Part shown: piece by piece, positions 1 through 64,000 of the stretch
Layout of the letters: every line of letters starts with the position of its first letter
Position numbering within the stretch: the stretch's first letter is position 1
Assembly (NCBI GenBank): GCA_965198225.1
Contig: CBDAOY010000005.1
Coordinates: forward strand, 736,001 to 800,000
Direction of reading: 5' to 3'
DNA length: 64,000 nucleotides
Origin: Terriglobia bacterium
Lineage (GTDB): Bacteria; Acidobacteriota; Terriglobia; 20CM-2-55-15
The notes under the pieces: generated by a model
The model's input: only the letters and a program-made list of their open reading frames with translations
The model's database searches: none
What the model was told of the DNA's origin: nothing
Position numbers and translations under genes: made by a program

Positions 1-243
1 GGGAAGGATCGTGACTGTGGTCCCGAGCTCGACCTTCCGCGTCTTCGCAGCGAGCCAGGACAGTACGGTGAAAGGGTCATAAAAAGGCGCTGGGTACATG
101 GCGTCCACGTCCGGCGTGACGGTGACGTGATCTGAGATCATCACAAAGTGAAACCCAAGTGACTCTGCAAGCCGTGCCCATCGGAGGAAGGAGTCGGGGC
201 CCGCTCCGGGACCGAAGTTGAGGATGTTGATTCCAAACTTCAT
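1..243 (-). CDS. LLM-class (luciferase-like) flavin/F420-dependent oxidoreductase, 5' part (runs off window)
   Basis: Manual translation from ATG at 243: MKFGINILNFG...ARLAESLGFHFVMISDHV...YDPFTVLSWLAAKTRKVELGTTVTILP, a typical LLM N-terminus. Not in the ORF track because it is open at the window edge. Confidence 0.75.
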   Translation of the reverse strand, partial: MKFGINILNFGPGAGPDSFLRWARLAESLGFHFVMISDHVTVTPDVDAMYPAPFYDPFTVLSWLAAKTRKVELGTTVTILP

Positions 244-412
244 TTTTGCGTTTGTTCCAAATCAGGTGGCAGGAATTGAAGCGGTAGCCGCGGAAGGGTC
301 TTCGAACCGGCGCTTCGTTTGAGTCAAACAGACGAACACACCATGACCGATTCTGACGACGGCCGCAATCCTTCCAGTCTGGAGGTCCCAGGAAGCTCTG
401 TCTTGCTGTGGG

Positions 413-2266
413 TTACTTCGGTGCGCGGACCAGCCCACCCGCCGCCGAGGTCTCCTGCCTGGACTCCCTTGCGGCGTGCTGCGCACCAGTGACAGGATCC
501 ATCATGATCGCATGGACGCTCCCCCAGGCGCGTTGGGCCTCGAGCTGGTGCCCCATCCGTTCGAGCGCGGTGCCGATCCCGTAAGGCAAAGCCGCTTCGA
601 CGTGGCTGGGTTCTTTCTGTTCGACATGAAACCGCGGCGCGCTCACAGCCTCCTGCACGTCCATGCCCCAATCGATCGTGTTGAGAATGAGCTCGACGCA
701 CTCCGTCATGATCCGCCGTCCGCCCGCCCCGCCGGCGGTCATGAACGGCCGACCGTCCTTGAGCACCAGGAACGCGTTCATGTTGTTCAAGGCCAGCTTT
801 CCCCCCTGCATCCGGTTCGGATGAGTCGAAACGGGTTCCGGATCGAACTCCGTCGGATGGAATAGCCCCATTCCATTGTTCAGGGTGATGCCCGTCCCCG
901 GCACGGTGACACCGCTGCCCAGAAAGTTCCTCATCGTCATCGTCAGCGCCACCATGTTGCCGTCTTTGTCCATGGCAGAGGTTGTGGCCGTATCTCCTTC
1001 CGGTGCCATCGGCGGGATGTTCCGGGCAATCATCTGGGGCAGATCCGCCAACGGCCCGGCGGCCGCTCCTTCCGCGGAGCTCGGGCTCTTCAGAAACGTC
1101 GCCGGCCCGTCGCTATCGAACTTCCACGGGTCACCCGGCCGCGCATACGGCCATGCCACGTCCGGATCGATGAGCTGCCGCCGCTCATCGGCATACTCTT
1201 CCGACATCATCCCCACATACGGCACTTCGACCATCCACGGATCTCCCGCGTACCAGAGGCGATCGGCAAACGCCAGCTTGTACGCCTCCAGGACCACGTG
1301 CAGGGACTCCGCCGACCGGCCCATCTCCGGCAGGTCGAATCCCTCGATCAGGTTCAGGATCGCGATCAGATTCTGCCCGCCCGTGCCCACCGGGGAGGTG
1401 TAGACGTCGTAGCCGCGGTAGTCGGTGTGCGCCGGTCGCAACGTCTGAACGTGTCGCTGGCGCCAGTCGGCGAGATCTTCCATCGTGATCAAGCCGCCTT
1501 CCGATTGGATGTAGTCGACCATCCGCTTCGCCAGTGACCCTGTGTAGATGGCGTCGGGCCCCTCGCTCGCCAGTGTCCGCAGCGACTGGGCCAGGTCCTT
1601 CTGTACGAAGCGGTCGCCGGCTCTCAGCGCCCTGCCGTCCGGCCTGTAAATCGCCCGTGAGGCCGGCCATTTGTCGAGTATGCGGTCGAAGGTGCGGTCG
1701 ATCGACCCGGCATAGCTCGCCGTGACGATGAAGCCTTCGTCGGCATACCGAATCGCGGGCTGCAGGACTTCGGCCCACGTCATCGTGCCGTAGTTCTCGA
1801 GCGCAACAGCCAGGCCGGCCACCACGTTCCACGTGGAGACCGAGAGGATACCGGGTTCCTGGCCCTCCCGTTTCTCGTAGAACATCTCCAGCGTGGCAGC
1901 CAGCGGCGCGCGCGTGTTGAAATCGACGACGACGGGCTCGTCCAGATCCCCGAGATGGATGACCATCGCCCCGCCATAGCCGCCAATCCCGTTTGAACCG
2001 TGCGCGACGACCGAAACGGCCAGGACGGTTGCGACAATTGCGTCCACGGCGTTCCCGCCCTTTTGCAGCATTTCCAGCCCGGCGCGGGAAGCCAGGGGGT
2101 GCACGCTCGAGACGGTGCCTAGCTCGCCAACAACTTTTCCTTCCGTGCTGATGACAATCTCGCTTGCTCCGGCTTGCCCGGCCGCCCGACGGACATAACT
2201 GAAGTTGAAGAGCCCGGCCACCAGCGCTACGACAGCGAGAGTGCCGACGTGTGCTTTGCATTTCAT
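413..2266 (-). CDS. ggt: Gamma-glutamyltransferase family protein with signal peptide
   Basis: GGNAVDA, NGIGGYGG, DFNTRAP, autocleavage Thr region GDTATTSAMDKDGNMV, GSGVTVPGTGITLNN, GGAGGRRI. Confidence 0.9.
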   Translation of the reverse strand: MKCKAHVGTLAVVALVAGLFNFSYVRRAAGQAGASEIVISTEGKVVGELGTVSSVHPLASRAGLEMLQKGGNAVDAIVATVLAVSVVAHGSNGIGGYGGAMVIHLGDLDEPVVVDFNTRAPLAATLEMFYEKREGQEPGILSVSTWNVVAGLAVALENYGTMTWAEVLQPAIRYADEGFIVTASYAGSIDRTFDRILDKWPASRAIYRPDGRALRAGDRFVQKDLAQSLRTLASEGPDAIYTGSLAKRMVDYIQSEGGLITMEDLADWRQRHVQTLRPAHTDYRGYDVYTSPVGTGGQNLIAILNLIEGFDLPEMGRSAESLHVVLEAYKLAFADRLWYAGDPWMVEVPYVGMMSEEYADERRQLIDPDVAWPYARPGDPWKFDSDGPATFLKSPSSAEGAAAGPLADLPQMIARNIPPMAPEGDTATTSAMDKDGNMVALTMTMRNFLGSGVTVPGTGITLNNGMGLFHPTEFDPEPVSTHPNRMQGGKLALNNMNAFLVLKDGRPFMTAGGAGGRRIMTECVELILNTIDWGMDVQEAVSAPRFHVEQKEPSHVEAALPYGIGTALERMGHQLEAQRAWGSVHAIMMDPVTGAQHAARESRQETSAAGGLVRAPK

Positions 2267-2366
2267 GGTTGTCTCCTGTCGTCGAAGATTTTGGAAAGAA
2301 CGAGATCGACCGGATTGAGGAAAGCGAGGGCGGGCGTGGCGCCCGCCCTGTATGCAGCTCTCCGGT

Positions 2367-3602
2367 CTAGCGTTCTATTTCCACCAGGCCTATGCGGTTC
2401 GAACTGGTTTGGTGAATCAAAAGGTTGCCCGCCTCCGTCACCCACATATTCCGGACGATGCCGACGCCGGAGGGAATGGCCCAGCTCTGGAACTTTTCCG
2501 TCTTCGGGTCGAAACGCACCAGTGCGTCAGGCCTCATCCCCGACTCGTTGTACCAGATGATGTCGTCCACGACGCTGAAAGCATAGGGATGAGAATCCGG
2601 CCCACTGGGTGAAGGCCACTCCTTGATGTCACCCGTCTCCGGGTTGAGCCTTCCGATGCGGCCTTGGGTGGAGTTCCCGTACCAGACCATGCCGTCGCTG
2701 GTGAGCCCGAGCCGGCGAATGCGGGACTCTTCGTTCGGCACCTCGTAGTAGCGGACACGCATTGTCTCCGGATTGAGGGCTCCGATCTTGTTGATGCCGT
2801 TGTAGGCAACCCAGACCGTGCCGTCGGACGCCACCTGCATACCGTACGGCCTCGGCTCGGTTTGGATCTCGGTGACCTCGCCGGTCTCAGGGCTCAGGCG
2901 GCCGAGCATATGGGCGCCCTGTGCGGTGAAGTAGAGCCTGCCGTTCGGGTGGAAGACCGCAGTGTGGGGATCCCGGGCCTCAGTCTCGTATTCGGTGACC
3001 ACGCCGGTTTTGGGATCAAGCTTGCCCATGGTCGCGTTGCTGTTTCCCGTATACCAGATGTTTCCGTCCGCGTCTGGAACGATGCTGTGCGGTCTTGAGC
3101 TGGGCGGCAGCCGAAACTCCTCCATCTCGCCCGTCTTTGGATCGAGCCGCCCCGCGAGGCTGGCCCACATCCCGGTCCACCAGATGGAGCCGTCCGGCGC
3201 CTCTATCGGGTCGCGGGACCGCTGGCCGAGAGTCGGAACCATCCACTCCGTGATCTCGATCTCCGTGTCACCCGAAACCAGCGTGGGGCGCCGCCCCGGC
3301 CGCTCGGGGTAATGCTCGGTCAGGTACCGGGCCACGGTGTGAGCCTGGGCGTCCGGAAGTGCGACCATCGAAGCGACAAGTGCCTCCCAGTCGTCCTGGG
3401 AATATCCTGATGACCTGACGATCTGGTTGAGTCCATGGCACGTGGTGCAGTGGTTCTGGACGAGTTCCTGACCAGAGCCCGCCGGCAACTCGATGGGCTG
3501 GCCACGGCCGCGCCCTCTGCCGCGCTGGGCATTCCCTGGCGCCCCAAGGGCCAGGCCAAGGAGTATCACCACCATCAGGATTGAGAATGCTTTGCCGCGC
3601 AT
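2367..3602 (-). CDS. Exported cytochrome c domain + Vgb (virginiamycin B lyase-like) beta-propeller
   Basis: Signal peptide, one CTTCH heme motif, then repeated PH/PY...DGxIWYT...GRLDPKTG blades. Confidence 0.75.
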   Translation of the reverse strand: MRGKAFSILMVVILLGLALGAPGNAQRGRGRGRGQPIELPAGSGQELVQNHCTTCHGLNQIVRSSGYSQDDWEALVASMVALPDAQAHTVARYLTEHYPERPGRRPTLVSGDTEIEITEWMVPTLGQRSRDPIEAPDGSIWWTGMWASLAGRLDPKTGEMEEFRLPPSSRPHSIVPDADGNIWYTGNSNATMGKLDPKTGVVTEYETEARDPHTAVFHPNGRLYFTAQGAHMLGRLSPETGEVTEIQTEPRPYGMQVASDGTVWVAYNGINKIGALNPETMRVRYYEVPNEESRIRRLGLTSDGMVWYGNSTQGRIGRLNPETGDIKEWPSPSGPDSHPYAFSVVDDIIWYNESGMRPDALVRFDPKTEKFQSWAIPSGVGIVRNMWVTEAGNLLIHQTSSNRIGLVEIER

Positions 3603-3901
3603 GGGTTTCTACCTCGAAGTTAAGAGATAACGATCCGGCCCGCGTCGCCATTGTGAGAGTCCGTTACGGATGAGCCCGGCCGGGTGATGCAAACTTGATT
3701 CATCTTGGAAGCCGCTAGAATAGGCCGATACTATACTTCACTTTCCGCAGGAGCAAGGTTCTTGCCCGACACGTTCCCCCCGGGGACTTGCCCGGCGCTG
3801 GTGCCGGGTGGAAGTCCGTACAGCCCGCAACAGGGTCGGGTTAGGGTGCCCGCACTAGTTGTAGATGCTGTCGTCATTTTGCATGGTAAAATGACGACGA
3901 T

Positions 3902-5062
3902 ATGTCAAATGAGAATTACGCGCGCCTGATCGCTCCGCCGAAAAGAAGTTTCTTCCTGTTTGGCCTCCGCGGAGTCGGCAAGAGCACCTGGACCCTCGAG
4001 CGGTTCCCAGATGCTTACTACGTCGATTTGCTCGACGAGTCTCGTTATCAGAACCTGTTGGCCAACCCGGGGCTGCTTGCCCTGGAGCTTTCAGACCTGG
4101 CGCCCAAAAGGGTCGTCGTCCTGGACGAGGTCCAGCGCGTGCCAGCATTGCTGAACGAAGTTCACCGGGCGATCGAAGCGAGCCGCCGCAGATTTGTGCT
4201 GGTCGGTTCCAGCGCGCGCCGTCTCAAGACGGCAGGGACCAATCTTCTGGCCGGGCGGGCAACCCTCCACACGATGTATCCGCTCCTCCCGGCCGAACTC
4301 GGCGACGACTTCGACCTGGAACGCGGCCTGCGTTTCGGCAGTGTTCCCATCGTCTGGCAGGCCGATGATCCGGGCGCGACCCTGGAGGCCTACGTCCAGC
4401 TGTACGTGCGAGAGGAAATCAAAGGCGAGGCTTTGGTCCGAAACCTTCCCGCCTTCCTTCGTTTCATGCCGGTGGCGGCGCTCCTTCACGGTCAGGTCAT
4501 CAACATATCGGGCCTCGCTCGCGACGCGGCCGCCGCCCGCACCACGGTGGAGGGCTACCTCGGTATCCTGCAGGACACGCTGCTGGCAACTCTGTTGCCC
4601 GCGTTCGAACCGAAGCTGCGAGTCCGGGAACGCCGGCACCCGAAGCTCTACTGGACCGATTCGGGCATCGTACGGGCCGCGAAGCGTCATACCGGTCCGG
4701 TCGGAGCCGAGGAACGGGGGCCGCTGCTCGAAGGATGGATCCTTGCAGTGCTGCGAGCGCACAACGAGTTGTCGGAGGTGTTTGAGGAGGTGTCCTACTG
4801 GGCACCGGCACAGGCGCGCCGGACGGAGGTCGATTTCCTCCTCCGTCGGGGAAACGAACATCTGGCTATTGAAGTCAAGGCGCAGTCCCGCTTCTCAAAA
4901 TCCCAGCTTACAGGATTGCGAGCGATCGCCGATCTGGGGCGCACCGTGCGACGTGTGCTGATCTACCTGGGTACGGAAAGGCTTCGCACCGATGACGGAA
5001 TCGAGGTATGGCCGCTGCAATCGTTCCTCGATGCGGTTGCGGGGGACCGGCTTTGGCCCTAG
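3902..5062 (+). CDS. AAA_14 ATPase with DUF4143 C-terminal domain
   Basis: Walker A GLRGVGKS, Walker B VLDEVQ, GSSA, LAGRA, PKLYWTDSG, EVDFLL...AIEVK. Confidence 0.85.
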   Translation: MSNENYARLIAPPKRSFFLFGLRGVGKSTWTLERFPDAYYVDLLDESRYQNLLANPGLLALELSDLAPKRVVVLDEVQRVPALLNEVHRAIEASRRRFVLVGSSARRLKTAGTNLLAGRATLHTMYPLLPAELGDDFDLERGLRFGSVPIVWQADDPGATLEAYVQLYVREEIKGEALVRNLPAFLRFMPVAALLHGQVINISGLARDAAAARTTVEGYLGILQDTLLATLLPAFEPKLRVRERRHPKLYWTDSGIVRAAKRHTGPVGAEERGPLLEGWILAVLRAHNELSEVFEEVSYWAPAQARRTEVDFLLRRGNEHLAIEVKAQSRFSKSQLTGLRAIADLGRTVRRVLIYLGTERLRTDDGIEVWPLQSFLDAVAGDRLWP

Positions 5063-5281
5063 CGTGTCGCGGGGGACATGGCGGACGAAGAGTTTCCGGA
5101 GTCTGGTCGCTTTGGTATGATCCGTGCTTCCGACGAGACTTAAAAAAGCTCGGTCAAACGGAAGCCTGCCAGTGGTTGGATCGTTTAAACCGTAGGCTTT
5201 TCCGCACCCGGTCAGCTCGGGACGGCCGTAATGGGTTGAGAATTCTCCGTCTCCGAGCCGGTGATGAGAAAACCTCACCAC

Positions 5282-7294
5282 CTACCATTCATACCGCAAG
5301 CCCAACCGGAAAATCCTCGGATTCAGGATCTGCGTTGCGCGGCCGAACCGCGGCACCGTGTTGCCGTTGCGATCCCGGACCAGGTTGCTGAAGGTTTCAA
5401 CTCCCAGGACGGTGTTGGCGTTGAAGATGTTGAACAGATCGAACATCGCCTGAACACTCTGGCGATCGCCGATCGCGAAAGTCTTCTCAAACCGGATGTT
5501 GGTCAGGTGGACGCTCGGGCGATGGTACGTTCCCTCGGGTTCCATGATGATGACCTGGCTGCCCTGCGCGAGACCCTGGGCGCTCGTGCAGTCTCCGTTC
5601 GTCACCGTCCGACAACGGGGATCGTCCGCTTCCCGTCGGAGCAGGTCCGGAGTGAACCGCACGCGCCGGTTGTACTCGACGCCTTTCTGGGCGTTGTAGG
5701 TACCCGATACCGAAATCCCTTTCGGCAGTTCGTATTGACCCAGTAGCTTGAACGACCACAGGTCTATGTGACGATTCCCGCCGTAGACCAGGTTGTTGGG
5801 GTCGGGTCCGACATCGAACGGATCGTTGCGTTTCGTCCAGTCGACACCCGTGATCATCATCCAACCGTTGCTCATCCGTTTTCGTGCACCGAACTCGATC
5901 GTCGAGAAGTGGCCGCCGCGGTCGAGATTCGTTACGAGGTTCTCCCCCGGGCGTGGTGATCGGGTTCGTTCGTAGATCGTGACCAATCGATCGTCGCCCG
6001 AGCCGACCGCTCCATCAGGCCCGCGATCCACCGCCTGAACGGGCCGGTAGGTCAGCGTGGGGTGGGCCTGGTCGATGCGGTCCCACAGGTTGTGTTGGAT
6101 TTTTCGGACAAAGTTCGCGTTCACCGCGAAATCCTGGAACAGTTCGTGTTCGATTCCTACCGTGTACTCGTCGGTGTACTGGTTCGTCAGATTCGGATCC
6201 ACGTCAGCGGGGTTCGGAGTGCCGGTGATCCGCTCGATGTTGGAGTTCGCGATCAGTTCGTGCGTGATCGGGAGGGTTCCATCCCAGGTGTACTGTGTCG
6301 TCACCGGGAGAGAATTCGGATTGCCGAGTTGCGCCACCCTGAAGCTCGTGATGTCGCTGAACCGGCCATAGCTGGCCTTCAGAGCTGTTCTCGTGTCGCC
6401 GAACACGTCGTAGACGAGGCTGATACGCGGCACGAGATCGTTGAACGTCGCGTAGTGGGTCCTGGGGTAGGTGATCTTTGTGGCGAAAGGGCCGGTTCCA
6501 GGATTCCCCTGTTCAGGTGCGAAGTTGGTGTAACGGTCGAATCGGAGCCCGAGGTTCAACGTGAGGCGGTTGTTCAGCTGCCACTTGTCCTGCACAAAAA
6601 AGTAGTTGTGGTACAGGGAGTTGTGGGACTTGAACGGTGTGGTTGTCGTCTGGAAAAAGTCGGGTACACCGCCTCTGGAAAAGAGCCAGATAGCGCCGAG
6701 TGTTCCCGGCGATGCGGGCGCCTCGTTCCAGGTGAACCGGGAGTCTTCCCACTGGAGGGCGTACCCCACCTTGACGTCGTGGTCGCCGGTGAAGTAACTC
6801 CAGTTCACGTTCCATTGCCAGCGGCGCTCCTGAGTGTGAAACGGGAATTGCAGCCCCCCCCGCTGGGCACCCGTGAACAGATCCCGCGTCGGCGTCTGGC
6901 TGACGTGAGACTTGGCGGAAACATTGACCCCAGTCGTGTTGGCGGAGACATCCAGAGTTGATCTACCGCTCAACATGGCCATCCACTGGAACTTGTACTT
7001 CCAGGCCCAGGCGTCCTGTTTTCTGGTCGACTCGAGGGTCCTGTTTTTTGCGCCCGGTCCGCTGCCACCGACGAACGGCTGGAACTTCCGGGTCGCCCCG
7101 CCGCTGAAAACCAGCGAATGGTCCGGGCTGATCTGGTGGTTGAGCTTCAGGGTGTAGTTCTGGAGCCGGGTCGTGAAGGTCCCTCCCGGCGTGAGGTCGT
7201 TCTGCAGGACCTGGGTCTGTAGAGCCGAGTACTGATCTCGAACCGAGACGAACCACCACAACTTGTCCCGGACGATGGGGCCTCCGGCATTGCC
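5282..7294 (-). pseudogene. 3' part of a TonB-dependent receptor (3' exon of intron A1); 5' half absent
   Basis: Begins GNAGGPIVRDKLWWF immediately after the intron 3' end. Contains QDKWQLNNRLTLNLGLRFD, DLFNIFNAN and C-terminal PRIFRLGLRYEW. Confidence 0.8.
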
Positions 7295-7454
7295 GTAGAG
7301 TCGACGACTGGCGCGGTGGCGGTAGGCAAAGGGGGTAGCTGTTGCCGGTGGCTTTCGCCGATTCCGGTGCCTCACTCCTCGCCGTGGCTTCGTTTCCAGT
7401 CGCCGCTCATCGAACCGGACATGCGGATTTCCCGCATCCGGCTCTCGGACGAGA

Positions 7455-8795
7455 TCATGCCTTCGCCCACGGAAAGCTCGCCGTACGCGGCGCAAGATGC
7501 GTGAGCCCGTAATCGGACCAGAGCCGCTCGGACGGGAAGCGCACGTGTTTCCCGGTCCGCACCTTGTGCTTACGGCAGAGCCACTGGCGCGGCCGCCGGG
7601 TCGCGTGTTGATCAATCGCCTTGTAGGCCGGGCGGACCTGTCCCAGGATGAAATAGTTCGCCCAACCGATCAGCAACCGGTTGAGGCGTCCCACTACGAC
7701 TCCCGACGGCAGGAGCACGTGGCGCGGCGCGGTCAACTCGCTCACACGACGGCAGATGCTCTGGACGCTTTCCCGGCTCGGATGTGTGCCTATGTAGGCG
7801 GCACCCGTACCCGGCCGGTAGTTGCAACCGATCCGGTAGCCGAGGAACGTCATCGATTCCTCCGGCACCCGGCAGCAGCGGGTCTTCTCAACGTTCATCG
7901 CCAACTTCAGACGTTTTATCAGGGCTTCGACCGCCGCTAGCATCACCGCTGCCGGCGCGCGACCGAGAACCGCGAAGTCATCCGCGTAGTTGACGATTTC
8001 CGCCTTGAAGTGCCGGGCGTAGCCCAGCACCTTCCAGCCCAGAATGAAGCGCCGCATGTAGATGTTGCTGAACAGCGGCGAGATCGGAGACCCTTGCGGG
8101 GTCCCCTTCCGCTCGTGACGCGCCCGGTTCGTGCGGCGGCGACCGCCGCGCCCGTCGTCCTCTTCCACCGCCATCTCCAGCCACGCCTTGACCCAGCCCA
8201 ACAGCCGCCCGTCGCTCACACGCCGGGCGATGGACTTCATCAGGTCCGCGTGCGGAATCTGGCCGAAGTAGTCCGACAGGTCGGCGTCCACCACCTCCCG
8301 GTGGCCCGTCGTCAGCAGCCGATGCACGCGCCTGACTGCGTCATGCGCGTCTCGGCCCGGCCGGTACGCATACTGCTCCGGTTGCAGGTCGGCTTCGAAG
8401 ATCGGCGATAACACCAGCATCGCCGCCGTCTGCACCACCCGATCCCGGAGACACGGAATGCCCAACGGCCGGAACTTCCCTCGTTGCTTCTTCGGGATGA
8501 GAACCTGCCGAACCGCATGCGGCCGATAGGTCCCTTCCTTCAGGTCCCGCGCCAGTGCTCCCAGCCACCGGTCCACCCCGAACGCATCGATGTCCGCGAC
8601 CGTCTCGCCGTCCACCCCGGCCGCGCCGCCGTTGCGGCGCACGGCCTGCCAGGCGACTGCGAGCACGTCGTCGCGCCACACCTTGTCGCTCAGAGAGTAG
8701 AACCGGAAGCCCAGAGCTTCCTTCGCTTTCGCATGTAGCGCCGTCTGGAGTCGCTGAACTCTCTCCGAGGCTGTTAGGCTCTCGCCAGTCCTCAT
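7455..8795 (-). CDS. ltrA: Group II intron reverse transcriptase/maturase (no endonuclease domain)
   Basis: RPLGIPCLRDRVVQ, YAYRPGR, DADLSDYF, GTPQGSPISPLFSNIYM, YADD, GWANYF. Start placed at MRTGESL; the track's longer start runs into IS DNA. Confidence 0.92.
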   Translation of the reverse strand: MRTGESLTASERVQRLQTALHAKAKEALGFRFYSLSDKVWRDDVLAVAWQAVRRNGGAAGVDGETVADIDAFGVDRWLGALARDLKEGTYRPHAVRQVLIPKKQRGKFRPLGIPCLRDRVVQTAAMLVLSPIFEADLQPEQYAYRPGRDAHDAVRRVHRLLTTGHREVVDADLSDYFGQIPHADLMKSIARRVSDGRLLGWVKAWLEMAVEEDDGRGGRRRTNRARHERKGTPQGSPISPLFSNIYMRRFILGWKVLGYARHFKAEIVNYADDFAVLGRAPAAVMLAAVEALIKRLKLAMNVEKTRCCRVPEESMTFLGYRIGCNYRPGTGAAYIGTHPSRESVQSICRRVSELTAPRHVLLPSGVVVGRLNRLLIGWANYFILGQVRPAYKAIDQHATRRPRQWLCRKHKVRTGKHVRFPSERLWSDYGLTHLAPRTASFPWAKA

Positions 8796-8972
8796 GTCCC
8801 TTCCTCCGTCATGCGCTGCTCTCGAACTGAGGTCCCTTCCCTCCACCGGCATTACCTGATGGGATGGACTCCTCCTTGATGACTGAGTCGGCATCGTAGT
8901 GCCAAAGTCATTGTGAAGCCTCGCGATGGTGCGGGCTAAACACGAGGACGTGTAAACAAGAAGGAGTCCGAG

Positions 8973-10007
8973 ATGAAGAGTAAAACGATCGCAGTGGATC
9001 TGGCAAAGAATGTTTTCGAGATTGGGATTTCCGACCGCCCCGGGCAGATGACGAAGACATACCGTTTAAGCCGGGGAAAGTTCTTGTCGTTTTTTGCGAA
9101 TCAGGAGCTGGCGACGGTCGTGATGGAAGCCTGCAGTGCCGCCCATCACTGGGGACGAGAGATCCAGAAACTGGGGCACACAGTGGTACTGATTTCACCG
9201 CAGTATGTCCGGCCCTACGTACCGAGGAGTAAGACGGATCGGGCGGATGTAAAAGGGTTGCTGGAGGCCCACCGGAATGCCGATATTCGGGCGGTACCCA
9301 TTAAGACGGTGGCGCAACAGCAACTCACCGCCCTGCACCGCATCCGGTCGACCTGGATGCGGACCCGGACGGCGCGCATCAACATGGTGCGGGGGCTGCT
9401 GGGAGAGTTTGGGCTCGTGCTGCCGACGGGAGCCCGGCGGCTGGTGCCCGGAGTCATGGGGTTGATCGAAGATGCGGATGTTGAGATCCCCATGACCGTA
9501 CGCGTCATGTTCTCGGAAGTGTGCACCGAAATCCGCGAGCTGGAGGCACGCATTCAATCGGTGGAGCGGGAGTTGGAAGCCCTGGCCCGTCAGATGCCCG
9601 AGGTGGCCCGTCTGCGCTCGATCCCTGGAATCGGGCTGTTGACTTCCACGGCGATGGTAGGTTTTGTCGGTGACCCCCGACGGTTTCGATCCTGTCGCCA
9701 CTTTGCCAGTTATCTGGGACTCACCCCGCGTGAGCGTTCGAGCGGAAACCGGCGTCGGCTGGGAGCGATCAGCAAACAAGGCAACGTCTACCTGCGGATG
9801 CTGCTCATACACGGTGGCCGCACTCTGCTATGGAGTGCGCATCGAAAAGGGGCGCAACCTTCGGCTCTGCAGAAATGGGGTCTCCGTCTCCACACACTCC
9901 GCGGGCACAACACGGCCACGGTTGCTTTAGCCAACAAACTGGCCCGCACGGTTTGGGCCGTCTGGACACAGGACACGGCGTACGAGGCTGACCGACGGGC
10001 GGCCTGA
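8973..10007 (+). CDS. IS110 DEDD recombinase/transposase
   Basis: IAVDLAKNVF, VVMEAC, KTDRADV, SIPGIG, YLGLTPRERSSG, VALANKLAR. Confidence 0.95.
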   Translation: MKSKTIAVDLAKNVFEIGISDRPGQMTKTYRLSRGKFLSFFANQELATVVMEACSAAHHWGREIQKLGHTVVLISPQYVRPYVPRSKTDRADVKGLLEAHRNADIRAVPIKTVAQQQLTALHRIRSTWMRTRTARINMVRGLLGEFGLVLPTGARRLVPGVMGLIEDADVEIPMTVRVMFSEVCTEIRELEARIQSVERELEALARQMPEVARLRSIPGIGLLTSTAMVGFVGDPRRFRSCRHFASYLGLTPRERSSGNRRRLGAISKQGNVYLRMLLIHGGRTLLWSAHRKGAQPSALQKWGLRLHTLRGHNTATVALANKLARTVWAVWTQDTAYEADRRAA

Positions 10008-10063
10008 CACCATGACTGTAGGAACATCCTTTCAGTAGACTGCGACGACGTTCGAGTTGATGA

Positions 10064-10207
10064 CGTACCGGTCAGACCGGCGCGGGGAAACGCCGGAGAA
10101 GCCGTGGCCCCTGGAGGCCGTTTACCCGGTTGGCACCCCGCGCGCGAATTTCATCATGGCCCGGAACTCAAACGTTCCATTCGAGAGGCCGAAGATACGG
10201 ATGCAGT
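10064..10207 (+). ncRNA. Putative bridge RNA of IS1111 #1 (target- and donor-binding loops)
   Basis: Two internal loops, each built around a TGGCC...GGCCG inner stem. Guides GAAGCCG (10098-10104) and TTACCCG (10122-10128) match the target; CATCA (10152-10156) and AGATA (10193-10197) match the element ends. Boundaries approximate. Confidence 0.75.
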
Positions 10208-10648
10208 CGATCTGTCACTCAACTCGAAAATCAAATATCAGGATGCTGAAAAGAATCTTCGGGAAAAGGATATGGGACAGCTGCGCCTACTTGACAGGAG
10301 GAGTCCAGATACGGCTTTCTTGGTACTGCGGACCTCTCCGCCACCCTGTCGGCCCAACCTGACCCTCGCGGGCTGTCGGTTGGCGCGTGCCACGCCACCG
10401 GCAGGGCTTCCCGTGTTGCGTCCAATCCCCTCTTCCATACATGCCACCGCCCAATACCCCGGCGGAACCAGTCGGTGCTCGCGTCGCTCGCTTCCCGACC
10501 GCTGGCAGCCTTCCCCGTTTCAACGGCGGGTCGGCTTCCGCATTGTGCGTTTCGATGGAGTGGACGCCCCCGCTCCCCGGCGGCAGAATGGGCCGGGTCA
10601 GCAGAACGCACAAGGGGTGCGTTCAGAACACGAGAGAGGGAGGGATAC

Positions 10649-11695
10649 ATGGGCAAGGTGATCACCATCATCGGCATCGACATTTCAAAGAGGTACTTCC
10701 AACTGCATGGAGCCACGGCAAGCGGTGAGCCTGTGCTGCGCAGGCAGCTCACGCGCCCGAAGCTACTCGAGTTCCTCGCCAAGCAGCCTGTCTGCCGGGT
10801 CGTGATGGAAGTGTGCGGCAGCGCCCATCATTGGGGGCGGATGATCCAGGAGATCGGCCACGAGGTCCGCCTGATTCCCCCGATGTATGTGAAGCCGTAC
10901 GTCAAGAGGCAGAAGAATGACGCCAACGACGCGGGAGCGATCGTCGAGGCGGCCCAGCGGCCGACGATGCGGTTCGTGGCCGTGAAGACCGAGGAGGAGC
11001 AGGCACGATCGGTGGTGTTCCGGGCCCGGGCACTGCTGGTGCGCCAGCGGACACAGACGATCAACGCGCTGCGGGGTCATCTCGCGGAGTTTGGACTCGT
11101 CGCTCCGCTTGGGACCCACAACGTCGGGAGGCTGGAGGAGGTGTTCGCGGAGCGTGAAGAGTGTTTCCCGGCGCTGGTGCCTCCCGCCATACGCCGCCTC
11201 ATCGAGCGGACCCACGATCTGGATGCGGAGATCGATGAGCTGGACCGGGAGATCCGTCGCATCGTGAGGGAAGATGAGGCGCTCGGGCGCCTGATGACGA
11301 TTCCAGGGGTGGGAGAGCTCACGGCAATGGCGGTGCACGCGTTCGCGCCACCGATGGAGAGCTTCCGTAATGGACGTGACTTTGCGGCATGGGTCGGGAT
11401 CACGCCGCGTGAATCCTCGACGGGTGGCCGCCAACGGCTGGGGGGGATCACAAAGATGGGACAGCGCGACATCCGGAGGCTCCTGTACCTGGGAGCGACG
11501 GCGGTCATCTCGAGTGCCATCCGGCGGAGGGAGGTCACCGATCCCTGGCTTGGCCGGATGCTGGACGAAAAGCCGAGGAAGGTGGTTGCGGTGGCTCTGG
11601 CCAACAGGATGGCACGCATCATCTGGGCCATGACGGTGAAGGAGGAGAGCTACAGGGCACGGGGAATGACAAAGGCCGTTGCGCCTGCAGCGTAG
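10649..11695 (+). CDS. IS110 DEDD recombinase/transposase
   Basis: IGIDISKRYFQLHG, VVMEVC, QKNDANDA, TIPGVG, WVGITPRESSTGG, VALANRMAR. RBS GGAGGG before ATG 10649. Confidence 0.95.
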   Translation: MGKVITIIGIDISKRYFQLHGATASGEPVLRRQLTRPKLLEFLAKQPVCRVVMEVCGSAHHWGRMIQEIGHEVRLIPPMYVKPYVKRQKNDANDAGAIVEAAQRPTMRFVAVKTEEEQARSVVFRARALLVRQRTQTINALRGHLAEFGLVAPLGTHNVGRLEEVFAEREECFPALVPPAIRRLIERTHDLDAEIDELDREIRRIVREDEALGRLMTIPGVGELTAMAVHAFAPPMESFRNGRDFAAWVGITPRESSTGGRQRLGGITKMGQRDIRRLLYLGATAVISSAIRRREVTDPWLGRMLDEKPRKVVAVALANRMARIIWAMTVKEESYRARGMTKAVAPAA

Positions 11696-11854
11696 GGTTG
11701 CGAGTCAGATCAGTGGAGCGAAGAAGGGTCGGCGAGATCAGAAACGCGGAGAAGAGAGAGGAAATCGTCCGGCTGGCGGCCTGGGCGGATGGACACGGGC
11801 CACGGAGGTTCCAACTGGAGAGTGCAAGCAGGACGTCGGACAAGGTAGGGGCAA

Positions 11855-12000
11855 ACGGTCGACAAGACGGGATCGGAAAACCCAGTAGGCCTCGAAGGGC
11901 CATCGAGCCCGTCGTTTCGATTTGGATCCGATCTCACGAACACCATACGGGCCCGCGGCCAGCAAGTGCCGCATCAAGAGGCCGCACATACGACCGTACC
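11855..12000 (+). ncRNA. Putative bridge RNA of IS1111 #2
   Basis: AGGCCTCGAA (11887-11896) - hairpin GGGC..GCCC - CGTTTCGA (11913-11920) match both strands of the target. CCATACG (11943-11949) and CACATACGA (11985-11993) match the circle junction. Boundaries approximate. Confidence 0.8.
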
Positions 12001-12038
12001 TGACCTGAATGCCACCGATCCTCGGTTCGAAGTCAGGC

Positions 12039-12064
12039 TTGCCAACCAGGGGGGCGTCCACATA
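12039..12064 (+). promoter_or_regulatory. -35 half of a circle-junction promoter of IS1111 #2
   Basis: TTGCCA at 12039-12044. Joining the right end to the left end would create TACGAT 18 nt downstream. Confidence 0.55.
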
Positions 12065-12253
12065 CGAGGCCTGCTCGGCGTTTACTCGCGTTGTGGCCTG
12101 TGTGGTCGCTGAGCCGCCCGAGGCGGCCCTTTGTCATCGGAGTGCTTCAGACGATGTTGTTACCTCCACCATCCGCTCCGATTGCTACCGACTGGAGCGA
12201 CAGTTGCCGGGCGGGATTCGCACCCGCTGAGGATTGGCGCCTTCTCACGGCGC

Positions 12254-12708
12254 GGCTTGAGCCCTCGGCTCCTCATGAAGCTGTAGAGGGTCGTACGGGA
12301 CACGCCCGTGAGCTTGGCGATGGCGGTCTTGGAAACCCCCAGCTTGAGGAAGCGCCGGATGTCGTCCTCCTTGCCGTTGAGCCGTGAGACGCCCAGCGAG
12401 CCTTTCGGGCGCCCGAGCTTCCGGCCCGAGGATCTGGCCTTGGCGAGGGCGTCGAGGATGGCAACGATCTGACCCAGCGACCGACCAAGCCGGGAGAGTT
12501 CGCTGACGACCAAACGGTCGCCGCGCTGGAGAACGTTCATCAGCTCGTCGAGCCGTCGGCGCTTTTCGGAAGCCTATCCAGAGGCGGTCGCCTCGATGAA
12601 ATCGTCGATGCGGAAGTCGTGTTTGCGTGCGTACTCGAGGATGGCGAGGCGCTGGCTGCGCACGTCCTGCTGCGCGGTCGAGACCCTCAAATAGGCAACG
12701 GTTTTCAC
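12254..12708 (-). pseudogene. Serine resolvase/invertase pseudogene
   Basis: VAYLRVSTAQQD, in-frame TAG near 12575, GDRLVVSELSRLGRS, an internal deletion, then LGRPKG and HTH AIAKLTGVSRTTLY fused to the intron 5' end. Confidence 0.8.
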
Positions 12709-12862
12709 GGCCTGACCATGGAATGCGGCTTCTGGCATTTTATCTGACAGATAAGAAACATGAAATGCGTCACGTTCCATGCTACTAAACTGTTAGGTCA
12801 AGACGGACGTTTGATGAGACGGTTCCATGCCATCCTGAGCGGCTCCGGTTCCAGACGGAGCC

Positions 12863-13237
12863 TTAGTCGGCCGTTCGGCGGGCCGTTCCTAGCCGCGCCA
12901 GCGCATAGACAATGCCAATGGCCGGAACCACCGAAAATGCGAGCGCAAGCTCCCAATCGCCCCGCACGCTACCCGCAGCAATCAGCTGCGCAAGGCCCAG
13001 GTCGGCGATCACGTTCGCCGTCAGGAGCGCCACCAAGGCGAGGATCGTCTTCGTGGTGAGACGGGGCCGCAACACGAGCAGAAGCACGCCCGCGGCCCCC
13101 AGGGGGTGCAGGAAGATCAGGAGCAGCCGTTGCCAGACGTCTCCACCATTCGCGAATGCTCCAACCATGGACGTGAGTCCTACGAAGGCAGCGTGGATCA
13201 CAGCGAGCACCGTCACCGAAATTCGGAAGCTGGTCAT
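12863..13237 (-). CDS. Hypothetical membrane protein (about 4 TM helices)
   Basis: 124 aa with four hydrophobic segments. Confidence 0.6.
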   Translation of the reverse strand: MTSFRISVTVLAVIHAAFVGLTSMVGAFANGGDVWQRLLLIFLHPLGAAGVLLLVLRPRLTTKTILALVALLTANVIADLGLAQLIAAGSVRGDWELALAFSVVPAIGIVYALARLGTARRTAD

Positions 13238-13471
13238 GAAACCATGATCGGTCCCTGATGGGGATCTACCCCATCCTCTGAACCGGCTGCCAGTTGGCGG
13301 GCCGGGCCGGCGGCATTGTCAAGTTAAACTGTTTGACGACATTATCGGGGTCGTTTGCTAATGCTAAGTTATTGATTTTTAGTTCTGGTGTCGACTGGTT
13401 CTCTAACGAGAACGACCGGATTTCGATTAACTCGACAATCGCGTTGCGCCTCCTCCAGCCTGTACCCCGTT

Positions 13472-13978
13472 CTATTCCGAACCCTCGGGTCGAGGTGATG
13501 CAGGCGGCACGCCGTCCTTGAGCCATCGCACGAGCGCCTTGCCAGGATCGGCGATCTCCTCGACCGCGCCGTACCAGTAGGCTTCCCATCCCGTTTCCGG
13601 CAGACCCGTAAACAACATCAGGTTGAGTGGATAGACCTCGCTGTCGGTGCAGCGGCGGAAATCGTCCCGGAACAGGAACACCGGCTTCTCCCAGGCGACC
13701 GCCATACCCAGTTCCACCATCACTCCCTCGTCCGGGGGACAACCGTTGACCACCGCGAACAATCCCTCGGCCTGCCGCACGTCCCGAAGATCGGCCTGAC
13801 CGATCTCATACGCCCAGCCCGGGCGGGCCCGGTCGATCTGGTTGTTGCGCGTGAACGGCTCCCAGACTTCGGCCCCCAGCGCCTCCAGAGCCGCCACAAT
13901 CCCTCCCAATGGCCCCGCGCGCTGCTGCAGGGAGAAACCATAGGGATTGGCCAGATACAGCGTCTTCTTCGATGTCAT
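13472..13978 (-). CDS. Nucleoside 2-deoxyribosyltransferase family protein
   Basis: LYLANPYGFS, DLRDV, PPDEGVMVELGMAVAWEKPVFLFRDD, PLNLMLF. Start at MTSKKT. Confidence 0.85.
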   Translation of the reverse strand: MTSKKTLYLANPYGFSLQQRAGPLGGIVAALEALGAEVWEPFTRNNQIDRARPGWAYEIGQADLRDVRQAEGLFAVVNGCPPDEGVMVELGMAVAWEKPVFLFRDDFRRCTDSEVYPLNLMLFTGLPETGWEAYWYGAVEEIADPGKALVRWLKDGVPPASPRPEGSE

Positions 13979-14111
13979 GTGCGAGGCCCGGTACTTAAGC
14001 ATCCGCGAATTCATCCGCCAGCGCAACGGGTCGATCGCAGGCGGTGGCCTTCCCAGATCGGCGAAATAGGTTTCAGAAGACCGTGCCCATTATCTACAAT
14101 TTCCGGCGAAC

Positions 14112-14441
14112 ATGACCGAAGACGAACGCCAGGACCTGCTTAGAACGGTAAGCGAGAGCCACGCAAGCCTGTCCGCGGTCGCCCTCAAGTTACGGCTGGA
14201 ACTGCCGCCGAAAGCCCCTGCACTGAAGGCAGCGATAAAGGCCATGCGTGGGGCCTTCGATCTCAAGCGCACGCTTCAGCAACTCGTTGTTGAGGACCTT
14301 GAAAAAGCAAAAGGGCTCGTGGCATTGCCCAAGGTTCGCTTGGGCGGCAAGGTGGTCGACGTGAAGCTGCTATTACGGCAAAAGGATCGGCGCTCGTCAC
14401 CAGGTCCGCCAAGGCGCCATAAGTCATGGCCCTGTGTCTAG
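14112..14441 (+). CDS. Hypothetical protein
   Basis: 109-aa ORF with plausible helical N-terminus; no motif recognised. Confidence 0.35.
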   Translation: MTEDERQDLLRTVSESHASLSAVALKLRLELPPKAPALKAAIKAMRGAFDLKRTLQQLVVEDLEKAKGLVALPKVRLGGKVVDVKLLLRQKDRRSSPGPPRRHKSWPCV

Positions 14442-14645
14442 AATAATGTCCGCCTTACTCGACGATATATGGCCACAAAATAATCTGGATAGTACAATCG
14501 CTATCAGCCGCAAACAGGCCGCGTTTCGGCTTTTCTTGGACGCCGCAATCTTCTGACGTTGCGGCGCGAACGAGTGACCCAATTCGCACTAACATCTCAT
14601 TCGCACGTTGGATCTGTTGAGCGGCAGGAGCTGCGAAGGAAACGA

Positions 14646-15209
14646 ATGGCTGACTCGCCGGACGATGCATGGACGACGGTATTTTGCCAGCGTCCGTATA
14701 ACTCCTACCGCGCGTATGGAGGGCGAAACCCAGCCTTCAAGAGTAGTCCTGGCCTTGACGGTCGCCTGCTAGACTTCAAGGTTGGCGACAACGACGCGAT
14801 CAAGAGCGAAACGACCGTCTTGCTCAATGCTATCGAGAAGCTCGATCTTCTCGACGCTGTCGTGGCGATCATTCCTGGTCACGAAGCGGCCGCTTCGAAT
14901 AGGGAGACGCCGCTGGCCCGTGCGGCTGAGGCAATCGCTGCTGCATCCGACTACACAGCGGCACCGGACAGCCTGGTCAGGACGAGGTCAATAGACAAAC
15001 TCGCTGATGGTGGTGACAGGAGCGTAAACACTCACGTCACCTCGATGGCGATACCTGATCCGACGATTGTACGCGGGCAAACAGTCGTCATCATTGATGA
15101 CATCGTGACGACAGGAAATTCCATCGCAGCGGCTAGACAGCTACTAGAAGCAGCGAGCGCTGAACGGATCGCAGCCGTAGCCATTGGACGCACTAGGTCG
15201 CTGTACTGA
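14646..15209 (+). CDS. ComF-like phosphoribosyltransferase (ShosT-like PRTase)
   Basis: PRPP-binding loop VVIIDDIVTTGNSI, IIPGH, C-terminal AVAIGRT. Confidence 0.8.
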   Translation: MADSPDDAWTTVFCQRPYNSYRAYGGRNPAFKSSPGLDGRLLDFKVGDNDAIKSETTVLLNAIEKLDLLDAVVAIIPGHEAAASNRETPLARAAEAIAAASDYTAAPDSLVRTRSIDKLADGGDRSVNTHVTSMAIPDPTIVRGQTVVIIDDIVTTGNSIAAARQLLEAASAERIAAVAIGRTRSLY

Positions 15210-15213
15210 ACCC

Positions 15214-16176
15214 ATGGTGACCGACGACATCCGAACCATCTTGGCTCTGTCAAAGCTACCGAAGGTCGGCCGGGTTCGACTGCGTGCGCTTTTGCAGTGC
15301 ATTCACGACAAGGGCTTCTCGCCGCCACTCACGGTTCGGCAGACTCTGGCTGAGTCCCACGACGCCGTCAAGCTGCCTCCCTTTTCCGATGGCGATGTTG
15401 ACAGCGCCATCGCTCGAGCCGACGATCTGGCAGGGCGCTGCGACGACCTTGGCATCGCCGTGCGGCCTTACGGTTGGCCTGAGTATCCGAACCAATTGCG
15501 TCGGATAGCGGCCCCCCCAGCAATTCTTTTTTCCATCGGCGCGTTCGAACCTGATCATGCGCCACGTGTCGCCGTGATCGGCACACGCCGCCCGTCGCAG
15601 TGGGGACTGACTACAGTCGCAGCTTGCGCTCGTCGGATCGCTGAACGAGGTGGAGTAGTTGTCTCCGGGTTGGCGTTGGGGATAGACGCTGCAGCCCACG
15701 CGGCTAGCGTTGAGAGCGCTGGAACCACTTGGGCCGTCATGGCACATGGTCTCCATACCGTATCGCCATCGTCCAACCGAGTCTTGGCCGAGGAGATCCT
15801 TGAAAAGGGCGGTGCCCTGATTAGCGAATATCCTCCTGACGAGGAGGCAAGACGGCACTACTTCGTCGAACGGGATCGCATTCAGGCAGGGCTGTCGGAC
15901 GCTGTCTTGGTCATTGAGAGTGGTGTTGCTGGCGGTGCGATGCATACTGTCCGGGCAGCGCAGAAGGGACATATCCCTATTTGGGTGACGTTCCCCAACG
16001 AGAGCGTCTCCCATGGGGAGATTCGGACTGAAGATCTTCTTGAACCGCAACAGGGGACATGGGATCTTCTTAGATCCCACGCGGCCGAACACGTTTCGAC
16101 CATCGGGGTGCTGGCTTCTAAGCTTGCAGCCTTGCCAGATCGCACATCTGCCAACAGTCAGGTGTCGCGACAGTGA
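15214..16176 (+). CDS. dprA: DprA/Smf family protein (ShosA-like)
   Basis: VAVIGTRRPS, VVSGLALGIDAAAH, GALISEYP, ERDRIQAGLS, SGVAGGAMHT. Starts 4 nt after the PRTase stop. Confidence 0.88.
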   Translation: MVTDDIRTILALSKLPKVGRVRLRALLQCIHDKGFSPPLTVRQTLAESHDAVKLPPFSDGDVDSAIARADDLAGRCDDLGIAVRPYGWPEYPNQLRRIAAPPAILFSIGAFEPDHAPRVAVIGTRRPSQWGLTTVAACARRIAERGGVVVSGLALGIDAAAHAASVESAGTTWAVMAHGLHTVSPSSNRVLAEEILEKGGALISEYPPDEEARRHYFVERDRIQAGLSDAVLVIESGVAGGAMHTVRAAQKGHIPIWVTFPNESVSHGEIRTEDLLEPQQGTWDLLRSHAAEHVSTIGVLASKLAALPDRTSANSQVSRQ

Positions 16177-16199
16177 GTCGATTCGTCTTGTTCGATCTC

Positions 16200-16360
16200 C
16201 ACACGCCAACCCAGTCGGGGAGGGTCTGGCTCGGAGTCGCTTCCGCGTAGGCGTAACCGCTGGCGCCCAACACGGCCTCGAACAACTCGACTCGAACCGC
16301 TTCGCCCGTCTGTGGATCCGTCAGATGTGGCGCTTTGCCGGAAAAGTCGATAAAAGGGTA
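16200..16360 (-). pseudogene. IS21-family IstA fragment
   Basis: FIDFSGKAPHLTDPQTGEAVRVELFEAVLGASGYAYAEATPSQTLPDWV. Confidence 0.7.
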
Positions 16361-16898
16361 GCGCTCACATTCATGTTGAAATACAACATCAGGGCGAACC
16401 GGGCTTTCTGGTCGACCCGGAGCGACCTCGCAAACGAATGGCGCCGCCAATGCAGGCGACGGTTTTCAAGGCAGCGCCTAAGAAAAGGTCAAAAACAGCC
16501 TGTTTACGACAGTTGCTGGCCATAGTATCCAGATCATTTCAGTGTCGGATAGCGTCGATCCAGGCACCGATATCTTCGTCACCCCACCGTTGGTCAGCGG
16601 ACCGTGATCGCGGGCGGCTGCCTAGTTTCGACGCTCTACGATCAAGGCGCATCACTTCACCGAATGGGTGACGGCAGCGCTCTCGCGCTGGTGGGCCGGC
16701 TACGTTTCACGCAGAGGGCGTGAGCCTTCCCCTTCTTTGCCCCGCGCGGGGTCCCTCCGTCAGGGGGGCGTCGGGAATCCATGATGCCGCTGAATCCGGA
16801 AAGGCGGATAGGATTGTTGGATTCCGCACCCTGCTTCAGCCCATACCCGGCATTCATGCGCATTTGTACCGAGGGCTCGGGCCTCCAGGCCGGAGCCC

Positions 16899-19800
16899 TC
16901 AGGGACTCGCTGGAGGCGTCGTCGGTTCCACGGCCAACTCCAGCGGCTGACCGTTCTGCCCCGTGAAGCGGATTGATCCGGACGAGGTTTGGCCTGCTGT
17001 CCCGCTGAAGAGGACGAACTGGGTTGTCCATCCGCCGGAATCCACAAAATGGGGGAAGAACAGGTCGGATGCGTGGGCGGCCGCGTTTTCGTCGGCCGGC
17101 GGTGTCGTCGTGACCACAATGTCGAACCGCTGGTTGGTTGTCAACCGCAGGCCGACGACGGCGATGTCGGGCGTCGGGGAGGCAATCCTGAGAATTCCCG
17201 AGAAAGGCGTGGCCAATGCGGGGAAGAATTCGTCGATGAATCGAGCGGCCTGGCCCGATGCGGGGAGGGTGAGGGACTCGGTGAGTCCCGAGGCTGAGCC
17301 GTCCAATGCCGTCAATTCGAGCGACACGACGGTGGCCGTCTCCGATGTGTTGGTCAGGGCAATGCCGCTGCGCACCGAGCCCGGCTGGCCGGGGGTGCCG
17401 CTCGTCTCCCCGTAAACACGAAACGCGTTTCCGGAGATGGAGGCCGGGACACCGGCTTCGGACACGGTCACGCCGGCGTTCTGGTAAGAGAAGATGCTCA
17501 CTCCCGACGGGGCGGCGTGGCCGGGGTCAGCCACCACCCGGACTGAGCCGGTCTGAATGGGGCCGGTGGGACTGGCGGTCTGGAGCCGCGTTGCACTGCG
17601 TGGGGGGATCGCATAGGGGAATGCCGATCCATTACTCCCATCGGCAAGCGTCAGCGTGGCCGGCCCGGCGTTCGCAGTCTCGCTGCCGGGGCCAAGGAAC
17701 TGAACGCTCCCCTGGATCGGGGCATGGGTGGGGTTGACGAGAATGACCTGGGTCGTCCATCCGGCTCCCGCCGCGAAATGCGGAAAGTAGACCGTGGCGG
17801 GCGTGGGGACTGTGAGCGGCGCGACGGGAAGCGTCGTCATCAGGAACTCGGAGCGCTCATTGACGAACCCGCGCAGCGCGATGACGGCGACCGGCAGGTC
17901 GGAGCTGAAGGTGAACGTGCCCCACACTGCGTCGCCTCCGTTAAACGGATCCTCGTCCAGGAATTGTGCGATCTGTTCCCGGGGCCCCAGCATGAACGTG
18001 CCGTGTCCGGAGTCGATGCCTTGGCTATCGGTGAAGAAGAACCCGATCGTGGCGGCGGTGCCGTTGGGATTGGCCATGGCGATCCCGGTCCGGAGAGCAC
18101 CGTCGGTTTCGGCAAAGATCCGGCCTTCCAGTACGGCGGCGGCGGCGGGGACGCCGGCTTCCGAGACGAGAATCCCGTCCTGCCGGGAACCAAATATGGC
18201 CAGTCCGGTTGGCAGCGTCATGCCCGCACCGGCCGCCACCTGTCCATATCCGGCAACGAGCGCGGGGGAGGCGCCCTGGGAGGTGAGGGAAACTCCGCCC
18301 TGGTCTGGAATGGAGAACCGTTGCGTGGCGGACGTACCGGTCGGACTCAGCAGGCGGATCCGGTAGTTGCCCGCATCGGCGATGTAGAGGTTGCCAACCC
18401 CGTCCACCGCCACGCCCCGTATATGGCTGATCTGCGCCTGGCTCGCCGGACCGCCGTCCCCGCTGAAACCGCGCTCCCCCGTGCCCGCAATCGTCGTGAT
18501 CACCCCCGTCGAATCGACCTTGCGGATGCGGAAGTTGCCCGCATCGGCGATGTAGAGGTTGCCAACCCCGTCCACCGCTACGCCTGTGGGAAGCTCGATC
18601 TGCGCCTGGCTCGCCGGACTGCCGTCCCCGCTGAAACCGCGGAGCCCCGTGCCCGCCACGGTCGTGATCATCCCGGTGGAGTCGACCTTGCGGATACGGA
18701 AGTTGTTCCTGTCGGTGATGTAGAGGTTGCCCGCCCCGTCCACCGCCACGCCATAGGGAGAGTTGAGCCCCGCCTGGCTCGCCGGCCCGCCGTCCCCGCT
18801 GAAACCGCGCCGCCCCGTGCCCGCCACGGTCGTGATCGTCCCGGCGGAATCGACCTTGCGGATCCGGTGGTTGCGGGTCTCGGCGAAGTAGAGGTTGCCC
18901 GCCCCGTCCACCGCTATGCCTGTGGGAGTGTTGATCGGCGCCTGGCTCGCCGGCCCACCGTCCCCACTGAAACCGCGGAGCCCCGTGCCCGCCACGGTCG
19001 TGATCGTCCCGGTGGAATCGACCTTGCGGATCCGGTCGTTGACAGCGTCAGCGAAGTAGAGGTTGCCCGCCCCGTCCACCGCTATACCTGTGGGAAGCTC
19101 GATCCACGCCTCGGTCGCCGGACCGCCATCGCCTCTGAAACCGAGCCCCCCCGTGCCCGCCACGGTCGTGATCGTTCCGGTGGAATCGACCTTGCGGATA
19201 CGGCCGTTGCCGAAATCGGCGATGTAGAGGTTGCCCGCCCCGTCCACCGCTATACCTGTGGGAAGCTCGATCCACGCCTCGGTCGCCGGACCGCCATCGC
19301 CGCTGAAACCGAACTTCCCAGTCCCCGCAATCGTCGTGATCGTTCCGGTGGAATCGACCTTGCGGATACGGTTGCCCCTATCGGCGATGTAGAGGTTGCC
19401 CGCCCCGTCGACCGCCACGCCTGTGGGAGTGTTGATCTGCGCCTGGCTCGCCGGACCGCCATCGCCGCTGAAACCGCGCTCCCCAGTCCCCGCAAGCGTC
19501 GTGATCGTTCCGGTGGAATCGACCTTGCGGATACGGTTGCCCCTATCGGCGATGTAGAGGTTGCCTGCACCGTCGACCGCCACACCCTCGGGAGAGTTGA
19601 TCTGCGCCTGGCTCGCCGGACCGCCATCGCCGCTGAAACCGAGCCCCCCTGTGCCCGCCACGGTCGTGATCATCCCGGTGGAGTCGACCTTGCGGAGGCG
19701 GTGGTTGCCGGTATCGGCGATGTAGAGGTTGCCTGCACCGTCGACCGCCACACCCTCGGGAGAGTTGATCTGCGCCTGGCTCGCCGGACCGCCATCGCCG

Positions 19801-21635
19801 CTGAAACCGAGCCCCCCTGTGCCCGCCACGGTCGTGATCATCCCGGTGGAGTCGATTTTGCGGATACGGTGGTTGTTCATATCAGCGATGTAGAGGTTGC
19901 CCGCTCCGTCCAACGCCACACCCTCGGGCCAGGAGAGCGTCGCCTGAGTCGCCGGTCCTCCGTCCCCGCTGAAATCGCTCTTCCCCGTCCCGGCAATCGT
20001 CGTGATCGTCCCGTTGGAATCGACCTTGAGGATGCGATGGTTGTTCCTATGGGCGATGTAGAGGTTGCCCGCCCTGTCCACCGCCACGCCATCGGGAGAG
20101 GAGAACCACGCCTGGGTTGCCGGACCGCCGTCCCCGCTGAAACCGAATTCCTCCGTGCCCGCCACGGTCGTGATCGTCCCGGTGGAATCGACCTTGCGGA
20201 TCCGGTGGTTGCTGCTGTCGGCAAAGTAGAGGTTGCCCACGCCGTCCACCGCCACGCCATCGGGAGAGTTGAGCTCCGCCTGAGTCGCCGGTCCGCCGTC
20301 CCCGCTGAAACGGAGCTCTCCCGTGCCAGCCACGGTTGTGATCGTTCCGGTGGAATCGATCTTGCGGATGAGGCCGTTGCCGGTATCGGCGATGTAGAGG
20401 TTGCCCGCCCCGTCCACCGCCACGTCCTCGGGAGCGGTGAGCTGTGCCTGGGTTGCCGGCCCGCCGTCTCCGCCGGAACCAATCACCCTCGGTCTCCCTG
20501 CCACGGTCGTGATCGTTCCGGTGGAATCGATCTTGCGGATGAGGCGGTTGCCGGTATCGGCGATATAGAGGTTGCCCGCCCCGTCCGCCGCCACGCCCTC
20601 GGGCCAGGAGAGCGACGCCTGAGTCGCCGCCCCGCCGTCTCCGTGGAAACCACTCGCCCTCGGTCTCCCTGCCACGGTCGTGCCCGTCCCCGCGGAATCG
20701 ACCTTGAGGATGCGGTGGTTGCGCCTGTCGGCGATATAGAGGTTGCCCGCCCCGTCCACCGCCACGCCTGTGGGAGAGTTGAGCGGCGCCCCAGTCGCCG
20801 GGTCTCCATTCCGGAAAAATTCGGAACCCATCCCGCCCGCCACGGTCGTGATTGTCCCGGTGGAGTCGACCTTGCGGATCCGGTCGTTGCGCTCATCGGC
20901 AAAGTAGAGGTTGCCCGTCGCGTCCACCGCCATGCCACGGGGAGAGTCGATCTGCGCCTGAGTCGCCGGTCCGCTGTCACCGCTGATACCGTGCTCCCCC
21001 GTGCCCGCCACGGTCGTGATCGTCCCGTTGGAATCGACCTTGCGGATGCGGTGGTTGCTGCTGTCAGCGATGTAGAGGTTGCCCGCCCCGTCCACCGCCA
21101 CGCCATAGGGAGAGTTGATCTGCGCCTGAGTCGCCGGTCCGCCATCGCCGCTGATACCGCGCTCCCCCGTGCCCGCCACGGTCGTGATCGTCCCGTTGGA
21201 ATCGACCTTGCGGATGCGGTGGTTGCTGCTGTCGGCGATGTAGAGGTTGCCTGCCCCGTCCACCGCCACACCCTCGGGACGGGCGATCCGCGCCTGAGTC
21301 GCAGGGCCGCCGTCCTCAAGCACTCGCTGCCCGGCGAAAGTATCGATTCTATAGCTGGTCTGAAGCTGCGCCCAGGCCACTGGAGTGAGCAGTGCCAGGC
21401 AGCCGATAAGAGAAGTGAACCTGGCCAGGAAACGCCCCCCGGACCGTCCATAGGCCCGACGTGGGCGGGGATTACCGGGCCGGTCCGGGAAGAACTCATC
21501 GGCGGCGCATGCCCGCCCGCCGACGGCAAACGCGTAGACTCGCCAACCGCGCGCTCGCAGCGCTGAAAGTATGCTGGATAATTGAGTCATGGATGAATGT
21601 AGCGTTCTGCGTTCTGCGGTTAGTGTATCGTTCAT
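16899..21635 (-). CDS. Large exported NHL-repeat (teneurin-like) protein with C-terminal beta-rich domains; true start uncertain
   Basis: 18 units of GFSGDGGPA...P.GVAVDGAGNLYIAD..N.RIRKVD. Signal-like segment LLTPVAWAQ; C-terminal FPHFAAGAGWTTQ motif present twice. Confidence 0.88.
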   Translation of the reverse strand: MNDTLTAERRTLHSSMTQLSSILSALRARGWRVYAFAVGGRACAADEFFPDRPGNPRPRRAYGRSGGRFLARFTSLIGCLALLTPVAWAQLQTSYRIDTFAGQRVLEDGGPATQARIARPEGVAVDGAGNLYIADSSNHRIRKVDSNGTITTVAGTGERGISGDGGPATQAQINSPYGVAVDGAGNLYIADSSNHRIRKVDSNGTITTVAGTGEHGISGDSGPATQAQIDSPRGMAVDATGNLYFADERNDRIRKVDSTGTITTVAGGMGSEFFRNGDPATGAPLNSPTGVAVDGAGNLYIADRRNHRILKVDSAGTGTTVAGRPRASGFHGDGGAATQASLSWPEGVAADGAGNLYIADTGNRLIRKIDSTGTITTVAGRPRVIGSGGDGGPATQAQLTAPEDVAVDGAGNLYIADTGNGLIRKIDSTGTITTVAGTGELRFSGDGGPATQAELNSPDGVAVDGVGNLYFADSSNHRIRKVDSTGTITTVAGTEEFGFSGDGGPATQAWFSSPDGVAVDRAGNLYIAHRNNHRILKVDSNGTITTIAGTGKSDFSGDGGPATQATLSWPEGVALDGAGNLYIADMNNHRIRKIDSTGMITTVAGTGGLGFSGDGGPASQAQINSPEGVAVDGAGNLYIADTGNHRLRKVDSTGMITTVAGTGGLGFSGDGGPASQAQINSPEGVAVDGAGNLYIADRGNRIRKVDSTGTITTLAGTGERGFSGDGGPASQAQINTPTGVAVDGAGNLYIADRGNRIRKVDSTGTITTIAGTGKFGFSGDGGPATEAWIELPTGIAVDGAGNLYIADFGNGRIRKVDSTGTITTVAGTGGLGFRGDGGPATEAWIELPTGIAVDGAGNLYFADAVNDRIRKVDSTGTITTVAGTGLRGFSGDGGPASQAPINTPTGIAVDGAGNLYFAETRNHRIRKVDSAGTITTVAGTGRRGFSGDGGPASQAGLNSPYGVAVDGAGNLYITDRNNFRIRKVDSTGMITTVAGTGLRGFSGDGSPASQAQIELPTGVAVDGVGNLYIADAGNFRIRKVDSTGVITTIAGTGERGFSGDGGPASQAQISHIRGVAVDGVGNLYIADAGNYRIRLLSPTGTSATQRFSIPDQGGVSLTSQGASPALVAGYGQVAAGAGMTLPTGLAIFGSRQDGILVSEAGVPAAAAVLEGRIFAETDGALRTGIAMANPNGTAATIGFFFTDSQGIDSGHGTFMLGPREQIAQFLDEDPFNGGDAVWGTFTFSSDLPVAVIALRGFVNERSEFLMTTLPVAPLTVPTPATVYFPHFAAGAGWTTQVILVNPTHAPIQGSVQFLGPGSETANAGPATLTLADGSNGSAFPYAIPPRSATRLQTASPTGPIQTGSVRVVADPGHAAPSGVSIFSYQNAGVTVSEAGVPASISGNAFRVYGETSGTPGQPGSVRSGIALTNTSETATVVSLELTALDGSASGLTESLTLPASGQAARFIDEFFPALATPFSGILRIASPTPDIAVVGLRLTTNQRFDIVVTTTPPADENAAAHASDLFFPHFVDSGGWTTQFVLFSGTAGQTSSGSIRFTGQNGQPLELAVEPTTPPASP
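18350..21330 (-). repeat. Intragenic tandem array of 18 ~168-bp NHL repeat units
   Basis: Recurring GTAGAGGTTGCCCGCCCCGTCCACCGC at ~165-171 bp spacing; some adjacent units nearly identical. Confidence 0.9.
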
Positions 21636-21939
21636 GGTTTTGATCTGTTGTTAAACTCTCACCGGAATATTCCGGTTTTTTCCGCTGCACATCCATTCCC
21701 GCGCCCAGGGCTCGGAGCTTCTCTCGCCTCCGGACCGCGTCTTTGAGGAGATTTCGTCTGGACCTCGGGGCGCTATCATCCTGGACCCGGAGCAATTGTG
21801 CGCACTACCCCGGCTTTTCAAGAGTCCTCACTTGAAGAGTCAAACCTGTTTCACGATGCCGGCACTTTGCCAGCTACCGGTGACCGCTGCTGCGGGAGAA
21901 TTCTGGCGGGAACCCCGGAGGGCTGGGCCGGATCCGTAA

Positions 21940-22290
21940 GGGCGGGAATTCCTATCTACCGGATGTTCTTGTGGTCGGCGCACGGACACAGTATCACGTC
22001 GGCGACTCTGCTGAAGTGGAGGCTCCGCATTCATGAAGAATGCGGGCATAACCAGGCGGCGGTGGCGCTCGCCAACAAGCTGTGCCGACGATCTGCGCCG
22101 CCTGGAAGCGCGATTCCGACTATCCGGAGGCCAGACCGGATTTCGTTGCAGCAGGCCGCACTGACGTTCCTGTGCTGGCGTATCGGTCGGTCGGCGCGGG
22201 CACACGCCGACAAACTTCAGGCCCCTTCGGGGCTGTCATTTGACGCCTGGCGCCGCGTGCGACCTTGCATCGTGGCCTGAAATCCTACAA
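21940..22290 (+). mobile_element. Remnant of a third IS1111 element: transposase C-terminus plus bridge-RNA scaffold
   Basis: FLWSAH...LLKWRLRIHEECGHNQAAVALANKLCR resembles the IS #1 transposase end. 22181-22278 aligns with 10064-10161. Confidence 0.72.
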
Positions 22291-22330
22291 TTCCACTGGA
22301 GCGGCTGGAGCTGCGGATGCAGTCGTCGGC

Positions 22331-22672
22331 CAATACCTCGGCCACGCTGCGCTGAAGGGCCCGATCTTGAACACAGGGCACGCCCAGGGGACGTTTCTCC
22401 TGCTTGCCGGGCTTGGGGATATACACCCGCCGAATCGGCGGAGCGCGATATCCCTTCTGGTGAACAGACTGGAGCATTGGCTCCACCCAGACTCCGAATT
22501 CCTCCTTCGCCTCCGGTACCCTCTGACCATCACATCCGGGAGCCGTGTTGCGGGGCACTTGACACAGGTTCTTCCACACACGCTCTCGGGTGACATGATG
22601 CGCCAGTGACGTGAACCGGAGCTTTGGCTCACTCCGAGCTTTCGCCGCTATTCGTTCCAGTTTCGTTTCCAT
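22331..22672 (-). pseudogene. ltrA: N-terminal fragment of the intron B reverse transcriptase
   Basis: METKLERIAAKARSEPKLRFTSLAHHV...APGCDG...RRVYIPKPGKQEKRPLGVPCVQDRALQ, then homology breaks. Confidence 0.85.
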
Positions 22673-22798
22673 GACTGGTTGTTCCTCTCGTTGCATAGAG
22701 GACCGTATCCTCCCGTTGCATGGAGCTCATGTTTCCCAAGAACGAGTCCACTTCTGCTGGCCGCTTCCCCATGTGATCGGCTCTCCCGACCTCGGAGT

Positions 22799-23704
22799 GT
22801 AGAGTCGAAAGTGGTCGGGCCGATCGGCCCTTCCACCGTCCGCTCAATCAAACGGCTCGTGCGGTTTTCCCGCAAGCCGCTTTCCTCAGTTGCTCCTCGT
22901 TCGGAATTCGCTGTGTGGCGGCAGGTGGCGGCTTCGTTCGTACCGCGTTTGGGTCTTTCGCTAAGGGAACTATCCAATTCCACGATATCTCCGCGTTTCC
23001 CATCGCTCGCACATTCACGACTGAGTACGGGGACTTCCCCCTCCAACGGGCCTTTTGGACCCGCCAGCGCCGCTGCTCGAAGCAACGATCCGAGACCTTA
23101 TGTTTGCCGTCTCGTTCCTGAGTACTATTCCCCGATCCGATTCCTGACACCGCGTCGGCCGGAATTTCGCTCTCGCTTATATCCGCACCTACCGCGCAGG
23201 GCTCTAGGTCGATGTTTGTCTTCTCGGTTGCCCGCCCTTTCGTCTGCGGGTGCCACATCATCTCGACCTTACCTTCCGCTCGGACGATACCAGGCCTCCC
23301 TGGGTCACTCGCGTCTCTTCTCCACCGTGTCGCCCGCACACACCTTGGTGCGATGGGGTGGAACCAATGCGCCTTCGCCCCAATAGTGCGGGCTCGACCA
23401 TTCCCCATCTTTGGCCGACCGGTTCATCCTCGGGATGGCTCCCGTCGATTACGACCCGGTGGTTCTCCTCATGCCCTTCAGACCCCACCTCGCGGTGGGC
23501 GCCCTGCCCTCCAAAGTTTCCGTAGCTGGCTCCAGCTTTGCCTTGGCCGTATCCGGCTTTCGCCTTCGTGCCCGTTTAGGCATCTGCACTACCTGTCTAC
23601 ACTTCGGCCAGTGAGGCATTACCCCCACTTGTTGGATATCGACCCGTGGCCTCGGGCCGAGCGGGACTTTAACCCGCCGGAAACGCGTGCTGCCAGGCAC
23701 GCAC
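22799..23704 (-). mobile_element. ORF-less group II intron C nested in intron B
   Basis: 5' (GT)GCGTGCCTGGCAGCACGCG at 23704/23702; domain V AAGCGGCTTGCGGGAAAACCGCACGAGCCGTTT; 3' ...TTCGACTCTAC at 22799. About 0.9 kb, no RT ORF. Confidence 0.78.
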
Positions 23705-24168
23705 TATCAGCCAGTCTGACTTCCGACAGGCCTTCGGGTCTTCCTCGCGTTGTTGGCTTGTCCAACCCTACAAGCTCCGCTTGAACCTGACGGATCTCCC
23801 TTGTTCCCATGAAATCCTTGGTTGCATGCCGGCGGTACGAACCCCGGAAGGTTGCCATTGCGTGCCCTGCGATTCCGCCTTCCCCGGCGGTACGAACCCC
23901 GGAAGCACCCCAGGGCACGCCATTGCGTGCCCTGCGATTCCGCCTTCCCCCAGCGACAGGGTCGGCTACTTCAACCACGTTCGATCAACCACGTTCGATT
24001 TCGGGGCTATCTTTCCGTTCACTGGTGTTCCGGCCTACTCCCTCCCTGTCTACGCTTCGCAGTGTCCGTCACCGACCACCACGCAAGACTCGGTACGTGG
24101 CTGCCGGCTAGGCTCTGCCACGGCCGCCATCTCAGGCGACTGGATCTCATGCGCTTGCAAGGCGCAAC

Positions 24169-26050
24169 GCTCATCGAACCGGACATGCAGATTTCCCGCA
24201 TCCGGCTCTCGGACGAGATCATGCCTTCGCCCACGGAAAGCTCGCCGTACGCGGCGCAAGATGCGTGAGCCCGTAATCGGACCAGAGCCGCTCGACCGGG
24301 AAGCGCACGTGTTTCCCGGTCCGCACCTTGTGCTTACGGCAGAGCCACTGGCGCAGCCGCCGAGTTGCGTGCCGGTCAATCGCCTCGTAGGCCGGGCTGA
24401 CCTGTCCCAGGGTGAAGTAGTTCGCCCAACCGGTCAGCAACCGGTTGAGGCGTCCCACTACGACCTCCGGCGGCAGGAGCGCGTGACGCGGCGTGGTCAA
24501 CTCGCTCACACGACGGCAGATGCTCTGGACGCTTTCCCGGCTCGGACGTGTGCCTATGTAGGCGGCACCCGTGTCCGGCCGGTAGTTGCAACCAATCCGG
24601 TAGCCGAGGAACGTCATCGATTCCTCCGGCACCCGGCAGCAGCGGGTCTTCTCAACGTTCATCGCCAACTTCAGACGTTTTATCAGGGCTTCGACCGCCG
24701 CTAGCATTACCGCTGCCGGCGCGCGACCGAGAACCGCGAAGTCATCCGCGTAGTTGACGATTTCCGCCTTGAAGTGCCGGGCGTAGCCCAGCACCTTCCA
24801 GCCCAGAATGAAGCGCCGCATGTAGATGTTGCTGAACAGCGGCGAGATCGGAGACCCTTGCGGGGTCCCCTTCCGCTCGTGACGCGCCCGGTTCGTGCGG
24901 CGGCGACCGCCGCGCCCGTCGTCCTCTTCCACCGCCATCTCCAGCCACGCCTTGACCCAGCCCAACAGCCGCCCGTCGCTCACGCGCCGGGCGATGGACT
25001 TCATCAGGTCCGCGTGCGGAATCTGGCCGAAGTAGTCCGACAGGTCGGCGTCCACCACCTCCCGGTGGCCCGTCCTCAGCAGCCGATGCACGCGCCTGAT
25101 TGCGTCATGCGCGTCTCGGCCCGGCCGGTACGCATACTGCTCCGGTTGCAGGTCGGCTTCGAAGATCGGCGATAACACCAGCATCGCCGCCGTCTGCACC
25201 ACCCGATCCCGGAGACACGGAATGCCCAACGGCCGGAACTTCCCTCGTTGCTTCTTCGGGATGAGAACCTGCCGAACCGCATGCGGCCGATAGGTCCCTT
25301 CCTTCAGGTCCCGCGCCAGTGCTCCCAGCCACCGGTCTACCCCAAGCGCCTCGATGTCTCCGACCGTCTCGCCGTCCACCCCGGCCGCGCCGCCGTTGCG
25401 GCGCACGGCCTGCCAGGCGACTGCGAGCACGTCGTCGCGCCACACCTTGTCGCTCAGAGAGTAGAACCGGAAGCCCAGAGCTTCCTTCGCTTTCGCATGT
25501 AGCGCCGTCTGGAGTCGCTGAACTCTCTCCGAGGCTGTTAGGCTCTCGCCAGTCCTCATGTCCCTTCCTCCGTCATGCGCTGCTCTCGAACTGAGGTCCC
25601 TTCCCTCCACCGGCATTACCCGGCTTCCCTGGTACTGCGGACCTCTCCGCCACCCTGTCGGCCCAACCTGACCCTCGCGGGCTGTCGGTTGGCGCATGCC
25701 ACGCCACCGGCAGGGCTTCCCGTGTTGCGTCCATCCCCCCCTTCCACACGTGCCGCCGCTACTACCCCGGCGGAACCGGTCGGTGCTCGCGTCGCTCGCT
25801 TCCCGACCGCTGGCAGCCTTCCCCGTATTCCGGGCGGATCGGCTTCCGCATCGCTTCGTTACGAGGCCTGCGCAGCGTTCACATCGTTGCGGCCCGCGTG
25901 GTCGCTGAACCGCCCAGGGCGGCCCTTTGTCATCGGAGTGCTTCAGCCGATGTCGTTACCTCCATCGTCCGCTCCGACTGCTACCGGCTGGAGCGACAGT
26001 TGCCGGGCGGGGTTCGCACCCGCTGGGGAATGGCGCCTTTCACGGCGCAC
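24169..26050 (-). mobile_element. Group II intron copy A2 (domains I-V; domain VI displaced by intron B)
   Basis: Canonical 5' GTGCGCCGTG at 26050; domain V GAGCCGGATGCGGGAAATCTGCATGTCCGGTTC; near-identical RT to A1. Confidence 0.9.
24219..25559 (-). CDS. ltrA: Group II intron reverse transcriptase/maturase
   Basis: Same motifs as 7455-8795 (YADD, GTPQG, GWANYF), with few substitutions. Confidence 0.92.
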   Translation of the reverse strand: MRTGESLTASERVQRLQTALHAKAKEALGFRFYSLSDKVWRDDVLAVAWQAVRRNGGAAGVDGETVGDIEALGVDRWLGALARDLKEGTYRPHAVRQVLIPKKQRGKFRPLGIPCLRDRVVQTAAMLVLSPIFEADLQPEQYAYRPGRDAHDAIRRVHRLLRTGHREVVDADLSDYFGQIPHADLMKSIARRVSDGRLLGWVKAWLEMAVEEDDGRGGRRRTNRARHERKGTPQGSPISPLFSNIYMRRFILGWKVLGYARHFKAEIVNYADDFAVLGRAPAAVMLAAVEALIKRLKLAMNVEKTRCCRVPEESMTFLGYRIGCNYRPDTGAAYIGTRPSRESVQSICRRVSELTTPRHALLPPEVVVGRLNRLLTGWANYFTLGQVSPAYEAIDRHATRRLRQWLCRKHKVRTGKHVRFPVERLWSDYGLTHLAPRTASFPWAKA

Positions 26051-26427
26051 CAAAATCCAACGCTAAGGGTTGTCGCCTAGTGTCCTTAGCGGTCTCAATG
26101 CGGCTCCGTGGAGGTCCTCGTCCAAGTCGAAGCGGGTACTTCCCGTAGGGGTTGAGGTGGCCGTAGAGCGCTGCCGGCGTTGGTCTGAAGCCAAGTCTGG
26201 AGTTCGGGCTCCTGAGAATCGGAGGTTTTGGCGGCTCGTGGATACCCGGAGATAGACGGCGATGGCCCGGAGGTTCACCCGACCATTACTCTGGGGCTCA
26301 CAGAAACCCCAAAGAATCACGACATAGCCCAATTATTTCAACGAACCCTTCAAGTCGGACACTGCCTGATCGCTTCAGGTCCAGCAGCCCTTAGCGTTGG
26401 ATTTTGCACCGTTGCTATCGTAACCCC
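26051..26427. mobile_element. Minimal Tn3-family element (MITE-like) with resolvase fragment
   Basis: Right 38-bp IR reads GGGGTTACGATAGCAACGGTGCAAAATCCAACGCTAAG (26427-26390). Left IR retains only CAAAATCCAACGCTAAG (26051-26067). Internal AVYLRVSTSRQ fragment. Confidence 0.75.
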
Positions 26428-26480
26428 TATAACTTGAAAACCGTCTCTTAGAAAAACGGCTCTTCTGTCCGAATTACTCT

Positions 26481-26770
26481 TGTACCGCCCCTGATTTCCT
26501 GGACAGATTCACAACGCCATAATCAAGCCGCCGGTTCGATGGCAAGACGATGTCTGGCCTGAACCGGGGACTGGAAGCCAAGGCGCTGGATCAGCAAGTG
26601 AGTGATGGTTCTAGAGCACTCGGAATTCCTCCAGTGCCGGGGCCAGTTCCTCGACGGACCGGAAGTGCCGGATCCAGAGCAGTTGCTCCTTGAGCGTCCT
26701 GAAGAAGCGTTCGATACGTCCATTGCCTTCCCGCTCGCCCCGAAGGTGCTCCATGCCATCCACGGCAGGA
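26481..26770 (-). pseudogene. IS3-family remnant (integrase C-terminus and right end)
   Basis: EGNGRIERFFRTLKEQLLWIRHFRSVEEL, RLGFQSP, end ...CTGTCCAGGAAATCAGGGGCGGTACA. Confidence 0.65.
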
Positions 26771-26801
26771 AGAGCTATCGTTTTCTAGCTCCTGGGTAAT
26801 C

Positions 26802-27026
26802 CTATGCTTCAAGGAATTCTTCTGTTGTTACACCTGCTTGCTTCAGAACCGCCGATAACGTTCCTTCCGGCAAATCTCCAGGGTGATTGGGAACAGTGGT
26901 TCGACGGCGCGTAGTAGGATTCCACCAGATCTCGTGACTTCCTCGTGCTTGCCGGTCGAACTCAAACCCCAACCGCCGCAATTTGCGGGTCACCTGGCGG
27001 CCAGTACAACCTGCCAGCCGACCCAT
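26802..27026 (-). CDS. hicA: HicA family toxin (mRNA interferase)
   Basis: LRRLGFEFDRQARGSHEIW...TVPNHPGDLPEGTLSAVLKQAG. Confidence 0.9.
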   Translation of the reverse strand: MGRLAGCTGRQVTRKLRRLGFEFDRQARGSHEIWWNPTTRRRTTVPNHPGDLPEGTLSAVLKQAGVTTEEFLEA

Positions 27027-27271
27027 CAGCCGCTTACGGGAACGTCTAACTCAACGATCTCCGCATCCATGGCATGCAGCCCCTTCGGAAGAAGATCGCC
27101 ATGTTCCCGGTAGGATTCGATGAGTTTCCTTGCCACATCTCTAGCAATTTCAACCGCTTCAGCCACGGTTCTCCCTTGAGCGACCAGACCAGGAAGATCA
27201 TCTGAGGTAGCGAGGTGCTGGCCATTTTCGACTCGCCTGATCTGAAGATGCAGCCGATATTCCTCTACCAT
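27026..27271 (-). CDS. hicB: HicB-like antitoxin (short, no DNA-binding domain)
   Basis: LATSDDLPGLVAQGRTVAEAVEIARDVA. Stop overlaps the hicA start. Confidence 0.85.
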   Translation of the reverse strand: MVEEYRLHLQIRRVENGQHLATSDDLPGLVAQGRTVAEAVEIARDVARKLIESYREHGDLLPKGLHAMDAEIVELDVPVSG

Positions 27272-27435
27272 CTTTTGCGCTCCTTTCTCCAAGATTCCGC
27301 CGGTTGCTGGACACGAGTGCCGTGGCCGTTCCCCTTCCATTTTCTCTCAAATCGAAATCCTTTCAACGATATTGCGGGGCACACTTTTGGCCACTTTCTA
27401 AGCGCGCTTAAAGCGACTACAGTGATTGGAGGAGT

Positions 27436-27640
27436 GATGTGGGACGATTTAGCGCGGCTGCCACGGATCAGGACTGCGGATAAGTTCCGAAATCTCGCCA
27501 TAGATCCTGCCGGGAAATACCTGTACGCGACCAATTTGAACGCTGGAAGCGTTGTCGTCATCGATATATTGACGGGCAAGAAAATCAACGAGATTCAGAA
27601 CGTGGGCGAGACGCCTGGATACATGATCGTTGCACCCTGA
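27436..27640 (+). pseudogene. C-terminal fragment of a YVTN/YncE-like beta-propeller
   Basis: LAIDPAGKYLYATNLNAGSVVVIDILTGKKINEIQNVGETPGYM. Confidence 0.55.
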
Positions 27641-27885
27641 AGTCACGGCTCTCCCCGCTAGTGCTTATGGCGTCATACCCACGGGCCGGGTCACGTACTT
27701 TCCTCCCGCTGCGCGCCGACCATTGTTTCCCGGTCCTGTACGGTCCCACCTATGGATCGGCACGGCCGGGGCGACCCCAAATGCCTTCGCGCTCCGGCTG
27801 GGACAAAGAGGGAAGTCTTACCGAATAAGGTTTCGCGCGGACCGGAGAGAAGGAATGAGGTTGGTAACCGACAAATGAGGGCACT

Positions 27886-28273
27886 ATGATCCGATCGATT
27901 CTGGCCACCCTCCTTTGTCTGCTGGTAGTTACCCCTGCGGGGATGGCACAGCAACCTTTGGCGGAACCGCAGGTAGGATCAATTTCAGGCGTGACCCTGG
28001 ACTCCGGGGGTCAGCCTGTCCGGGGTGCGAGACTAGTTCTCACCCGACTAGACTAGAAAGTCGGGCCGAGTGGGACACAAGAAGCGGGGCGGGGGGCGTT
28101 TTCGGATTGAGGAACTCGAGCCCGGGCGCTACCGACTTCAGGCTCAACACGCGGCCTACGTGCCACAACAATACGGACAAACGACACCGGATCGGCCAAC
28201 CGCGACTATCGACGTCACTCTAGATCAGCCAGTTCCACACGTCGTGTTTCCGCTGATGCGGGCTGGCGTCTGA
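27886..28273 (+). pseudogene. Carboxypeptidase-regulatory-like domain protein, disrupted
   Basis: Signal peptide, GSISGVTLDSGGQPVPGARLVL, in-frame TAG and frameshift, then GRFRIEELEPGRYRLQA. Confidence 0.6.
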
Positions 28274-28612
28274 GAGTGAAATCGTAGGTCTTCATGCTGA
28301 TAGAAATGCCTATTCGGAAGATAGAAACAAAGTCTTAGACGGATCAGCACGCCAGGCGCAGACTAAGCGGTAGGAGGTCGTCAATGTTACGAAGCAAGTA
28401 TCGTGGGCTGCCAGTCGTTGCAGTCTGCACGACGATCGTGGGGGTTCTCGCCATCCGCGCCACAGCTCACACACAACAGTCCGAGCTGTCAAGCTTCGCT
28501 CCTGTCCAGGAGCTACCCTCAAAAGGTGTGTAAATAGCATAGGCGGTGATTATCCTTCCGGGTGAAATAAAAACCCGGGCGGAAGAGCCCGAAAGGAAGG
28601 AGTCACACCGCC

Positions 28613-29132
28613 ATGAGCAAGAAGAACATTGATCGAAGTGTGGAGTCAAGAGTCTGCTTTGAACAGCTGGAAGAGTGGGTGCGAGAGCAGATCCAGTTTT
28701 ACGTACAGGAACTGTTGGAGGATGAAGTGACACAGCTGCTGGGACGAAGAAAGAATGAGCGTCGCCGAGAAGTGGACGCACCCGGGGGCTATCGCAACGG
28801 CTACGGTAAGGAGCGGCGACTGACGCTGAGTTGCGGAACGATCAAGCTGCGGCGTCCCCGAGTGCGGGATCTGGAAGAGCGTTTTGAGAGCCGGGTCTTG
28901 CCGCTGTTTGCCAAGCGGACGCAAGAGGTACGAGACTTGATTCCAGAACTCTATTTGCATGGTCTGGCCGAGGGGGATTTCGATCTGGCCTTAAGAGGGC
29001 TTTTAGGGGAAGAAGCGCCGCTGTCCCCCAGCACCGTAGCCCGGTTGAAGGAGAAGTGGCAGGGAGAAATGGAGGCCTGGCAAAGCCGTCGGCTGGACGA
29101 TCTGGAAGTGGTGTATCTGTGGGCAGACGGTG
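28613..29132 (+). pseudogene. IS256 transposase, 5' half
   Basis: GYRNGY, LRRPRVRD, LYLHGLAEGDF, VYLWADG, cut at the catalytic DG motif. Confidence 0.9.
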
Positions 29133-29186
29133 CCTCAGTGGTCACTTCAAAACCGGCCAACGGGGATGGCCCGGGACGGTGTTGTT

Positions 29187-29942
29187 CTACCTCTTTGGGA
29201 CTGGACTCGGCAAGCCCGTTTTAGTCCTCCAACTCCGAGGGCCGCATTTGAGGATGTGGCCGTGATGGAGCAGCCGGTCCAGCATGGCTGTGACGGCGGC
29301 GCTATCACCCAGTAGTTTTCCCCAGTCTTGGACGGGTCGATTCGATGTCAGTAACGTACTGGTCCGTTCATAGCGTCGCATCACGATCTCGAGGAGTTCC
29401 TCTGCTGCAGTGGGAGGAAGCTTCCGCATCCCCAGATCGTCGATGATCAGCAGCGGGACCGTCGCCAAAGCTTCCATGCACTCCTTTCGGGTACCGTCAA
29501 TGGTGGCTTCGGCGATGTCGTCGAGAAGCGCATGAGTTTCACGGTAGACGACCCGATAGCCCTGCTCAATGGCAGCCAAGCCGATGGCCTGAGCCAGATG
29601 ACTCTTGCCGGTGCCAGGAGGACCGAGAAACAAGGCATCGTCGTGCCTGGAGATGAAGGCGCCCGTCGCCAGGTCGAAGACCAGACTACGATTCATCTTC
29701 TTGTTGAAAGTAAAGTCGAAGGAGTCGAGCGTCTTCTGGGGATCGCGGAACCGGGCCTGTTTCCGACGCCGTTCCAACAACCGGATGCTGCGACGGTCCA
29801 GTTCATCCGAGACCAGACGAGAGACCAAGTCGATCGGCGCCATGGCTTCGGTCTGGGCCTGGTGGAGGCGTGTTTCCAACACCTCGGCAATGCCGCCGAG
29901 CCGGAGTTGTCGGAGAGCCCGCTGGAGTTCGATCAGATTCAT
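29187..29942 (-). CDS. istB: IS21 helper ATPase IstB
   Basis: GPPGTGKSHLA, LLIIDDLG, LTSNRP, AMLDRLLHH. Confidence 0.95.
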   Translation of the reverse strand: MNLIELQRALRQLRLGGIAEVLETRLHQAQTEAMAPIDLVSRLVSDELDRRSIRLLERRRKQARFRDPQKTLDSFDFTFNKKMNRSLVFDLATGAFISRHDDALFLGPPGTGKSHLAQAIGLAAIEQGYRVVYRETHALLDDIAEATIDGTRKECMEALATVPLLIIDDLGMRKLPPTAAEELLEIVMRRYERTSTLLTSNRPVQDWGKLLGDSAAVTAMLDRLLHHGHILKCGPRSWRTKTGLPSPVPKR

Positions 29943-31579
29943 GAGTGTTCCTGCTCCTGGATTTTGAGGTTGATGAGATCGCGATACTGAGTCAGTTCGC
30001 GAATGAGAGGATCGACCTGACGCAGGGCGAGTGGAGGTCGCCGCTCCAGATAGCGGCGGACGAAACGATACTCGTAGACGTGGAGTTCCAGTGCCGCAGC
30101 CGAAGCATCCTCCACGGCGGAGACACCGTACTTCTTGGCCAGGGAGAGCACACCCAGGATGCGGCGGACCGCAGCTTCCCCTTGTCGGCGGTGAATGGCG
30201 TCACAGAGTGTGCCGATGTGGGTGCCAGCGCGGCGGGCTCGGGCCAGCAGTTGCACCGTCGTTAACGGGGTTTTCTTCGGGTTGTCTTCAGCACGGACAC
30301 GGTATCCACCCCGCTTCTGGCGGACATGCTCGCGGAGGAGTGGATAGGTGTTTGGGTCCAGGATCCGGACGTGAAGCGTGTCCCACTGGACCTTGACACC
30401 CCGTCCGATCCAGCCCGGCGGTACACTGTAATAGGCGGCTTCGACTTCGACGCAACCGTCGAGATGGACGACACGTTCACCGAATTGGTAATAGCGAAAC
30501 GGTTCGATCGGCAGCGGCTTAAGAGATGGTTTCTCTTCGGCGAACATGGCCGCCACCTGCCGCTTGGTCGTGCCGTGGATGCGGGTGTCGGCCCATCGGA
30601 CTTCCCAGCGATCCAGATACCCCTGGGCCTGGTCGAGGCTCTCGAAGCGCTGTCCCTTCAATGGGGTCTTCTGGGCGTGCCCGACACCGGATTCGACTTT
30701 GCCTTTGCGGTCTGGATCGCGCACCCGGCATGGCATGGCCACCACGCCGTAATGGGTCAGGACATCTCGAAACAACGGATTCAGGGTGGGGTCGTAATGG
30801 TCCGGGACGATCACGCCTTCGCGCAGGTTATCCAGCACGATGAGGCGGGGAGTGCCGCCGAGTCGGCGGAACGCGGTCTCGTGCAACTGGGCCCAGATGC
30901 GGGAACTGGACTTGAACGTCAGCAGCCGGACCGATTTGCGGCTGTAGCCCAACGTCATCACGAACAGCCGCGTCCGTCGGTACTTGCCCGTCTTCGGATC
31001 CCGGACCATCGGTCCGGTCCCGTAGTCGACCTGCGCTTCCTCTCCAGCTCCGGTCTGGATGATTCCGACCGCTTCCGGGGATCGCACTCCCCGGAGTTTG
31101 CGAACGAAACGCTTGACCGATTCGTAGCTGCCGACAAAACCGTGATCCGTGACCAGGTCCTGCCAGATCGCCATCGCGTTGCGGCCACGCTCCAGCGCCT
31201 GTTGGATGGTCTCCCGGTACGGCTCGCAGGAACTGCCCGACGGTGGGCTTGGAGGGGGAGCCGACGACTCTGCCGAGACCGGATTCTCGGCCTCCGGGTC
31301 GGTGGTCACTTCGTTGGCCGGTTTTGAAGTATCGGAACCGCCAAACCCCTCAACGACACCATTTACGCCGTCCGGGTCGGTGGTCACCTCGTTGGCCGGT
31401 TTTGCCGGTCGCCGGCCCCAACTCCCGGGCGGCCGAATGGGGATTCCGGCCGCTCTCAGATACGCACTGGCCGTCTCACGACGCACGCCGGTGGTCTGTT
31501 CGATCCGACGCAGCGGCCATCCAAGCCGCCCCAATGCAACAACTTGCTCTCTCTTTTCTGTGCTCAAGACATTGCTCAT
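29939..31579 (-). CDS. istA: IS21 transposase IstA
   Basis: GEEAQVDYG, VLDNLREGV, RKGKVESGV, RIHGTT, YYSVP. Overlaps the istB start. Confidence 0.95.
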   Translation of the reverse strand: MSNVLSTEKREQVVALGRLGWPLRRIEQTTGVRRETASAYLRAAGIPIRPPGSWGRRPAKPANEVTTDPDGVNGVVEGFGGSDTSKPANEVTTDPEAENPVSAESSAPPPSPPSGSSCEPYRETIQQALERGRNAMAIWQDLVTDHGFVGSYESVKRFVRKLRGVRSPEAVGIIQTGAGEEAQVDYGTGPMVRDPKTGKYRRTRLFVMTLGYSRKSVRLLTFKSSSRIWAQLHETAFRRLGGTPRLIVLDNLREGVIVPDHYDPTLNPLFRDVLTHYGVVAMPCRVRDPDRKGKVESGVGHAQKTPLKGQRFESLDQAQGYLDRWEVRWADTRIHGTTKRQVAAMFAEEKPSLKPLPIEPFRYYQFGERVVHLDGCVEVEAAYYSVPPGWIGRGVKVQWDTLHVRILDPNTYPLLREHVRQKRGGYRVRAEDNPKKTPLTTVQLLARARRAGTHIGTLCDAIHRRQGEAAVRRILGVLSLAKKYGVSAVEDASAAALELHVYEYRFVRRYLERRPPLALRQVDPLIRELTQYRDLINLKIQEQEHS

Positions 31580-31695
31580 GCCGACGGAGCCTGTTTCGGC
31601 TTCCCGTCGGTGTCAATGTCCCGGGCTTATCTATGTTCGTTGGCCGGTTTTCAGGTGACCACCATTGGCCGGTTTTGGGTGACCGCCGAGGGGTG

Positions 31696-32420
31696 TGTAC
31701 ATCAAAGCAGGGCTGGAGAAGGAAAAGGCCGTGATCCTGGTAGTGATCGCCGCTTTAAGTGATGGCACTAAAGTGGTGGTGTCGGTCAGTAGTGGTTATC
31801 GAGAATCGACCCAGAGCTGGTCCGAAGTGCTGAGGGATCTCAAAGAGCGGGGGATGAACCCACCGAGACTGGTGATGGCTGACGGGCATCTGGGGATCTG
31901 GGGAGCGTTGCGCAACGTTTTCCCAGAAGCCGACGAGCAGAGATGCTGGAATCATCGCATCGTCAACTTGCTGGCTAAGATCCCCAAGGGTCGGCACAAA
32001 GCGGCGTTGTTGATGTTGCGGCAGATCCCTTATGCAGAAACACGGCAGGAAGCCGAGCAAGTCAAAGGACGATTCCAACATTGGTGTGGCAAGAGAGGAC
32101 TGGAGGCAGCGGCTGATCTGATCGACCAGGACTGGGATCGGATGGTGACGTTTTACAACTATCCCAAACAGCAGTGGCAACATCTGCGGACTACCAATCC
32201 AGTGGAGTCTCCCTTCTCTGCTCTGCGACTGCGAACCGATGCCTCTCGAAGGTTCAAGAAAGTGGCCAACGCACGGGCTGTCATCTGGAAGATGCTGCTG
32301 GTCGCTGAGAAAAGATTTCGCCGTTTGAAGGCTCCGCACTTGATGAAGGATGTCTACCAAGGCGCCCAATATGTCAATGGAGTTCCAGTCAACCAAGTCA
32401 CCGAGGAGAAAGCCGCCTGA
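31696..32420 (+). pseudogene. IS256 transposase, 3' half
   Basis: ESTQSW, ADGHLGIWGAL, QRCWNH, LRTTNPVESPF. Confidence 0.9.
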
Positions 32421-32442
32421 TGTCTATTTACACACTTATTGA

Positions 32443-34812
<2,370 letters not shown>

Positions 34813-35143
34813 TGGTAAGGTCTTAGCGAGAGTAAGTGCTTCAGGGCCGCTGAAAAGCAGCTCACATTGGGCGCCGGGTCAGGAAATAACATGGTGCAAT
34901 TAATCCCATGTTCATAAACGGCTTGACTTCCCACTCCTAAAGGCACTGGTGAAGCCTCTATGGCCCGGCTCTGAGGGCATACTCGCGCACAAGCATGTCG
35001 GCCGGAAGGTTCCATTCAGCCGACAAGCCGGATCATTGGCAGGGTCAGCGGACGGCGACGGTTGAGCACCTCCGAGGCATGAGACTGGGATCCGATCAGG
35101 ACGCCGAGGTCCTTTTGCCGGAGGTTGCAGGCCTCCATTGAGC

Positions 35144-35265
35144 ATGTCAGGTTGATGTATACCCTAAACTGATGTCAAGCAACCCCCCGAATCGCGTCGA
35201 ACTAGGCTCGTGTGTTGCATTGATTTACACGCCCCGCCCACGGTCTTAGATTCTTTATTGACAGA
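35144..35265 (+). promoter_or_regulatory. Tn21-like res site upstream of tnpR
   Basis: ATGTCAGGTTGATGTATACCCTAAACTGATGTCA resembles Tn21-type res subsite I; further AT-rich half-sites end at TTATTGACA. Confidence 0.65.
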
Positions 35266-35285
35266 TTCGCAGCAGGAGGAACGCC

Positions 35286-35845
35286 GTGCCAGGCCAACGC
35301 ATCGCCTACGTCCGGGTGAGCAGCATCGACCCGAACCCGGAACGCCAACTGGAGCAGCTCCCCCTCGACCAGGTCTTTACCGACCAGGCTTCGGGCAGGG
35401 ACACAGAGCGTCCGGAACTGGAACGGCTGCTCGCCTTCGTGCGCAAAACCGACACGGTGGTGGTCCACAGCATGGATCGGCTGGCTCGCAACCTGGACGA
35501 CCTGCGGCGCATCGTGGGCACGCTGACCGGGCGCGGCGTACGCATCGAGTTCGTCAAGGAGAACCTGACCTTCACCGGCGAGGACTCCCCGATGGAGGAC
35601 CTCATGCTGTCGGTCATGGGGGCCTTCGCCGAGTTCGAGCGGGCCTTGCTCCGGGAACGGCAGCGCGAAGGCATCGCCCTAGCCAAGCAGCGCGGGGCCT
35701 ACCGGGGCCGCAAGAAAACGCTCGCGCCGGCGCAGGCGGCCCAGCTCCGCCAACGGGTCCCGGTCGGAGAGGGAAAGACCCGGCTGGCCCGCGAGTTCGG
35801 CATCAGCCGGCAAACCCTCTACAAATACCTGCGCACAGAAGACTG
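35286..35845 (+). CDS. tnpR: Serine resolvase TnpR (Tn21-like); normal stop lost, ORF reads on to 36392
   Basis: AYVRVSS, DTVVVHSMDRLARNLDDL, MGAFAEFERALLRERQREGI, HTH LAREFGISRQTLYKYL. Confidence 0.88.
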
Positions 35846-35885
35846 CCGATGCCTGACCGCAGCTTGCGGACACCCGCTGCGCGGG

Positions 35886-36374
35886 CTATTTGGGATCCGT
35901 GTCCTTGGCCGCAAGGATGGCGCGGGCCTGTTGGGTGAGGAGTTCCTTCTCTTTGGGCGTAAACCGGATATCTCCGCTGACCCACTTGGTGAGAGCAGCG
36001 AGATCCCGGGTGGCGATCTCGGTGATGCGCATCTCCTCACCCCGAAGAGTGATGGAAATGGCTCCAGCAATCTCAATCGCTTGCTGGCACTCCCGGATGG
36101 ATATCGTTGGCGGGAGAGGAGGAAACCGCTCGAGGAACTGGCGTTCGTCTTCTGCAATGATGGCGCGCGCCTTCCGGGTGAGTTCTTCCCGGCTGGCGCG
36201 CGGAAGCCGGATATCTCCGCAGATCCAGTTCTTCCCATGGACGCGGAGGGCTCTGGTGATGAGCACCTGCTCCCCACGGATCATCACAGGGATGCCAACA
36301 CCGGCGGTTGCGCTCGCCCTTTCCACGAGAGAAATCGCCCTTTGGCAAGTTCCGATGGATATTCTCGGTTTCAT
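35886..36374 (-). CDS. Hypothetical RepA-coupled protein with an internal two-fold repeat
   Basis: ATGA overlap with the repA stop; homologues at 45067 and 63197; two copies of ISIxxCQxAI...RGE...IT...WxxGDIR...ELTxxARAI. Confidence 0.7.
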   Translation of the reverse strand: MKPRISIGTCQRAISLVERASATAGVGIPVMIRGEQVLITRALRVHGKNWICGDIRLPRASREELTRKARAIIAEDERQFLERFPPLPPTISIRECQQAIEIAGAISITLRGEEMRITEIATRDLAALTKWVSGDIRFTPKEKELLTQQARAILAAKDTDPK

Positions 36375-37372
36375 CCTTCCGCCGTGGGGTGAACCCTCGA
36401 AGCTTTTTCTACAAGCGAAAGCTGCTGAACCGGAGCGATGGCCGGGGCCGAAGGCAACAGGATCAGGACGCCCGGAGCCGTGGTGTAGTTCAACTCCGGC
36501 CAGGCCAGCTTGATCTTCTTCAACTCACGCAGAACATTTTGGCGGAAGCTCCGAACGATGAATTTGTCGCTGGCTTTGGCCGGAGCCGTCCCGAACTGGC
36601 CGTACAGCTGCGGCCAAGGGATGTGGAGCGGAGCGCGCAATGTGGAGATCCGGTAGGCCACCCACAGGTAGAGATCGAGGCACAGCGAAGAGCTTTTGAG
36701 GGCCGTGAGGGTGTTCATGTCGAGCGGCACCGGGCGGTTGACAATCTCATTGAACAAGTCTTCGCTGAGTTCGATCTTGCTCTCCCACAGCATCGGCACA
36801 TCGAGACGCTTCGGATCCCACCAGAGCTCGGTGCGGGCGGCGATCCGCGAGTTTACGGTGGCCTTGCCGCGCTCATCCGAGTAGATCAGCGAAACGTGTG
36901 CGTTGAACAGGCGGTCCATCTGGTTGCAGAGCCTCGATTGGGTTCTCCCGTCAGTGCTGGTGATACCCAGCTTGCGCATGAACTCGGAAAGCGAAGAACC
37001 GAGGATCAGCACATGGCTTTGAGTGCGTACCGCCTCCGTGCAAAGCCAAGCCAGCAGCAGGCGGGAAATATTTCCGTAGGGGAGTTTGGTCTCACCGCTT
37101 GAAAATATGACCAGCTTGTACGTGCCGTTGAGGCGTTGGTATTCCTTCTGGTTGCCGGGGTTGGCGCGGGGCAAGCTGCACAACGCCAGCATTCGCGCCA
37201 TGAAACCCATATCGGGGTCTCTTTCGCTGACCCCGATCAACTGGTCCACTTGATCGGCAATGGTGAAGCTCCGCCGCCGCGGCGGTGATGGGCGGAGCTC
37301 CTGGCCCGGCCCGTCATCCAGGCCGGAGAGGGCATCACCGATCGGAACCAATCCGTCTCGCTTACGCTTCAT
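36371..37372 (-). CDS. repA: Plasmid replication initiator RepA (RepA_C / IncW-like family)
   Basis: GFMARMLALCSLP, LPYGNISRLLLAWLCTEAVRT, LGSSLSEFMRKLG, QMDRLF, VPLDMNTLTALKSSSLCLDLYLW. Confidence 0.85.
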   Translation of the reverse strand: MKRKRDGLVPIGDALSGLDDGPGQELRPSPPRRRSFTIADQVDQLIGVSERDPDMGFMARMLALCSLPRANPGNQKEYQRLNGTYKLVIFSSGETKLPYGNISRLLLAWLCTEAVRTQSHVLILGSSLSEFMRKLGITSTDGRTQSRLCNQMDRLFNAHVSLIYSDERGKATVNSRIAARTELWWDPKRLDVPMLWESKIELSEDLFNEIVNRPVPLDMNTLTALKSSSLCLDLYLWVAYRISTLRAPLHIPWPQLYGQFGTAPAKASDKFIVRSFRQNVLRELKKIKLAWPELNYTTAPGVLILLPSAPAIAPVQQLSLVEKASRVHPTAEG

Positions 37373-37573
37373 GGCTTTTCATTCTCCCGTGTTCCCGGAC
37401 AAGGCAGGGGAACCACGGGCGTCTATTCCCGGACCCCGAGCGGCAGCCGTGCGAAAAATTACTCTAAGGGTCCGTGTGTGACCCTCCTGGAGTAATTCCC
37501 GCCACCGCTTCCGCTATATGAGAAGCGCCAGTTCTGCGGGGTGTCCAACGTCAATCAAAATTCCCGCCCCTAA

Positions 37574-38830
37574 CCCGACTTCCGCGGTTCTCCCGATTTT
37601 CATCTAATTCCATTTGGAGCACGAATCGCGTTTGTTTTCTGTGCCTTGACCTCCTGGGTGGGCGTGTAGTGCCGACCCCCTTGATTAGTTTTTCGGATAT
37701 GCCGACGATGCGTGCATGTTCGTGCGCTGCAAGAAGCGATTCAAGGACGGCAAGGAGCACCGCTACTGGAGTGTCGTCGAGAGCAGCTTCTCTATCTCGG
37801 GAGAGCCACGGTGGTGCCGCTCGATCGAGGTTCTCAGCGGCGGCGCGGCGCTGCAGCAGATCTGTTTCCCGGACCCCGCGCCGGTGTTGGATTGCGGCAG
37901 CCGTGCAAATCCAGCTCGACAAACTGGAACTGCGCGATCCGCGCCAGTGGGGCGCCTGCTGGCTGGCGCTGGCGTTGTGGGACCGTCTCGGGCTGGACCG
38001 TTTCTGGGGCCCGCGGCTGCCGCCCAGCCGCAAGGGCACCCGATGGCTCGATATCCTCAAGGTGCAGGTCTGTTATCACCTGTGTGACCTGGTATGAACA
38101 CAGCTCCTGGAGTGACCGCGTGATCTCCGAACCGCTTCCCGCCACCGAGTTCTTCTCTTCCTCAAGGCGCGCCGCCCTATGTTCTGCTCTACGATCTGAC
38201 CAGAAGCGCCCTTGGCGGGCAAACGCCAGTTCGGCTACAGCGAAAGCGTCTGCGGGGTGTCCAACGTCAATCGCAATTCCCGACCCCTGGATCATGGATC
38301 GCGGTTCGAGGAGACCCTGGCCAGTGCGCGCCGCCTCGGGCCTGCGATCAAGCTTCCGTCGCTGGTCCGTAGCGAAAAACGGATCTCGAAGGAACGAGCA
38401 TGCGGCGGCGAGAAGAAGCTTCCCGATTCATGACCTGCAGCGACAATCCCTCAGCCGGGATGCGTTGCTGATCAAGCTGGGCGCCGCAAAGAAGGAGGCC
38501 ACGCGCCGTCGAGCCTGTGGGCTTTGCCTTCAACGTGGTAAAGCCGCAGGCTTTTCCAAGCAGCGGCGTTCAAGGAACTCAAGCATCCGTGTTGCCTTTC
38601 GCCTGGTGCCTGCATCACCCTAACCCTCATCCGCCCCCACGCCCCGGGGCTGACACCCCGCGCAATCCTCGACACATTCTCGACCATACAGATGCGGCGT
38701 TGTTCATGTTCCACGGCGCCACCTCGTCCGCCGCTACACCCAACCCAACAGGGACCATCTCTTGCTGCTGCATCATTTTTTGCCGCAACAGCCGACACCG
38801 CGCATCGCCGTCCTGCCACGGCCCCGATCG
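37574..38830 (+). pseudogene. Heavily deleted IS1634-like transposase remnant mixed with IS21 end pieces
   Basis: MFVRCKKRFKDGKEHRYWSVVES, RQWGACWLALALWDRLGLDRFW, SRDALLIKLGAAKKEA, GLTPRAILDTFSTIQM, RYTQP, LPQQPTPRI in shifting frames. Confidence 0.65.
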
Positions 38831-38856
38831 CCGACAGCCTTGTCGATTTCTTTGCG

Positions 38857-39642
38857 GAGTTTCCTTCACCGTCGAGCCTGTGGGAAACGTGGTAAAGCCG
38901 CATGCGGTGGGAATCCGTGTTTTTGCGGATTTCCACGGAGGCGTTTTCCACAGGCGCGTCGCCATCATTTTTTTCGTCCTTTCGATTTCTTTGCGGCTTC
39001 CATGCGGTAGCTGGAGAGATTCAATTCCAGAATGACGCTGTGGTATACGAGGCGGTCAATCGCTGCCGCGGTGGTCATCGGGTCCTTGAAGATCTTTTCC
39101 CAGTCGGAAAAGACCAGGTTCGAGGTGATCAGAATACTGCGACGTTCGTACCGATGGGCGAGCAGAGTGAAGAGCACCGCCATCTCCTCACGGCTGTGCT
39201 GCACGTAACCAATGTCATCGACGATGAGAGCGTCGAACTTGTCGAGTCGCTTCAGTTCCTTCTCGAGCGCGAGCTCGGCCTTGGCTCGCAAGAGCCGCTG
39301 GACTAACAGCGCACATGGAGTGAAGTAGATTCTCCGACCCTTCAGTATCAGTTCGTGGCCGAGGGCACAGAGCAGATGGGTCTTGCCGCTGCCCGGGTTA
39401 CCGAAAGCCAGAACGTTCTCGGTGCGATCCAGAAAGTCTCCCTCGAGCAATGTATCGACGCGTCGATGGACGGTTCGGGGTAGTCGTGATCGTTCAAACG
39501 CCGACCAGGTCTTCTCTCTGGGCAGCTTCGACTCTCGCAGGAGCCGTTCGGTCTTTCGTTGTCGGCGTTCTTCCAGTTCCAGCTCACAGAGCGTCAGCAG
39601 GTAGCGATCGTAGGGCCAGCCGTCATTGGTGGCCAAAGCGGC
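38857..39642 (-). pseudogene. istB: IS21-family remnant: IstB lacking N-terminus plus structured 3' end
   Basis: GNPGSGKTHLL, IVDDIGY, RYERRSILITSNL, TAAAIDRLVYHS. Confidence 0.85.
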
Positions 39643-39804
39643 CTGAAGAAGGATGGATGGTCGGTTCTGATCATTTGGGAATGCCAGACGCAACCTTCCA
39701 ATCTGGATCGACTGGCATCGCGCATCGTTGCGTTTCTCGAGAACCCGACGATGTTGGCGCCCAGGGCACGGGTTGATCGTTGCGAGGACGAGCTGGGCGC
39801 ATGA
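39643..39804 (+). pseudogene. vsr: Vsr (very-short-patch repair endonuclease) C-terminal fragment
   Basis: LKKDGWSVLIIWECQ matches the Vsr GWxVLxxWEC motif. Stop overlaps the next ATG (ATGA). Confidence 0.6.
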
Positions 39805-41195
39805 CACCTAACCAAATTCGAGCTGCGGCCGCGAGGAGCGAGTCCGAAACATTGGAGTTCAAGCACACGACAGGAACGCGCCGCGAGGCGGCCCAAACCG
39901 TGTGCGCCATGCTCAACCAACGCGGTGGGCACGTGCTGTTCGGTGTCACACCGATCGGAGATGTGGTCGGCCAACAGGTGAGCGAACGAACGATTGAGGA
40001 AGTGAGTGCCGAGATCCAACGGGTCGATCCGCCGGCATTCCCGGAGATCGAGCGGGTTCAGGTAGCGGGAGGTCTTGAGGTGATCGCGGTTCGCGTGAAT
40101 CAGGACTCCGCGCGGCCATACCAGTACAGGGGAACCGCCTATCGCCGCGTTGGCAACACCACGGTCGCCATGTCAGCCGACGAGTACAACCGCATGCTCT
40201 TCGAGCGCATGCACAGCGAGCAACGCTGGGAGAACCAACCCGCGACCGGATGGTCGGTCGAAGATCTCGACGTCTCGGAGATCCGACGCACGGTCACGGA
40301 GGCGGTCCGCCGAGGCCGACTAGAGGACCCGGGGACCCAGGAGCCAGCTGAGTTGCTGCGCGGCCTGGGGCTTTTCCGGGACGGGGTCTTGTGGCGCGCG
40401 GCCGTGGTGCTGTTCGGCAACACCGAGCACATCGAGTTCGAGATTCCGCAGTGCCTGCTCCGTGTCGCTCGTTTTCGGGGCATCGACCGCACGGAGTTTC
40501 TGGACAATCGACAATTCCACGGCAACGCCTTCACCCTCCTCTCGAATGCGGAACGCTTCCTGCGCGAGACCTTGCCCATCGCCGGGCGGATCGAGTCGGA
40601 TCGTATTGAGAGGATCGACGAGCCGCTCTACCCACCGCTGGCGACGCGGGAGTCGCTGGCAAACGCCCTGTGTCATCGCGATTACTCCATTGGCGGTGGC
40701 TCTGTTGGCGTCGCGGTCTACGACGACCGCCTGGAGGTGACCTCCTCGGGCACACTGCACTTCGGGTTGACCCCGGAGAAGCTGTTCGCGCCGCATGAGT
40801 CCTTGCCCTGGAACCCGCTGATCGCTCGCACCTTCTATCGGCGTGGCATCATCGAGGAATGGGGCCGCGGGACGCTCAAGATAGCTGAGTTGACGACTTC
40901 CGCAGGCCTTCCTCGTCCCGAGATCGAGGATTCTGGAGGATGCGTGACGGTATGCTTCCGCCACGGTCAGTTCATGCCGCCCCAACGAGACATAAGCGAC
41001 CTCACAGAACGGCAGCGGGCGATACTTGAACTGCTAAATCAGTCAGATCGAGCCTTGGCGTTGCGGGAAATCCGCTCGCAGTTGGGGCCGCAAACCAATG
41101 AGCGGCGACTGCGGGAAGACCTCGCCATTCTAAAAACTCGGGGACTGGCTAGATCCACGGGTCGCGGCCGGGGGGCGCGTTGGAACCACGTGTAA
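39801..41195 (+). CDS. AlbA_2 (Schlafen-like) domain + RecG-C/HATPase_c_4 + winged HTH protein
   Basis: ESETLEFK, CAMLNQRGGHVLFGV, RESLANALCHRDY, DDRLEVTSSG, WNPLIA, IEEWGRG, C-terminal HTH. Confidence 0.85.
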   Translation: MTPNQIRAAAARSESETLEFKHTTGTRREAAQTVCAMLNQRGGHVLFGVTPIGDVVGQQVSERTIEEVSAEIQRVDPPAFPEIERVQVAGGLEVIAVRVNQDSARPYQYRGTAYRRVGNTTVAMSADEYNRMLFERMHSEQRWENQPATGWSVEDLDVSEIRRTVTEAVRRGRLEDPGTQEPAELLRGLGLFRDGVLWRAAVVLFGNTEHIEFEIPQCLLRVARFRGIDRTEFLDNRQFHGNAFTLLSNAERFLRETLPIAGRIESDRIERIDEPLYPPLATRESLANALCHRDYSIGGGSVGVAVYDDRLEVTSSGTLHFGLTPEKLFAPHESLPWNPLIARTFYRRGIIEEWGRGTLKIAELTTSAGLPRPEIEDSGGCVTVCFRHGQFMPPQRDISDLTERQRAILELLNQSDRALALREIRSQLGPQTNERRLREDLAILKTRGLARSTGRGRGARWNHV

Positions 41196-41335
41196 TACCT
41201 TGGGTTGGCTTATTCTGGCTTATTCTGGCTTATACCAGCGGCAACACAGGGGCGCCGCATGCCACGGCGCCGCAGGCTTCCGAACTCATGGATGATTCCG
41301 GGCGCGATCCCACGGAAAATACTGGCTGACAGCCT

Positions 41336-41608
41336 ATGGCGCAAAACTGGTCCGACAGCGAGATCGACGCCATCGTCGAAAACTACTTCGAAATCCTCGA
41401 GCATGAGCAGGAAGGGCGAGTTTTTAGCAAGGCTGAGCACCGGCGAGCGCTCATGAAAACCATAGCTCGATCAGAGGGCTCAATCGAGCGCAAGCACATG
41501 AATATCAGCGCGGTCCTGGTCGCGGCTCGGTTTGCCTTACGTAGATGGTTACAAGCCGTATAGGAACTACCAGAAGGCGCTGTTCGAGGCAGTTGAAGCA
41601 AGTCTTAG
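41336..41608 (+). pseudogene. N-terminal fragment of a DUF3883/HNH-type endonuclease
   Basis: NWSDSEIDAIVENYF...SKAEHRRAL...RSEGSIERKHMNISAVL, frameshift, GLPYVDGYKPYRNYQ. Confidence 0.6.
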
Positions 41609-42049
41609 CAGGGACCCCGAGCTTCATTCCCTCCTGAACGGGGAAATCGTGGGGGCCAAGCGTAATTCTTAGGAATCTTTAACCGGACCAGACCTTGTCT
41701 TCGACGATGCTCCGCCGCCACGTGAGACGCGGGAACAAGATGTCCCGGACGACATTCGCCGCATTGTCGGCAGGTTCGAACATCCAGCTGAAAGGACATT
41801 ATCATACATATCGAATGGCTCCTGACAAATCCCGGGACCTCGAGCCCGCCCGCCGCTCCGACCCCGTCTCCCTCGATGAGGGCGAGCGCATCAGTATCTG
41901 ACCCCCCGTGCCTCCGCTCGCTGCCGACAAACAGAACGATGATGGGACACAAAGGATACCGGGCGACGGTTACTACACTTGACAAGCCCGATAGTATACA
42001 ATCCGTATAGATTTCTTATATATAAGTCTACTTCTCGATAACGGGCACC

Positions 42050-42685
42050 ATGCAGACCATCGCACTGATTGCACAGAAAGGCGGTACCGGCAAGACGACG
42101 CTTGCACTAGCGTTGGCCGTGGCAGCAGAGCAAGCAGGCAGAAGAACCGTCGTCATTGACCTCGACCCGCAGGCCACCGCCTGTAACTGGGCAGATCGTC
42201 GGGACGCTGACACACCAATAGTCGTCGATGCTCAGCCGACACGGCTTCCCAGGGCGCTTGAAAAGGCGATGGAAGCGGGCGTCAATCTTGCAATCATCGA
42301 TACCCCAGCGCGATCGGAACAGACCGCTTTGGCTGCGGCGAAGTGTGCCAACTTGATAATCATTCCCTGCCGACCGCAGATTTACGATCTCGAAACCGTA
42401 CCCAACAGTCGGGAGCTAATCACTCTTGCCGGTGACATCCCTACCCTGGTTGTCTTAATCGCCGTGCCGGCCCGTGGCGCGCGTGGCGATCAAGCACGAC
42501 ACGCCCTAACAGGCTTCGGTCTTGCAGTGTGTCCCCCGAGCTTAGGCCATCGCGCAGCTTTCGGCGACGCCGGCGTTCGCGGACTCGTGGCGCTCGAACA
42601 TCAACCACTCGGCAAAGCTGCCGATGAAATCAAGAAAGTATATAAGTATATAAGTCTGTTTCTATCGGGGAGGGCGGAGAGGTAA
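42050..42685 (+). CDS. parA: ParA family partition ATPase (short, type Ib)
   Basis: QKGGTGKTT, IDLDPQAT, IIDTP, IIPCRP. Confidence 0.92.
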   Translation: MQTIALIAQKGGTGKTTLALALAVAAEQAGRRTVVIDLDPQATACNWADRRDADTPIVVDAQPTRLPRALEKAMEAGVNLAIIDTPARSEQTALAAAKCANLIIIPCRPQIYDLETVPNSRELITLAGDIPTLVVLIAVPARGARGDQARHALTGFGLAVCPPSLGHRAAFGDAGVRGLVALEHQPLGKAADEIKKVYKYISLFLSGRAER

Positions 42686-42689
42686 GAAA

Positions 42690-44096
42690 CCGACTGCGCC
42701 CCTTCATTGGACATTTTTCCCAAGAATTAGAGAATAGGTGCGGCTTAGCCGGTCCTGCTGCTGGAAGGGGGAATATTATCCCCCCGCCGGCGCTGTGGGA
42801 ACGGTGGGAAAGCGGAGCGTATTGTGCGGAGCTTTTCCACCGTTTCCACAGCGCGTGACGCGCGCCGATTTTTCAGCAGTGGGCCAGGGAGTCCGACACC
42901 GATGGGAAAGATCCGACGGAAGTTTGAAGTGGAATTCAAGCGACGCCTGGTCGAGCAGATTGAAACCGGCCAGATGACGCTGAGCGCGGCAGCGCGGCAG
43001 TACCAGATCTCGCCCAGCGTGATTCAGCGTTGGCGGACGCAGTACGAGGCGAATCAACTGGTGGATAGGCCTTCGAGCCGGGAACGGGCGTTGGAGGCCG
43101 AGAATGAACGCCTGAAGGCGAAGGTTGGGGATCTGGTGATGCAGATCGATCATCAAAAAAAACTGCAGAGCTGGATGAAGCGGAATCGAAACGTCGATAC
43201 TGCCGTAATCACTGGGAAAAACTGGGATCGATATCGAAAGGGTGCGAAATGACGGGCCTGGCACGTAGCACGTATTACTACAGGCCGAAGGTCGATCCCA
43301 AACTGAAAGCGCAACAGGACGCCGATCTGCGCGATCGCATCGAGCGGATCCAGGCCGAATTTCCCGGCTACGGATACCGCCGGGTGTATCGGGAACTGGA
43401 ACGCCAGGGCGAGATCGTCAACACGAAACGGCTTCGGCGCGTGATGAAGCGGTACGGGTTGAAGCCGATCACCTGGCGGAGTTTCCTCCACACGACCGAT
43501 TCCAATCACCGGTTCCGCATCTACCCCAATCTGCTGAAGAGGCACACGGTCACCGGTCTGAATCAAGCGTGGGCAGCCGATATCACTTACATCCGGATAC
43601 GCACCGGATTCGTGTTCCTGGCCGCCATCCTGGATCTCCACTCTCGCAAGGTCATCGGTTGGGCGATCTCGAAACGGATCGACCGCCAGCTCTGCATCGA
43701 GGCGTTACAGATGGCCATCGCAGCGCGTCTCGACACCCGGGGCTGCATCCATCATTCAGATCGGGGCGTGCAGTATGCCTCCGACGACTACATCGACATC
43801 TTGCGAACACACGGCTTCCAGATCAGCATGTCGGCGAAGGGCAATCCCGGGGACAACGCTTTCGTGGAGTCGTTCTTCAAGACGTTGAAGTACGAGGAGA
43901 TCCATCTCTGGAACTACGAGACCTACGAGGACGTGAAGAACGTGTCCCATACTTCATCGAGGAGGTCTACAATCGCAGCGGCTGCACTCCTCAATCGGGG
44001 ATCGTCCGCCGATCGAGTTCGAGCAGCTCGTGAACTTGAAACGCGCCGATCGGCCTATTCTCAATCTTTGACGAAATCTGTCCAGTTTTGGGGGCG
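42690..44096 (+). mobile_element. IS3-family element inserted between parA and its partner gene
   Basis: Ends GACTGCGCCCCTTCATTGGACA / TGTCCAGTTTTGGGGGCG; GGTAAGAAA repeated on both sides; orfA/orfB layout. Confidence 0.85.
42902..43252 (+). CDS. IS3 OrfA (HTH)
   Basis: RRKFEVEFKRRLV...AARQYQISPSVIQRW...LEAENERLK. Confidence 0.85.
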   Translation: MGKIRRKFEVEFKRRLVEQIETGQMTLSAAARQYQISPSVIQRWRTQYEANQLVDRPSSRERALEAENERLKAKVGDLVMQIDHQKKLQSWMKRNRNVDTAVITGKNWDRYRKGAK

Positions 44097-44100
44097 GTAA
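43249..44100 (+). pseudogene. IS3 OrfB integrase core, frameshifted near the C-terminus
   Basis: YGYRR, WAADITYI, HHSDRGVQY, DNAFVESFFKTLK. The FIEEVYN motif falls in another frame. Confidence 0.85.
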
Positions 44101-44103
44101 GAA

Positions 44104-44403
44104 ATGAGCAAAGTAGACTTATCAGAAGCACTCGTTGATGCCGGCGGAGGCACTCGACGCAAAGCCGCGCCGCAGCCAGTACAAGCGGCAACGCGTCGGC
44201 CGACCGTCGCGACAGCACCACAGCCGAGCAGAATAGGGACCAAACCCATTACCGTTCACTTCCCAAAAGAGGTTCGCGACCAGCTCAAGATTCTGGCCGT
44301 AGAGCAGGGAACTACGCTGCAGACGCTTGTAGGTGAGAGCTTCAACATGCTCTTCGCCAAGTACAGTAAGCCTGAGATCGCACCGGGCGACCAGAGACTT
44401 TAA
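44104..44403 (+). CDS. Ribbon-helix-helix partition protein (ParG-like)
   Basis: PSRIGTKPITVHFPKEVRDQLKILAVEQGTTLQTLVGESFNMLFAKY. Would follow the parA stop by 3 nt if IS3 is removed. Confidence 0.75.
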   Translation: MSKVDLSEALVDAGGGTRRKAAPQPVQAATRRPTVATAPQPSRIGTKPITVHFPKEVRDQLKILAVEQGTTLQTLVGESFNMLFAKYSKPEIAPGDQRL

Positions 44404-44841
44404 CGCCTCGTCGAGGAACTGGTTGAGGCCGTGAACGTCGCACGAAGTGCCGAACCGACGCGGGGCGTTTCAGATAGTACTTGCGTGTGTGGTCGTTGTT
44501 GACTCGCGCGATGAAGAACTCCACATGCGTTTAGCGGCCTTGGGAGTCGGCGTGGACAACCATTGGGGAACACCTCAGTCCATTCCAAAGAAAGGCAGTG
44601 ATGGAACCCGTTGATCAATGCTATCACCGGCTCTAGCCGGGCCGTCTTGTGCGGTGCGTTGTTCCTCAGCGCCACTGCGCTGAGGAACAACCATACCATC
44701 CGCCGCCGAACTGCACTTTCCGGGCCGTACTTGAATCGTCCTGAGTGCGACTCTGTATTCCCTGCAGATTTCGTTAAATAATTCTTTTCAACAGACCCCG
44801 CCGTTCCTAATACATGGATTCTTATTACTTGTCTTTATATA

Positions 44842-44932
44842 TGTATGGTGATCCTGTTTCACCGGAAAATGGGCGTGTATAGTGATCCCGTTTCACCGGA
44901 AAATGGGCGTGTATAGTGATCCCGTTTCACCG
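44842..44932. repeat. Iteron-like 34-bp direct repeats (x2.5) next to an AT-rich tract: putative oriV
   Basis: GTGATCCCGTTTCACCGGAAAATGGGCGTGTATA at 44848, 44882 and partial at 44916; AT-rich 44770-44845. Confidence 0.75.
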
Positions 44933-45066
44933 TGGAAAACTATGGCAAATCACATAAGCCTGTGGAAACAGAAGATTTGCGGATTCTGACAATTCAGGGG
45001 AGTGTGATGAAGATACTCCCGAAAATCCAACCCGGCGCTGAAACGCCGCTAAGGGCCCGGGAAGGG

Positions 45067-45513
45067 CTATTGGGAAGGCGTGTCCTTGCCCGCAATGATG
45101 GCGCGGGCCTGCTGGGTGAGGAGTTCCTTCTCTTTGGGCGTGAAGCGGATATCTCCGCTGACCCACTTGGTGAGATCCCGGGTTGCGATTTCGGTGATGC
45201 GCATCTCCTCACCCCGAAGGGTGATGGAGATGGCCCCGGCAATCTCCATCGCTTGCTGGCACTCCCGGATCGATATCGTTGGCGGGCGAGGAGGAAACCG
45301 CTCGAGAAACTGGCGTTCGTCTTCTGCAAGGCTGGCGCGCGGAAGCCGGATATCTCCGCCGACCCGGTGCTTCCCATGTACGCGGAGGGCTCTGGTGATG
45401 AGCACCTGCTCCCCACGGATCATCACATGGATGCCAACACCGGCGATCGTACTGGCCCTTTCGACGATAGCAATCGGCCTTAGGCAAGTTCCGATGGATA
45501 TTTTCGGTTTCAT
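45067..45513 (-). CDS. Hypothetical RepA-coupled repeat protein, divergent copy
   Basis: 148-aa homologue of 35886-36374 with ATGA overlap to repA. Confidence 0.7.
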   Translation of the reverse strand: MKPKISIGTCLRPIAIVERASTIAGVGIHVMIRGEQVLITRALRVHGKHRVGGDIRLPRASLAEDERQFLERFPPRPPTISIRECQQAMEIAGAISITLRGEEMRITEIATRDLTKWVSGDIRFTPKEKELLTQQARAIIAGKDTPSQ

Positions 45514-46508
45514 CTTTCCTCCGTGGGGTGAACCCTCGGAGCATTTTCTACAAGTGAAAGATGTTGAGTTGGAGGGATCGCGGGGGTCGAAGGCAAGAGG
45601 ATCAAGACCCCCCTGGACGTCGAGTAGTTCAGGCTGGACCAGACGAGCTTGATTTTCTTCAACTCGCGCAGAACCTTGCTACGGAAGTTTCGAACAATGA
45701 ACTTGTCTCTGGATTTGGCTGGGTCCGGTCCGAACTGGAAGTACAACTCTTTCCAGGAGAGCCGTAGCGGCGCACGAAGTGCAAACACCCGGTAGGTGAG
45801 CCAGAGGTACAGATCAAGGCCCAGCGAGGATCGCTTGAGGGCCTTGAGGGTGTTCATGTCGAGTGGAACGGCGTGGCTGATGATCTCGTTGTAGAACTTC
45901 TCTCCGAGTTCGATTTTACTATCCCACAGTGTGCGTTCGTCGGGACGCTTCGGGTCCCACCAAAGCTCGTGAGTATCGGCGACCAAGGAACTAATTCGTT
46001 TGAAGCCTGACGTGTCCTCGTAGATGAGTGACACGGTGCAAGCAAACAGCCGTTTCATCTGGTCTCGGAGCCGGGCACGGTCACCGCGAGGGCTGCCGCT
46101 GTCGTCGCTCATGCCCAGCTTCCGCATGAACTTGGAAAGCGAAGGCCCTAGGATCAGCACACGGCTTTGGGTTCGTACCGCCTCAGTGCAAACCCAAGCC
46201 ATCAGCAGGCGGGGAATGTTCCCATAGGGCAATTTGTTGTCACCACCTGCAATCATGATGAGCTTGTACGGGCCGTTGACGCGCTTGTACTGGAGCTGCT
46301 CGCCGGGATTGGTACGGGGGAGTGAACACAGCGCCAGCAGTCGCCCCATGAAGCCTAGATCGGGGTCCGCTTCGCTGGCGCCGACAAGCTGGTTCATCTG
46401 ATCGGCCAGAGTGAAGTGATGCCGCGCCCGGGGTGGCACCAGCGAGAGCGCAGGTTTTGATTTATCGTTCATGTCTCTAAAATCCCCCTTATTGTTATCG
46501 TTCATCAC
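45510..46508 (-). CDS. repA: Plasmid replication initiator RepA, divergent paralogue
   Basis: GFMGRLLALCSLP, LPYGNIPRLLMAWVCTEAVRT, VPLDMNTLKALKRSSLGLDLYLW. Confidence 0.85.
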   Translation of the reverse strand: MMNDNNKGDFRDMNDKSKPALSLVPPRARHHFTLADQMNQLVGASEADPDLGFMGRLLALCSLPRTNPGEQLQYKRVNGPYKLIMIAGGDNKLPYGNIPRLLMAWVCTEAVRTQSRVLILGPSLSKFMRKLGMSDDSGSPRGDRARLRDQMKRLFACTVSLIYEDTSGFKRISSLVADTHELWWDPKRPDERTLWDSKIELGEKFYNEIISHAVPLDMNTLKALKRSSLGLDLYLWLTYRVFALRAPLRLSWKELYFQFGPDPAKSRDKFIVRNFRSKVLRELKKIKLVWSSLNYSTSRGVLILLPSTPAIPPTQHLSLVENAPRVHPTEER

Positions 46509-46776
46509 TAGCCAGCGGGGGTCCGTTAGCCAGAACTTTTTGTTGGCGGCGTAGCTCTTGACAAAGAACGCCTCCTCCAGAAACCGCAGTCCCTAGCGCT
46601 TGGCGACCTGCTTCAGTTCTTCGGCGTGGCGTTCTCCACACCTCCGGCAGGTCGCCTTGTGTCTGGCAGGCAGCGAGCGGGTCGACACCGGAGGCCTGGC
46701 GCGCCGCAGCCGCTTGGTGGAGGGTGTCTCCCCCTCCGACGCGTTGGCCGTGCGGGTCCCGCGGCGTCTCCGTCGC

Positions 46777-47231
46777 CTACCCGGGTGTGGCCACCTTGTC
46801 GGCCGCGCGGATCGACTGAATCGCGTCCAACGCCGCGAGCCGTTCCACGGCGACCAGCGGCAGGTGCGCCCGGATAGCCCGGTACCGCGGCACGCTGTTG
46901 ATCAGTGTGCCGCCCAGGTCCCGGATGCGTGCCAGGACCTCCGGCGTCACGTCGGCCCGGATGTCCACCGTCACCATCTCGGCTGCGGTGTCCGCGCCCG
47001 CCGGTGGGCGACGGCTGCCCGCCACGCGTCCAGAAGCTGGGAACTCACCTTCCGCTGCGCAGCTGTCCGCTGCGCCTTCTCGGCCAGCAGCGCCTCAATC
47101 TGCCGCACGGCCTTCACCGGCAACTCGCCGTCAGTCTGTGCCGACGGTTGCTGCACGCGGCCCTGCCCTTCGACGGCGGGGGTGAGCAGCGACGCCAGCA
47201 ACACGACAGTAACTGCCGCAATGAACCGCAC
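46777..47231 (-). pseudogene. N-terminal (signal/propeptide) fragment of a probable S8 protease
   Basis: Signal peptide, QIEALLAEKAQRTAAQRKVSSQLL, frameshift, VDIRADV...LGGTLI...RAHLPL. No catalytic domain follows. Confidence 0.45.
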
Positions 47232-47265
47232 GCCGCCCCGCGCACGCCGCCGGGCGGGCGCCGAG

Positions 47266-47375
47266 ATGAAGGCGAATCAGATCCTCTGCCTAAACTTGGT
47301 CACGAATGCCATCGTCACCTGGAACACCGTCTACATGAACGCCGCCATTGAACGGCTGCGGGCCGAGGGGAGGAT
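47266..47375 (+). pseudogene. Tn3-family transposase C-terminal fragment
   Basis: LNLVTNAIVTWNTVYMNAAIERLRAEG. Confidence 0.7.
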
Positions 47376-47377
47376 CC

Positions 47378-47905
47378 ACAGCGTTCTGGCGGGCCGCGCA
47401 AGCGACGGATGTCGACGCGATGAAGCTGCTGGTGGCTTATGGTGCCGATCCGAAGATTCCGTCGGACGACAACTTGACGCCGCTGGCCGTCGCCACGGGA
47501 GTCGGCTGGGCGGGAAACTTTTCCACCAATGCGCCCGACTTGTTCATGGTGGCCATCGAGTATTTGGTCGAGGAAATTGGCATCGACGTGAATGTCGCGG
47601 ACGCTACGGGCTACACCGCACTGATGGGCGCAGCGTGGAGGGGCGACAATGAAATGGTCCAGTACCTGGTGGATCATGGTGCCAGGCTGGACGTGAGGAC
47701 CGAGTTTGGATGGTCGGTCACGGACATGGCCAATGGCCCGTACCTGCGCAGCAGCGTTCCGGTGAAACACCCCAAGACCGTGGCTCTCCTGCGCGAGCTC
47801 GGTGCTCCGGAACTGATCCAGGTCGACGACGAGGAGATACTCGGGATCATCAAGCGGAAGATCGAGATCCCGGAACAGCCACAAAAGCAACCGAACCCGC
47901 GATAG
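47378..47905 (+). pseudogene. C-terminal fragment of an ankyrin-repeat protein
   Basis: TAFWRAAQATDVDAMKLLVAYGADP, TPLAVA, TALMGAAWRGDNEMVQYLVDHGA. Confidence 0.75.
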
Positions 47906-48220
47906 TTACGCCACGAAACCAGCCACGGAAGGATAGGGCGGGGAGAGGAGGGGAACCGGCATGGTACTCTGACCGGTTCCGCCAAGTTTCACGCTCCCAA
48001 TGGGGTCGGATTTTTCTAGAATCAACCACGTCGAGCATTGTCCACAGGGGATTTAATATCAACGACTTGAAAACGGCCTCGGGCTGTCATTTCCCGCTGT
48101 TCGTTTTTGAAGTATCAAGGACCGCCCCGGATACCTGCTTCTGGCTGTGGTTTAAACCCGGCTCCGCACCCTCGCTCTCCCTCGCTTGAATCCCCACAGT
48201 TCATCGTTTATCTTCACGGC

Positions 48221-50023
48221 ATGAGGCTTCTTGTCGCTGCCTCCGGATTGCTGTGCTTTTCCGTGATCTGGCTGACGGGGCAGCCGGCCCGGTCCGAGGC
48301 GGGGTACGTCGGCGCCGAGGCCTGCTACACGTGTCATGCGACGATCTCGGAGAGTTATGCAACGGTCGGGATGGCGCGGACGTTTGCGCCGGTCAATGCG
48401 GTACAGCCGATCGAAGACTGGACGGTAAACAATCGTTACTACCACCCTCCCTCGGACCAGCACTTTTTGATGACGAGTCGCGACGGGAGGTACTACCAGA
48501 AACGATATCAGTTGGACGAGGACGGCAACGAGACCAACGCGTTCGAGATGGAGATCCACTACGCGCTGGGCTCCGGCTACAAGGAGCGGGACTACCTGGC
48601 CCTGCTTCCCGGCGGGGAACTGGTTCAGATGCCCGTGGTCTGGTATTCGGACGAGGCCTCGTGGTCCATCGCGCCGGGTTACGATCACGCCGATCACGAC
48701 GGGTTTTCCCGCCACATCAACTACCGTTGCGTATTCTGTCATGCCGCCTATCCGGATCTGGAGCCGGGACAGGGACGTTACGAAGCGCAGACCGCGTTCT
48801 TCAGAACCGATGTGGCCCGGGGAGTCGATTGCGAGCGCTGTCACGGCCCGGGAAGCCTACACCTCGAGAGCGCTACGATAGGCGCGTCAACAGACGAGAT
48901 CCGGGGCAGCATCGTCAACCCCTCCCGTCTCGATCGAGACCGACAGATAGACGTCTGCCTCCAGTGCCACCTTGAAACAACCAGCGCTCCCCTTCCGAAT
49001 TCCACGCTGAAGCTCGGGCGCGGCATGTTTTCGTTCCGTCCCGGTGAGCGGCTGACCGATTACGCCGCCTACTTCGACTTCCCGAAGGGTGTCGGACACG
49101 ACGACGACTTCAACATCGTGCATCAGGGCTATCAGCTCGTGCGTTCCGCGTGTTTCAAGAGCAGCGAGATGACCTGTATCACCTGCCACGATCCGCATCG
49201 CACGCCCGACGACCCGAAGGCGTATTTCAGAGCCCGCTGCCTGGCGTGCCACGAGGGCGAGACGGGCTGTTCGCTCGATGCCGCCCGCCGTGCCAGTGCC
49301 AACGGCGACGATTGTACGGCCTGCCATATGCCGCAGCGGCGCACCGACGACATCGTCCAGGTCGTGATGACCAATCATTACATCCAGCGGTTCGCTCCTC
49401 CCGACCCGCTGGCACCGATAGAAGAGAAGGACAATCGTGGTTACAGCGGCGACCTGGTGTTTTACCTTCCGGAGGAGGACGAAGATCTCTACATGGGAAT
49501 CGGACTGATTCGGGGGCCCGATACCCAACGCGGCGTGGAGCTGCTGGAACGGGCGATCGAACGCGCCCCGCCGGCGACGGCCGAACCTTATTTCTATCTG
49601 GGGGCCGCGTACGGGGAACTGGGCCGATCCGCGCAGTCCATCGAAAACTACCGCAGAGCGATAGAGATCGATCCGGCCTACGCGGAAGCCCACTACAACC
49701 TGGGACTCGTCCACCTCCGAGACCGACGTTTTCGGAGGGCCCTGGAGCTGTTCGAGGAGGCCATCCGCCTCCAGCCGAACGGCGCCGACAACCACGTCGT
49801 CGCCGGGGTGGCGCGCGCCCAGTTGGACCGTCCGGAATCGGCGAGGGCAGCTTACCTGAAGGCCCTCGAACTGGATCCTCTCAACACCGTCGCGCTGAGC
49901 AATCTGGGAACGATGGATCTTCAGTCGGGGAACTTGGAGCGGGCGACATCCCACTTCCGCCGGGTCCTGCGAATCAAACCGAACGACGCGATCGCCCGGC
50001 GAATGCTGGAGCAGTTGAAGTGA
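48221..50023 (+). CDS. Exported multiheme c-type cytochrome (7 CxxCH) with C-terminal TPR repeats
   Basis: CYTCH, CVFCH, CERCH, CLQCH, CITCH, CLACH, CTACH; TPR motifs such as AEAHYNLG; signal peptide. Confidence 0.88.
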   Translation: MRLLVAASGLLCFSVIWLTGQPARSEAGYVGAEACYTCHATISESYATVGMARTFAPVNAVQPIEDWTVNNRYYHPPSDQHFLMTSRDGRYYQKRYQLDEDGNETNAFEMEIHYALGSGYKERDYLALLPGGELVQMPVVWYSDEASWSIAPGYDHADHDGFSRHINYRCVFCHAAYPDLEPGQGRYEAQTAFFRTDVARGVDCERCHGPGSLHLESATIGASTDEIRGSIVNPSRLDRDRQIDVCLQCHLETTSAPLPNSTLKLGRGMFSFRPGERLTDYAAYFDFPKGVGHDDDFNIVHQGYQLVRSACFKSSEMTCITCHDPHRTPDDPKAYFRARCLACHEGETGCSLDAARRASANGDDCTACHMPQRRTDDIVQVVMTNHYIQRFAPPDPLAPIEEKDNRGYSGDLVFYLPEEDEDLYMGIGLIRGPDTQRGVELLERAIERAPPATAEPYFYLGAAYGELGRSAQSIENYRRAIEIDPAYAEAHYNLGLVHLRDRRFRRALELFEEAIRLQPNGADNHVVAGVARAQLDRPESARAAYLKALELDPLNTVALSNLGTMDLQSGNLERATSHFRRVLRIKPNDAIARRMLEQLK

Positions 50024-50133
50024 GCGGACCGTGGCTATGGGAGTTCTGGAGTTCCCCGTTAAAAATGCAGGTGGCGCCTCTCACGTTCAAGGCGCCACTT
50101 GTCCTTTCCATTACTTTTTGTAGTGCGAAAATC

Positions 50134-50844
50134 CTATTTCTCTTCTGGCACTTTGACAAATTGCCCTGTGACGGGGTCGAACCTGCGGCCCTTGATGATG
50201 CCCAGGATTTCTTCATCGTCGACCTGGATCGGTTCCGGAGCGCCCAACTTCTGCAGCAGAGCGATCGTTTCAGGGTGTTTCCTGGGAACGCTGCTGACCA
50301 GAGATGGACCATTTGCCATGTCCGTCACCGCCCAGCCAAGCTTGGTCCTGACGTCAACCCTGGCACCTTTGTCGACCAGGTATTGGACGAGCTCACTGTC
50401 TCCTCTCCACGCCGCACCCATCAACGCTGTAAAACCGCCCTCATCAGACGCGACGTTGACGTCGAGTCCCAGCTGCTCGACCAGATACCTGGCGGTCTCC
50501 AGGAAACCGTCCGGCGCATTGACGGAGTTTTCTCCCGCCCAGCCGATTCCCGCGGCGACCGCCAGCGGCGTCAAATTGTCGTCCGACGGAATCTTCGGGT
50601 CGGCTCCATAGGCGACCAGAAGTTTCATCGCGCCGATATCCGTCGCTTGCGCTGCCCGCCAAAACGCCGTCGTTCCGGACACCACTTCCCACTCCTCCTT
50701 GTGATGGGGCGGGTTGAACCACACGGAAGCCAGTATCCTGGCGTTCGATTCGGCGCCCTGCTCCAGGAGCGCCTTCATCAGATCCAGATGACTGACCTTC
50801 TCCTGGGCAATACCCGACGCGGAAGTGGCCGGGGTTACCTCCAA
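50134..50844 (-). pseudogene. Ankyrin-repeat protein, probably 5'-truncated paralogue of 47378-47905
   Basis: LMKALLEQGAESN, TAFWRAAQATD, TALMGAAWRGD, shared VDDEEILGIIK tail. Confidence 0.7.
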
Positions 50845-50869
50845 AAGCGGACCGGCCCCTCAGTGAAAT

Positions 50870-50909
50870 AGAGATAACACTTTATTTTGAAAGAGATAAC
50901 ACTTTATTT
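50870..50909. repeat. 18-bp direct repeat AGAGATAACACTTTATTT x2
   Basis: Exact copies at 50870-50887 and 50892-50909. Confidence 0.7.
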
Positions 50910-51362
50910 CGCCAAATGTTACTCTGCCGATTACCAATCTGCAACGAGAATGAAGTTGATGGCAATAGCGACCCGACGCCGGGTCAGGAAAGCACACGCG
51001 ACCTGAACTTCAGAGCCAAAGCCGGCACCCAAGCTCGTGCCCCTGAAAAACCTTGCCTGGGCACCGTGGTTGTTGTATAAAACGATCAAATTAATCGCAT
51101 ACAACACAAATTCAGGTTACAAGCTGGAAGGAGTAAGTATCTGAAGTGCCTTTTGCACGGTGTCCGTCCAACTGTCCGTTGCGTCCGCCACTGGAGCGTA
51201 ATATCGACTAGCAGCCTGTCGGACTTTCGGCATAAGTCCTTTGTTGTCAACACGGGGTCTTTCCGGAACGAAATTTTAAGTGCAATAATATCAATGAGAT
51301 GGGTCAATCGGCTATCCCTAGTCCGACAGGCTGCTAGAGAACTCATGGAAGGAGGAAACAAC

Positions 51363-54300
51363 ATGAAACGTTTACTTGCGGCGTCCTGCATGATTTTGTT
51401 GCTGGGCACCGGAGCATTCGCTCAGACCGGGACGATCTCTGGAACTGTTTCGGACCCAAGCGGAGCGGTGATACCCGGAGTGGAGGTGACGGCCACTCAC
51501 GTAGGGACGAGCCTGTCCCGGACGGTCCTTACTAACGAGCGAGGCGCTTACGTCATACCGTTGGTGCCGATCGGTGGATACACCGTGTCGGCTGTACTGC
51601 CGGGATTCCAGACCGCTATTCGGACGGGCATTGTGCTGAACAACCAGAGCCGGTCCACGGTTAACCTCCAACTTCAAGTGGGGAATTTAGCGGAGACAGT
51701 CACGGTCACGGATTCGGCTCCTCTGATTCAATCGGAAACTTCCTCTATCGGTACTGTAATCGAGAACCGCAGAGTCACGGAGCTCCCACTAAACTCGCGG
51801 AAGTTTCAGGACCTGACGATGCTGGTGCCGGGAGTGCGACCATCCGCCCAGGGCTCGCACAAGGGGTTCCGTGGAGGGATCTCCGTTGCAGGTGCGCGAG
51901 ATGGCCAGACTCGTTTCAGCTTGGATGGCGTCGACATGGTGACCACTGTGGTGCAGGTAACAACGTTCTACCCATCTGTTGATATGATAGAGGAATTCAA
52001 GGTCGACACGAGCACCTATTCCGCCGAATTTGGTCACAACGCAGGTGGTCAGATAAGGGTTACCACAAAGTCGGGGAGCAACCAAGTGCACGGGACCCTC
52101 TTCGAATTTGTGCGGAATGACATCCTCGAGGCGAAGAATTACTTCCATCCTGAGGGTCAGAAAAAGCCCAAATACAGACGCAACAATTTTGGTGCCAGCA
52201 TCGGCGGTCCGATTGTCCGAGACCGAACCTTCTTTTTTGGAAATTACGATGGCCTGTATTTAAGACAAGGCCAGACGCGGTCCTCTACCGTGCCGATTCC
52301 GGCTATGATAGGGGGAGATTTCTCAAGCTCTTCGAAGCCGGTAAAGGATCCGCTGACGGGCAAACCATTTCCGGGCAACATCATTCCGCAGGACCGGATG
52401 TCCCCCATCGGGAAGACGATCGCTAGCCAATATCCCGCGCCTAATCTCGCCGGAACAGTACGCAACTTCGTTGCATCCCCGATTCTCACTCGGGATGTTT
52501 ACCAGTTCACGGGTAAGATCGATCACCGATTTTCCGATAACAATAATTTGAGTGTGCGTTACACGTTCAATAACAGCAATCAGATCGACCCCTACAACTG
52601 GAGTAGCATGACCAACCTGCCCGGTTACGGGCGAACGGATTATGAGCGGACGATGAATGTCGCGATTTCGGACACGAAGGTATTTAGTCCGACGTTGGTC
52701 GGGGAACTGCGGATCGGATACAACCGTTACACGCAGGTTAGGACGAATCTTGTCCTCGAAGACATCCCGGCGCAGTGGGGTATCACGGGCACGACCAAGA
52801 GCCCAAATCCACGCGACCATGGAGTTCCGGCCATTCGCGTTTCGGGATTCGAATCGATCGGTAAGTTCAATATTCCATCGGATCGCACCGATATCATCTA
52901 CCAGATTGCCGCGAGTCTCAACTACACCAAGGGGGACCACAGCATCAAAGTGGGTGGAGATGCATGGCAGGCTGGAAGCATGCGGATGAACAATGGCGGT
53001 GGCCGAGGGGAATTCCGGTTTACCGGGACATATACGGGTCATGGATTGGGGGATCTCCTCCTGGGATACCCACGACAGACCAAACGCCGCCTAGGCGACA
53101 GCCGGAACCCGATGTGGCACGAGTTCTTTTCCCTATACCTCCACGACGATTGGAAGGTGACGTCGCGTTTGACCCTGAATTTGGGCGTCCGTTATGACGT
53201 GGGTACCACTAATCGGAGCGCACATGACCGTTTGGCCCGTTTCAATCCCGACACTGGAAACATCGAAATTGCGGGAGTTGCCAGTACGCGCCGGGATATT
53301 GACCGGGTGGACAACCCACTGAGCGTCCACTACCGCCCGGAGCTGGCCGAGCTTGCCGCGACGATTCCGATGGTCGATCTGGGGAAGCGGAGCCTTTACA
53401 CTTTTGACCGTAATGACATCGCTCTGCGTCTGGGTCTGGCCTACGGGTTATCAGATCGTATGGCTCTGCGGGCCGGTTGGGGAGTTTTTTACGACCAGGC
53501 CATAGGCAGCAAGGGGGGCAACCACGGGGGGTGGAAGAGTTTCCCATTTTTCATTCAGCAGGATTTTGATGGCGGGCTCAAATTCTCAAACGCAATCTCG
53601 ATGGATGATCCGTTCCCAAGGCGCCTTGCGAAGTCAGCCGTCAGTCCGTCGAGTTCGACCCCTCATTATCGGACCCCTTACGTGCAGCATTACAACTTTG
53701 GAATCCAGTACGAGCCCGCGAACGATATCCTCGTCGACATGGCCTATGTGGGCAGCACTTCGAGGAAGCTGTATGAAAGCCGAAACATAAATCAGCCGAT
53801 TCGTATGTCGGCCACGGAATCCATCGGTTCGCGGCGGCCTTATCAGGGCTTCGGCAACATCAGCTGGGGCGATTCAGTAGCTCCCGCTGTCTTCAACTCG
53901 CTCCAGGCGAGAGTCGAGTCACGGAACGTGGAAGGTTTCACTCTGGCCGGAGCCTATACGTTCGCGAAGTGGATGGACAGATTTCGGGACGGCGCAGGCG
54001 ATGCCTGGGCTCCCAATAATTACGACATCCACGGAACGATGTGGGGGCCAGCGAGCAATGATATTCGCCACCGGTTGGTGATTAGCTACGTCTACGAGGT
54101 GCCTTCTTCAGGCCGCTCGGGGATCGGCTCCTGGTTCATCGACGGGTGGGAATTCTCCGGGATCACCAGCTTACAGTCGGGACCGCCGTTTACCGTCAAG
54201 CTGAACAAGGATGTAAGCAACAACGGTGTACGCAATGATCGTCCGAACTTAGTCGGTGACCCCGTGTTGCCCAAAAGCCAGCGGTCGGTGGATGCCTGGT

Positions 54301-54581
54301 ACAATACGGACGCATTCTCCATCCCTGCGCGGGGGACCTATGGGGACCTGGGTCGCAATACGCTGAGGGGACCAGGTTACAGGAAGATCGATTTTGCGTT
54401 TATCAAGAAAAACCAGATCGGCGATACCTCGGAACTCCAGTTCCGTATAGAAGCGTTCAACGCGTTCAATCGTACCAACTTTCATCTCCCTAACAACAAA
54501 GTCGATACTTCGTCGGCCGGCCACATTTTCACGGCTGCTGAGGGGCGACAGTTTCAATTCGGGTTAAAACTCGTTTTCTGA
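51363..54581 (+). CDS. TonB-dependent receptor (carboxypeptidase-regulatory N-domain, Oar-like)
   Basis: GGAGG RBS, signal peptide, GTISGTVSDPSGAVIPGVEV, TKSGSNQVHG, GGPIVRDRTFFF, C-terminal RQFQFGLKLVF. Confidence 0.92.
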   Translation: MKRLLAASCMILLLGTGAFAQTGTISGTVSDPSGAVIPGVEVTATHVGTSLSRTVLTNERGAYVIPLVPIGGYTVSAVLPGFQTAIRTGIVLNNQSRSTVNLQLQVGNLAETVTVTDSAPLIQSETSSIGTVIENRRVTELPLNSRKFQDLTMLVPGVRPSAQGSHKGFRGGISVAGARDGQTRFSLDGVDMVTTVVQVTTFYPSVDMIEEFKVDTSTYSAEFGHNAGGQIRVTTKSGSNQVHGTLFEFVRNDILEAKNYFHPEGQKKPKYRRNNFGASIGGPIVRDRTFFFGNYDGLYLRQGQTRSSTVPIPAMIGGDFSSSSKPVKDPLTGKPFPGNIIPQDRMSPIGKTIASQYPAPNLAGTVRNFVASPILTRDVYQFTGKIDHRFSDNNNLSVRYTFNNSNQIDPYNWSSMTNLPGYGRTDYERTMNVAISDTKVFSPTLVGELRIGYNRYTQVRTNLVLEDIPAQWGITGTTKSPNPRDHGVPAIRVSGFESIGKFNIPSDRTDIIYQIAASLNYTKGDHSIKVGGDAWQAGSMRMNNGGGRGEFRFTGTYTGHGLGDLLLGYPRQTKRRLGDSRNPMWHEFFSLYLHDDWKVTSRLTLNLGVRYDVGTTNRSAHDRLARFNPDTGNIEIAGVASTRRDIDRVDNPLSVHYRPELAELAATIPMVDLGKRSLYTFDRNDIALRLGLAYGLSDRMALRAGWGVFYDQAIGSKGGNHGGWKSFPFFIQQDFDGGLKFSNAISMDDPFPRRLAKSAVSPSSSTPHYRTPYVQHYNFGIQYEPANDILVDMAYVGSTSRKLYESRNINQPIRMSATESIGSRRPYQGFGNISWGDSVAPAVFNSLQARVESRNVEGFTLAGAYTFAKWMDRFRDGAGDAWAPNNYDIHGTMWGPASNDIRHRLVISYVYEVPSSGRSGIGSWFIDGWEFSGITSLQSGPPFTVKLNKDVSNNGVRNDRPNLVGDPVLPKSQRSVDAWYNTDAFSIPARGTYGDLGRNTLRGPGYRKIDFAFIKKNQIGDTSELQFRIEAFNAFNRTNFHLPNNKVDTSSAGHIFTAAEGRQFQFGLKLVF

Positions 54582-54698
54582 TTTCTCTGAATTACCACCA
54601 ACACGGCCCTGCGAGCCCATGTGGGCCGCAGGGCCGACCTCCCATAGCTGAAGATCCAGCCGGAGCCGAGCGAAGGCTATCCCTCATTTTGATATTAG

Positions 54699-55325
<627 letters not shown>

Positions 55326-55329
55326 TTCC

Positions 55330-55570
55330 ATGCTCGTGAAGCTTGACGAGAATCTCGGCCGTTCCCACGTTGCGCTGCTGTTAGAGGCAGGCCATCAAAC
55401 AGACCGAGTGCATGATCAGGGCCTTTCAGGAGCGGCTGATCCGGTTGTCTGGGAGCGTGTTTCTAGCGAAGGACGGTTCTTCATCACCATGGATTTGGGC
55501 TTTGCCGATGTTCGCCGGTACAAGCCCGGATCTCATCCCGGGATCTTGCTCCTGCGCGCACGCAATCGGA
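55330..55570 (+). pseudogene. DUF5615 PIN-like toxin, 3'-truncated
   Basis: KLDENL, GLSGAAD, FITMDLGF, HPGILLLR, then homology stops at the VirD4 junction. Confidence 0.75.
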
Positions 55571-57256
55571 GCCGACCCCTTATGGCTCACCGTCCCGGAG
55601 CGGGGCTTGTATACCGGAGTCGCCATTTTCGGAGCGGTCGGATCGGGGAAAACCTCGGCTTGCATGCACCCGTTCGCCTCGCAGCTTCTCGGCTGGCAAG
55701 CCGAGAATTCACAGAAGCGGGCGACCGCTCTGGTGCTGGAAGTGAAGGGCGATTTCTGCCACGACATACGCCGGATTCTCACCGACGCGGGCCGGGGATC
55801 GGATTACCTCGAGTTGAGCATGGACGGGCCTTGGCGCTGGAATCCCCTCTCGGCAACGTGGCTGGATTCCTACTCGCTGGCTTACACCGTTTCCAGCTTG
55901 CTCAACCAGTTGTTCGGCAAGGGCAAGGACCCGTTCTGGCAGCAAGCCTATACGAATGTCGTCCGCTGGGTGATCGAGCTTCACCGGGCGTTGCCCGGAG
56001 GCTGGGTCACGTTGCAGGACGTTTACCGGTGCACGATCAGCCCGGACGAGCTCAAGCGAAAGATCGAACAGGCCGAGATGTGGGCCGGTCGGAACCATAA
56101 GCGCTGGCTGCAAATATCGGCGGAAGCGTTTGGGAAACAGAGCGAGGCGTTGTCGGAGTGGAACTGGACCCCTGCCGGGGACACGCTGGAATATCTCCGG
56201 GCCAATTTTTCGCCGGAACTGAAAGCCACACTCGAAAAGCTAAAGATTGGGGCCGAGGGAAAATGGACCGGCTACGCCGACGCCGAAGCCCTGGAGCGCG
56301 TGACGGCAATCAAACGCCGGCACGATAACGACTGGTTGCAGCTGGATCACAAGGTCCGCACTTCCGTTGTTGAAGGCGTGGCTGTCTTCCTGTCCATGTT
56401 CGATCTCCCCGAAGTGGCGCGTGTGTTCTGTCCGCCCCCGCCCCCGACAGGGGAGGCGGAGCCGGGGCCGGAGGAACCAGTCACGAGCGGCGGCGGACTC
56501 GGAGCGCTGACAATCAGACGCCATCTGCCCCCGCTCGATGAACTGATCGAGGACGGGAAGGTGCTGGCCCTGAACATGCCGGTCGGAACCAATCCGGCGC
56601 TGGCCCGCGCCATCGGCGTGATGCTCAAGAACGCATGGCTCCAATCCCTCTTGCGGCGTCCGGCATGGAGGAAGGAATCGCCGGAGCGCTACTTCCGTCC
56701 CGCCGTCTTCATGTGCGACGAGTATCAATCGTTCGCCTCGGTCGGCGAGGACGACCCATCGGGCGATGAAAAAGCGTTCGCTCTCACCCGCCAATGCCGC
56801 GTCATTCCGATTGTCGCCACCCAATCTATTTCCTCTCTGCGGTCGGTGCTGGGGAGTTCAGAGGCGTGGCGGACCCTGCTTCAGACGTTGCGGACCCGGA
56901 TTTTCCTGTCCCTGAGCGATGACGCCTCGGCCCGCATCGCATCGGAGTTGTGCGGCCAGGTGGCGAAGATCAAGGGATCGTACACGATCAGCGAATCGTC
57001 GAAGCGGGCCGGAATCTCCCCGCTGTCGGGACGCGCCGGGGGCGGGGGCGGACACATCGGGGCCACGAAATCCTTTCAGGAGCGCCGGGAGGCCGTCTTT
57101 CATCCACGGGACTTCGCCCTGCTCTCGAACTGCCAGGCGATCTGTCTCCCCTATGACGGGGCGCAGTCGCTTGAACCCCGGCGTGTCTATCTCAAACCGC
57201 ACTACCTTCCCCGCGATGAATCCTATTGGGCGGCGTGGCGGGCCGGGCAGATATGA
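55570..57256 (+). pseudogene. VirD4/TraD-like type IV coupling ATPase lacking its N-terminal anchor
   Basis: WLTVPERGLYTG, Walker A GAVGSGKT, LEVKGD, Walker B FMCDEYQ, IVATQSISSL. Upstream codons are PIN-gene DNA. Confidence 0.8.
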
Positions 57257-58239
57257 GCGGGGCCAGCGGACTGGAATATCTTAAGCCGTTCCTGCCGGGA
57301 CTGGAACCCGTGCTGGCGGACCCGGACGTGAGCGAGATCATGATTAACGGCCCGGATAACGTCTGGATCGAGCGGGACGGGAAGCTCGAACCCCATGCGG
57401 CCCCCCGGCTCGACCAGAGAGCGCTCGAACGGGCGGCCATCCATATCGCGCGGCCTCTCGGTCTGGACCCGGCGCAAAACCCCATTGTGGACGCACGGCT
57501 CGAAGACGGATCGCGCGTGGCGATATCGGTCCCCCCGGCCAGACCCAGGGTGGCCATCACCGTCCGGCGGTTCGGCAAACGGAGCTTTTCGCCCGAGGAT
57601 CTGGTGCGGATGGGCTCGCTGCCCGGCGCAGTACTGGACCAGGCGCGGGCCGTGCTGCAGGGGCGGCAAAACATCCTGGTCTCGGGCGGGACAGGATCGG
57701 GCAAGACCACCCTGCTCAACGCGCTGATCGAACTGCTGCCCGAAGACGAACGCATTGTCGCTATCGAGGACACGCTGGAGCTTCGCATTGAGCAGTCGAA
57801 TTGCGTCCGCTTCGAGGCTCGCGGCTTGCAGGAAGGAGCGGTGACGATCCGGGACCTGGTGCGCCACGCACTGCGGCACCGCCCGGATCATATCGTGGTC
57901 GGTGAGGTCCGGGGCGGGGAGGCCGCCGATCTGCTCCAGGCGCTCAACACCGGACATGGCGGCTCACTCACCACCCTCCACGCCAATAATGCCGAGTCCG
58001 CCCTGTCCCGGCTGGCCAGTTGCGCCATGCAGGGCGGCGGGGATCTTCCGTGGGAAGTCACCTGTAGGGGTGTGACGGACGGAATCTCGATGGTGATTCA
58101 CATGACACGGAGCGAGGGACAGCGGTACGTGGAAGAAGCGCTCCACGTCGGCGATTACGACGTGGACAAGCGGCGGTGGGACTCCAGGCCCGTGCCCTTC
58201 CCGACTTCACCCACACCACTCAGAGAGGTAAAGCCATGA
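57253..58239 (+). CDS. VirB11/CpaF family secretion ATPase
   Basis: VSEIMING, VDARLEDGSRV, GGTGSGKTT, IEDTLEL, LRHRPDHIVVGEVRG, NTGHGGSLTTLHAN. Confidence 0.9.
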   Translation: MSGASGLEYLKPFLPGLEPVLADPDVSEIMINGPDNVWIERDGKLEPHAAPRLDQRALERAAIHIARPLGLDPAQNPIVDARLEDGSRVAISVPPARPRVAITVRRFGKRSFSPEDLVRMGSLPGAVLDQARAVLQGRQNILVSGGTGSGKTTLLNALIELLPEDERIVAIEDTLELRIEQSNCVRFEARGLQEGAVTIRDLVRHALRHRPDHIVVGEVRGGEAADLLQALNTGHGGSLTTLHANNAESALSRLASCAMQGGGDLPWEVTCRGVTDGISMVIHMTRSEGQRYVEEALHVGDYDVDKRRWDSRPVPFPTSPTPLREVKP

Positions 58240-58739
58240 TGACAACAGCGCAGCGATTGCGGAAGCAACGGGCCGCATGGATCGGCGGGTTGATGTGTCT
58301 GGCCGGGATTCTGGCGCTGGCCGCTCAACAGGCTCCAGTCACCGCCCAGGTCGAGCGGGTGATCGATGGAGATACGCTCGTTGTGCGGCATGCAGGCGAG
58401 AGTTACACCATCCGGCTCATCGGAGCCGACACCCCGGAGACGGTCGATCCCACCCGGCCCGTCGAGTATTTCGGGGCGGAAGCATCCGCTTTCACCAGGG
58501 CACGGCTGGACGGCCTGACGGTGCTCCTGGTGCCCGACCGTACCGGAGACACACGGGACGCCTACGGGCGGCTATTGCGGCATGTCTATCTCGGAGGCGG
58601 TGAGAACTTCAATGCCATTCTGATCCGCGAAGGCTACGCCCACGCGATTCGCGGTTTCGACTACGCCACGCGGCGGGAGTTCATTGCCCTTGAGAATCAG
58701 GCCCGCGCCGGGGGCCGGGGCTTGTGGGGCCGCCGATGA
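58236..58739 (+). CDS. Thermonuclease (SNase) family secreted nuclease
   Basis: VIDGDT, IRLIGADTPET, DAYGRLLRHVY, AGGRGLW; N-terminal hydrophobic segment. Confidence 0.9.
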   Translation: MMTTAQRLRKQRAAWIGGLMCLAGILALAAQQAPVTAQVERVIDGDTLVVRHAGESYTIRLIGADTPETVDPTRPVEYFGAEASAFTRARLDGLTVLLVPDRTGDTRDAYGRLLRHVYLGGGENFNAILIREGYAHAIRGFDYATRREFIALENQARAGGRGLWGRR

Positions 58740-58834
58740 ATCCAACCGGGCTTTGTCGGCTACTCCAATTCCGGCGAAGGTCCGTATGCCATCGGAATGG
58801 CTACGGTCTTAATAATCGGACGGGCCGCCACCAA

Positions 58835-61800
58835 ATGAACATGGCTGCGGGGCGCATCTTGCTAATTCTTTCAATTGCGGCCGGTGCCAGCCAGGTCGCG
58901 GCCGCTCAAACCCCTCAACTAAGTATCAGCTCCAGCACGTCGACGCTGGAGCGCGGGGACAACGCCACGATCACCGTCAGCGTCCCGGCCGGGTCGGAGC
59001 CCACGAGCAATCTGACCGTGAGTTTTTCCTTTGGGGGAACTGCGACGCGTGGCGGAGTCGGGCTTGGCGATTACCAGATGACCGGGTCAGGTCACTATTA
59101 CCGCAGGCGAAAGCACGGCGACTCAGACGCTCTCAACGTGGACAAGATCCGGGTGGCACCCCGAGGAAACAATCATCCTCACGGCCAGTGCGACGGGGTA
59201 CCAAGACAGCAGCTCGCTCACCCTCACCCTCGAACACGGCGACCCTCCGTTATACGTCACCGCTGGATCGACCACTCTTATAGAGGGCAGCAGTACGACC
59301 ATTACTGTCCGTATCGAAAGCGCGGCACCCGCGCCCGGGTCTAACGTGACAGTGAGTTTCTCCTTCGGGGGAACTGCAAGCGAAGGATGCCCGGCAAGCC
59401 CGATCCACAGCTTCGATTACTGTATGGACGACTCGCTGACAATTCTAGCGGGCAACCACTCGGCCAGCACCACCCTCAACACATACCCGCAGGGGAACAG
59501 CAGCAACGTGACGGCGGTGATTAGAGCCAGCGCCGCGGGATATCAAAGCCGCTCCCGGACCATCACCATCCGGCCGACGCCATCCTTGACGCTGACGGCG
59601 GCGGATTCCAGCGTGTCCGAGCCCGATGGCACCACAACCCTCACCGTCAGTGTTCCCAGCGGCGACGAGCCCAGCAGCAACCTTTCCGTCTCGTTGACTC
59701 ACTCCGGTTCGGCCACCCACACCGACGACTACACCGTCGGCACGCTCACCATCGCGGCGGGACAAAGCTCGGAGACCGCCACGCTCACCGTTACCGACGA
59801 TTCCACCTATGAAGGCAACCAGACGATCCGGCTTCGGGCCAGCGCCACCGGCTATACGACGAGCGCGATTCTTTCGATTACCCTCGCGGATGACGACCCC
59901 GAACCGGAGCCGGACCCGGCTACCTTAACGCTCACTGCCGCCCCGTCCACCGTCTCCGAACCCTTCGGGAGCACGACCCTCACCGTGAGCGTTCCCAGCG
60001 GCGACGAGCCCAGCAGCAACCTGACCGTCTCGCTGACTCACTCCGGTTCGGCCGCCCACCCGGATGACTACACAGTGGGGACATTGACCATCGCGGCTGG
60101 GCAGCGGACAGGCACCGCGACCCTGACAGCCGCCGATGATTCCACCTATGAAGGGAATGAGACGATTCGGCTCCGGGCCTCCGCCACCGGCTATACCAAC
60201 AGCACGTTTGTATCGATCACGCTGAGCGATGACGACACCGCCACGTTGAGCCTGGCCGCCGCCGATACCAGAGTCTCCGAACCGAGCGGCGCGACCACCC
60301 TGACCGTTAGCATCCCGACGGGACAGGAACCCGGTAGTGACCTCACCGTTACGCTGACCCATTTCGGCTCGGCCGCCAACTCCGACGACTACACCGTCGC
60401 CACGTTGACCATCCTGGCCAGCCAGGGTTCGGGGACCGCGACGCTCAGCGTTGTGGACGACAGTGCTGTTGAGGGAGATGAAACGATTACGCTGGTAGCC
60501 TCCGCCACCGGGTATACCGACAGCGCGTCCCTGTCGCTGACCCTCACCGACAACGACGGCACTCCATTGACCTTGACCGCCGCCGATACCAGCGTGGCCG
60601 AGCCGGACGGGACGACGACTCTAACCGTCAGCGTTCCCACCGGCGCGGAACCGAGCAGCGACCTCAGCGTGACGTTGACCCACACGGGGAGCGCCGTACA
60701 GTCCACCGACTACACCGTCGGCACGCTCACCATCGCGGCGGGTCAGAGCTCCGGCACCGCCACGCTCAGCGTTGCCGACGACAGCGCTTTTGAGGGAGAT
60801 GAAACAATTACCCTGGTGGCCTCCGCCACCGGGTACACCTCCAGCACGGCGCTCTCGATCACCCTGAGCGATGACGATGCCCCTTCGTTGAGCCTGGCCG
60901 CGGCCGATACCAGCGTCTCCGAACCGAGCGGCGCGACCACCTTGACCGTGAGCGTTCCCGCGGGCGCGGAACCGAGTAGCGACTTGGCCGTTACGCTGAC
61001 CCATTCCGGCTCCGCCACGCATCCTGATGACTACACCGTCGCGGCGCTGACCATCCTGGCGGGACAGAGCTCGAGGACCGCCACGCTCACCGTCGTCGAT
61101 GATTCCACCTATGAAGGGGACGAGACGATCCAGCTCACAGCCTCCGCCACCGGCTATACCGACAGCGCGTCCCTGTCGCTGACCCTCACCGATGACGACG
61201 GCGCGGCGTTGACGTTGATCTCCAATGCCACGACGTTCGAGCGCGGTGAGAACGCGACAATCACCATCCGCGTCCCCGCTGGCGCGGAGCTCACCACCGA
61301 CTTGACCGTCACGTTTGCCTTCGGCGGCACGGCCACACGCGGGGGCTCCGGGCGCGGGGATTACCAGGTCAACGGTTTACTCACCATTCCGGCGGGACTC
61401 GCCTCTGCGAGTACAACGCTGCTGACGTGGCAACGAGGGGGCTGGGACGACGAGGATACGATTGTCATCATAGCCAGTGCCACCGGATATACGACCAGCA
61501 GCCCGCTCACCCTCACTCTCCTCGGCGACGCCGAGCCGCCGTTATACGTCATTCCCGAGGCGACTACGCTCATCGCCGGAAATAGTACGGCGATCACTGT
61601 TTGGATCGACACGGCCGCGCCCGCACCCGAGTCCGACGTGACGGTGACCCTCTCCTTCGGGGGAACGGCAAACAGAGGCTGTTCGCAAGGCGCGGTTGCA
61701 CCCTTCGATTATTGCGCCCCCGGCTTGCTCACGATTGCCGCGGCAGCGATTGACCGCCTGGTATACCACAGCGTCATTCTGGAATTGAATCTCTCCAGCT

Positions 61801-61844
61801 ACCGCATGGAAGCCGCAAAGAAATCGAAAGGACGAAAAAAATGA
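58835..61844 (+). pseudogene. Calx-beta-like repeat surface protein/adhesin; frameshift near 59090; C-terminus replaced by IstB tail
   Basis: Signal peptide; five ~110-aa repeats (GSAT..DDYTVGTLTIAAG...DDS.YEG.ETI.L.ASATGY); ends AAAIDRLVYHSVILELN. Confidence 0.8.
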
Positions 61845-62029
61845 TGGCGACGCGCCTGTGGAAAACGCCGCATCCGTGGAAATCCGCAAAAACACGGATT
61901 CCCACCGCTGCTTGGAAAAGCCTGCGGCTTTACCACGTTTCCCACAGGCTCGACGGTGAAGGAAACTCTCTACTCGAATCGGGAATTTTCTTTGTCGTTA
62001 GGGGCGGGAATTTTGATTGACGTTGGACA
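61738..62029 (+). mobile_element. IS21 3' remnant (istB tail, structured non-coding end, terminus ...TTGGACA)
   Basis: Matches the reverse complement of 38857-39070 and 37542-37573. Confidence 0.85.
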
Positions 62030-62198
62030 CCCCGCAGAACTGGCGCTTCTCATATAGCGGAAGCGGTGGCGGGAATTACTCCAGGAGGGTCACACACGGA
62101 CCCTTAGAGTAATTTTTCGCACGGCTGCCGCTCGGGGTCCGGGAATAGACGCCCGTGGTTCCCCTGCCTTGTCCGGGAACACGGGAGAATGAAAAGCC

Positions 62199-63200
62199 AT
62201 GAAGCGTAAGCGAGACGGATTGGTTCCGATCGGTGATGCCCTCTCCGGCCTGGATGACGGGCCGGGCCAGGAGCTCCGCCCATCACCGCCGCGGCGGCGG
62301 AGCTTCACCATTGCCGATCAAGTGGACCAGTTGATCGGGGTCAGCGAAAGAGACCCCGATATGGGTTTCATGGCGCGAATGCTGGCGTTGTGCAGCTTGC
62401 CCCGCGCCAACCCCGGCAACCAGAAGGAATACCAACGCCTCAACGGCACGTACAAGCTGGTCATATTTTCAAGCGGTGAGACCAAACTCCCCTACGGAAA
62501 TATTTCCCGCCTGCTGCTGGCTTGGCTTTGCACGGAGGCGGTACGCACTCAAAGCCATGTGCTGATCCTCGGTTCTTCGCTTTCCGAGTTCATGCGCAAG
62601 CTGGGTATCACCAGCACTGACGGGAGAACCCAATCGAGGCTCTGCAACCAGATGGACCGCCTGTTCAACGCACACGTTTCGCTGATCTACTCGGATGAGC
62701 GCGGCAAGGCCACCGTAAACTCGCGGATCGCCGCCCGCACCGAGCTCTGGTGGGATCCGAAGCGTCTCGATGTGCCGATGCTGTGGGAGAGCAAGATCGA
62801 ACTCAGCGAAGACTTGTTCAATGAGATTGTCAACCGCCCGGTGCCGCTCGACATGAACACCCTCACGGCCCTCAAAAGCTCTTCGCTGTGCCTCGATCTC
62901 TACCTGTGGGTGGCCTACCGGATCTCCACATTGCGCGCTCCGCTCCACATCCCTTGGCCGCAGCTGTACGGCCAGTTCGGGACGGCTCCGGCCAAAGCCA
63001 GCGACAAATTCATCGTTCGGAGCTTCCGCCAAAATGTTCTGCGTGAGTTGAAGAAGATCAAGCTGGCCTGGCCGGAGTTGAACTACACCACGGCTCCGGG
63101 CGTCCTGATCCTGTTGCCTTCGGCCCCGGCCATCGCTCCGGTTCAGCAGCTTTCGCTTGTAGAAAAAGCTTCGAGGGTTCACCCCACGGCGGAAGGATGA
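62199..63200 (+). CDS. repA: Plasmid replication initiator RepA (identical protein to 36371-37372)
   Basis: Same 333-aa translation in the ORF track. Confidence 0.85.
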   Translation: MKRKRDGLVPIGDALSGLDDGPGQELRPSPPRRRSFTIADQVDQLIGVSERDPDMGFMARMLALCSLPRANPGNQKEYQRLNGTYKLVIFSSGETKLPYGNISRLLLAWLCTEAVRTQSHVLILGSSLSEFMRKLGITSTDGRTQSRLCNQMDRLFNAHVSLIYSDERGKATVNSRIAARTELWWDPKRLDVPMLWESKIELSEDLFNEIVNRPVPLDMNTLTALKSSSLCLDLYLWVAYRISTLRAPLHIPWPQLYGQFGTAPAKASDKFIVRSFRQNVLRELKKIKLAWPELNYTTAPGVLILLPSAPAIAPVQQLSLVEKASRVHPTAEG

Positions 63201-63676
63201 AACCGAGAATATCCATCGGAACTTGCCAAAGGGCGATTTCTCTCGTGGAAAGGGCGAGCGCAACCGCCGGTGTTGGCATCCCTGTGATGATCCGTGGGGA
63301 GCAGGTGCTCATCACCAGAGCCCTCCGCGTCCATGGGAAGAACTGGATCTGCGGAGATATCCGGCTTCCGCGCGCCAGCCGGGAAGAACTCACCCGGAAG
63401 GCGCGCGCCATCATTGCAGAAGACGAACGCCAGTTCCTCGAGCGGTTTCCTCCTCTCCCGCCAACGATATCCATCCGGGAGTGCCAGCAAGCGATTGAGA
63501 TTGCTGGAGCCATTTCCATCACTCTTCGGGGTGAGGAGATGCGCATCACCGAGATCGCCACCCGGGATCTCACCAAGTGGGTCAGCGGAGATATCCGGTT
63601 TACGCCCAAAGAGAAGGAACTCCTCACCCAACAGGCCCGCGCCATCCTTGCGGCCAAGGACACGGATCCCAAATAG
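63197..63676 (+). CDS. Hypothetical RepA-coupled repeat protein
   Basis: 159-aa copy of 35886-36374 lacking LAA. Confidence 0.7.
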   Translation: MKPRISIGTCQRAISLVERASATAGVGIPVMIRGEQVLITRALRVHGKNWICGDIRLPRASREELTRKARAIIAEDERQFLERFPPLPPTISIRECQQAIEIAGAISITLRGEEMRITEIATRDLTKWVSGDIRFTPKEKELLTQQARAILAAKDTDPK

Positions 63677-63716
63677 CCCGCGCAGCGGGTGTCCGCAAGC
63701 TGCGGTCAGGCATCGG

Positions 63717-64000
63717 CAGTCTTCTGTGCGCAGGTATTTGTAGAGGGTTTGCCGGCTGATGCCGAACTCGCGGGCCAGCCGGGTCTTTCCCTCTCCGACC
63801 GGGACCCGTTGGCGGAGCTGGGCCGCCTGCGCCGGCGCGAGCGTTTTCTTGCGGCCCCGGTAGGCCCCGCGCTGCTTGGCTAGGGCGATGCCTTCGCGCT
63901 GCCGTTCCCGGAGCAAGGCCCGCTCGAACTCGGCGAAGGCCCCCATGACCGACAGCATGAGGTCCTCCATCGGGGAGTCCTCGCCGGTGAAGGTCAGGTT
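63717..64000 (-). CDS. tnpR: TnpR resolvase, 3' part (5' part beyond window)
   Basis: MGAFAEFERALLRERQREGI...LAREFGISRQTLYKYL. Confidence 0.85.

Follow-up and report, generated by a model that had tools for sequence, protein, structure and literature searches.

The window analysed here, a 64,000-nucleotide stretch of a Terriglobia bacterium contig, contains a group II intron copy (A1, 7295–12253, minus strand) that is broken up by two insertion sequences, IS1 and IS2. The copy was delimited by its Rfam matches, by homology to a second copy, A2, and by comparison of 5′ ends. A scan of the window places RF02003 at 12086–12229 and RF00029 at 7295–7446, both on the minus strand, with a further, partial match to RF02005, and A1 thus combines domain I and domain V/VI RNA motifs with a reverse transcriptase/maturase ORF. 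The intron-encoded protein (7455–8795, minus strand) carries the Pfam domains RVT_1 and GIIM in a frame that is open for 446 aa. Its likely start is MRTGESL, with GGAGG just ahead, and the relative at locus L134 has a stop codon upstream of that start. The introns of A2, L058, and L134 all have the 5′ sequence GUGCG. In A1 the first two of these bases are missing, and the copy would therefore probably be dead even without its insertions.

Two Insertions in One Intron Copy

Intron copy A2 (24149–26050, minus strand), recognized by blastn against A1 and by comparison of the sites, has both insertion sites empty. The two copies align in three blocks (7404–8856 with 24168–25620, 10312–10555 with 25621–25864, and 12063–12253 with 25860–26048), and A1 has therefore received two insertions with 241 bp of intron between them. 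This intervening segment (10312–10552, minus strand; late domain I and beyond) is 91% identical to A2 25621–25864. The empty IS1 site of A2 lies at 25620|25621, inside 25616–25626, and the empty IS2 site at 25861|25862, inside 25857–25869, with one mismatch to the IS2 guide.

These empty sites set the boundaries of both elements to single-base precision. IS1 is an intact insertion sequence of 1455 bp (8857–10311, plus strand) and IS2 an intact one of 1512 bp (10553–12064, plus strand), so that the span singled out by the original prediction, 8857–12064, runs exactly from the first base of IS1 to the last base of IS2. Contigs from public runs (Logan) join 8856 to 10312, skipping exactly 1455 positions, and 10552 to 12065, skipping 1512. 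Each empty site equals the left flank plus the right flank exactly, as in site-specific, one-orientation insertion without target duplication. Uninterrupted sites occur in A2 and in further copies elsewhere in the genome, and a set of intron copies sharing 100% identity over 150 nt includes all four states: IS1 alone, IS2 alone, both elements, and neither. Pfam, Rfam, and blastn against A2 thus confirm that two elements lie 241 bp apart within A1, and A2 serves as the empty-site control it was proposed to be.

Both elements encode a DEDD transposase, of 344 aa in IS1 (8973–10007, plus strand) and 348 aa in IS2 (10649–11695, plus strand). Each protein has the DEDD (RuvC-like) N-terminal domain (PF01548) and the Transposase_20 C-terminal domain (PF02371); for IS2, Pfam was run on the ORF 10475–11695, and the true start at 10649 was taken from the translation. 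At 37% identity the two transposases are clearly different, as had been claimed. Identity to any protein in the plasmid collection is below 60% for IS2 and at most 43.6% for IS1. Their lengths fall within the 330–350 aa given in section 6 of Siddiquee et al. 2024 (PMC11187229), and the GL-P----S(t)G motif given there appears as GLTPRERSSG in IS1 and as GITPRESSTG, with I for L, in IS2.

The left subterminal inverted repeat of IS1, TGGACTCCTCCT (8865–8876, plus strand), is a 12-bp perfect inverted match to 10296–10307, and that of IS2, GTGGACGCCCCC (10560–10571, plus strand), is a 12-bp perfect match to its partner at 12050–12061. Both fit the IS1111 pattern of 11–13 bp subterminal repeats flanked by short extensions of unequal length, 7 or 6 bp on the left and 3 bp on the right. 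IS2 has the extensions CGATGGA (7 bp) and ATA (3 bp). For IS1 they come to 8 bp and 4 bp when the perfect repeat is used and to 7 bp and 3 bp, the convention of PMC11187229, when the repeat is taken as 13 bp with one mismatch. Non-coding sequence is long downstream of the transposase gene (304 nt in IS1, 369 nt in IS2) and short upstream (116 and 96 nt). No Rfam match, to a curated bridge-RNA family or any other, was found in either IS (8800–12100, up to E = 5). IS1 is present in four identical copies in this genome, with copies ~99.9% identical in G015 and near-identical in G440. Empty IS2 sites hold a single CGA; across the IS2 family the left CGA is constant and the right flank variable. 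Domains, repeats, 3′ non-coding region, and the guide layout described below all place both elements in the IS1111 type, in agreement with the original prediction.

Guide Segments in the 3′ Non-coding Regions

The 3′ non-coding region of each element contains, on the plus strand, a top-strand guide followed by a bottom-strand guide, the order given for IS1111 seekRNAs in section 9 of PMC11187229. In IS1 the top-strand guide GAGAAGCCG (10096–10104) is complementary to right-flank CGGCTTCTC and covaries with the right flank in relatives; the bottom-strand guide TTACCCGG (10122–10129) reads TTACC + CGG, in the same sense as the left flank plus core. In IS2 the top-strand guide TAGGCCTCGAA (11886–11896) is complementary to the top strand, and the bottom-strand guide CGTTTCGA (11913–11920) reads CGTTT + CGA in the top-strand sense. 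The corresponding targets are CATTACC^CGGCTT for IS1 and GCGTTT^CGAGGCCT for IS2. The core is 3 nt long, and the copy borne by the element (CGA or TGA) may differ from the one in the target (CGN or CGG).

In the consensus fold of the IS2 family (RNAalifold, 16 sequences), an outer stem and an inner hairpin enclose both guide strands in an internal loop, with TAGGCCTCGAA on its 5′ strand; 4 of 27 pairs are compensatory. Folding IS1 and IS2 as single sequences yields this layout as well. A second stem-loop of the IS2 RNA (11940–11993, plus strand) is a candidate donor-binding loop. It carries CACATACGA, in which the IS2 right end is followed by the opening 3 nt of the left end (CGA), as at a circle junction; this segment is invariant in 16/16 aligned relatives and adjoins the predicted stem. 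The candidate donor-binding segments of IS1 (10149–10200, plus strand), kept in relatives, include TTTCATCATGG, complementary to the left end TGATG, and AGATACGG, equal to the right end plus CGG. In pairing of the donor loop with the element's own joined ends, the match of the 5′ donor strand is weak. RNA-library contigs cover the bodies of IS1 and IS2 thinly.

The guide-like matches might be chance resemblances, or pieces of flank carried into the elements, and have no function. As a control, the non-coding region of each element was scored on 5000 30-mers drawn at random from the genome. The real score was reached by 1/5000 for IS2 and by 33/5000 for IS1, whose match is short (6 + 8 nt); the statistic is loose, and the IS1 control is only moderately strong. 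Against an origin by chance, the matching blocks sit at fixed scaffold positions and change with the flanks in differently targeted relatives, and their order and layout agree with the experimentally defined seekRNAs of PMC11187229 (section 9). Guide–flank covariation in the IS2 family (20 unique of 24 complete elements; 56 left-end matches in 99 sequences, that is, 98 loci and the window) reached 198/260 versus 96.4 ± 10.1 in permuted sets. In the IS1 family (16 unique of 38 complete elements) it reached 179/208 versus 108 ± 13.8, a test that overstates independence because this family has only about three guide types. In each family, 0/10000 permutations attained the real score. This covariation comes close to refuting a chance origin, which we regard as extremely improbable. 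The guide-like 3′ segments that had been read as matching their own insertion sites therefore hold for both IS, and the proposed check, covariation of guides with flanks across relatives, comes out positive in both families.

The IS2 Guides Match a Conserved Domain I Motif

Perfect targets of the IS2 guide, defined by the 13-mer CGTTTCGAGGCCT, occur six times in the genome, and 6/6 lie in intron copies (three filled, three empty); intron copies with one mismatch to it are empty. The site aligns to positions 116–124 of RF02005, where GCccCGAAA is a conserved paired motif of the domain I model. This motif is kept in the introns of G002 and G003, among intron relatives that are 71–80% identical.

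In two other assemblies, three loci (L058, L059, and L134) have an IS2 relative of 82% identity at this same position in domain I of a related intron; the hosts of this lineage are a Longimicrobiales MAG and a metagenome contig. The intron at these loci gives RF02003 matches, and its reverse transcriptase shares 70% identity with the A2 enzyme. The IS copies of L058/L059 and L134 are 98% identical, and the organisms behind these loci may be close relatives. Longimicrobiales MAGs hold the nearest relatives of IS2; in 400 genomes from the phylum to which the window belongs, no relative exceeded 68% nt identity. Because its guide motif occurs only in intron copies in this genome, IS2 is in effect an intron-specific parasite. 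Judged from sequence, IS2 is specialised on the group II intron, and the prediction that it is programmed to target the intron stands on its perfect targets, its recurrence at the homologous site, and the conservation of the domain I motif.

IS1 Is Less Specific

The same prediction for IS1 holds only in part. Identical IS1 copies occupy nine sites in three genomes, two in the intron, five in an IS5-like transposase gene, and two elsewhere, and both intron sites may stem from a single event. None of the occupied sites is a perfect guide match; they fit 11–12 of 14 positions. The full-guide 14-mer TTACCCGGCTTCTC has two perfect matches in 34 related genomes, both at the homologous intron site in two sister genomes, whereas a reversed control pattern has four matches elsewhere. 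An RNA-library contig carries an intron variant with this 14-mer. Of the seven empty occurrences of the 11-mer TTACCCGGCTT in the genome, five fall inside copies of the intron. The IS1 site is found at intron nucleotides ~425–435, which is ~60 nt ahead of the point where the intron protein probably starts. The perfect 14-mers, found only at the homologous intron site, are what an intron-directed guide predicts, but 7/9 sites are outside the intron. The original prediction would have been undermined by copies lying mostly in non-intron targets that do not match the guides. The IS1 copies are indeed mostly in non-intron targets, yet those sites also match the guides, so the prediction is not undermined in this way.

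Among relatives, an Rfam scan found introns in 0/18 further IS2-family loci and 0/20 IS1-family loci, and most members of both families have different guides and different targets; intron targeting thus belongs to these particular guide variants rather than to the families. Close IS2 relatives (85–88% aa) have been retargeted, three to the left end of another IS (L057, L068, and L087) and one to an unrelated site (L063), which indicates that retargeting is frequent and that mobile DNA is a common target generally.

Proposed Mechanism and Alternative Readings

We consider it likely that both elements inserted by an IS1111-type guided mechanism, IS2 being in effect intron-specific and IS1 also entering near-matches. 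IS1 and IS2 would be active IS1111-family elements whose 3′ non-coding region is transcribed into a seekRNA or bridge RNA; the identical IS1 copies and the mixture of occupied and empty states among identical intron copies speak for activity. In its target-binding internal loop, the 5′ strand would pair with the top strand of the right half-site, and the 3′ strand with the bottom strand across the left half-site and the 3-nt core. The DEDD transposase would recombine a presumably circular element into the site without target duplication. The IS2 guide pair spells CGTTT^CGA-GGCCT, a domain I motif conserved in one family of group II introns. The IS1 pair spells TTACC^CGG-CTTCTC and finds its perfect match in a hairpin that precedes the intron ORF in some variants of this family; IS1 also enters near-matches, notably in the IS5-like transposase gene. 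The RNA is presumably expressed and bound by the transposase, and the circular intermediate is likewise presumed for both elements. An insertion of 1.5 kb in domain I or upstream of the ORF would be expected to abolish splicing and mobility. Multi-copy selfish DNA may be favoured as a target since insertions there would be cost-free for the host.

The distribution of the elements could also arise with no specialisation at all, if they recognize words of 11–14 nt, survive preferentially in dispensable multi-copy selfish DNA while other insertions are purged, and meet the intron as an incidental near-match. The larger share of IS1 copies in the IS5-like transposase gene (5/9 versus 2/9 in the intron), the imperfect match of every occupied IS1 site, and the frequent retargeting of close IS2 relatives are what this account leads one to expect. 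It fits poorly with perfect IS2 targets confined to the intron, with the recurrence of the same guide pair and site in a diverged IS and a diverged intron elsewhere, and with perfect IS1 14-mers found only at the intron site when the reversed control falls elsewhere; we regard it as possible, if on the unlikely side. Each IS might instead have inserted by its guide once and been distributed by homologous recombination among intron copies or by composite spread. Intron copies are indeed mosaic, the IS1-only copy being A1-type at its 5′ end with an A2-type 3′ junction, and occupied and empty A1-type copies have identical flanks. IS and intron are also similarly diverged between assemblies (82% and 76–80% identical, respectively), so that the IS2-bearing introns elsewhere could represent one old insertion diverging with its intron. 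Within the genome, IS2 copies differ at 8/1512 positions and the flanking intron at 0/430, where ~2.3 are expected, and these counts therefore do not separate independent insertion from composite copying. IS1, however, is clearly independent at other loci with the same word, and empty A1-type copies lie at separate loci. From what is established about group II introns, a ribozyme with 1.5–3 kb in domain I is also unlikely to retrohome. A single insertion of each element thus seems unlikely to us.

The boldest reading goes beyond guided insertion and makes the two unrelated IS1111 lineages dedicated hyperparasites of one intron family, with guides that track hard-to-mutate ribozyme motifs and an IS that travels with the intron between genomes and even phyla. 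We consider it distinctly unlikely. If it is true, RNA-guided DNA recombinases and retroelements would be engaged in an arms race in which the IS act as a natural brake on intron spread.

Relation to Known Systems and Significance

The mechanism itself, bridge RNA or seekRNA guidance, is already known; such elements were described in 2024. IS1 and IS2 share with the seekRNA elements ISEc11, ISKpn4, ISPst6, and ISPa11 in PMC11187229 a DEDD transposase of 330–350 aa with an S/T-G motif, subterminal repeats of 11–13 bp, short asymmetric terminal extensions, and a long 3′ non-coding region. They also share a top-strand match that precedes the bottom-strand match, the two overlapping in the target, and natural retargeting between relatives. 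That paper describes elements directed to a short linear site, attC sites, and REP sequences, whereas IS1 and IS2 sit in an intron, a word with 0 occurrences in its main text. The two-loop RNA with target- and donor-binding functions and the reading of both strands around a short core recall IS621 of the IS110 group in the account of Durrant et al. 2024 (PMC11208160). IS621 encodes its RNA at the left end and has CT as its core, whereas IS1 and IS2 have theirs at the right end, with a core of 3 nt and a donor loop that is a candidate; for 93% of IS1111 elements, the same account predicts a right-end bridge RNA.

Like IS1111 members that target another mobile element or a repeated recombination site, IS1 and IS2 insert in one orientation and without duplication. 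They differ from those members in their target, which is DNA encoding a catalytic RNA (a group II intron, entered in domain I and ahead of the ORF), and in the presence of two unrelated IS lineages in one host element. Group IIC-attC introns, described in PMC3001079 as homing into mobile DNA, likewise involve nested selfish elements and sequence-specific targeting; there the intron invades, whereas in A1 it is itself invaded by the IS. In the literature searched, the group II intron was not found as a target class of bridge RNAs or seekRNAs.

Because the guides of each IS spell its own landing site, this is one selfish DNA aimed at another, and the case is strengthened by the diverged IS in a diverged intron elsewhere and by a second, unrelated IS on the same intron family. 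Natural targets show what programmable guides were selected to find, and a guide pair that tracks domain I would add a target class beside REP sequences, attC sites, and transposon ends. The two natural guide/target/donor sets, with many retargeted relatives, provide material for working out IS1111-type guide rules, one of which is a 3-nt core whose donor and target copies may differ. The locus offers a clean example of selfish elements parasitising each other via RNA-guided recognition.

Two IS1111-Type Elements Interrupt a Group II Intron

We located a minus-strand group II intron copy, A1, in the window (C5:736001-800000) of this 6.4-Mb, nine-contig genome by its Rfam matches to the domain I model RF02003 (12086-12229, minus strand) and the domain V/VI model RF00029 (7295-7446, minus strand). 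Its ORF contains RVT_1 and GIIM domains. A second copy, A2 (about 24149-26050), aligns with A1 by blastn in three collinear blocks: 7404-8856 with 24168-25620 (97.7%), 10312-10555 with 25621-25864 (91%), and 12063-12253 with 25860-26048 (88%). A1 therefore corresponds to A2 plus two insertions. Junctions determined against A2 and other empty copies place the first element, IS1, at 8857-10311 (1455 bp) and the second, IS2, at 10553-12064 (1512 bp), separated by 241 bp of intron. Both empty sites also occur in contigs of four public runs, which join 8856 to 10312 (skipping 1455) for IS1 and 10552 to 12065 (skipping 1512, with 3 bases ambiguous) for IS2. The original prediction had placed the pair at 8857-12064, which the empty copies and contig joins confirm to the base.

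The 5′ end of A1 is missing the first two bases of GUGCG (12251-12253), and its upstream flank is unlike that of other A1-type copies. A1 is a truncated copy, probably dead irrespective of the IS insertions. In contigs of two public RNA-library runs (X15 and X16), parts of the intron (8700-8856, 10312-10552, and 12065-12300) reach summed depths of 10^3-10^4, contig depth being a poor measure, and many intron sequence variants are present. In these communities the intron family accordingly appears both abundant and diverse. The IS bodies have summed contig depths of 0-25 in these runs, a value that says nothing of a small RNA.

Each element carries one intact ORF with PF01548 (DEDD_Tnp_IS110) and PF02371 (Transposase_20) domains. 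The transposases, 344 aa in IS1 and 348 aa in IS2 (start at 10649), are 37% identical. Both elements have a perfect 12-bp subterminal inverted repeat, short terminal extensions, and, 3′ of the transposase gene, a long non-coding region that measures 304 nt (IS1) or 369 nt (IS2); target duplication is absent at both insertions. In IS2 the extensions are CGATGGA (left) and ATA (right), matching the 7/3 lengths that PMC11187229 reports for the IS1111 family. Such repeats, extensions, 3′ non-coding regions, and the absence of duplication are defining features of the IS1111 group as described in PMC11187229 and PMC11208160, and at the level of sequence both elements are members of this group. Rfam gave no match over the bodies of IS1 and IS2 up to E=5.

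The genome contains four identical copies of IS1 and one 74% relative (C4:92181-93570), in which the right end has diverged and guide and target are unreadable. IS2 is present as two full copies, 99.5% identical to one another, and one 5′-truncated copy. Within each family, the opening 3 nt of the element are invariant (CGA for the IS2 family and TGA for the IS1 family), and those of the right flank differ between members (CGA/CGT/CGG/CGC and CGG/CAG/GGG, respectively); in the window, the positions compared are 10553-10555 vs 12065-12067 and 8857-8859 vs 10312-10314. Apparently the left junction retains the core of the donor and the right junction that of the target, with no identity between the two cores required.

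Guide Segments Match the Insertion Sites and Covary with Them

According to PMC11187229, the seekRNA of experimentally studied IS1111 elements contains first a segment that can pair with the top strand of the target and then one that can pair with the bottom strand, the target portions of the two overlapping. The 3′ non-coding regions of both elements can be read in this way. In IS2, the top-strand guide TAGGCCTCGAA (11886-11896) is the reverse complement of TTCGAGGCCT(A), and the bottom-strand guide CGTTTCGA (11913-11920), 17 nt downstream, has the same sequence as the top strand; combined, they read GCGTTT^CGAGGCCT, where ^ is the insertion point. In IS1, the top-strand guide GAGAAGCCG (10096-10104) is the reverse complement of CGGCTTCTC and is followed on its 3′ side by the bottom-strand guide TTACCCGG (10122-10129). 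This pair reads TTACC^CGGCTTCTC, and the site in A1 is CATTACC^CGGCTTTCT. In single-sequence folds, the two guides of each pair face each other across an internal loop, which is bounded by an outer stem on one side and by a small inner hairpin on the other. When 5000 random genome 30-mers were scored with a loose statistic, the real score was reached by 1/5000 for IS2 and 33/5000 for IS1.

Covariation across relatives is a stronger test than this random-site control. Among IS1 relatives, gathered from 40 and from 34 related genomes, the non-coding regions show a conserved scaffold with exactly two variable blocks, which track the flanks. In one type (G005/G021), the reverse-complemented top-strand guide AAGGACTTGT and the bottom-strand guide TTTAT or TTTAA accompany flanks GATTTAT^CAGGACTTGA; in another (G003), GGACATGTGT and CCATC accompany ACCATC^CGGACATGTG. 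For 16 unique element/site pairs from 38 complete elements, own guides matched own flanks at 179/208 positions, compared with 108 ± 13.8 after permutation (0/10000 permutations as high), although these pairs are not independent because only about three guide types are present. IS2 relatives came from scans of genome contigs (68 loci) and metagenome contigs (30 loci), with 20 unique pairs read from 24 complete elements and 56 left-end matches. Here the score was 198/260 against 96.4 ± 10.1 (again 0/10000); one locus, L075, fits its own site poorly (1/7 and 3/6). The guide readings, the random-site control, and the covariation found in both families together bear out the proposal that each 3′ end carries segments matching its own insertion site.

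For 16 IS2-family RNAs, RNAalifold predicts an outer stem, an inner hairpin, and a second stem-loop, with pairing kept through two-sided changes in 4/27 pairs. An invariant sequence, CACATACGA, adjoins the second stem and corresponds to the right end joined to the left end's first three bases, in the order of a circle joint. We consider it a candidate donor guide.

The IS2 Guides Match a Conserved Motif in Intron Domain I

The 13-mer CGTTTCGAGGCCT occurs uninterrupted three times in the genome (C5:610057, C6:7757, and C6:838993), each time in an A1-type intron copy. Counting occupied sites as well, all six perfect IS2 targets (3 empty and 3 occupied) lie inside the intron, and A2-type copies, one base off the target, are empty. 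The site comprises intron nucleotides of about 182-194 and aligns to RF02005 positions 116-124 (GCccCGAAA), one strand of a long-range helix in the domain I model. Its motif TTTCGAGGCCTGCTC is conserved in intron relatives of just 71-80% identity.

In 40 related and 400 same-phylum genomes, no IS2 relative was closer than 41% aa or 68% nt; relatives at 85-88% aa were found in Longimicrobiales MAGs. Three loci, L058 and L059 in one such MAG and the metagenome contig L134, carry elements 82% identical to IS2 at the nucleotide level with both guides the same. Each sits at ...CCGTTT[CGA]-IS-CGAGGCCTGCTCGGCGTTCACTCGC, the homologous site of a related intron, and RF02003 matches adjoin the IS in all three. 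L134 contains the whole intron, including a domain V/VI match and a reverse transcriptase that shares 70% identity with the A2 protein; in L058 and L059 the intron is a ~560-nt unit without an ORF. L058-type elements have one extra base in the bottom-strand guide, which fits their own intron variant, CCGTTT.

Other close relatives of IS2 have other guides: the left end of a related IS harbors L057, L068, and L087, and an unrelated site harbors L063. Rfam at the gathering threshold identified an intron at L058 and L059 only among 20 IS2-family loci, and none at the 18 others. A tblastn search with the A2 intron protein against the 68 genome loci and 30 IS1-family loci gave no intron protein beside IS relatives outside the genome under study, and among the 30 metagenome loci L134 was the sole positive; 48 genome and 29 metagenome loci outside the Rfam scan were checked by blastn and tblastn. 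Rfam likewise found no intron at 20 IS1-family loci from other genomes. For IS2 itself, the original prediction of an intron-programmed element stands: the view that IS2 is an intron-specialized guide variant, recurring in more than one assembly at a conserved motif of domain I, is well supported.

Several of these loci have further features. L057 (OZ242253.1, 2879-5813, Longimicrobiales MAG) is an IS nested in an IS nested in an IS: an 88% relative of IS2 sits within a related IS, 31 nt in from the left end, its own guides fit that site, and its 3′ non-coding region is split by a third related IS. At L059 (4115-5604), the second intron-borne IS2 relative of its MAG has a 1.5-kb insertion in the 3′ part. 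IS2-family relatives in a Paracoccaceae MAG (L066, L070, L071, L074, and L105) and an Alphaproteobacteria MAG (L077, L078, and L080) lie in flanks repeated over at least 25 nt. These too seem to be aimed at some multi-copy sequence; Rfam found no intron at L066, L077, or L080.

IS1 Sites Lie in the Intron, an IS5-Like Gene, and Elsewhere

Identical or near-identical IS1 copies occupy nine sites in three genomes. Two of these are in the A-type intron, both in the genome under study, five fall within a gene for an IS5-like transposase (PF13737 and PF01609), and two are elsewhere. All nine read (C/A)TTACC^CGG and continue with a partial match to CTTCTC, and no occupied site has the perfect 14-mer. 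The 11-mer TTACCCGGCTT occurs empty seven times in the genome, five times in intron copies. Across 34 family genomes, the perfect 14-mer TTACCCGGCTTCTC had 2 matches, compared with 4 for a reversed control pattern. The 2 matches to the real word come from two genomes of the same genus, where each lies in a related intron at the homologous position. The word is also found in an intron variant on a high-depth contig of an RNA library. The claim that IS1 is programmed for the intron is therefore partly supported: its guide is cognate to an intron variant, yet its copies are commoner in the IS5-like gene.

The intron protein probably starts (at MRTGESL, with GGAGG before it) ~60 nt downstream of the intron site, which falls within a small hairpin whose stem changes, read by eye, are compensatory between A2 and L134. 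We rejected interruption of the intron ORF by IS1, as the long A2 start is not conserved and L134 has a stop codon upstream.

At the IS5-like site, five empty copies in the genome read CCTTGCC-CGGGCTCC. Occupied sites (C5:838646, L001, and C4:355363, L002, in the same genome; L038/L162 in G015; L163 and L173 in G440) read CCTTACC-IS1-CGGGCTCC, GCATTACC-IS1-CGGCTCC, or GCATTACC-IS1-CGGGCTCC, so that the bases adjacent to IS1 are nearer to the guide or the intron site than those of the empty copies. There are two readings: the guide picked out variant copies, or insertion converted the flanking bases. The ALIL pseudoknot at L179 (1055-1170, G440), an RF01497 match of the kind that serves IS3-type elements in frameshifting, is 330 nt away from a truncated copy of IS1; that copy was therefore probably cut by another IS.

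Occupancy and Mosaicism of the Intron Copies

The genome contains at least nine intron copies or fragments. Six A1-type copies are identical over the 5′ 150 nt; five adjoin differing exon sequence, and the sixth is A1 itself, truncated by 2 nt. Of the A1-type copies, two are empty, and the other four hold one state each: IS1 alone, IS2 alone, both elements, or a truncated IS2. Repeated guided insertion or precise excision could account for such a distribution, as could recombination between intron copies, which are visibly mosaic. The two full IS2 copies have 8/1512 differences and their intron flanks 0/430, where ~2.3 would be expected; these values are compatible both with independent insertion and with copying of the intron-plus-IS composite.

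In A2-type copies, homology to A1 ends just past domain V (about 24168; region 23889-24178), and the copies run on into sequence common to separate copies of another intron type, which has a full RF02005 match at 23889-24132 and is also found at C4:98565 and C5:64139. The A2-type copies are mosaic or nested introns, with the fusion repeated at several loci. At C6:408308-410066 (L160), an A2-type fragment is interrupted by 1.76 kb at a point 10 nt away from the IS1 site. This 1758-bp insertion was rejected as a third IS, since it contains a reverse-transcriptase fragment and no IS110-type gene; the locus is a rearranged cluster of intron pieces.

Relation to Known Systems and Implications

Judged by these features, the mechanism behind IS1 and IS2 is the published seekRNA/bridge RNA mechanism, and RNA expression, transposase binding, and a circular intermediate are presumed. 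A target inside another mobile element is not new in kind. The literature searched gave no account of a group II intron as the target of an IS110/IS1111 element, although supplementary target tables may contain one. The word "intron" occurs 0 times in the accessible text of the founding papers (PMC11187229 and PMC11208160), and the accessible text of a 2026 COMPASS preprint mentions introns and IS110 only apart from each other.

It is reasonable to infer that the insertions may disable the intron and that the IS may ride on it. Two IS lineages may likewise have converged on the intron because it is a safe multi-copy landing pad.

Follow-up and report, generated by a model that had tools for sequence, protein, structure and literature searches.

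The window, a stretch of 64,000 nucleotides, contains two group II intron copies on the minus strand, recognised by Rfam matches and by reverse transcriptase and maturase domains (Pfam). Copy A1 lies at about 7295-12253 and copy A2 at about 24168-26048. Alignment of A1 with A2 by blastn revealed three collinear blocks: 7404-8856 with 24168-25620 (97.7%), 10312-10555 with 25621-25864 (91.1%) and 12063-12253 with 25860-26048 (88.5%). Thus, A1 has two inserts. The first, IS #1, is a complete insertion sequence of the IS1111 type with a length of 1455 bp (8857-10311, plus strand). The alignment placed it exactly between positions 25620 and 25621 of A2. The filled site reads CATTACC/TGATGGG...CCAGATA/CGGCTTTC and the empty A2 site (25614-25629) reads CATTACC/CGGCTTCC. 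Comparison of the two revealed that the boundary of the element cannot be shifted and that a target duplication is absent. A preliminary description of this DNA, made from the letters alone, had stated that the same target is intact and empty in A2. The alignment bears this out, and the unoccupied target TTACC-CG-GCTTC is located at 25616-25627 on the plus strand.

IS #1 begins with a left terminal extension, TGATGGGA (8857-8864), of which the first two bases are TG where the target has CG. Next to it lies the left subterminal inverted repeat TGGACTCCTCCT (8865-8876), which forms a 12-bp perfect repeat with the right subterminal inverted repeat AGGAGGAGTCCA (10296-10307). The right terminal extension GATA (10308-10311) was defined by the A1/A2 alignment and the position of the repeat. 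Hence 8 bp lie outside the inverted repeat on the left and 4 bp on the right. More distant relatives have a repeat that is longer by one base, so that their extensions measure 7 and 3 bp; the 4-bp difference is unchanged. On the outside, the left flank CATTACC (8850-8856) represents the left target half-site, of which TTACC is kept at 5/5 distinct IS #1 sites, and the right flank CG+GCTTT (10312-10318) comprises the target dinucleotide and the right half-site. All these features were read on the plus strand, as was the transposase gene (8973-10007), which encodes 344 aa. The translation matches the Pfam domains DEDD_Tnp_IS110 (PF01548, 2.4e-08) and Transposase_20 (PF02371, 5.9e-24) and contains GLTPRERSSG, the GL-P----S(t)G motif of IS1111 transposases. 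The non-coding DNA downstream of the gene (10008-10311) amounts to 304 nt versus 116 nt upstream (8857-8972). By its domains, length, motif and repeats, and by site- and orientation-specific insertion without duplication, IS #1 is a member of the IS1111 group. For this family, PMC11187229 describes a transposase of 330-350 aa with the GL-P----S/TG motif, a non-coding region downstream, subterminal repeats of 11-13 bp and unequal extensions of 7 bp on the left and 3 bp on the right.

Inspection of IS #1 by eye also revealed a TTGACA 15 nt from the right end. If the ends were joined, as in a circular intermediate, this hexamer would face TATGAT of the left end across a 13-nt spacer, which is below the 16-18 that are usual for a promoter.

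The genome of the window holds four identical IS #1 copies at three kinds of site. Two are in the intron site and two in related sites, TTACC/CGGCTCC or TTACC/CGGGCTC. In each of the four, TTACC precedes the element and CGG follows it. Two other genomes hold identical copies at further sites, one of which is unrelated to the rest. At one of the non-intron sites the element interrupts a gene for an IS5-like DDE transposase (PF13737, 1.8e-32), the frame of which continues across the insertion (932-1498 and 2957-3469 of locus L001, G000:C5:837146-841600). Based on the intron sites and this split gene, the known targets of IS #1 are mobile elements themselves. Within the intron, 61 nt separate the target site from the ATG of the maturase downstream. 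The preliminary description had spoken of an intron domain III site; the local fold around the A2 site on the intron-sense strand (z -0.26) did not point to any particular domain. A literature search found no paper on insertion of an IS110-family element in group II introns; this does not prove their absence. The similarity of A1 and A2 stops at 7404/24168. Beyond that point A2 meets a different group II intron 5' model (RF02005, 114 bits, 23889-24132), and A1 has domains V-VI there (RF00029, 7295-7446). Perhaps A2 is truncated, or it is nested with a further intron.

The second insert of A1, IS #2 (window 10553-12064, 1512 bp), is another IS1111-type element with both Pfam domains in its transposase. 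Its empty site in A2 is 25861/25862, and CG stands at both of its junctions. Another contig (L008) carries one more IS #2 copy with the same flanks. With the sites of two different IS1111-type elements only 241 bp apart in one group II intron, a multi-copy mobile element serves as a landing pad.

A conserved RNA scaffold downstream of the transposase gene

Relatives of IS #1 were collected by a protein search of 400 genomes of the Terriglobia class, which found them in 42 genomes, the window's own genome counted. An earlier single-protein search of related loci had given 7 loci, and the class-wide search was used instead. Covariance model R1 was built from 13 RNA regions, one of them from a genome marked as unpublished (G335). 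Searching with cmsearch resulted in 60 matches in 62 sources. In IS #1 the scaffold of a bridge RNA or seekRNA matched at 10057-10210 on the plus strand with 163.7 bits, and conserved sequence around it extends from about 10040 to 10230. The preliminary description had placed a bridge RNA at 10064-10207. The location holds, but the extent was drawn too narrowly.

Alignment of the RNA matches showed conserved helices, with variation greatest in the two arms of the loop. Consensus pairs are filled in 96.3% of the cells of the 13 sequences, compared to 88.2% in shuffles. Fourteen pairs changed on both sides, and the observed score was reached by 0/500 shuffles of these sequences. The consensus fold obtained with RNAalifold and the pair counts support a long helix (10080-10087 with 10136-10143), in which both partners have changed in 6/8 pairs. 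They also support a short helix, formed by 10092-10095 and 10131-10134. The inner hairpin of the target loop, UGGCC-CCUGGA-GGCCG (10105-10120), is paired in 98.1% of cells. A second hairpin with the same UGGCC...GGCCG stem (10157-10191) has two helices that are paired in 98.5% and 92.3%. Helix P0 joins 10058-10063 to 10151-10156 (94.9% paired, two pairs changed on both sides). A possible alternative to P0 is a long-range helix of 10051-10064 with 10214-10228, which is paired in 70.1% and has six pairs changed on both sides. Besides these helices the consensus includes a small hairpin.

Both target arms lie in an internal loop that reaches from the short helix to the inner hairpin. As the preliminary description had expected, the two segments thereby fall in an internal loop, which is set between two covarying helices. 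Folds of single sequences were dropped for loop placement. In these folds the guides partly pair together, and the z values of -2.03 and -0.79 were not better than shuffles. Therefore, the placement of the loop is based on the consensus fold. No Rfam family matched the RNA in a gathering search of the window or in a permissive Rfam 15 search of 8857-12062, which returned one chance match (E 7.3).

Public sequencing runs were inspected for the locus (four runs, contigs only). In an RNA library, one contig spans 9432-10314 with low depth; it may stem from DNA carry-over and does not prove transcription. A joint that skips exactly 8857-10311 occurs in two RNA-library runs of one study (shorter side 22 letters), and loose ends with the left flank directly before 10312 occur in two other public runs. 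Both the skipping joints and the loose ends may stem from paralogous empty intron copies and contribute nothing beyond A2. A circle-type joint did not appear among those listed, which carries no weight, as rare forms are lost in contigs.

Model R1 also matched at two other places in the window. The RNA of IS #2 is located at 11844-12003 (56.6 bits). The site of IS #2 can be read from the arms of this RNA, with CGAGGCCT present in the 5' arm once reverse-complemented and CGTTTCGA present in the 3' arm. The other match (22172-22326, 94.8 bits) follows a decayed 3' fragment of an IS1111-type transposase, the region spanning about 21850-22330. An intact gene is absent from this region, a right-end repeat was not found there and the end-matching segment is degenerate.

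Target arms and segments matching the element ends

Two segments of the RNA correspond to the insertion site. The 5' segment GAAGCCG (10098-10104) is complementary to the top strand CG+GCTTC, which is the core plus the right half-site. The 3' segment TTACCCGG (10122-10129) equals the top-strand TTACC+CG+G and would pair with the bottom strand. Read against the site, the two arms would thus bind opposite strands, the 5' one the top strand and the 3' one the bottom strand, with an overlap on CG. GAAGCCG fits the empty A2 site (CGGCTTC) at 7/7 positions and the occupied A1 flank (CGGCTTT) at 6/7. Across the five distinct IS #1 sites the 3' arm matches 8/8 everywhere, and the 5' arm matches 4 to 6/7, with 4-5/7 at the non-intron sites. 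Unoccupied exact copies of the 13-mer TTACCCGGCTTYC were found five times in the genome, A2 among them (reversed control, 0+1). Based on the arm matches and the unoccupied copies, the intron site is the best match and a multi-copy target.

We then compared the guides of the relatives with their flanks. Element ends were called by a script for 46 of the 60 RNA matches. The 14 rows without called ends are truncated loci or cases where the script missed the repeat; L005, L012 and L042 remained uncalled, though inspection by eye shows where they end. L065 (length 1228, unlike ends) was discarded as a wrong call, and L037, where the flank is cut by the contig end, as well as a partial second match in L044 were left out of the guide-flank test. 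For 26 distinct guide pairs, the longest exact matches to the own flanks, summed, had a mean of 12.96 nt. Against the flanks of other elements (650 cross pairs) the mean was 6.31 nt. None of 10,000 permutations reached the observed total, with the reservation that the 26 pairs are kin and not independent.

Individual relatives show the same behavior. L005, a 72%-identical relative in the same genome, has kept the scaffold and the end-matching segments; its arms differ and match its own flanks. Between L028 and L029 a compensatory change was found, TGACC against TGATC, in arm and flank alike. The position of the 5' arm is hypervariable in the relatives and tracks the right flank. Counted from the inner stem, the register of this arm in IS #1 is shifted by one base compared to the nearest relatives. 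Taken together, the comparison supports the view that the segments are target guides of an IS1111-type RNA, in which the scaffold is kept and the guides change with the flanks. The preliminary description had named these segments, which are all present in the sequence where it located them, and had proposed that two of them read the insertion site. It had also named an observation that would speak against it, namely relatives with different flanks that keep the same segments. The reverse was found, as the segments of such relatives match their own flanks.

A second part of the RNA corresponds to the ends of the element. The segment AGAUACG (10193-10199), a candidate left-donor guide, matches the last five element bases plus the target dinucleotide CG at 7/7 positions; it is part of the segment AGAUACGG (10193-10200). 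The same rule, last 5 nt of the element plus first 2 nt of the flank, was observed in four end types (AGATA-CG, ATATA-TG, ATACA-TT and ACATA-CG), with 6-7/7 matches in every row. The ATATA-TG type comes from L028, L029 and L039, the last of which belongs to the unpublished genome G335; the type stands without L039. These matches support AGAUACG as a putative donor guide for the right end.

The other segment, UUUCAUCA (10149-10156), is a candidate right-donor guide or the 3' strand of helix P0. It is complementary to the whole 8-nt left extension TGATGGGA by 6 Watson-Crick and 2 G-U pairs. In the consensus fold, however, its last six bases pair with UGAUGA at 10058-10063 of the RNA, which is a near copy of the element's left end. 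Among 22 distinct combinations, segments of this type fill 118/132 cells of the internal helix, 115/132 cells with left-end positions 3-8 and 26/44 cells with left-end positions 1-2. The preliminary description had a second loop carry CATCA and AGATA as matches to the ends. For AGAUACG this is clearly supported. CAUCA fits the left end and the UGAUG in the 5' part of the RNA itself equally well, and it does not lie in a simple internal loop. Thus the right-end segment is supported and the left-end segment only plausible as a donor guide, one that may be masked in the free RNA. Such masking would fit a remark in PMC11208160 that donor-binding nucleotides of IS1111 elements are often in a multi-loop.

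Proposed mechanism and competing readings

Based on these observations, IS #1 is very probably an active or recently active IS1111-group element whose long 3' non-coding region encodes a structured guide RNA (bridge RNA or seekRNA). How this RNA would act is derived by homology with tested IS1111 elements. The RNA would bind the DEDD transposase and present the internal loop with the target arms. Pairing of these arms would fix the site and the orientation of the insertion, between TTACC and CGGCTT. The second module would hold the element ends, with AGAUACG representing the right end plus the target dinucleotide. UUUCAUCA would complement the left end TGATGGGA and, in the free RNA, could be closed instead by the RNA's own 5' UGAUGA.

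It is also conceivable, though rather unlikely, that the target loop alone guides. CAUCA would then be a strand of the closing helix, and the protein would read the ends via the subterminal inverted repeats. The high filling of helix P0 and its two pairs changed on both sides speak for this arrangement. In addition, the last bases of the UUUCAUCA-type segment covary with the 5' strand of the RNA and not with the left end in L029 and L040. Furthermore, for ISEc11 PMC11187229 reports that a short 82-nt seekRNA with the target matches is enough for transposition. In contrast, the AGAUACG-type segment tracks the right end and the target dinucleotide in all four end types. The complementarity of the CAUCA-type segment to left-extension positions 3-8 likewise speaks for a donor function, as do L036 and L041, where the segment follows the left end in its last bases. 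We prefer the reading with two modules, target and donor.

A further reading is that the block acts as DNA, where single-stranded or looped element DNA would pair with the target as in IS200/IS605-type selection. All support presented here is at the level of the DNA sequence, and covariation would look the same for a folded RNA and a folded DNA strand. The helices, however, contain frequent G-U pairs, such as pair 61-103, which is G-U in 11/13 sequences, and this fits RNA better than DNA. Moreover, in tested IS1111 members the RNA co-purifies with the transposase and works in trans (PMC11187229). We consider a DNA-based mode highly improbable. Chance matching of the loop to the flanks has next to no probability: each single match is short (6-8 nt) and some self-complementarity is bound to arise from the palindromic CCGG of the target, but the permutation test contradicts it, the geometry is identical in every element and guide changes are compensated in L005, L028 and L029.

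Known guide-RNA systems and unequal junction dinucleotides

The RNA of IS #1 resembles the seekRNAs of ISEc11, ISKpn4, ISPa11 and ISPst6 (Siddiquee et al. 2024, PMC11187229). In that paper, the IS1111 seekRNAs are located downstream of tnp, are required for transposition and co-purify with the transposase, and the top-strand match is 5' of the bottom-strand match, with an overlap; RNAs of the IS110 type have the opposite order. IS #1 shares with these members the downstream RNA, a transposase of ~340 aa with GL-P----S/TG, subterminal repeats in the range of 11-13 bp, unequal extensions and the lack of a target duplication. Its 5' arm is likewise complementary to the top strand and its 3' arm to the bottom strand, with overlap. 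Natural reprogramming between close relatives, as seen in our series, is described there for the pair ISEc11/ISXne4. In contrast to the tested members, the host of IS #1 is an uncultured Terriglobia bacterium and the element is known from its sequence alone. Unlike the elements of Siddiquee et al., IS #1 has its target in a group II intron; the IS5-like transposase gene is a further target that its guides match less well. ISEc11 also differs in that 4 bp are repeated, whereas the first two bases of IS #1 are TG and those after its right end CG.

With IS621 (Durrant et al. 2024, PMC11208160; Hiraizumi et al. 2024, 2026) IS #1 shares a DEDD-type recombinase with a PF02371 domain. It also shares two modules whose arms overlap a central dinucleotide, each module having one arm for the left half-site on the bottom strand and one for the right half-site on the top strand. 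In IS621 the RNA is encoded in the left end, upstream of tnp, and the left-target guide is 5' of the right-target guide (PMC11208160). IS #1 has its RNA in the right end, downstream of tnp, and the opposite arm order. The donor module of IS #1 has no simple internal loop, in contrast to IS621. Similarities were also found to the IS110/IS1111-family element ISPpu9 and its RNA Ssr9 (Pares-Guillen et al. 2025, PMC12288879), with a repeated sequence as target and an RNA gene downstream of tnp. ISPpu9 also has isolated RNA modules, to which the fragment without tnp at window 21850-22330 may be compared.

The boundaries of IS #1 differ from those of the known systems. All IS #1 copies have TG at the left junction and CG at the right. 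IS621 has the core CT on both sides and ISEc11 repeats 4 bp (PMC11208160; PMC11187229). ISPpu9 has an invariant AG at both boundaries and recombines at that dinucleotide (PMC12288879); unlike ISPpu9, IS #1 has no common dinucleotide at its boundaries. The preliminary description had hinted at non-identical donor and target cores. This hint proved correct and applies to the whole clade, not to this copy alone. The first two bases of the element and the first two of the flank differ at 33 of 36 distinct clade sites and are identical at three. The left/right combinations are TG/CG (13 sites), TA/TT (11), TG/CA (3), TA/TG (3) and others (6). The reverse arrangement, with the target dinucleotide on the left and that of the element on the right, was seen at 0/36 of these sites.

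Empty sites confirm the boundaries in three lineages, those of IS #1 (A2), L022 and L031. For the L022 lineage, 35 empty sites were found in 3/4 genomes. They always have two bases between the half-sites, namely CA (29), CG (4), GA (1) and CC (1). For the L031 lineage, the empty site CCACA-TT-CCGATAAGA accounts for 8/14 pattern matches. Empty sites of the L032/L043 lineage were looked for in 2 genomes and none was found. The target of L022, GATGATTTAT-CA-GGACTTGA, is highly repeated (G064, G128, G164), with 22 unoccupied copies in one 4.9-Mb genome.

In the RNA, the dinucleotides of the element and of the target are carried in different segments. It is possible, although we hold this only tentatively and with more doubt than confidence, that in this IS1111 clade the DNA partners have no shared core, with TG (or TA) in the element and CG/CA (or TT/TG) in the target. 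If a 2-nt overlap were swapped symmetrically as in IS621 and the heteroduplex then segregated at random, both arrangements would arise. The one-sided outcome suggests that strand exchange follows another order or geometry, or that its resolution is directed. If true, IS1111-type recombinases would need no core identity between donor and target. The published supplementary tables may list similar elements with unequal dinucleotides.

Overall, the guide RNA of IS #1 is a genuine but expected case of the system described in 2024, and it adds no new principle. Two side points are worth noting, the unequal dinucleotides and the near copy of the left end inside the RNA. Programmable 'bridge' recombination builds on the guide RNAs of IS110/IS1111 elements. 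The relatives described here form a natural Acidobacteriota series in which one scaffold carries 26 reprogrammed guide pairs; their occupied sites are known, as are empty sites for three lineages. This series is useful for the pairing rules of the less studied IS1111 branch, such as arm lengths and tolerated mismatches, and also informs the handling of the central dinucleotide and the build of the donor module. At the IS #1 sites, for example, the arm for the left flank matches 8/8 and the arm for the right flank tolerates mismatches (4-7/7).

Some minor observations were made alongside. The relative L005 (G000:C4:90681-95070) ends with ...CCAGA directly before the flank, where its own RNA and its relatives predict ...CCAGATA + CG. 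Three bases seem to be missing at this right junction, and the copy may be disabled. Elsewhere in the window there is a 2-kb inverted repeat (35562-37574 and 61997-64000, 99.6% identity) with a third copy at 45330-46416 (77%). On the minus strand, a 1578-aa ORF contains a long tandem-repeat array (18333-21315) with units ~168 nt apart that share about 80% identity.

Follow-up and report, generated by a model that had tools for sequence, protein, structure and literature searches.

The stretch at positions 10553..12066 (+ strand) of the analysed window, which comprises 64,000 nt of a Terriglobia bacterium contig, is very probably an IS1111-type, RNA-guided insertion sequence of the IS110 family, the 3′ non-coding region of which encodes a structured seekRNA / bridge RNA. 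Two segments of this RNA match the two halves of the insertion site of the element, here called IS2, a third segment matches its own right end, and in related elements these segments change together with the flanks and the ends while the stems between them are kept. Since this architecture is the one published for IS1111 seekRNAs and bridge RNAs, IS2 is a new example of a mechanism that has already been described.

IS2 consists of 1512 nt plus one copy of a CG core and is inserted, intact, within a group II intron, designated intron copy A1, where it occupies domain I. The boundaries were obtained from the alignment of A1 with the empty intron A2, and the ends are common to 17 relatives. Both junctions (10553-54 and 12065-66) carry the CG core and have only CG in common (by chance CGA at this locus), and there is no target duplication beyond the shared core. 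Because the flanks of the 17 relatives differ after CG, the core was set to CG and not to CGA. The genome holds three copies of IS2, all at one intron position, and two of them reside in intron hosts with differing host flanks beyond the intron end; IS2 was inserted repeatedly at the same site in separate intron copies. A perfect 12-nt inverted repeat, formed by GTGGACGCCCCC on the left (10560..10571, +) and its reverse complement GGGGGCGTCCAC on the right (12050..12061, +), is located 5-7 nt inside the element ends and was also found in the relatives.

The transposase gene (10649..11695, +) encodes 348 aa with the N-terminal DEDD/RuvC-like domain PF01548 (2.9e-15) and the C-terminal domain PF02371 (1.1e-21), and its product scored 319.8 bits against the NCBIfam model NF033542 ‘IS110 family RNA-guided transposase’, for which the cut-off is 140. 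The protein alignment additionally revealed the motif GITPRESSTG. The gene is preceded by a short non-coding region of 95 nt (10554-10648) and followed by a long one of 371 nt (11696-12066). Both DEDD transposase domains together with the site-specific insertion without target duplication beyond the core place the element in the IS110 family. In the portions of the literature drawn on here, the IS1111 group is characterized by subterminal inverted repeats of 7-17 bp (PMC11208160), a long non-coding region downstream of tnp and a transposase of 330-350 aa with the motif GL-P----S(t)G (PMC11187229), to which the 12-bp repeats, the long downstream region and the 348-aa protein with GITPRESSTG of IS2 correspond. 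The arrangement of IS621 and the IS110 group, with the RNA in the left end upstream of the gene, was not found in IS2; the conserved RNA is encoded downstream of the gene, and IS2 was therefore filed under the IS1111 arrangement, the members of which encode their RNA in the right end (PMC11208160, in the part consulted).

The target halves flanking IS2 in intron A1 are GCGTTT on the left (10547..10552, +) and AGGCCT on the right (12067..12072, +). The initial annotation had reconstructed the corresponding empty site, and this site is real: three paralogous introns of this genome carry GCGTTT-CG-AGGCCTG uninterrupted, as GCGTTTCGAGGCCTG, and contigs joining 10552 directly to 12065 were obtained from three of the four public sequencing runs examined. 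Across a family of group II introns, CGTTT-CG-AGGCCT is a conserved motif of domain I.

A target loop with two guide segments was identified in the 3′ non-coding region. All of the strings that the initial annotation had named were present in the window, at positions slightly different from those implied. The 5′ target guide AGGCCTCGAA (11887..11896, +), an exact 10-nt match, is complementary to the top strand, so that AGGCCU, CG and AA pair with TT-CG-AGGCCT, and the homologous segment follows the right flank in the relatives. The 3′ target guide CGTTTCGA (11913..11920, +), an exact 8-nt match consisting of CGUUU, CG and A, has the sequence of the top strand and pairs with the bottom strand, and its homologous segment follows the left flank. 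Between the two guides lies an apical hairpin GGGC-loop-GCCC (11897..11910, +; helix 3), of which three pairs show compensatory changes and the loop sequence is not conserved. On the outer side the guides are bordered by the basal stems of helices 1 and 2, taken from the single-sequence fold, with their 5′ halves at 11869..11885 (+; GGGAUCGGA, then CCAG) and their 3′ halves at 11922..11935 (+; UUGG, then UCCGAUCUC). In the proposed mechanism the basal stem (11869-85 with 11922-35) and the apical hairpin (11897-11910) would frame two single-stranded guides, of which the 5′ guide AGGCCU-CG(-AA) would pair with the top strand of the target to the right of the core and the 3′ guide CGUUU-CG(-A) with the bottom strand to the left of it, so that both guides would jointly specify about 13 bp, CGTTT-CG-AGGCCT. 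The apical loop CCATCGA, which is complementary to the left junction, was also considered as a guide and was rejected because it is not conserved in the relatives.

The assignment of the two segments as guides was assessed in 17 relatives which have ends and an RNA scaffold as in IS2 and lie in different flanks. Only the two guide segments follow these flanks. The guides matched their own targets at a mean of 9.6 of 13 positions compared with 4.2 for the 272 cross pairs, and none of 20,000 permutations equalled or exceeded the observed mean, numbers which are to be read with the relatives as non-independent samples, several of them coming from one genome. Misfits were also present: the flanks of L027 and L072 match poorly, and L016 matches on the right side at only 2 of 7 positions. 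The conserved RNA scaffold (seekRNA / bridge RNA) spans 11838..12005 (+) in alignments of 18 and 26 relatives, with approximate boundaries that were set by conservation and not by RNA ends. Its structure comprises 26 pairs, with 92.2% of the alignment cells paired and 10 pairs changed on both sides; none of 500 shuffles reached the observed values on four of five measures, 32 of 500 did so for further pair types, and slid controls were paired to 25-51%. Thus, the target-guiding RNA of the bridge RNA / seekRNA kind which had been proposed is borne out by the co-variation of both segments with the flanks and by the compensatory changes in the stems, and it shares with IS1111-type seekRNAs that the guides are re-coded with the target and the stems are conserved among relatives. 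A search against Rfam gave no family above threshold for the guide region, and raising the E-value to 10 added only two chance-level hits. An outer stem ACGGUCG/CGACCGU, which appeared in a 213-nt fold, was rejected, as it is absent from the relatives.

How often such matches arise by chance was determined with 20,000 dinucleotide-preserving shuffles of the 354-nt non-coding region. A top-sense match of 8 nt that includes the core occurred in 996 shuffles (about 5%), a 10-nt bottom-sense match in 108 and both target matches together in 3. It is extremely improbable that the guide matches are accidental or are remnants of target DNA inside the element, with a 3′ region devoid of a guiding role: the individual matches are short, the 8-mer alone is not rare in shuffles and single-sequence folds were no more stable than those of shuffled sequences (z = -0.18, -1.48 and -0.32), but the joint match is rare, the homologous positions are re-coded with the flanks in the 17 relatives, the stem pairing is maintained by compensatory changes and the architecture equals an experimentally validated one (PMC11187229, in the part consulted).

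The guide RNA of IS2 furthermore contains a second stem-loop. Its 5′ side (11940..11949, +) is conserved in the relatives of group 1, and the stem GGCC-C-GCGGC ... GCCGC ... GGCC (11950..11983, +; helices 4 and 5 of the consensus fold) is 99-100% paired in the relatives, three pairs showing compensatory changes. Downstream of it, the left-donor guide CACATACGA (RNA CACAUACGA; 11985..11993, +) has the same sequence as the right end with the core, CCACATA-CG; relatives keep the segment ACAUACG (11986-11992) of this guide. A 9-nt donor match of this kind was obtained in 150 of the 20,000 shuffles. The left-donor guide changes in step with the right end in five end types: ACATA-CG with CCACATA in group 1, ACACC-TG with CCACACC and ACACA-TG with CCACACA in group 2 (L040-type relatives), AGATA-CG with CCAGATA in IS#1 and L069, and ATATA-AG with CCATATA in L048 and L049. 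The match to the predicted circle junction, which the initial annotation had noted, is supported as a donor match by this co-variation of the ACATACG segment, and a donor-binding loop with such a left-donor guide is a trait of two-loop bridge RNAs. For the right-donor guide, CCAU (11943-46), which is complementary to ATGG at the left end, is a weak candidate of 4-5 nt. The corresponding segment reads CCTT where the left end is AAGG (L048), but in L069 it fails to track the left end, and 27% of shuffles contain a bottom-sense donor match of 6 nt. The donor loop (11950-83), flanked by ACAUACG and weakly by CCAU, would accommodate the ends as they are joined in the excised circle. A similar donor loop may already figure in the supplementary long seekRNA folds or among the predicted IS1111 bridge RNAs.

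Joining of the ends is also predicted to create a promoter. This promoter, with TTGCCA (12039..12044, +) as its -35 half, would be completed only by the joined ends, where the predicted -10 hexamer consists of TA (12063-64), the core CG and AT (10555-56). The sequence TTGC.. is located 17-18 nt before the right-end TA in all 22 listed relatives and the -10 hexamer is TACGAT in 20 of the 22; the joined-end promoter would score 9 of 12 in a hand count on the criteria of the promoter scan. A sigma-70-like promoter scan of the integrated element with flanks (10450-12150) found none. Junction promoters are documented for this family (PMC11187229 and PMC11208160, in the parts consulted). The promoter claimed for IS2 agrees with a documented family feature, and the -35 element and spacing recur in all 22 relatives; a transcript from it or a circle junction was not seen, and a search for the latter in four public runs found none. 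A single contig of run X2, at a depth of 10, contains an odd back-joint in which 11962 is followed by 19 unrelated letters and then by 10553. The single RNA run (X20) yielded contigs on the intron flanks and on 11668-11844 (depth 3.2) and none on 11864-12046, a coverage which gives no evidence either way on the expression of the guide RNA. In the proposed course of events, the RNA would be produced and bound by the protein and a circle would form, the joined ends of which would build the promoter TTGCCA-18-TACGAT reading into the transposase gene and then into the guide RNA. Strand exchange by a DEDD/Ser-type recombinase would take place at the CG core, and insertion would proceed without duplication.

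The homologous unoccupied site in intron A2, CGTTACGAGGCCT (25857..25869, +), reads CGTTA-CG-AGGCCT. Of the 13 bases matched by the guides, only position -1 (25861) distinguishes the two introns, with A in A2 and T in A1. The single substitution next to the core that had been reported for A2 thus stands, and the shared core which it adjoins is corrected from CGA to CG. In IS2 position -1 is covered by both guides. It is T in 22 of 25 intron site sequences from nine genomes, the three exceptions constituting the A2 lineage, and also in the empty-site variants from the public runs. A search for the left-end pattern with TTN flanks in 401 genomes of the phylum and in 34 of the order had hits in the window's own genome alone and so added nothing to the occupancy counts. 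The possibility that the variable base at -1 serves as the N in a GNRA tetraloop of the intron RNA found no support, as the consensus fold of 15 intron copies places GGCCU in a stem and leaves CGAAA unpaired without a closing pair.

The A2 allele is probably either an excision footprint or a neutral lineage difference. As a footprint, the A at -1 would have been copied from the right end (..CATA-CG..) by an excision crossover one base to the left of the core, and the right junction TA-CG-AGGCCTG does equal the A2 site over 11 nt. This version leaves the C at -1 in the sister copy C6 unexplained, and the family is described, in the part of PMC11187229 consulted, as inserting and excising precisely. 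As a neutral change, -1 would be one of many differences between sub-lineages and A2 would be empty by chance or youth. Around the site, identity between the A1 and A2 lineages is only 86-89%, half of all perfect sites carry no insertion, and the A2-type copies share a mutual identity of at least 99%; being near-identical, they expanded recently and may simply be young. Pure neutrality does not readily account for two different derived states at a base that does not otherwise vary among intron lineages about 75% identical to one another.

The initial annotation had suggested that A2 escaped from targeting, and this was not established. According to that explanation, which is unlikely, A in A2 or C in the sister copy mismatches both guides and protects these introns from IS2, the change at -1 being favoured because insertion of IS2 kills the intron. 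The position of the only A1/A2 difference under both guides fits this explanation, as do the T at -1 in all other intron lineages recovered and the agreement of the left -1 position with the guide in 16 of the 17 relatives' insertions; IS621 moreover tolerates single guide-target mismatches poorly (PMC11208160, in the part consulted). T-type sites were occupied in three of six cases and non-T sites in none of three, but this comparison of occupancy with genotype is not significant (one-sided Fisher test, hand calculation, p about 0.24), the genome also contains three perfect T-type sites without an insertion, and the A2-type copies may be too young to have received a hit. A2 and C6 differ by two substitutions in 886 nt, one of them exactly at -1; the probability argument built on this second substitution is post hoc, however, and C6 is broken into fragments and probably in decay. 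The C allele could, in addition, pair with the 3′ guide via rU:dG, a wobble which relatives use at the core, and natural insertions with core-adjacent mismatches on the right side occur in L064, L029 and L030. An arms race, in which an RNA-guided insertion sequence lands on a conserved structural motif of a group II intron and the one expanding intron lineage has changed the core-adjacent base twice (T to C/A), is an unlikely proposition. If true, a single-base change in the target would have allowed introns to evade an RNA-guided recombinase in nature, with IS2 having inactivated half of the matching intron copies, and it would be of wider interest only if confirmed by experiment or population data. 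For the A2 allele, a footprint or a neutral lineage difference is the preferred reading.

A second such element, IS#1 (8857-10311), is present in the window. It has the same architecture and RNA scaffold as IS2 and the same intron family as host, the guides it carries fit the site at which it is inserted, and its donor guide AGATACG corresponds to its right end. In contrast to IS2, its target is CATTACC-CG-GCTT and its ends are TG-ATGGGATGGACTCC ... GGAGTCCAGATA, and the transposases of the two elements are 37% identical. Two different elements of this type have thus landed in one group II intron family, a location in which host genes are spared and a competing mobile element is inactivated. 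A literature search for IS110-family elements targeting group II introns retrieved none by title or abstract. IS2 itself is a clean natural example of IS1111-type RNA-guided recombination, and together with its relatives it provides a natural re-coding series with at least a dozen targets, one scaffold and a CG core, a left guide of about 5 nt, a right guide of 5-7 nt and a donor guide tracking the right end, which helps to define guide rules for the engineering of compact recombinases.

The comparison of IS2 with the named IS1111 elements and their guide order was made from text descriptions and not from sequences. The IS1111 seekRNA elements named are ISEc11, ISPa11, ISKpn4 and ISPst6 (Siddiquee et al. 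2024, PMC11187229, in the part consulted). According to the same portion of that source, IS2 shares with them the DEDD transposase with C-terminal PF02371 and S/T-G motif, the subterminal inverted repeats, the long non-coding region downstream of tnp, a guide complementary to the top strand located 5′ of the guide for the bottom strand, target matches which overlap, and a circle-junction promoter, which in IS2 is predicted. As in ISEc11/ISXne4, natural re-targeting of relatives has occurred by replacement of guide segments with conservation of the stems (PMC11187229). IS2 differs from these systems, as far as they are described there, in its target, a group II intron motif where ISEc11 uses a short site in the chromosome and ISEc21 the transposase gene of an IS3-family element, and in its core CG, unlike the IS1111 seekRNA elements named (PMC11187229). 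Furthermore, the RNA of IS2 has a second stem-loop with a 3′ flank co-varying with the right end, whereas for ISEc11 an RNA of 82 nt that carried only the target matches was reported to be enough (PMC11187229).

IS2 was also compared with IS621 of the IS110 group, from which it differs in that its candidate right-donor guide has only 4-5 nt and does not clearly co-vary. The IS621 bridge RNA is reportedly also the subject of Hiraizumi et al. 2024 (PMC11208158). The RNA of IS621 is encoded upstream of the gene, in the left end, and its strand guides stand in reverse order (PMC11187229, in the part consulted), whereas the RNA of IS2 lies downstream, and IS621 has the core CT and a subterminal repeat of only 2-3 bp, compared with CG and 12 bp in IS2 (PMC11208160). 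Common to both, on the portion of Durrant et al. 2024 (PMC11208160) drawn on here for the IS621 bridge RNA, are a bispecific RNA with a target loop and a donor loop, one guide per DNA strand in each loop around a dinucleotide core, the right-donor guide of IS2 being a weak candidate, and expression from a promoter reconstituted on the circle, which in IS2 is a prediction.

The region from 11855 to 12064, which had been interpreted in the initial annotation as encoding a bridge RNA, is the 3′ non-coding end of IS2, an IS1111-type insertion sequence of the IS110 family. Alignment of the group II intron copy A1, which is on the minus strand, with the uninterrupted copy A2 left two inserts, namely a second such element designated IS#1 (8857-10311) and IS2 (~10553-12066). 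Group II intron domains were assigned by Rfam at 7295-7446, 12086-12229, 23889-24132 and 25882-26025, and a reverse transcriptase/maturase ORF of 479 aa is located at 7455-8894. The IS2 transposase (348 aa, 10649-11695) has Pfam matches to PF01548 and PF02371 and scored 319.8 bits against the NCBIfam model NF033542 ‘IS110 family RNA-guided transposase’ (cut-off 140). The long non-coding region is located 3′ of the transposase gene, and a perfect 12-bp inverted repeat (10560-71 and 12050-61) was found a few bases inside each end. The genome, G000, contains three IS2 copies, each at the same intron position. Between the window copy and the copy at C4, homology extends to the intron end on one side and no further than the IS#1 insertion point on the opposite side, hence the two occupy separate intron copies, each at its own host site. 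The third copy (G000 C5:826162-827312) is truncated and lacks the first 364 nt; within the adjacent 2.5 kb it adjoins a repeat of ~1.7 kb, probably another insertion sequence, that occurs in at least nine further places of the genome. Beside the 5′ end of A1, a 126-aa ORF (12160-12540, minus strand) weakly matches the resolvase N-terminal and HTH_7 domains and is possibly part of a serine recombinase gene that was interrupted by the intron insertion.

The observation that the non-coding end carries target and donor matches was confirmed, and every string named in the initial annotation was present, with coordinates slightly different from those implied: the 5′ target guide AGGCCTCGAA at 11887-11896, the GGGC/GCCC hairpin at 11897-11910, the 3′ target guide CGTTTCGA at 11913-11920, the donor match CACATACGA at 11985-11993, TTGCCA at 12039-12044 and the A2 site CGTTACGAGGCCT at 25857-25869. 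The empty site, previously a reconstruction, is real, as GCGTTTCGAGGCCTG is uninterrupted in three other intron copies of G000, and a direct 10552-to-12065 joint was detected in contigs from three of the four public runs examined. Among 20000 shuffles that preserved the dinucleotides of the non-coding region, 3 had the two target matches together and 150 had a 9-nt donor match. The core had been given as CGA and has to be shortened to CG, because 17 relatives have the common ends CG-ATGGAGTGGACGCC ... GGCGTCCACATA-CG and the bases following CG differ among them.

For the comparison of relatives, one genome per species was scanned, which yielded 69 loci encoding transposase relatives and, among these, 17 distinct elements (IS2 included) with the same ends and an alignable 3′ region; these are not independent samples, as several are from one genome. 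In the alignment of the 3′ regions the scaffold is kept, and the two short variable blocks are those flagged in the initial annotation. The blocks of a given element reproduce its own flanking sequence: the 3′ block corresponds to CG preceded by the 5-6 bases to the left of the core, and the 5′ block to the reverse complement of CG plus 5-7 bases on the right. Guides matched their own targets at a mean of 9.6 of 13 positions (L012 being out of register by one alignment column in this scoring) versus a mean of 4.2 for the 272 cross pairs, and the observed mean was reached in none of 20000 permutations. A poor fit was found for L027 (4/13 positions), L072 (7/13) and L016 (7/13 overall, only 2/7 on the right side), for which off-target insertion, later rearrangement or mobilisation by the RNA of another copy are possible.

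With respect to donor recognition, the second stem-loop (11950-11983) is followed in all relatives sharing the ends of IS2 by ACATACG, which equals the right end plus core. Distant relatives with other right ends have correspondingly altered donor segments, i.e. ACACC-TG with CCACACC and ACACA-TG with CCACACA in the L040-type relatives (group 2), AGATA-CG with CCAGATA in IS#1 and L069, and ATATA-AG with CCATATA in L048 and L049. This correspondence is broken in L051 and L066, where the right end disagrees with the guide, and in L064 and L072, whose guides depart from their own ends by one or two bases. Since the donor segment changes along with the right end, the proposed donor match, effectively ~7 nt long, is supported. 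A weak candidate for the right-donor guide is CCAT on the 5′ side of the 11950-11983 stem, complementary to the left-end ATGG; it is changed to CCTT where the left end is AAGG (L048), but the left end is not followed in L069. Judged from sequence, the co-variation supports the reading of the 3′ region as encoding a guide RNA that recognises both target and donor. In L040-L066 and IS#1, UG is found in the guides for the left target and the left donor where the DNA core of one or both junctions is CG, and some elements have TG at the left and CG at the right junction; this points to wobble pairing at the core and to different cores in donor and target. In one contig of the public run X2 (depth 10), 11962 is connected backwards to 10553 through 19 additional nucleotides that resemble the donor-loop sequence of a relative; the element may be rearranged or tandemly repeated here, or the joint may be an artefact of assembly.

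Folds of single sequences were no more stable than those of shuffles (z = -0.18, -1.48 and -0.32). In the fold of 11866-11940, a basal stem and the GGGC/GCCC hairpin enclose an internal loop that contains both guides. A five-helix structure was evaluated on an alignment of 26 relatives; 92.2% of cells were paired, although the structure was partly taken from the window's own fold and the test is therefore somewhat biased in its favour. Changes on both sides occurred in 10 pairs, the observed percentage paired or covariation score was reached by 0 of 500 shuffles, and slid controls were 25-51% paired. The core of both stem-loops was recovered independently by RNAalifold.

On joined ends only, TTGCCA followed by 18 nt and by TA, CG and AT would form the promoter TTGCCA-N18-TACGAT, which attains 9/12 by the scan criteria (hand count). 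In the integrated element, where the right end has TACGAG instead, this site was not reported by the promoter scan, which returned no promoter-like site anywhere in 10450-12150. Among the 22 relatives listed, TTGC.. is present 17-18 nt ahead of the terminal TA in all and the -10 hexamer is TACGAT in 20. The predicted junction promoter is plausible, and its sequence elements are conserved in these relatives. Circle-junction promoters are described for ISEc11 and other members in PMC11187229 and PMC11208160. No circle junction was seen in four public runs and no transcript of the guide region in one RNA run. In X20, a metatranscriptome labelled sponge metagenome, contigs at 10400-10554 and 12065-12168, the empty-site form included, indicate that the intron family is present in the RNA library; DNA carry-over is possible for these contigs.

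The target motif TTT-CG-AGGCCTG(C/T) is kept in group II intron copies down to ~75% identity; nine of 33 further genomes from the order carry such copies, and the motif was also found in many empty-site variants from public runs. In the consensus fold of the intron RNA, GGCCU is in a stem and CGAAA is unpaired. The other insert of A1, IS#1, is likewise of IS1111 type; its transposase (gene 8973-10007) is 37% identical to that of IS2, its RNA scaffold is as in IS2 and its donor guide AGATACG fits its own right end. It is inserted at a different site of the intron, to which its own guides fit (CATTACC-CG-GCTT), with TG at the left junction and CG in the empty site, and is present in four identical copies in G000. 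An A2-type copy at G000 C6:407740-413879 is in three pieces, split by ~1.8 kb and ~3.5 kb of other DNA that lies close to the IS#1 and IS2 sites without coinciding with them. A 1578-aa ORF (minus strand, 16899-21635) includes a tandem array at 18316-21353, in which a 168-nt unit is repeated ~15 times with 62-86% identity to a reference copy.

The lone substitution beside the core of the A2 site and its unoccupied state were borne out, while the proposed escape of the A2 lineage from IS2 is unproven and, in our estimate, rather improbable. The only one of the 13 guide-matched bases at which A1 differs from A2 is position -1, immediately left of the core (window 25861; T in A1, A in A2), which is covered by both guides. 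Of the 25 site sequences obtained from the order, 22 have T at -1, and the remaining three represent the A2 lineage of G000 (A, A and C). A2 and the C6 copy (G000 C6:410066-410382) differ by 2 substitutions in 886 nt, one of them at -1 (A versus C), but the argument from coincidence is a post hoc one, and C6 is itself a fragmented copy. Comparison of occupancy with genotype across intron copies gave 0/3 for non-T and 3/6 for T sites, a contrast with p ~0.24 (one-sided Fisher test, hand calculation); three perfect sites are empty too, and with at least 99% identity among them, the A2-type copies are probably young. Furthermore, the C allele could pair via rU:dG, a wobble that relatives show at the core, and core-adjacent mismatches on the right side are seen among natural insertions. 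A footprint, with A at -1 copied from the right end of IS2 (..ATA-CG..), fits the A allele but not the C allele.

In a narrow search judged by title and abstract, no paper on IS110-family elements targeting group II introns was found. According to Siddiquee et al. (2024, PMC11187229), IS1111-family elements have subterminal inverted repeats and a downstream non-coding region, their seekRNA carries the segment complementary to the top strand 5′ of that complementary to the bottom strand, the two matches overlap in the target, and ISEc11 and ISXne4 exemplify natural re-direction through swapped seekRNA segments. Durrant et al. (2024, PMC11208160) state that in IS1111 members the bridge RNA is encoded in the right end and that target- and donor-complementary loops are identifiable; donor loops of such members may already be shown in published figures or supplements. 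At the sequence level, IS2 agreed with the IS1111-family elements as described in these papers in every feature tested, and therefore belongs to this known kind, of which it provides a further example.

Follow-up and report, generated by a model that had tools for sequence, protein, structure and literature searches.

The window, a 64,000-nucleotide stretch of a Terriglobia bacterium genome, contains three group II introns nested one inside the other, all on the minus strand. The outermost, intron A2, is represented by its 5' part (26050-24168; positions 1-1883 of about 1994) and hosts intron B, which in turn hosts intron C. B is divided into a 5' segment, UUGCG...GAUAGU (24167-23703; 465 nt versus 401 nt in canonical copies), and a continuation (22798-22330; canonical positions 402-870 of 1937), and between these lies the complete, ORF-less C, GCGUGCC...GACUCUAC (23702-22799; 904 nt). 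The three junctions read GAUGAGCG|UUGCG for A|B (24168|24167), GAUAGU|GCGUG for B|C (23703|23702) and CUCUAC|ACUCC for C|B (22799|22798). A preliminary description of the locus as an intron in an intron in an intron is borne out by empty-site comparisons, EBS1-IBS1 pairing and Rfam or RT matches for all three elements. Its placement of the insertions in RNA domains and not in ORFs also holds for both inner introns, as B lies in domain VI of A and C in a domain-III-like hairpin of B. Two of its boundaries had to be moved: the 5' end of B is UUGCG and falls one base after the start drawn at GTTGCG, and its last position is 22330, not 22331.

Intron A2 has a GUGCG 5' end at 26050 and a D1 that matches RF02003 (26025-25882, 80.9 bits, cut-off 49). 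Its RT/maturase ORF is intact (492 aa, 25697-24219), with RVT_1 and GIIM domains and a TIGR04416 score of 313 bits (cut-off 300). Domain V (24208-24176) scores 39.3 bits against RF00029, slightly below the cut-off of 40, and is followed by a linker, GAU, and by GAGCG (24172-24168), the 5 nt with which domain VI begins. B had been said to begin exactly after domain V; it begins 8 nt beyond domain V, inside the 5' strand of domain VI. At the window locus the 3' ~111 nt are missing, and with them the remainder of domain VI and the 3' splice site. Intact copies of A, 1994 nt long as measured on the C6 copy, read ...GAUGAGCG|GCGACUGG...GACUCUAC, and a single register fits an insert UUGCG...CCCGGU. 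In contigs from three sequencing runs, 24168 is likewise followed by GCGACUGGAAACG, the sequence of A lacking B.

Canonical B is 1937 nt long, has an unusual UUGCG 5' end and encodes an RT without an endonuclease domain (RF02005 137 bits, RF00029 47.1 bits, TIGR04416 317 bits). The window copy is recognized by RF02005 at 24132-23889 (114 bits, cut-off 49). Compared with the canonical form, its 5' segment has a tandem duplication of 14 nt (23999-23972), an imperfect duplication whose period is ~65 nt (repeats starting at 23950 and 23885) and an EBS1 loop (23961-23947) that has lost 3 nt. The continuation shows 0 differences from a canonical copy over 468 compared positions. It takes in the domain-III-like hairpin's 3' half, the sequence leading into domain IV and the beginning of the RT gene, of which only the N-terminal ~110 codons are present (start at 22696 or 22672); domains V-VI are absent from the window copy.

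The pairing between the EBS1 loop of B and its IBS1 covaries. Three of nine B copies combine GAGCG with the loop CGCUC (the loop being truncated in the window copy), one combines GAGAG with CUCUC, a change on both sides, four combine GAGGG with CUCUC by way of a G-U pair, and the remaining one has GCGGG and CUCUC with one mismatch. All seven complete B-family 5' ends found elsewhere, in six other genomes, follow ...UC-NNN-GNGNG and lie 8 nt beyond a domain-V-type hairpin, which RF00029 calls as domain V in 3/7. In this genome, A's domain V precedes four of six B copies. Other RF02005-type introns here, namely the H5 and H8 types, have GUGCG or GUACG as their 5' end and are not preceded by a domain V. 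Since these differ in both start and site, homing to domain VI is a trait of the B subfamily rather than of the structural type.

In intron C, domain V (22882-22851) has an AGC triad and a 2-nt bulge, and domain VI (22845-22799) contains a bulged A, at 22805, that lies 7 nt from the end. The two domains together (22890-22799) fold with z = -5.7, and 0/200 shuffles fold equally well. The 3' end, CUCUAC, fits the group II AY consensus, and the 5' end, GCGUG, has a C at position 2 compared with the consensus GUGYG; this end is fixed by empty sites, and a 77% identical relative in another genome has GUGUG at the aligned position. The Rfam scans proposed in the preliminary description place the D1-D4 regions of A2 and B above cut-off, and A2 domain V and C below it. 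For C, RF02001 gives 24.5 bits (cut-off 32), and RF00029 finds one copy at 33.4 bits (cut-off 40), the window copy not being among its matches at E values up to 10. The window copy shows 0 differences in 904 from the copy at C4:151332-152235.

An RT-encoding element of 2.15 kb, present in two intact copies (C5:503866-501714 and C6:345941-343788), is 96% identical to C, and its ORF sits between C positions 798 and 804. The RT has 475-479 aa and matches TIGR04416 (392 bits, cut-off 300), RVT_1 and GIIM. Judged by this comparison, C is a deletion derivative of the RT-encoding parent. The absence of an ORF, the scores below Rfam gathering thresholds and the non-canonical 5' GCGUG might also be expected of a MITE-like miniature element, or a passively carried fragment, that is not an intron and came to lie in intron DNA. 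We give that explanation hardly any credence, as it is contradicted by the group II-like fold of domains V and VI, the lack of target duplication, the RT/maturase-encoding parent and the relative with a GUGUG start.

The target of C can be read from its other insertions. Twenty C 5' ends have 10 distinct flanks, which together with one host known from the 3' side alone make 11 targets. Group II introns account for 9/11 of these, with C at the same domain-III-like AUAGU|AC spot in hosts of four Rfam D1-D4 types (RF02005, RF02001, RF01999 and RF02003). Of the 5' flanks, 17/20 end in UAGU (13 AUAGU, 4 GUAGU); the other three end in UGGC and UAAU, including two of the GGCCCGUAGU type. Comparison of flanks and empty sites revealed no target duplication at C insertions. 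Nine B-family loci in other genomes were examined, eight of which have the site; six of the eight are uninterrupted and read GAUAGU|ACUC, and two carry C. Empty C-site paralogues within this genome occur in host H6 (7), C itself (10 of the 14 listed), A (6) and a non-intron site (1). C carries a domain-III site of its own, AAUAGU|AC, at 23124|23123. A B-like copy at C5:817039-818878 was rejected as an empty C site: it is a deletion derivative in which 181 nt of RF02005-conserved structure are missing as well. The site within B would correspond to domain III according to its position, a local fold (z = -2.1) and general background, and is called 'domain-III-like' here.

The within-genome empty paralogues show that the 2 nt before GCGUG belong to the host. 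The preliminary description had implied the correct junction, GAUAGU|GCGUG, and had bracketed the preceding GU, which is assigned to B. A start of C at GUGCG (23704, 905 nt) is ruled out by the empty sites, and a 3' end at 22800 by a 904-nt skip in a sequencing contig, described below, and by the position count. The EBS1 of C, ACUAU (23387-23383), pairs with AUAGU. A candidate EBS2 loop lies at 23443-23432; its pairing is complete with B's site only, and a 5-6-nt complement in 904 nt is weak by itself. Another EBS2 candidate, AGCCAG at ~23530, was rejected, as it lies upstream of the UCUGAAGG region in a palindromic stem.

Removing the inner element gives back the outer sequence exactly, both for A with and without B and for the B family with and without C. 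On these sequence comparisons, the empty sites and the EBS1-IBS1 pairing fix both inner junctions to the nucleotide. Identical junctions are seen again in six loci of the same genome and in assemblies of two other species, and this recurrence excludes chance. A genome of the same genus has an empty C site with identical local sequence, a genome of another genus contains the B-C-C arrangement at 100% identity, and in a third genus a C that is 99.6% identical lies inside a B variant that is 82-90% identical. Other stacks of this genome are more complete than that of the window, and one is four deep (C6:838810-843620); at no locus in the genome are A, B and C all complete together.

The sequencing runs were consulted as Logan contigs, which are assembled from short reads and break at every repeat edge. 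As the region consists of 97-100% identical multi-copy repeats, mis-joined repeats could in principle have produced an assembly whose nesting, or whose break at 22330, is absent from the cell, and among the Logan contigs none bridges the C 5' junction by at least 31 nt. However, the A|B, B|C and C|B junctions recur in the loci and assemblies named above, a 1120-nt contig from an RNA run spans the C 3' junction, and the break itself is spanned by 1117-nt contigs of two runs, which makes an artefact highly improbable.

Recombination among dispersed intron copies has clearly acted in this genome. C joins the 5' half of host H2 to the 3' half of B at C4:150750 and C5:889958, which means that a junction in this genome need not mark an insertion. 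An arrangement of C(1-904)+C(580-904) at C5:812868-814095 fits a deletion between nested copies, and an inverted near-duplicate of the window locus extends from C5:810333 onward. A mosaic made by homologous recombination in place of hierarchical insertion is nevertheless very unlikely, as recombination has no way to make nucleotide-exact empty-site matches or a covarying pairing between 5' exon and loop; it reshuffles stacks after insertion without explaining their origin.

The stack is broken at 22330/22329, where B stops after ...GAGGUAUUGG. From 22329 down to 21636 the sequence is unique in the genome, and no other genomic match was found for 22329-21316. Two independent 1117-nt contigs from two runs cover 21500-22359 with 0 and 1 differences and carry 30 nt of B, the maximum for a k=31 graph; these contigs argue that the truncation is real. 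About 240 nt from the break, on the plus strand, tblastn detects a decayed IS110-type fragment (21857-22088) with one frameshift and one stop, which matches residues 241-325 of an IS110-family transposase encoded in the window (8973-10007; E 1e-10 and 1e-8). Two IS110-family transposase genes also interrupt intron copy A1 in the window. For the earlier remark that IS1111 elements likewise use intron RNA domains as targets, the analysis covered these two genes inside A1, the decayed fragment beside the B break, and another IS, which strikes B elsewhere and is of the DDE_Tnp_1_4 type.

Because their 3' parts are lost, B and A2 cannot splice here. The window stack is, on this anatomy, a 3'-truncated relic in which B and A2 are predicted to be dead and only C could still splice. 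A joined, C-less form is present in one contig of RNA run X7, which skips exactly 22799-23702 (904 nt) with 30 nt on its shorter side; no such contig was found in runs X8, X1 and X3. The X7 contig could equally derive from a C-less B copy of another strain and is not proof of splicing. Taken with the intact RT ORF of A2, this RNA-library junction could be thought to indicate a working regulatory twintron whose ordered splicing controls a flanking gene or A's RT. We regard such a role as extremely improbable, given that the window copy is without B domains V-VI and the A 3' splice site, that no exon ORF is interrupted at the locus, and that B has duplications and a damaged EBS1 loop.

We consider it very probable that what remains here represents the 5' two-thirds of a stack produced by two successive site-specific retrohoming events and then truncated. 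In the first step, a member of the B subfamily would have entered the DNA of intron A by reverse splicing, directed by base pairing of its EBS1 loop (CGCUC) to GAGCG; the insertion point lies between G5 and G6 of domain VI, 8 nt beyond A domain V. In the second, the ORF-less 904-nt C would have reverse-spliced into the domain-III-like hairpin of B after AUAGU, guided by EBS1 ACUAU and probably also by an EBS2 loop, AGCCA, pairing with UGGCU. The RT-less C was presumably spliced and mobilised in trans by the RT of its 2.15-kb parent. For both lineages, the use of other introns' ribozyme motifs as homing sites would offer many harmless targets and so give rise to stacks. Later, an IS110-type insertion and a deletion may have removed the 3' 1067 nt of B and the last ~111 nt of A. 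The nearest solved RTs to those of A and B are of IIC type (GsI-IIC; E. rectale, R. intestinalis), with LtrA and TeI4h close in score. The position of the B site after a domain-V hairpin and the hairpin and U-run that flank A2 hint at class IIC, and are suggestive only.

Euglena twintrons include insertions into catalytic domains. As in those chloroplast twintrons, where the inner intron breaks a needed part of the outer one and so splices first, splicing of an intact stack here would be expected to run from the inside out; unlike the present elements, which appear to be retroelement lineages that moved recently and target a defined intron motif, the Euglena introns are described as organellar, degenerate, ORF-less, vertically inherited and located in housekeeping genes (PMC4424553). 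The depth of nesting is already known. Up to five nested group II introns are reported in Methanosarcina acetivorans (PMC4424553), and the present genome also contains a stack of four; three levels, which the earlier description called unusual, are not without precedent. The M. acetivorans arrays, as described there, resemble ours in their repeated site-specific homing of intron into intron over several levels (five there, four here), their mixture of ORF-less and RT-encoding members, their recombination deletions and the lack of coding exons around them (PMC4424553). They differ in belonging to an archaeon and, going by the title of the original report (Dai & Zimmerly 2003), in targeting the ORFs of related introns; here the organism is bacterial, the targets are ribozyme domains VI and III, and the hosts belong to four Rfam structural types.

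The TeI3/TeI4 twintrons of Thermosynechococcus elongatus are similar in that ORF-less derivatives, trans-mobilised in that system, outnumber RT parents, inner copies are identical and outer ones diverged, EBS/IBS pairing occurs at the sites, and one intron has a 5' T, as B does (Mohr et al. 2010, PMC2882425). From what is described of that system, the present stacks differ in using domains III and VI, in being cross-family and in reaching three to four levels (PMC2882425). In Trichodesmium erythraeum, another bacterial intron-in-intron, sequential splicing was demonstrated; that account presents a single two-level case in a protein gene, whereas the stacks here lie outside genes and are known from sequence (Pfreundt & Hess 2015, PMC4649490). 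A lycophyte mitochondrial intron has been invaded by its own copy, comparable to C at its own AAUAGU|AC, but in that case the reported insertion lies within domain IV, and most of the inner copies are dead ('zombie' twintrons; Zumkeller et al. 2020, PMC7049729). We found no earlier description of homing into domain III or VI in the main texts searched, which included few subscription journals. Systematic homing into ribozyme-core motifs across intron classes appears to be new.

In the literature, nested group II introns serve as a model of how introns can multiply harmlessly and of how intron-rich genomes might originate. The targets here are conserved ribozyme-core motifs common to several intron classes, not the ORF of a sibling intron. 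The stacks, in which C occupies one of B's core domains and B occupies A's branch-point helix, offer natural test material for obligatory inside-out splicing as well as natural variants of the 5' splice-site consensus. They also carry a warning for annotation, in that searches based on RTs and on Rfam cut-offs miss ORF-less introns nested in introns.

Finally, B and C may be two bacterial group II intron lineages specialised in parasitising other group II introns, each homing on a short motif that the host ribozyme could change only at the cost of its function. For B this motif would be the stretch where domain VI opens, directly behind domain V, and for C it would be the internal loop AUAGU|AC in domain III. 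We hold this reading with as much doubt as conviction. If it is true, it would imply a host range across classes, self-renewing harmless targets that include the parasites themselves, and intergenus passage at 100% identity. Tolerance of the UUGCG and GCGUG ends would be explained by the cost of imperfect splicing falling on the host intron instead of on a cellular gene. Such retroelement hyperparasitism, on a target not easily able to mutate away, would account for the intron 'pile-ups' of intron-rich soil or symbiont bacteria.

All elements of the nested stack are carried on the minus strand of the window, which is C5:736001-800000. The outer intron A2, the copy of intron A that hosts intron B, begins with GUGCG at 26050 as read from the sequence, and is followed by a D1-D4 match to RF02003 (26025-25882; 80.9 bits against a cut-off of 49), an intact 492-aa open reading frame for a reverse transcriptase/maturase (RT; 25697-24219; RVT_1 and the maturase domain GIIM; TIGR04416 313 bits against 300) and a domain V (24208-24176) that RF00029 scores at 39.3 bits, slightly below its cut-off of 40. 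Downstream of domain V lie a GAU linker and GAGCG, after which the sequence switches to B between 24168 and 24167. B matches the RF02005 D1-D4 model at 24132-23889 (114 bits against 49), is broken between 23703 and 23702 by the 904-nt intron C (23702-22799), and continues over 22798-22330, which includes the first ~110 RT codons. The three nested group II introns proposed in the preliminary description are borne out by empty sites, EBS1-IBS1 pairing and Rfam or RT matches, with the boundaries moved by one to two bases.

Of the three introns, only C is whole. The window B lacks 1067 nt, domains V-VI among them, A2 lacks its last ~111 nt, and this copy of the stack is a dead relic. Its C is identical over all 904 nt to the copy on contig C4. 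The 5' segment of B measures 465 nt, against 401 nt in canonical (full-length) copies; a 14-nt tandem duplication and a second, imperfect one (period ~65 nt) have been gained, and 2 nt, plus 3 nt in the EBS1 loop, have been lost. Identity to canonical B ends past 22330, where 700 nt unique in the source genome adjoin, with an NHL-repeat gene next beyond them. This break in B is real, since 21500-22359 is covered by a 1117-nt contig in each of two runs, one without differences and the other with 1. The unique stretch holds a frameshifted fragment (21857-22088, plus strand) that resembles the C-terminus of the window's own IS110-family transposase. The neighboring gene (16899-21635, minus strand) encodes a 1578-aa NHL/teneurin-NHL repeat protein, and its DNA is repeated internally with a period of ~168 nt.

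The A-B junction could be placed by comparison with two uninterrupted copies of A, namely A1, the second copy in the window (end at 7295), and a 1994-nt copy at C6:7952-5959. Both read ...GGUUC GAU GAGCG GCGACUGG...GUCGACUCUAC, and at five B-bearing loci the sequence runs ...CCACCCGGU and then GCGACUGG. A single register fits, in which the insert is UUGCG...CCCGGU, with a canonical length of 1937 nt (401 + 1536). B therefore sits 8 nt past domain V, within the long domain VI of A, where it separates bases 5 and 6 of the 5' strand; the preliminary description had put it exactly after domain V, with the boundary drawn one base too far left. The B-less form is also represented by contigs from three runs, which continue from 24168 directly into GCGACUGGAAACG.

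The terminal loop GUCGCUCUA of B contains CGCUC, which complements the GAGCG in front of the insertion, and this EBS1 pairing with the 5' exon covaries among nine B copies from seven genomes. GAGCG faces CGCUC in three copies (the loop of the window copy being 3 nt short), GAGAG faces CUCUC in one, with both sides changed, GAGGG faces CUCUC in four, with one G-U pair, and GCGGG faces CUCUC in one, with one mismatch. Elsewhere, all seven complete B-family 5' ends, from six other genomes, are preceded by ...UC-NNN-GNGNG. RF00029 calls a domain V in front of three of these seven, and one of the three hosts is of the RF01999 type, unlike A. In the source genome, A's domain V precedes B in 4/6 copies. 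The other RF02005-type introns of that genome have GUGCG or GUACG as their 5' end and do not lie behind a domain V, so insertion at this position is a habit of the B subfamily.

Intron C scores below the Rfam cut-offs (RF02001, 24.5 bits against 32; RF00029, 33.4 against 40 in one copy). Its last 92 nt fold into domains V and VI, the former with an AGC triad and a bulge of 2 nt, the latter with a bulged A 7 bases from the end (z = −5.7; none of 200 shuffles folded as well). ACUAU (23387-23383) is complementary to the exon end AUAGU, and the loop at 23443-23432 (AGCCA) to B's UGGCU, six bases further upstream; the same loop reads AGCGA in the parent of C and in C copies within other hosts. This parent is present in two 2.15-kb copies (C5:503866 and C6:345941) with 96-97% identity to C, and encodes an RT of 475-479 aa between C positions 798 and 804 (TIGR04416, 392 bits). 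Judged by sequence, C is evidently an ORF-less group II intron, a deletion derivative of this parent, and we infer that it depends on the parent RT in trans. In another family of the class, G042:C22:1-2932 holds a 77% relative of C that has a canonical GUGUG start and the 5' flank ...GGUCAGAUCGGGACUUUGG, with the GUCAGAUC motif common to C's hosts and a different IBS1.

In the source genome we counted 20 5' ends and 20 3' ends of C. Uninterrupted paralogues of its targets assign the two bases preceding GCGUG to the host: CAUAGU/AGCCC in host intron H6 (seven copies), AAUAGU/ACUCAGG in C itself (10 of the 14 listed copies), GCAGU/ACCAGG in A and GAUGGC/AAUG at a non-intron site. C is therefore GCGUGCC...GACUCUAC, 23702-22799. 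Among nine B-family loci examined in other genomes, one lacks the site, and the remaining eight comprise six with an uninterrupted GAUAGU/ACUC and two bearing C. A contig from RNA run X7 joins 22798 to 23703, omitting precisely the 904 nt of C; DNA runs X1 and X3 and RNA run X8 yielded no contig with this join. The X7 contig fixes the boundary of C. As evidence for splicing it is ambiguous, since a genome of the same genus holds an empty B site whose local sequence is identical.

The 20 5' flanks represent 10 distinct targets, and an 11th, intron A, is known from a 3' junction only. Group II introns make up 9/11 targets and span several types: RF02005 (B, H5, H8), RF02001 (H4, H6, and C itself as a weak match), RF01999 (H2, H3) and RF02003 (A), with one further host without an Rfam match and one target that is not an intron. 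C is invariably inserted 90-290 nt beyond the D1-D4 match, ahead of the ORF. When a C-less copy of B is folded, a hairpin domain forms (z = −2.1) with UGGCU in its basal stem and AUAGUA in its 5' internal loop; from its position and from the structure of a crystallised IIC intron, we tentatively take this hairpin to be domain III.

The source genome has 31 GIIM and 32 RF00029 matches, and none of its loci holds A, B and C all complete. A four-level stack at C6:838810-843620 (within C6:838500-844000) runs A (minus positions 236-1165), B, C (1-579), a complete inner C, the C remainder, the B remainder with an intact 448-aa RT, and the A 3' end. The window locus, together with 240 nt of its upstream flank, recurs as an inverted near-duplicate that starts at C5:810333 (within C5:810200-819200); here a 1412-nt DDE_Tnp_1_4 insertion sequence lies in B, ~2 nt before its 3' end, followed further on by a second B copy with an internal deletion and then the A 3' end. 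Recombinant joins via C are also present. At C4:148500-154000 and C5:887500-893000, a C copy has the 5' half of H2 on one side and the 3' half of B on the other; H2 itself begins directly where another RF01999-type intron ends.

Beyond the source genome, a genome of another genus carries a 100% identical B-C-C, with B behind domain V of a different intron, and one of a third genus carries C at 99.6% identity within an 82-90% B variant. Strong B-subfamily matches (E ≤ 1e-100) occur in 8/34 genomes of the window's family, the source genome counted, and in none outside it among 300 genomes of the class searched; matches in five genomes of other families are weak (E 2e-5 or worse).

Several further features of the locus were observed. 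A contig from RNA run X7 omits 1266 nt of the A2 ORF region (24225-25492), an ORF-less form of A; in DNA runs X1 and X3 another stretch, of 938 nt, is skipped (24238-25177). Contigs for the intron segments within 22305-26300 add up, in X1 and X3, to 20 to 2000 times the depth of the unique flank (10.7 and 7.9), which suggests that the intron families are very abundant in these samples, contig depths not being copy numbers. A1 (7295-12253, minus strand) is split at A positions ~187-191 and 430/431 by two insertions, each with an IS110-family transposase gene (8973-10007 and 10475-11695, plus strand). The 430/431 insertion lies 13 nt beyond A's domain-III AGU/AC spot, and its junction is identical in the A copy at C5:609851. 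The A2 5' exon (26051-26090, minus strand) has a hairpin, GCUAAGG...CCUUAGC, then GUUGGAUUUUG, resembling an intrinsic terminator; other A copies have AUUUCAAC-type flanks upstream, some behind a hairpin. These flanks hint at a possible IIC-like target choice for A. Mobile-element genes also lie alongside the introns at 28613-37372 (a Mutator-family transposase split by an IS21-type pair, IstB and integrase; a resolvase; a RepA_C plasmid replication protein), and this region may derive from a plasmid or island.

A review (PMC4424553) describes arrays in M. acetivorans in which as many as five introns are nested, built up as introns homed repeatedly into one another and cut back through recombination, and presents bacterial twintrons as few and ORF-less bacterial introns as rare. 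Other reports describe introns without ORFs that are mobilised in trans and whose insertion site in the host intron's ORF lies between two start codons (Mohr et al., 2010; PMC2882425), sequential splicing demonstrated for one bacterial twintron (PMC4649490), and self-invasion in domain IV (PMC7049729). The nesting depth of the window stack is not new. In a literature search that covered older work thinly, we found no description of bacterial lineages whose homing sites, in introns of different classes, are motifs of domain III or VI. What appears to be new here is the choice of target, ribozyme-core motifs recognized across classes, together with the nucleotide-level support for that choice.
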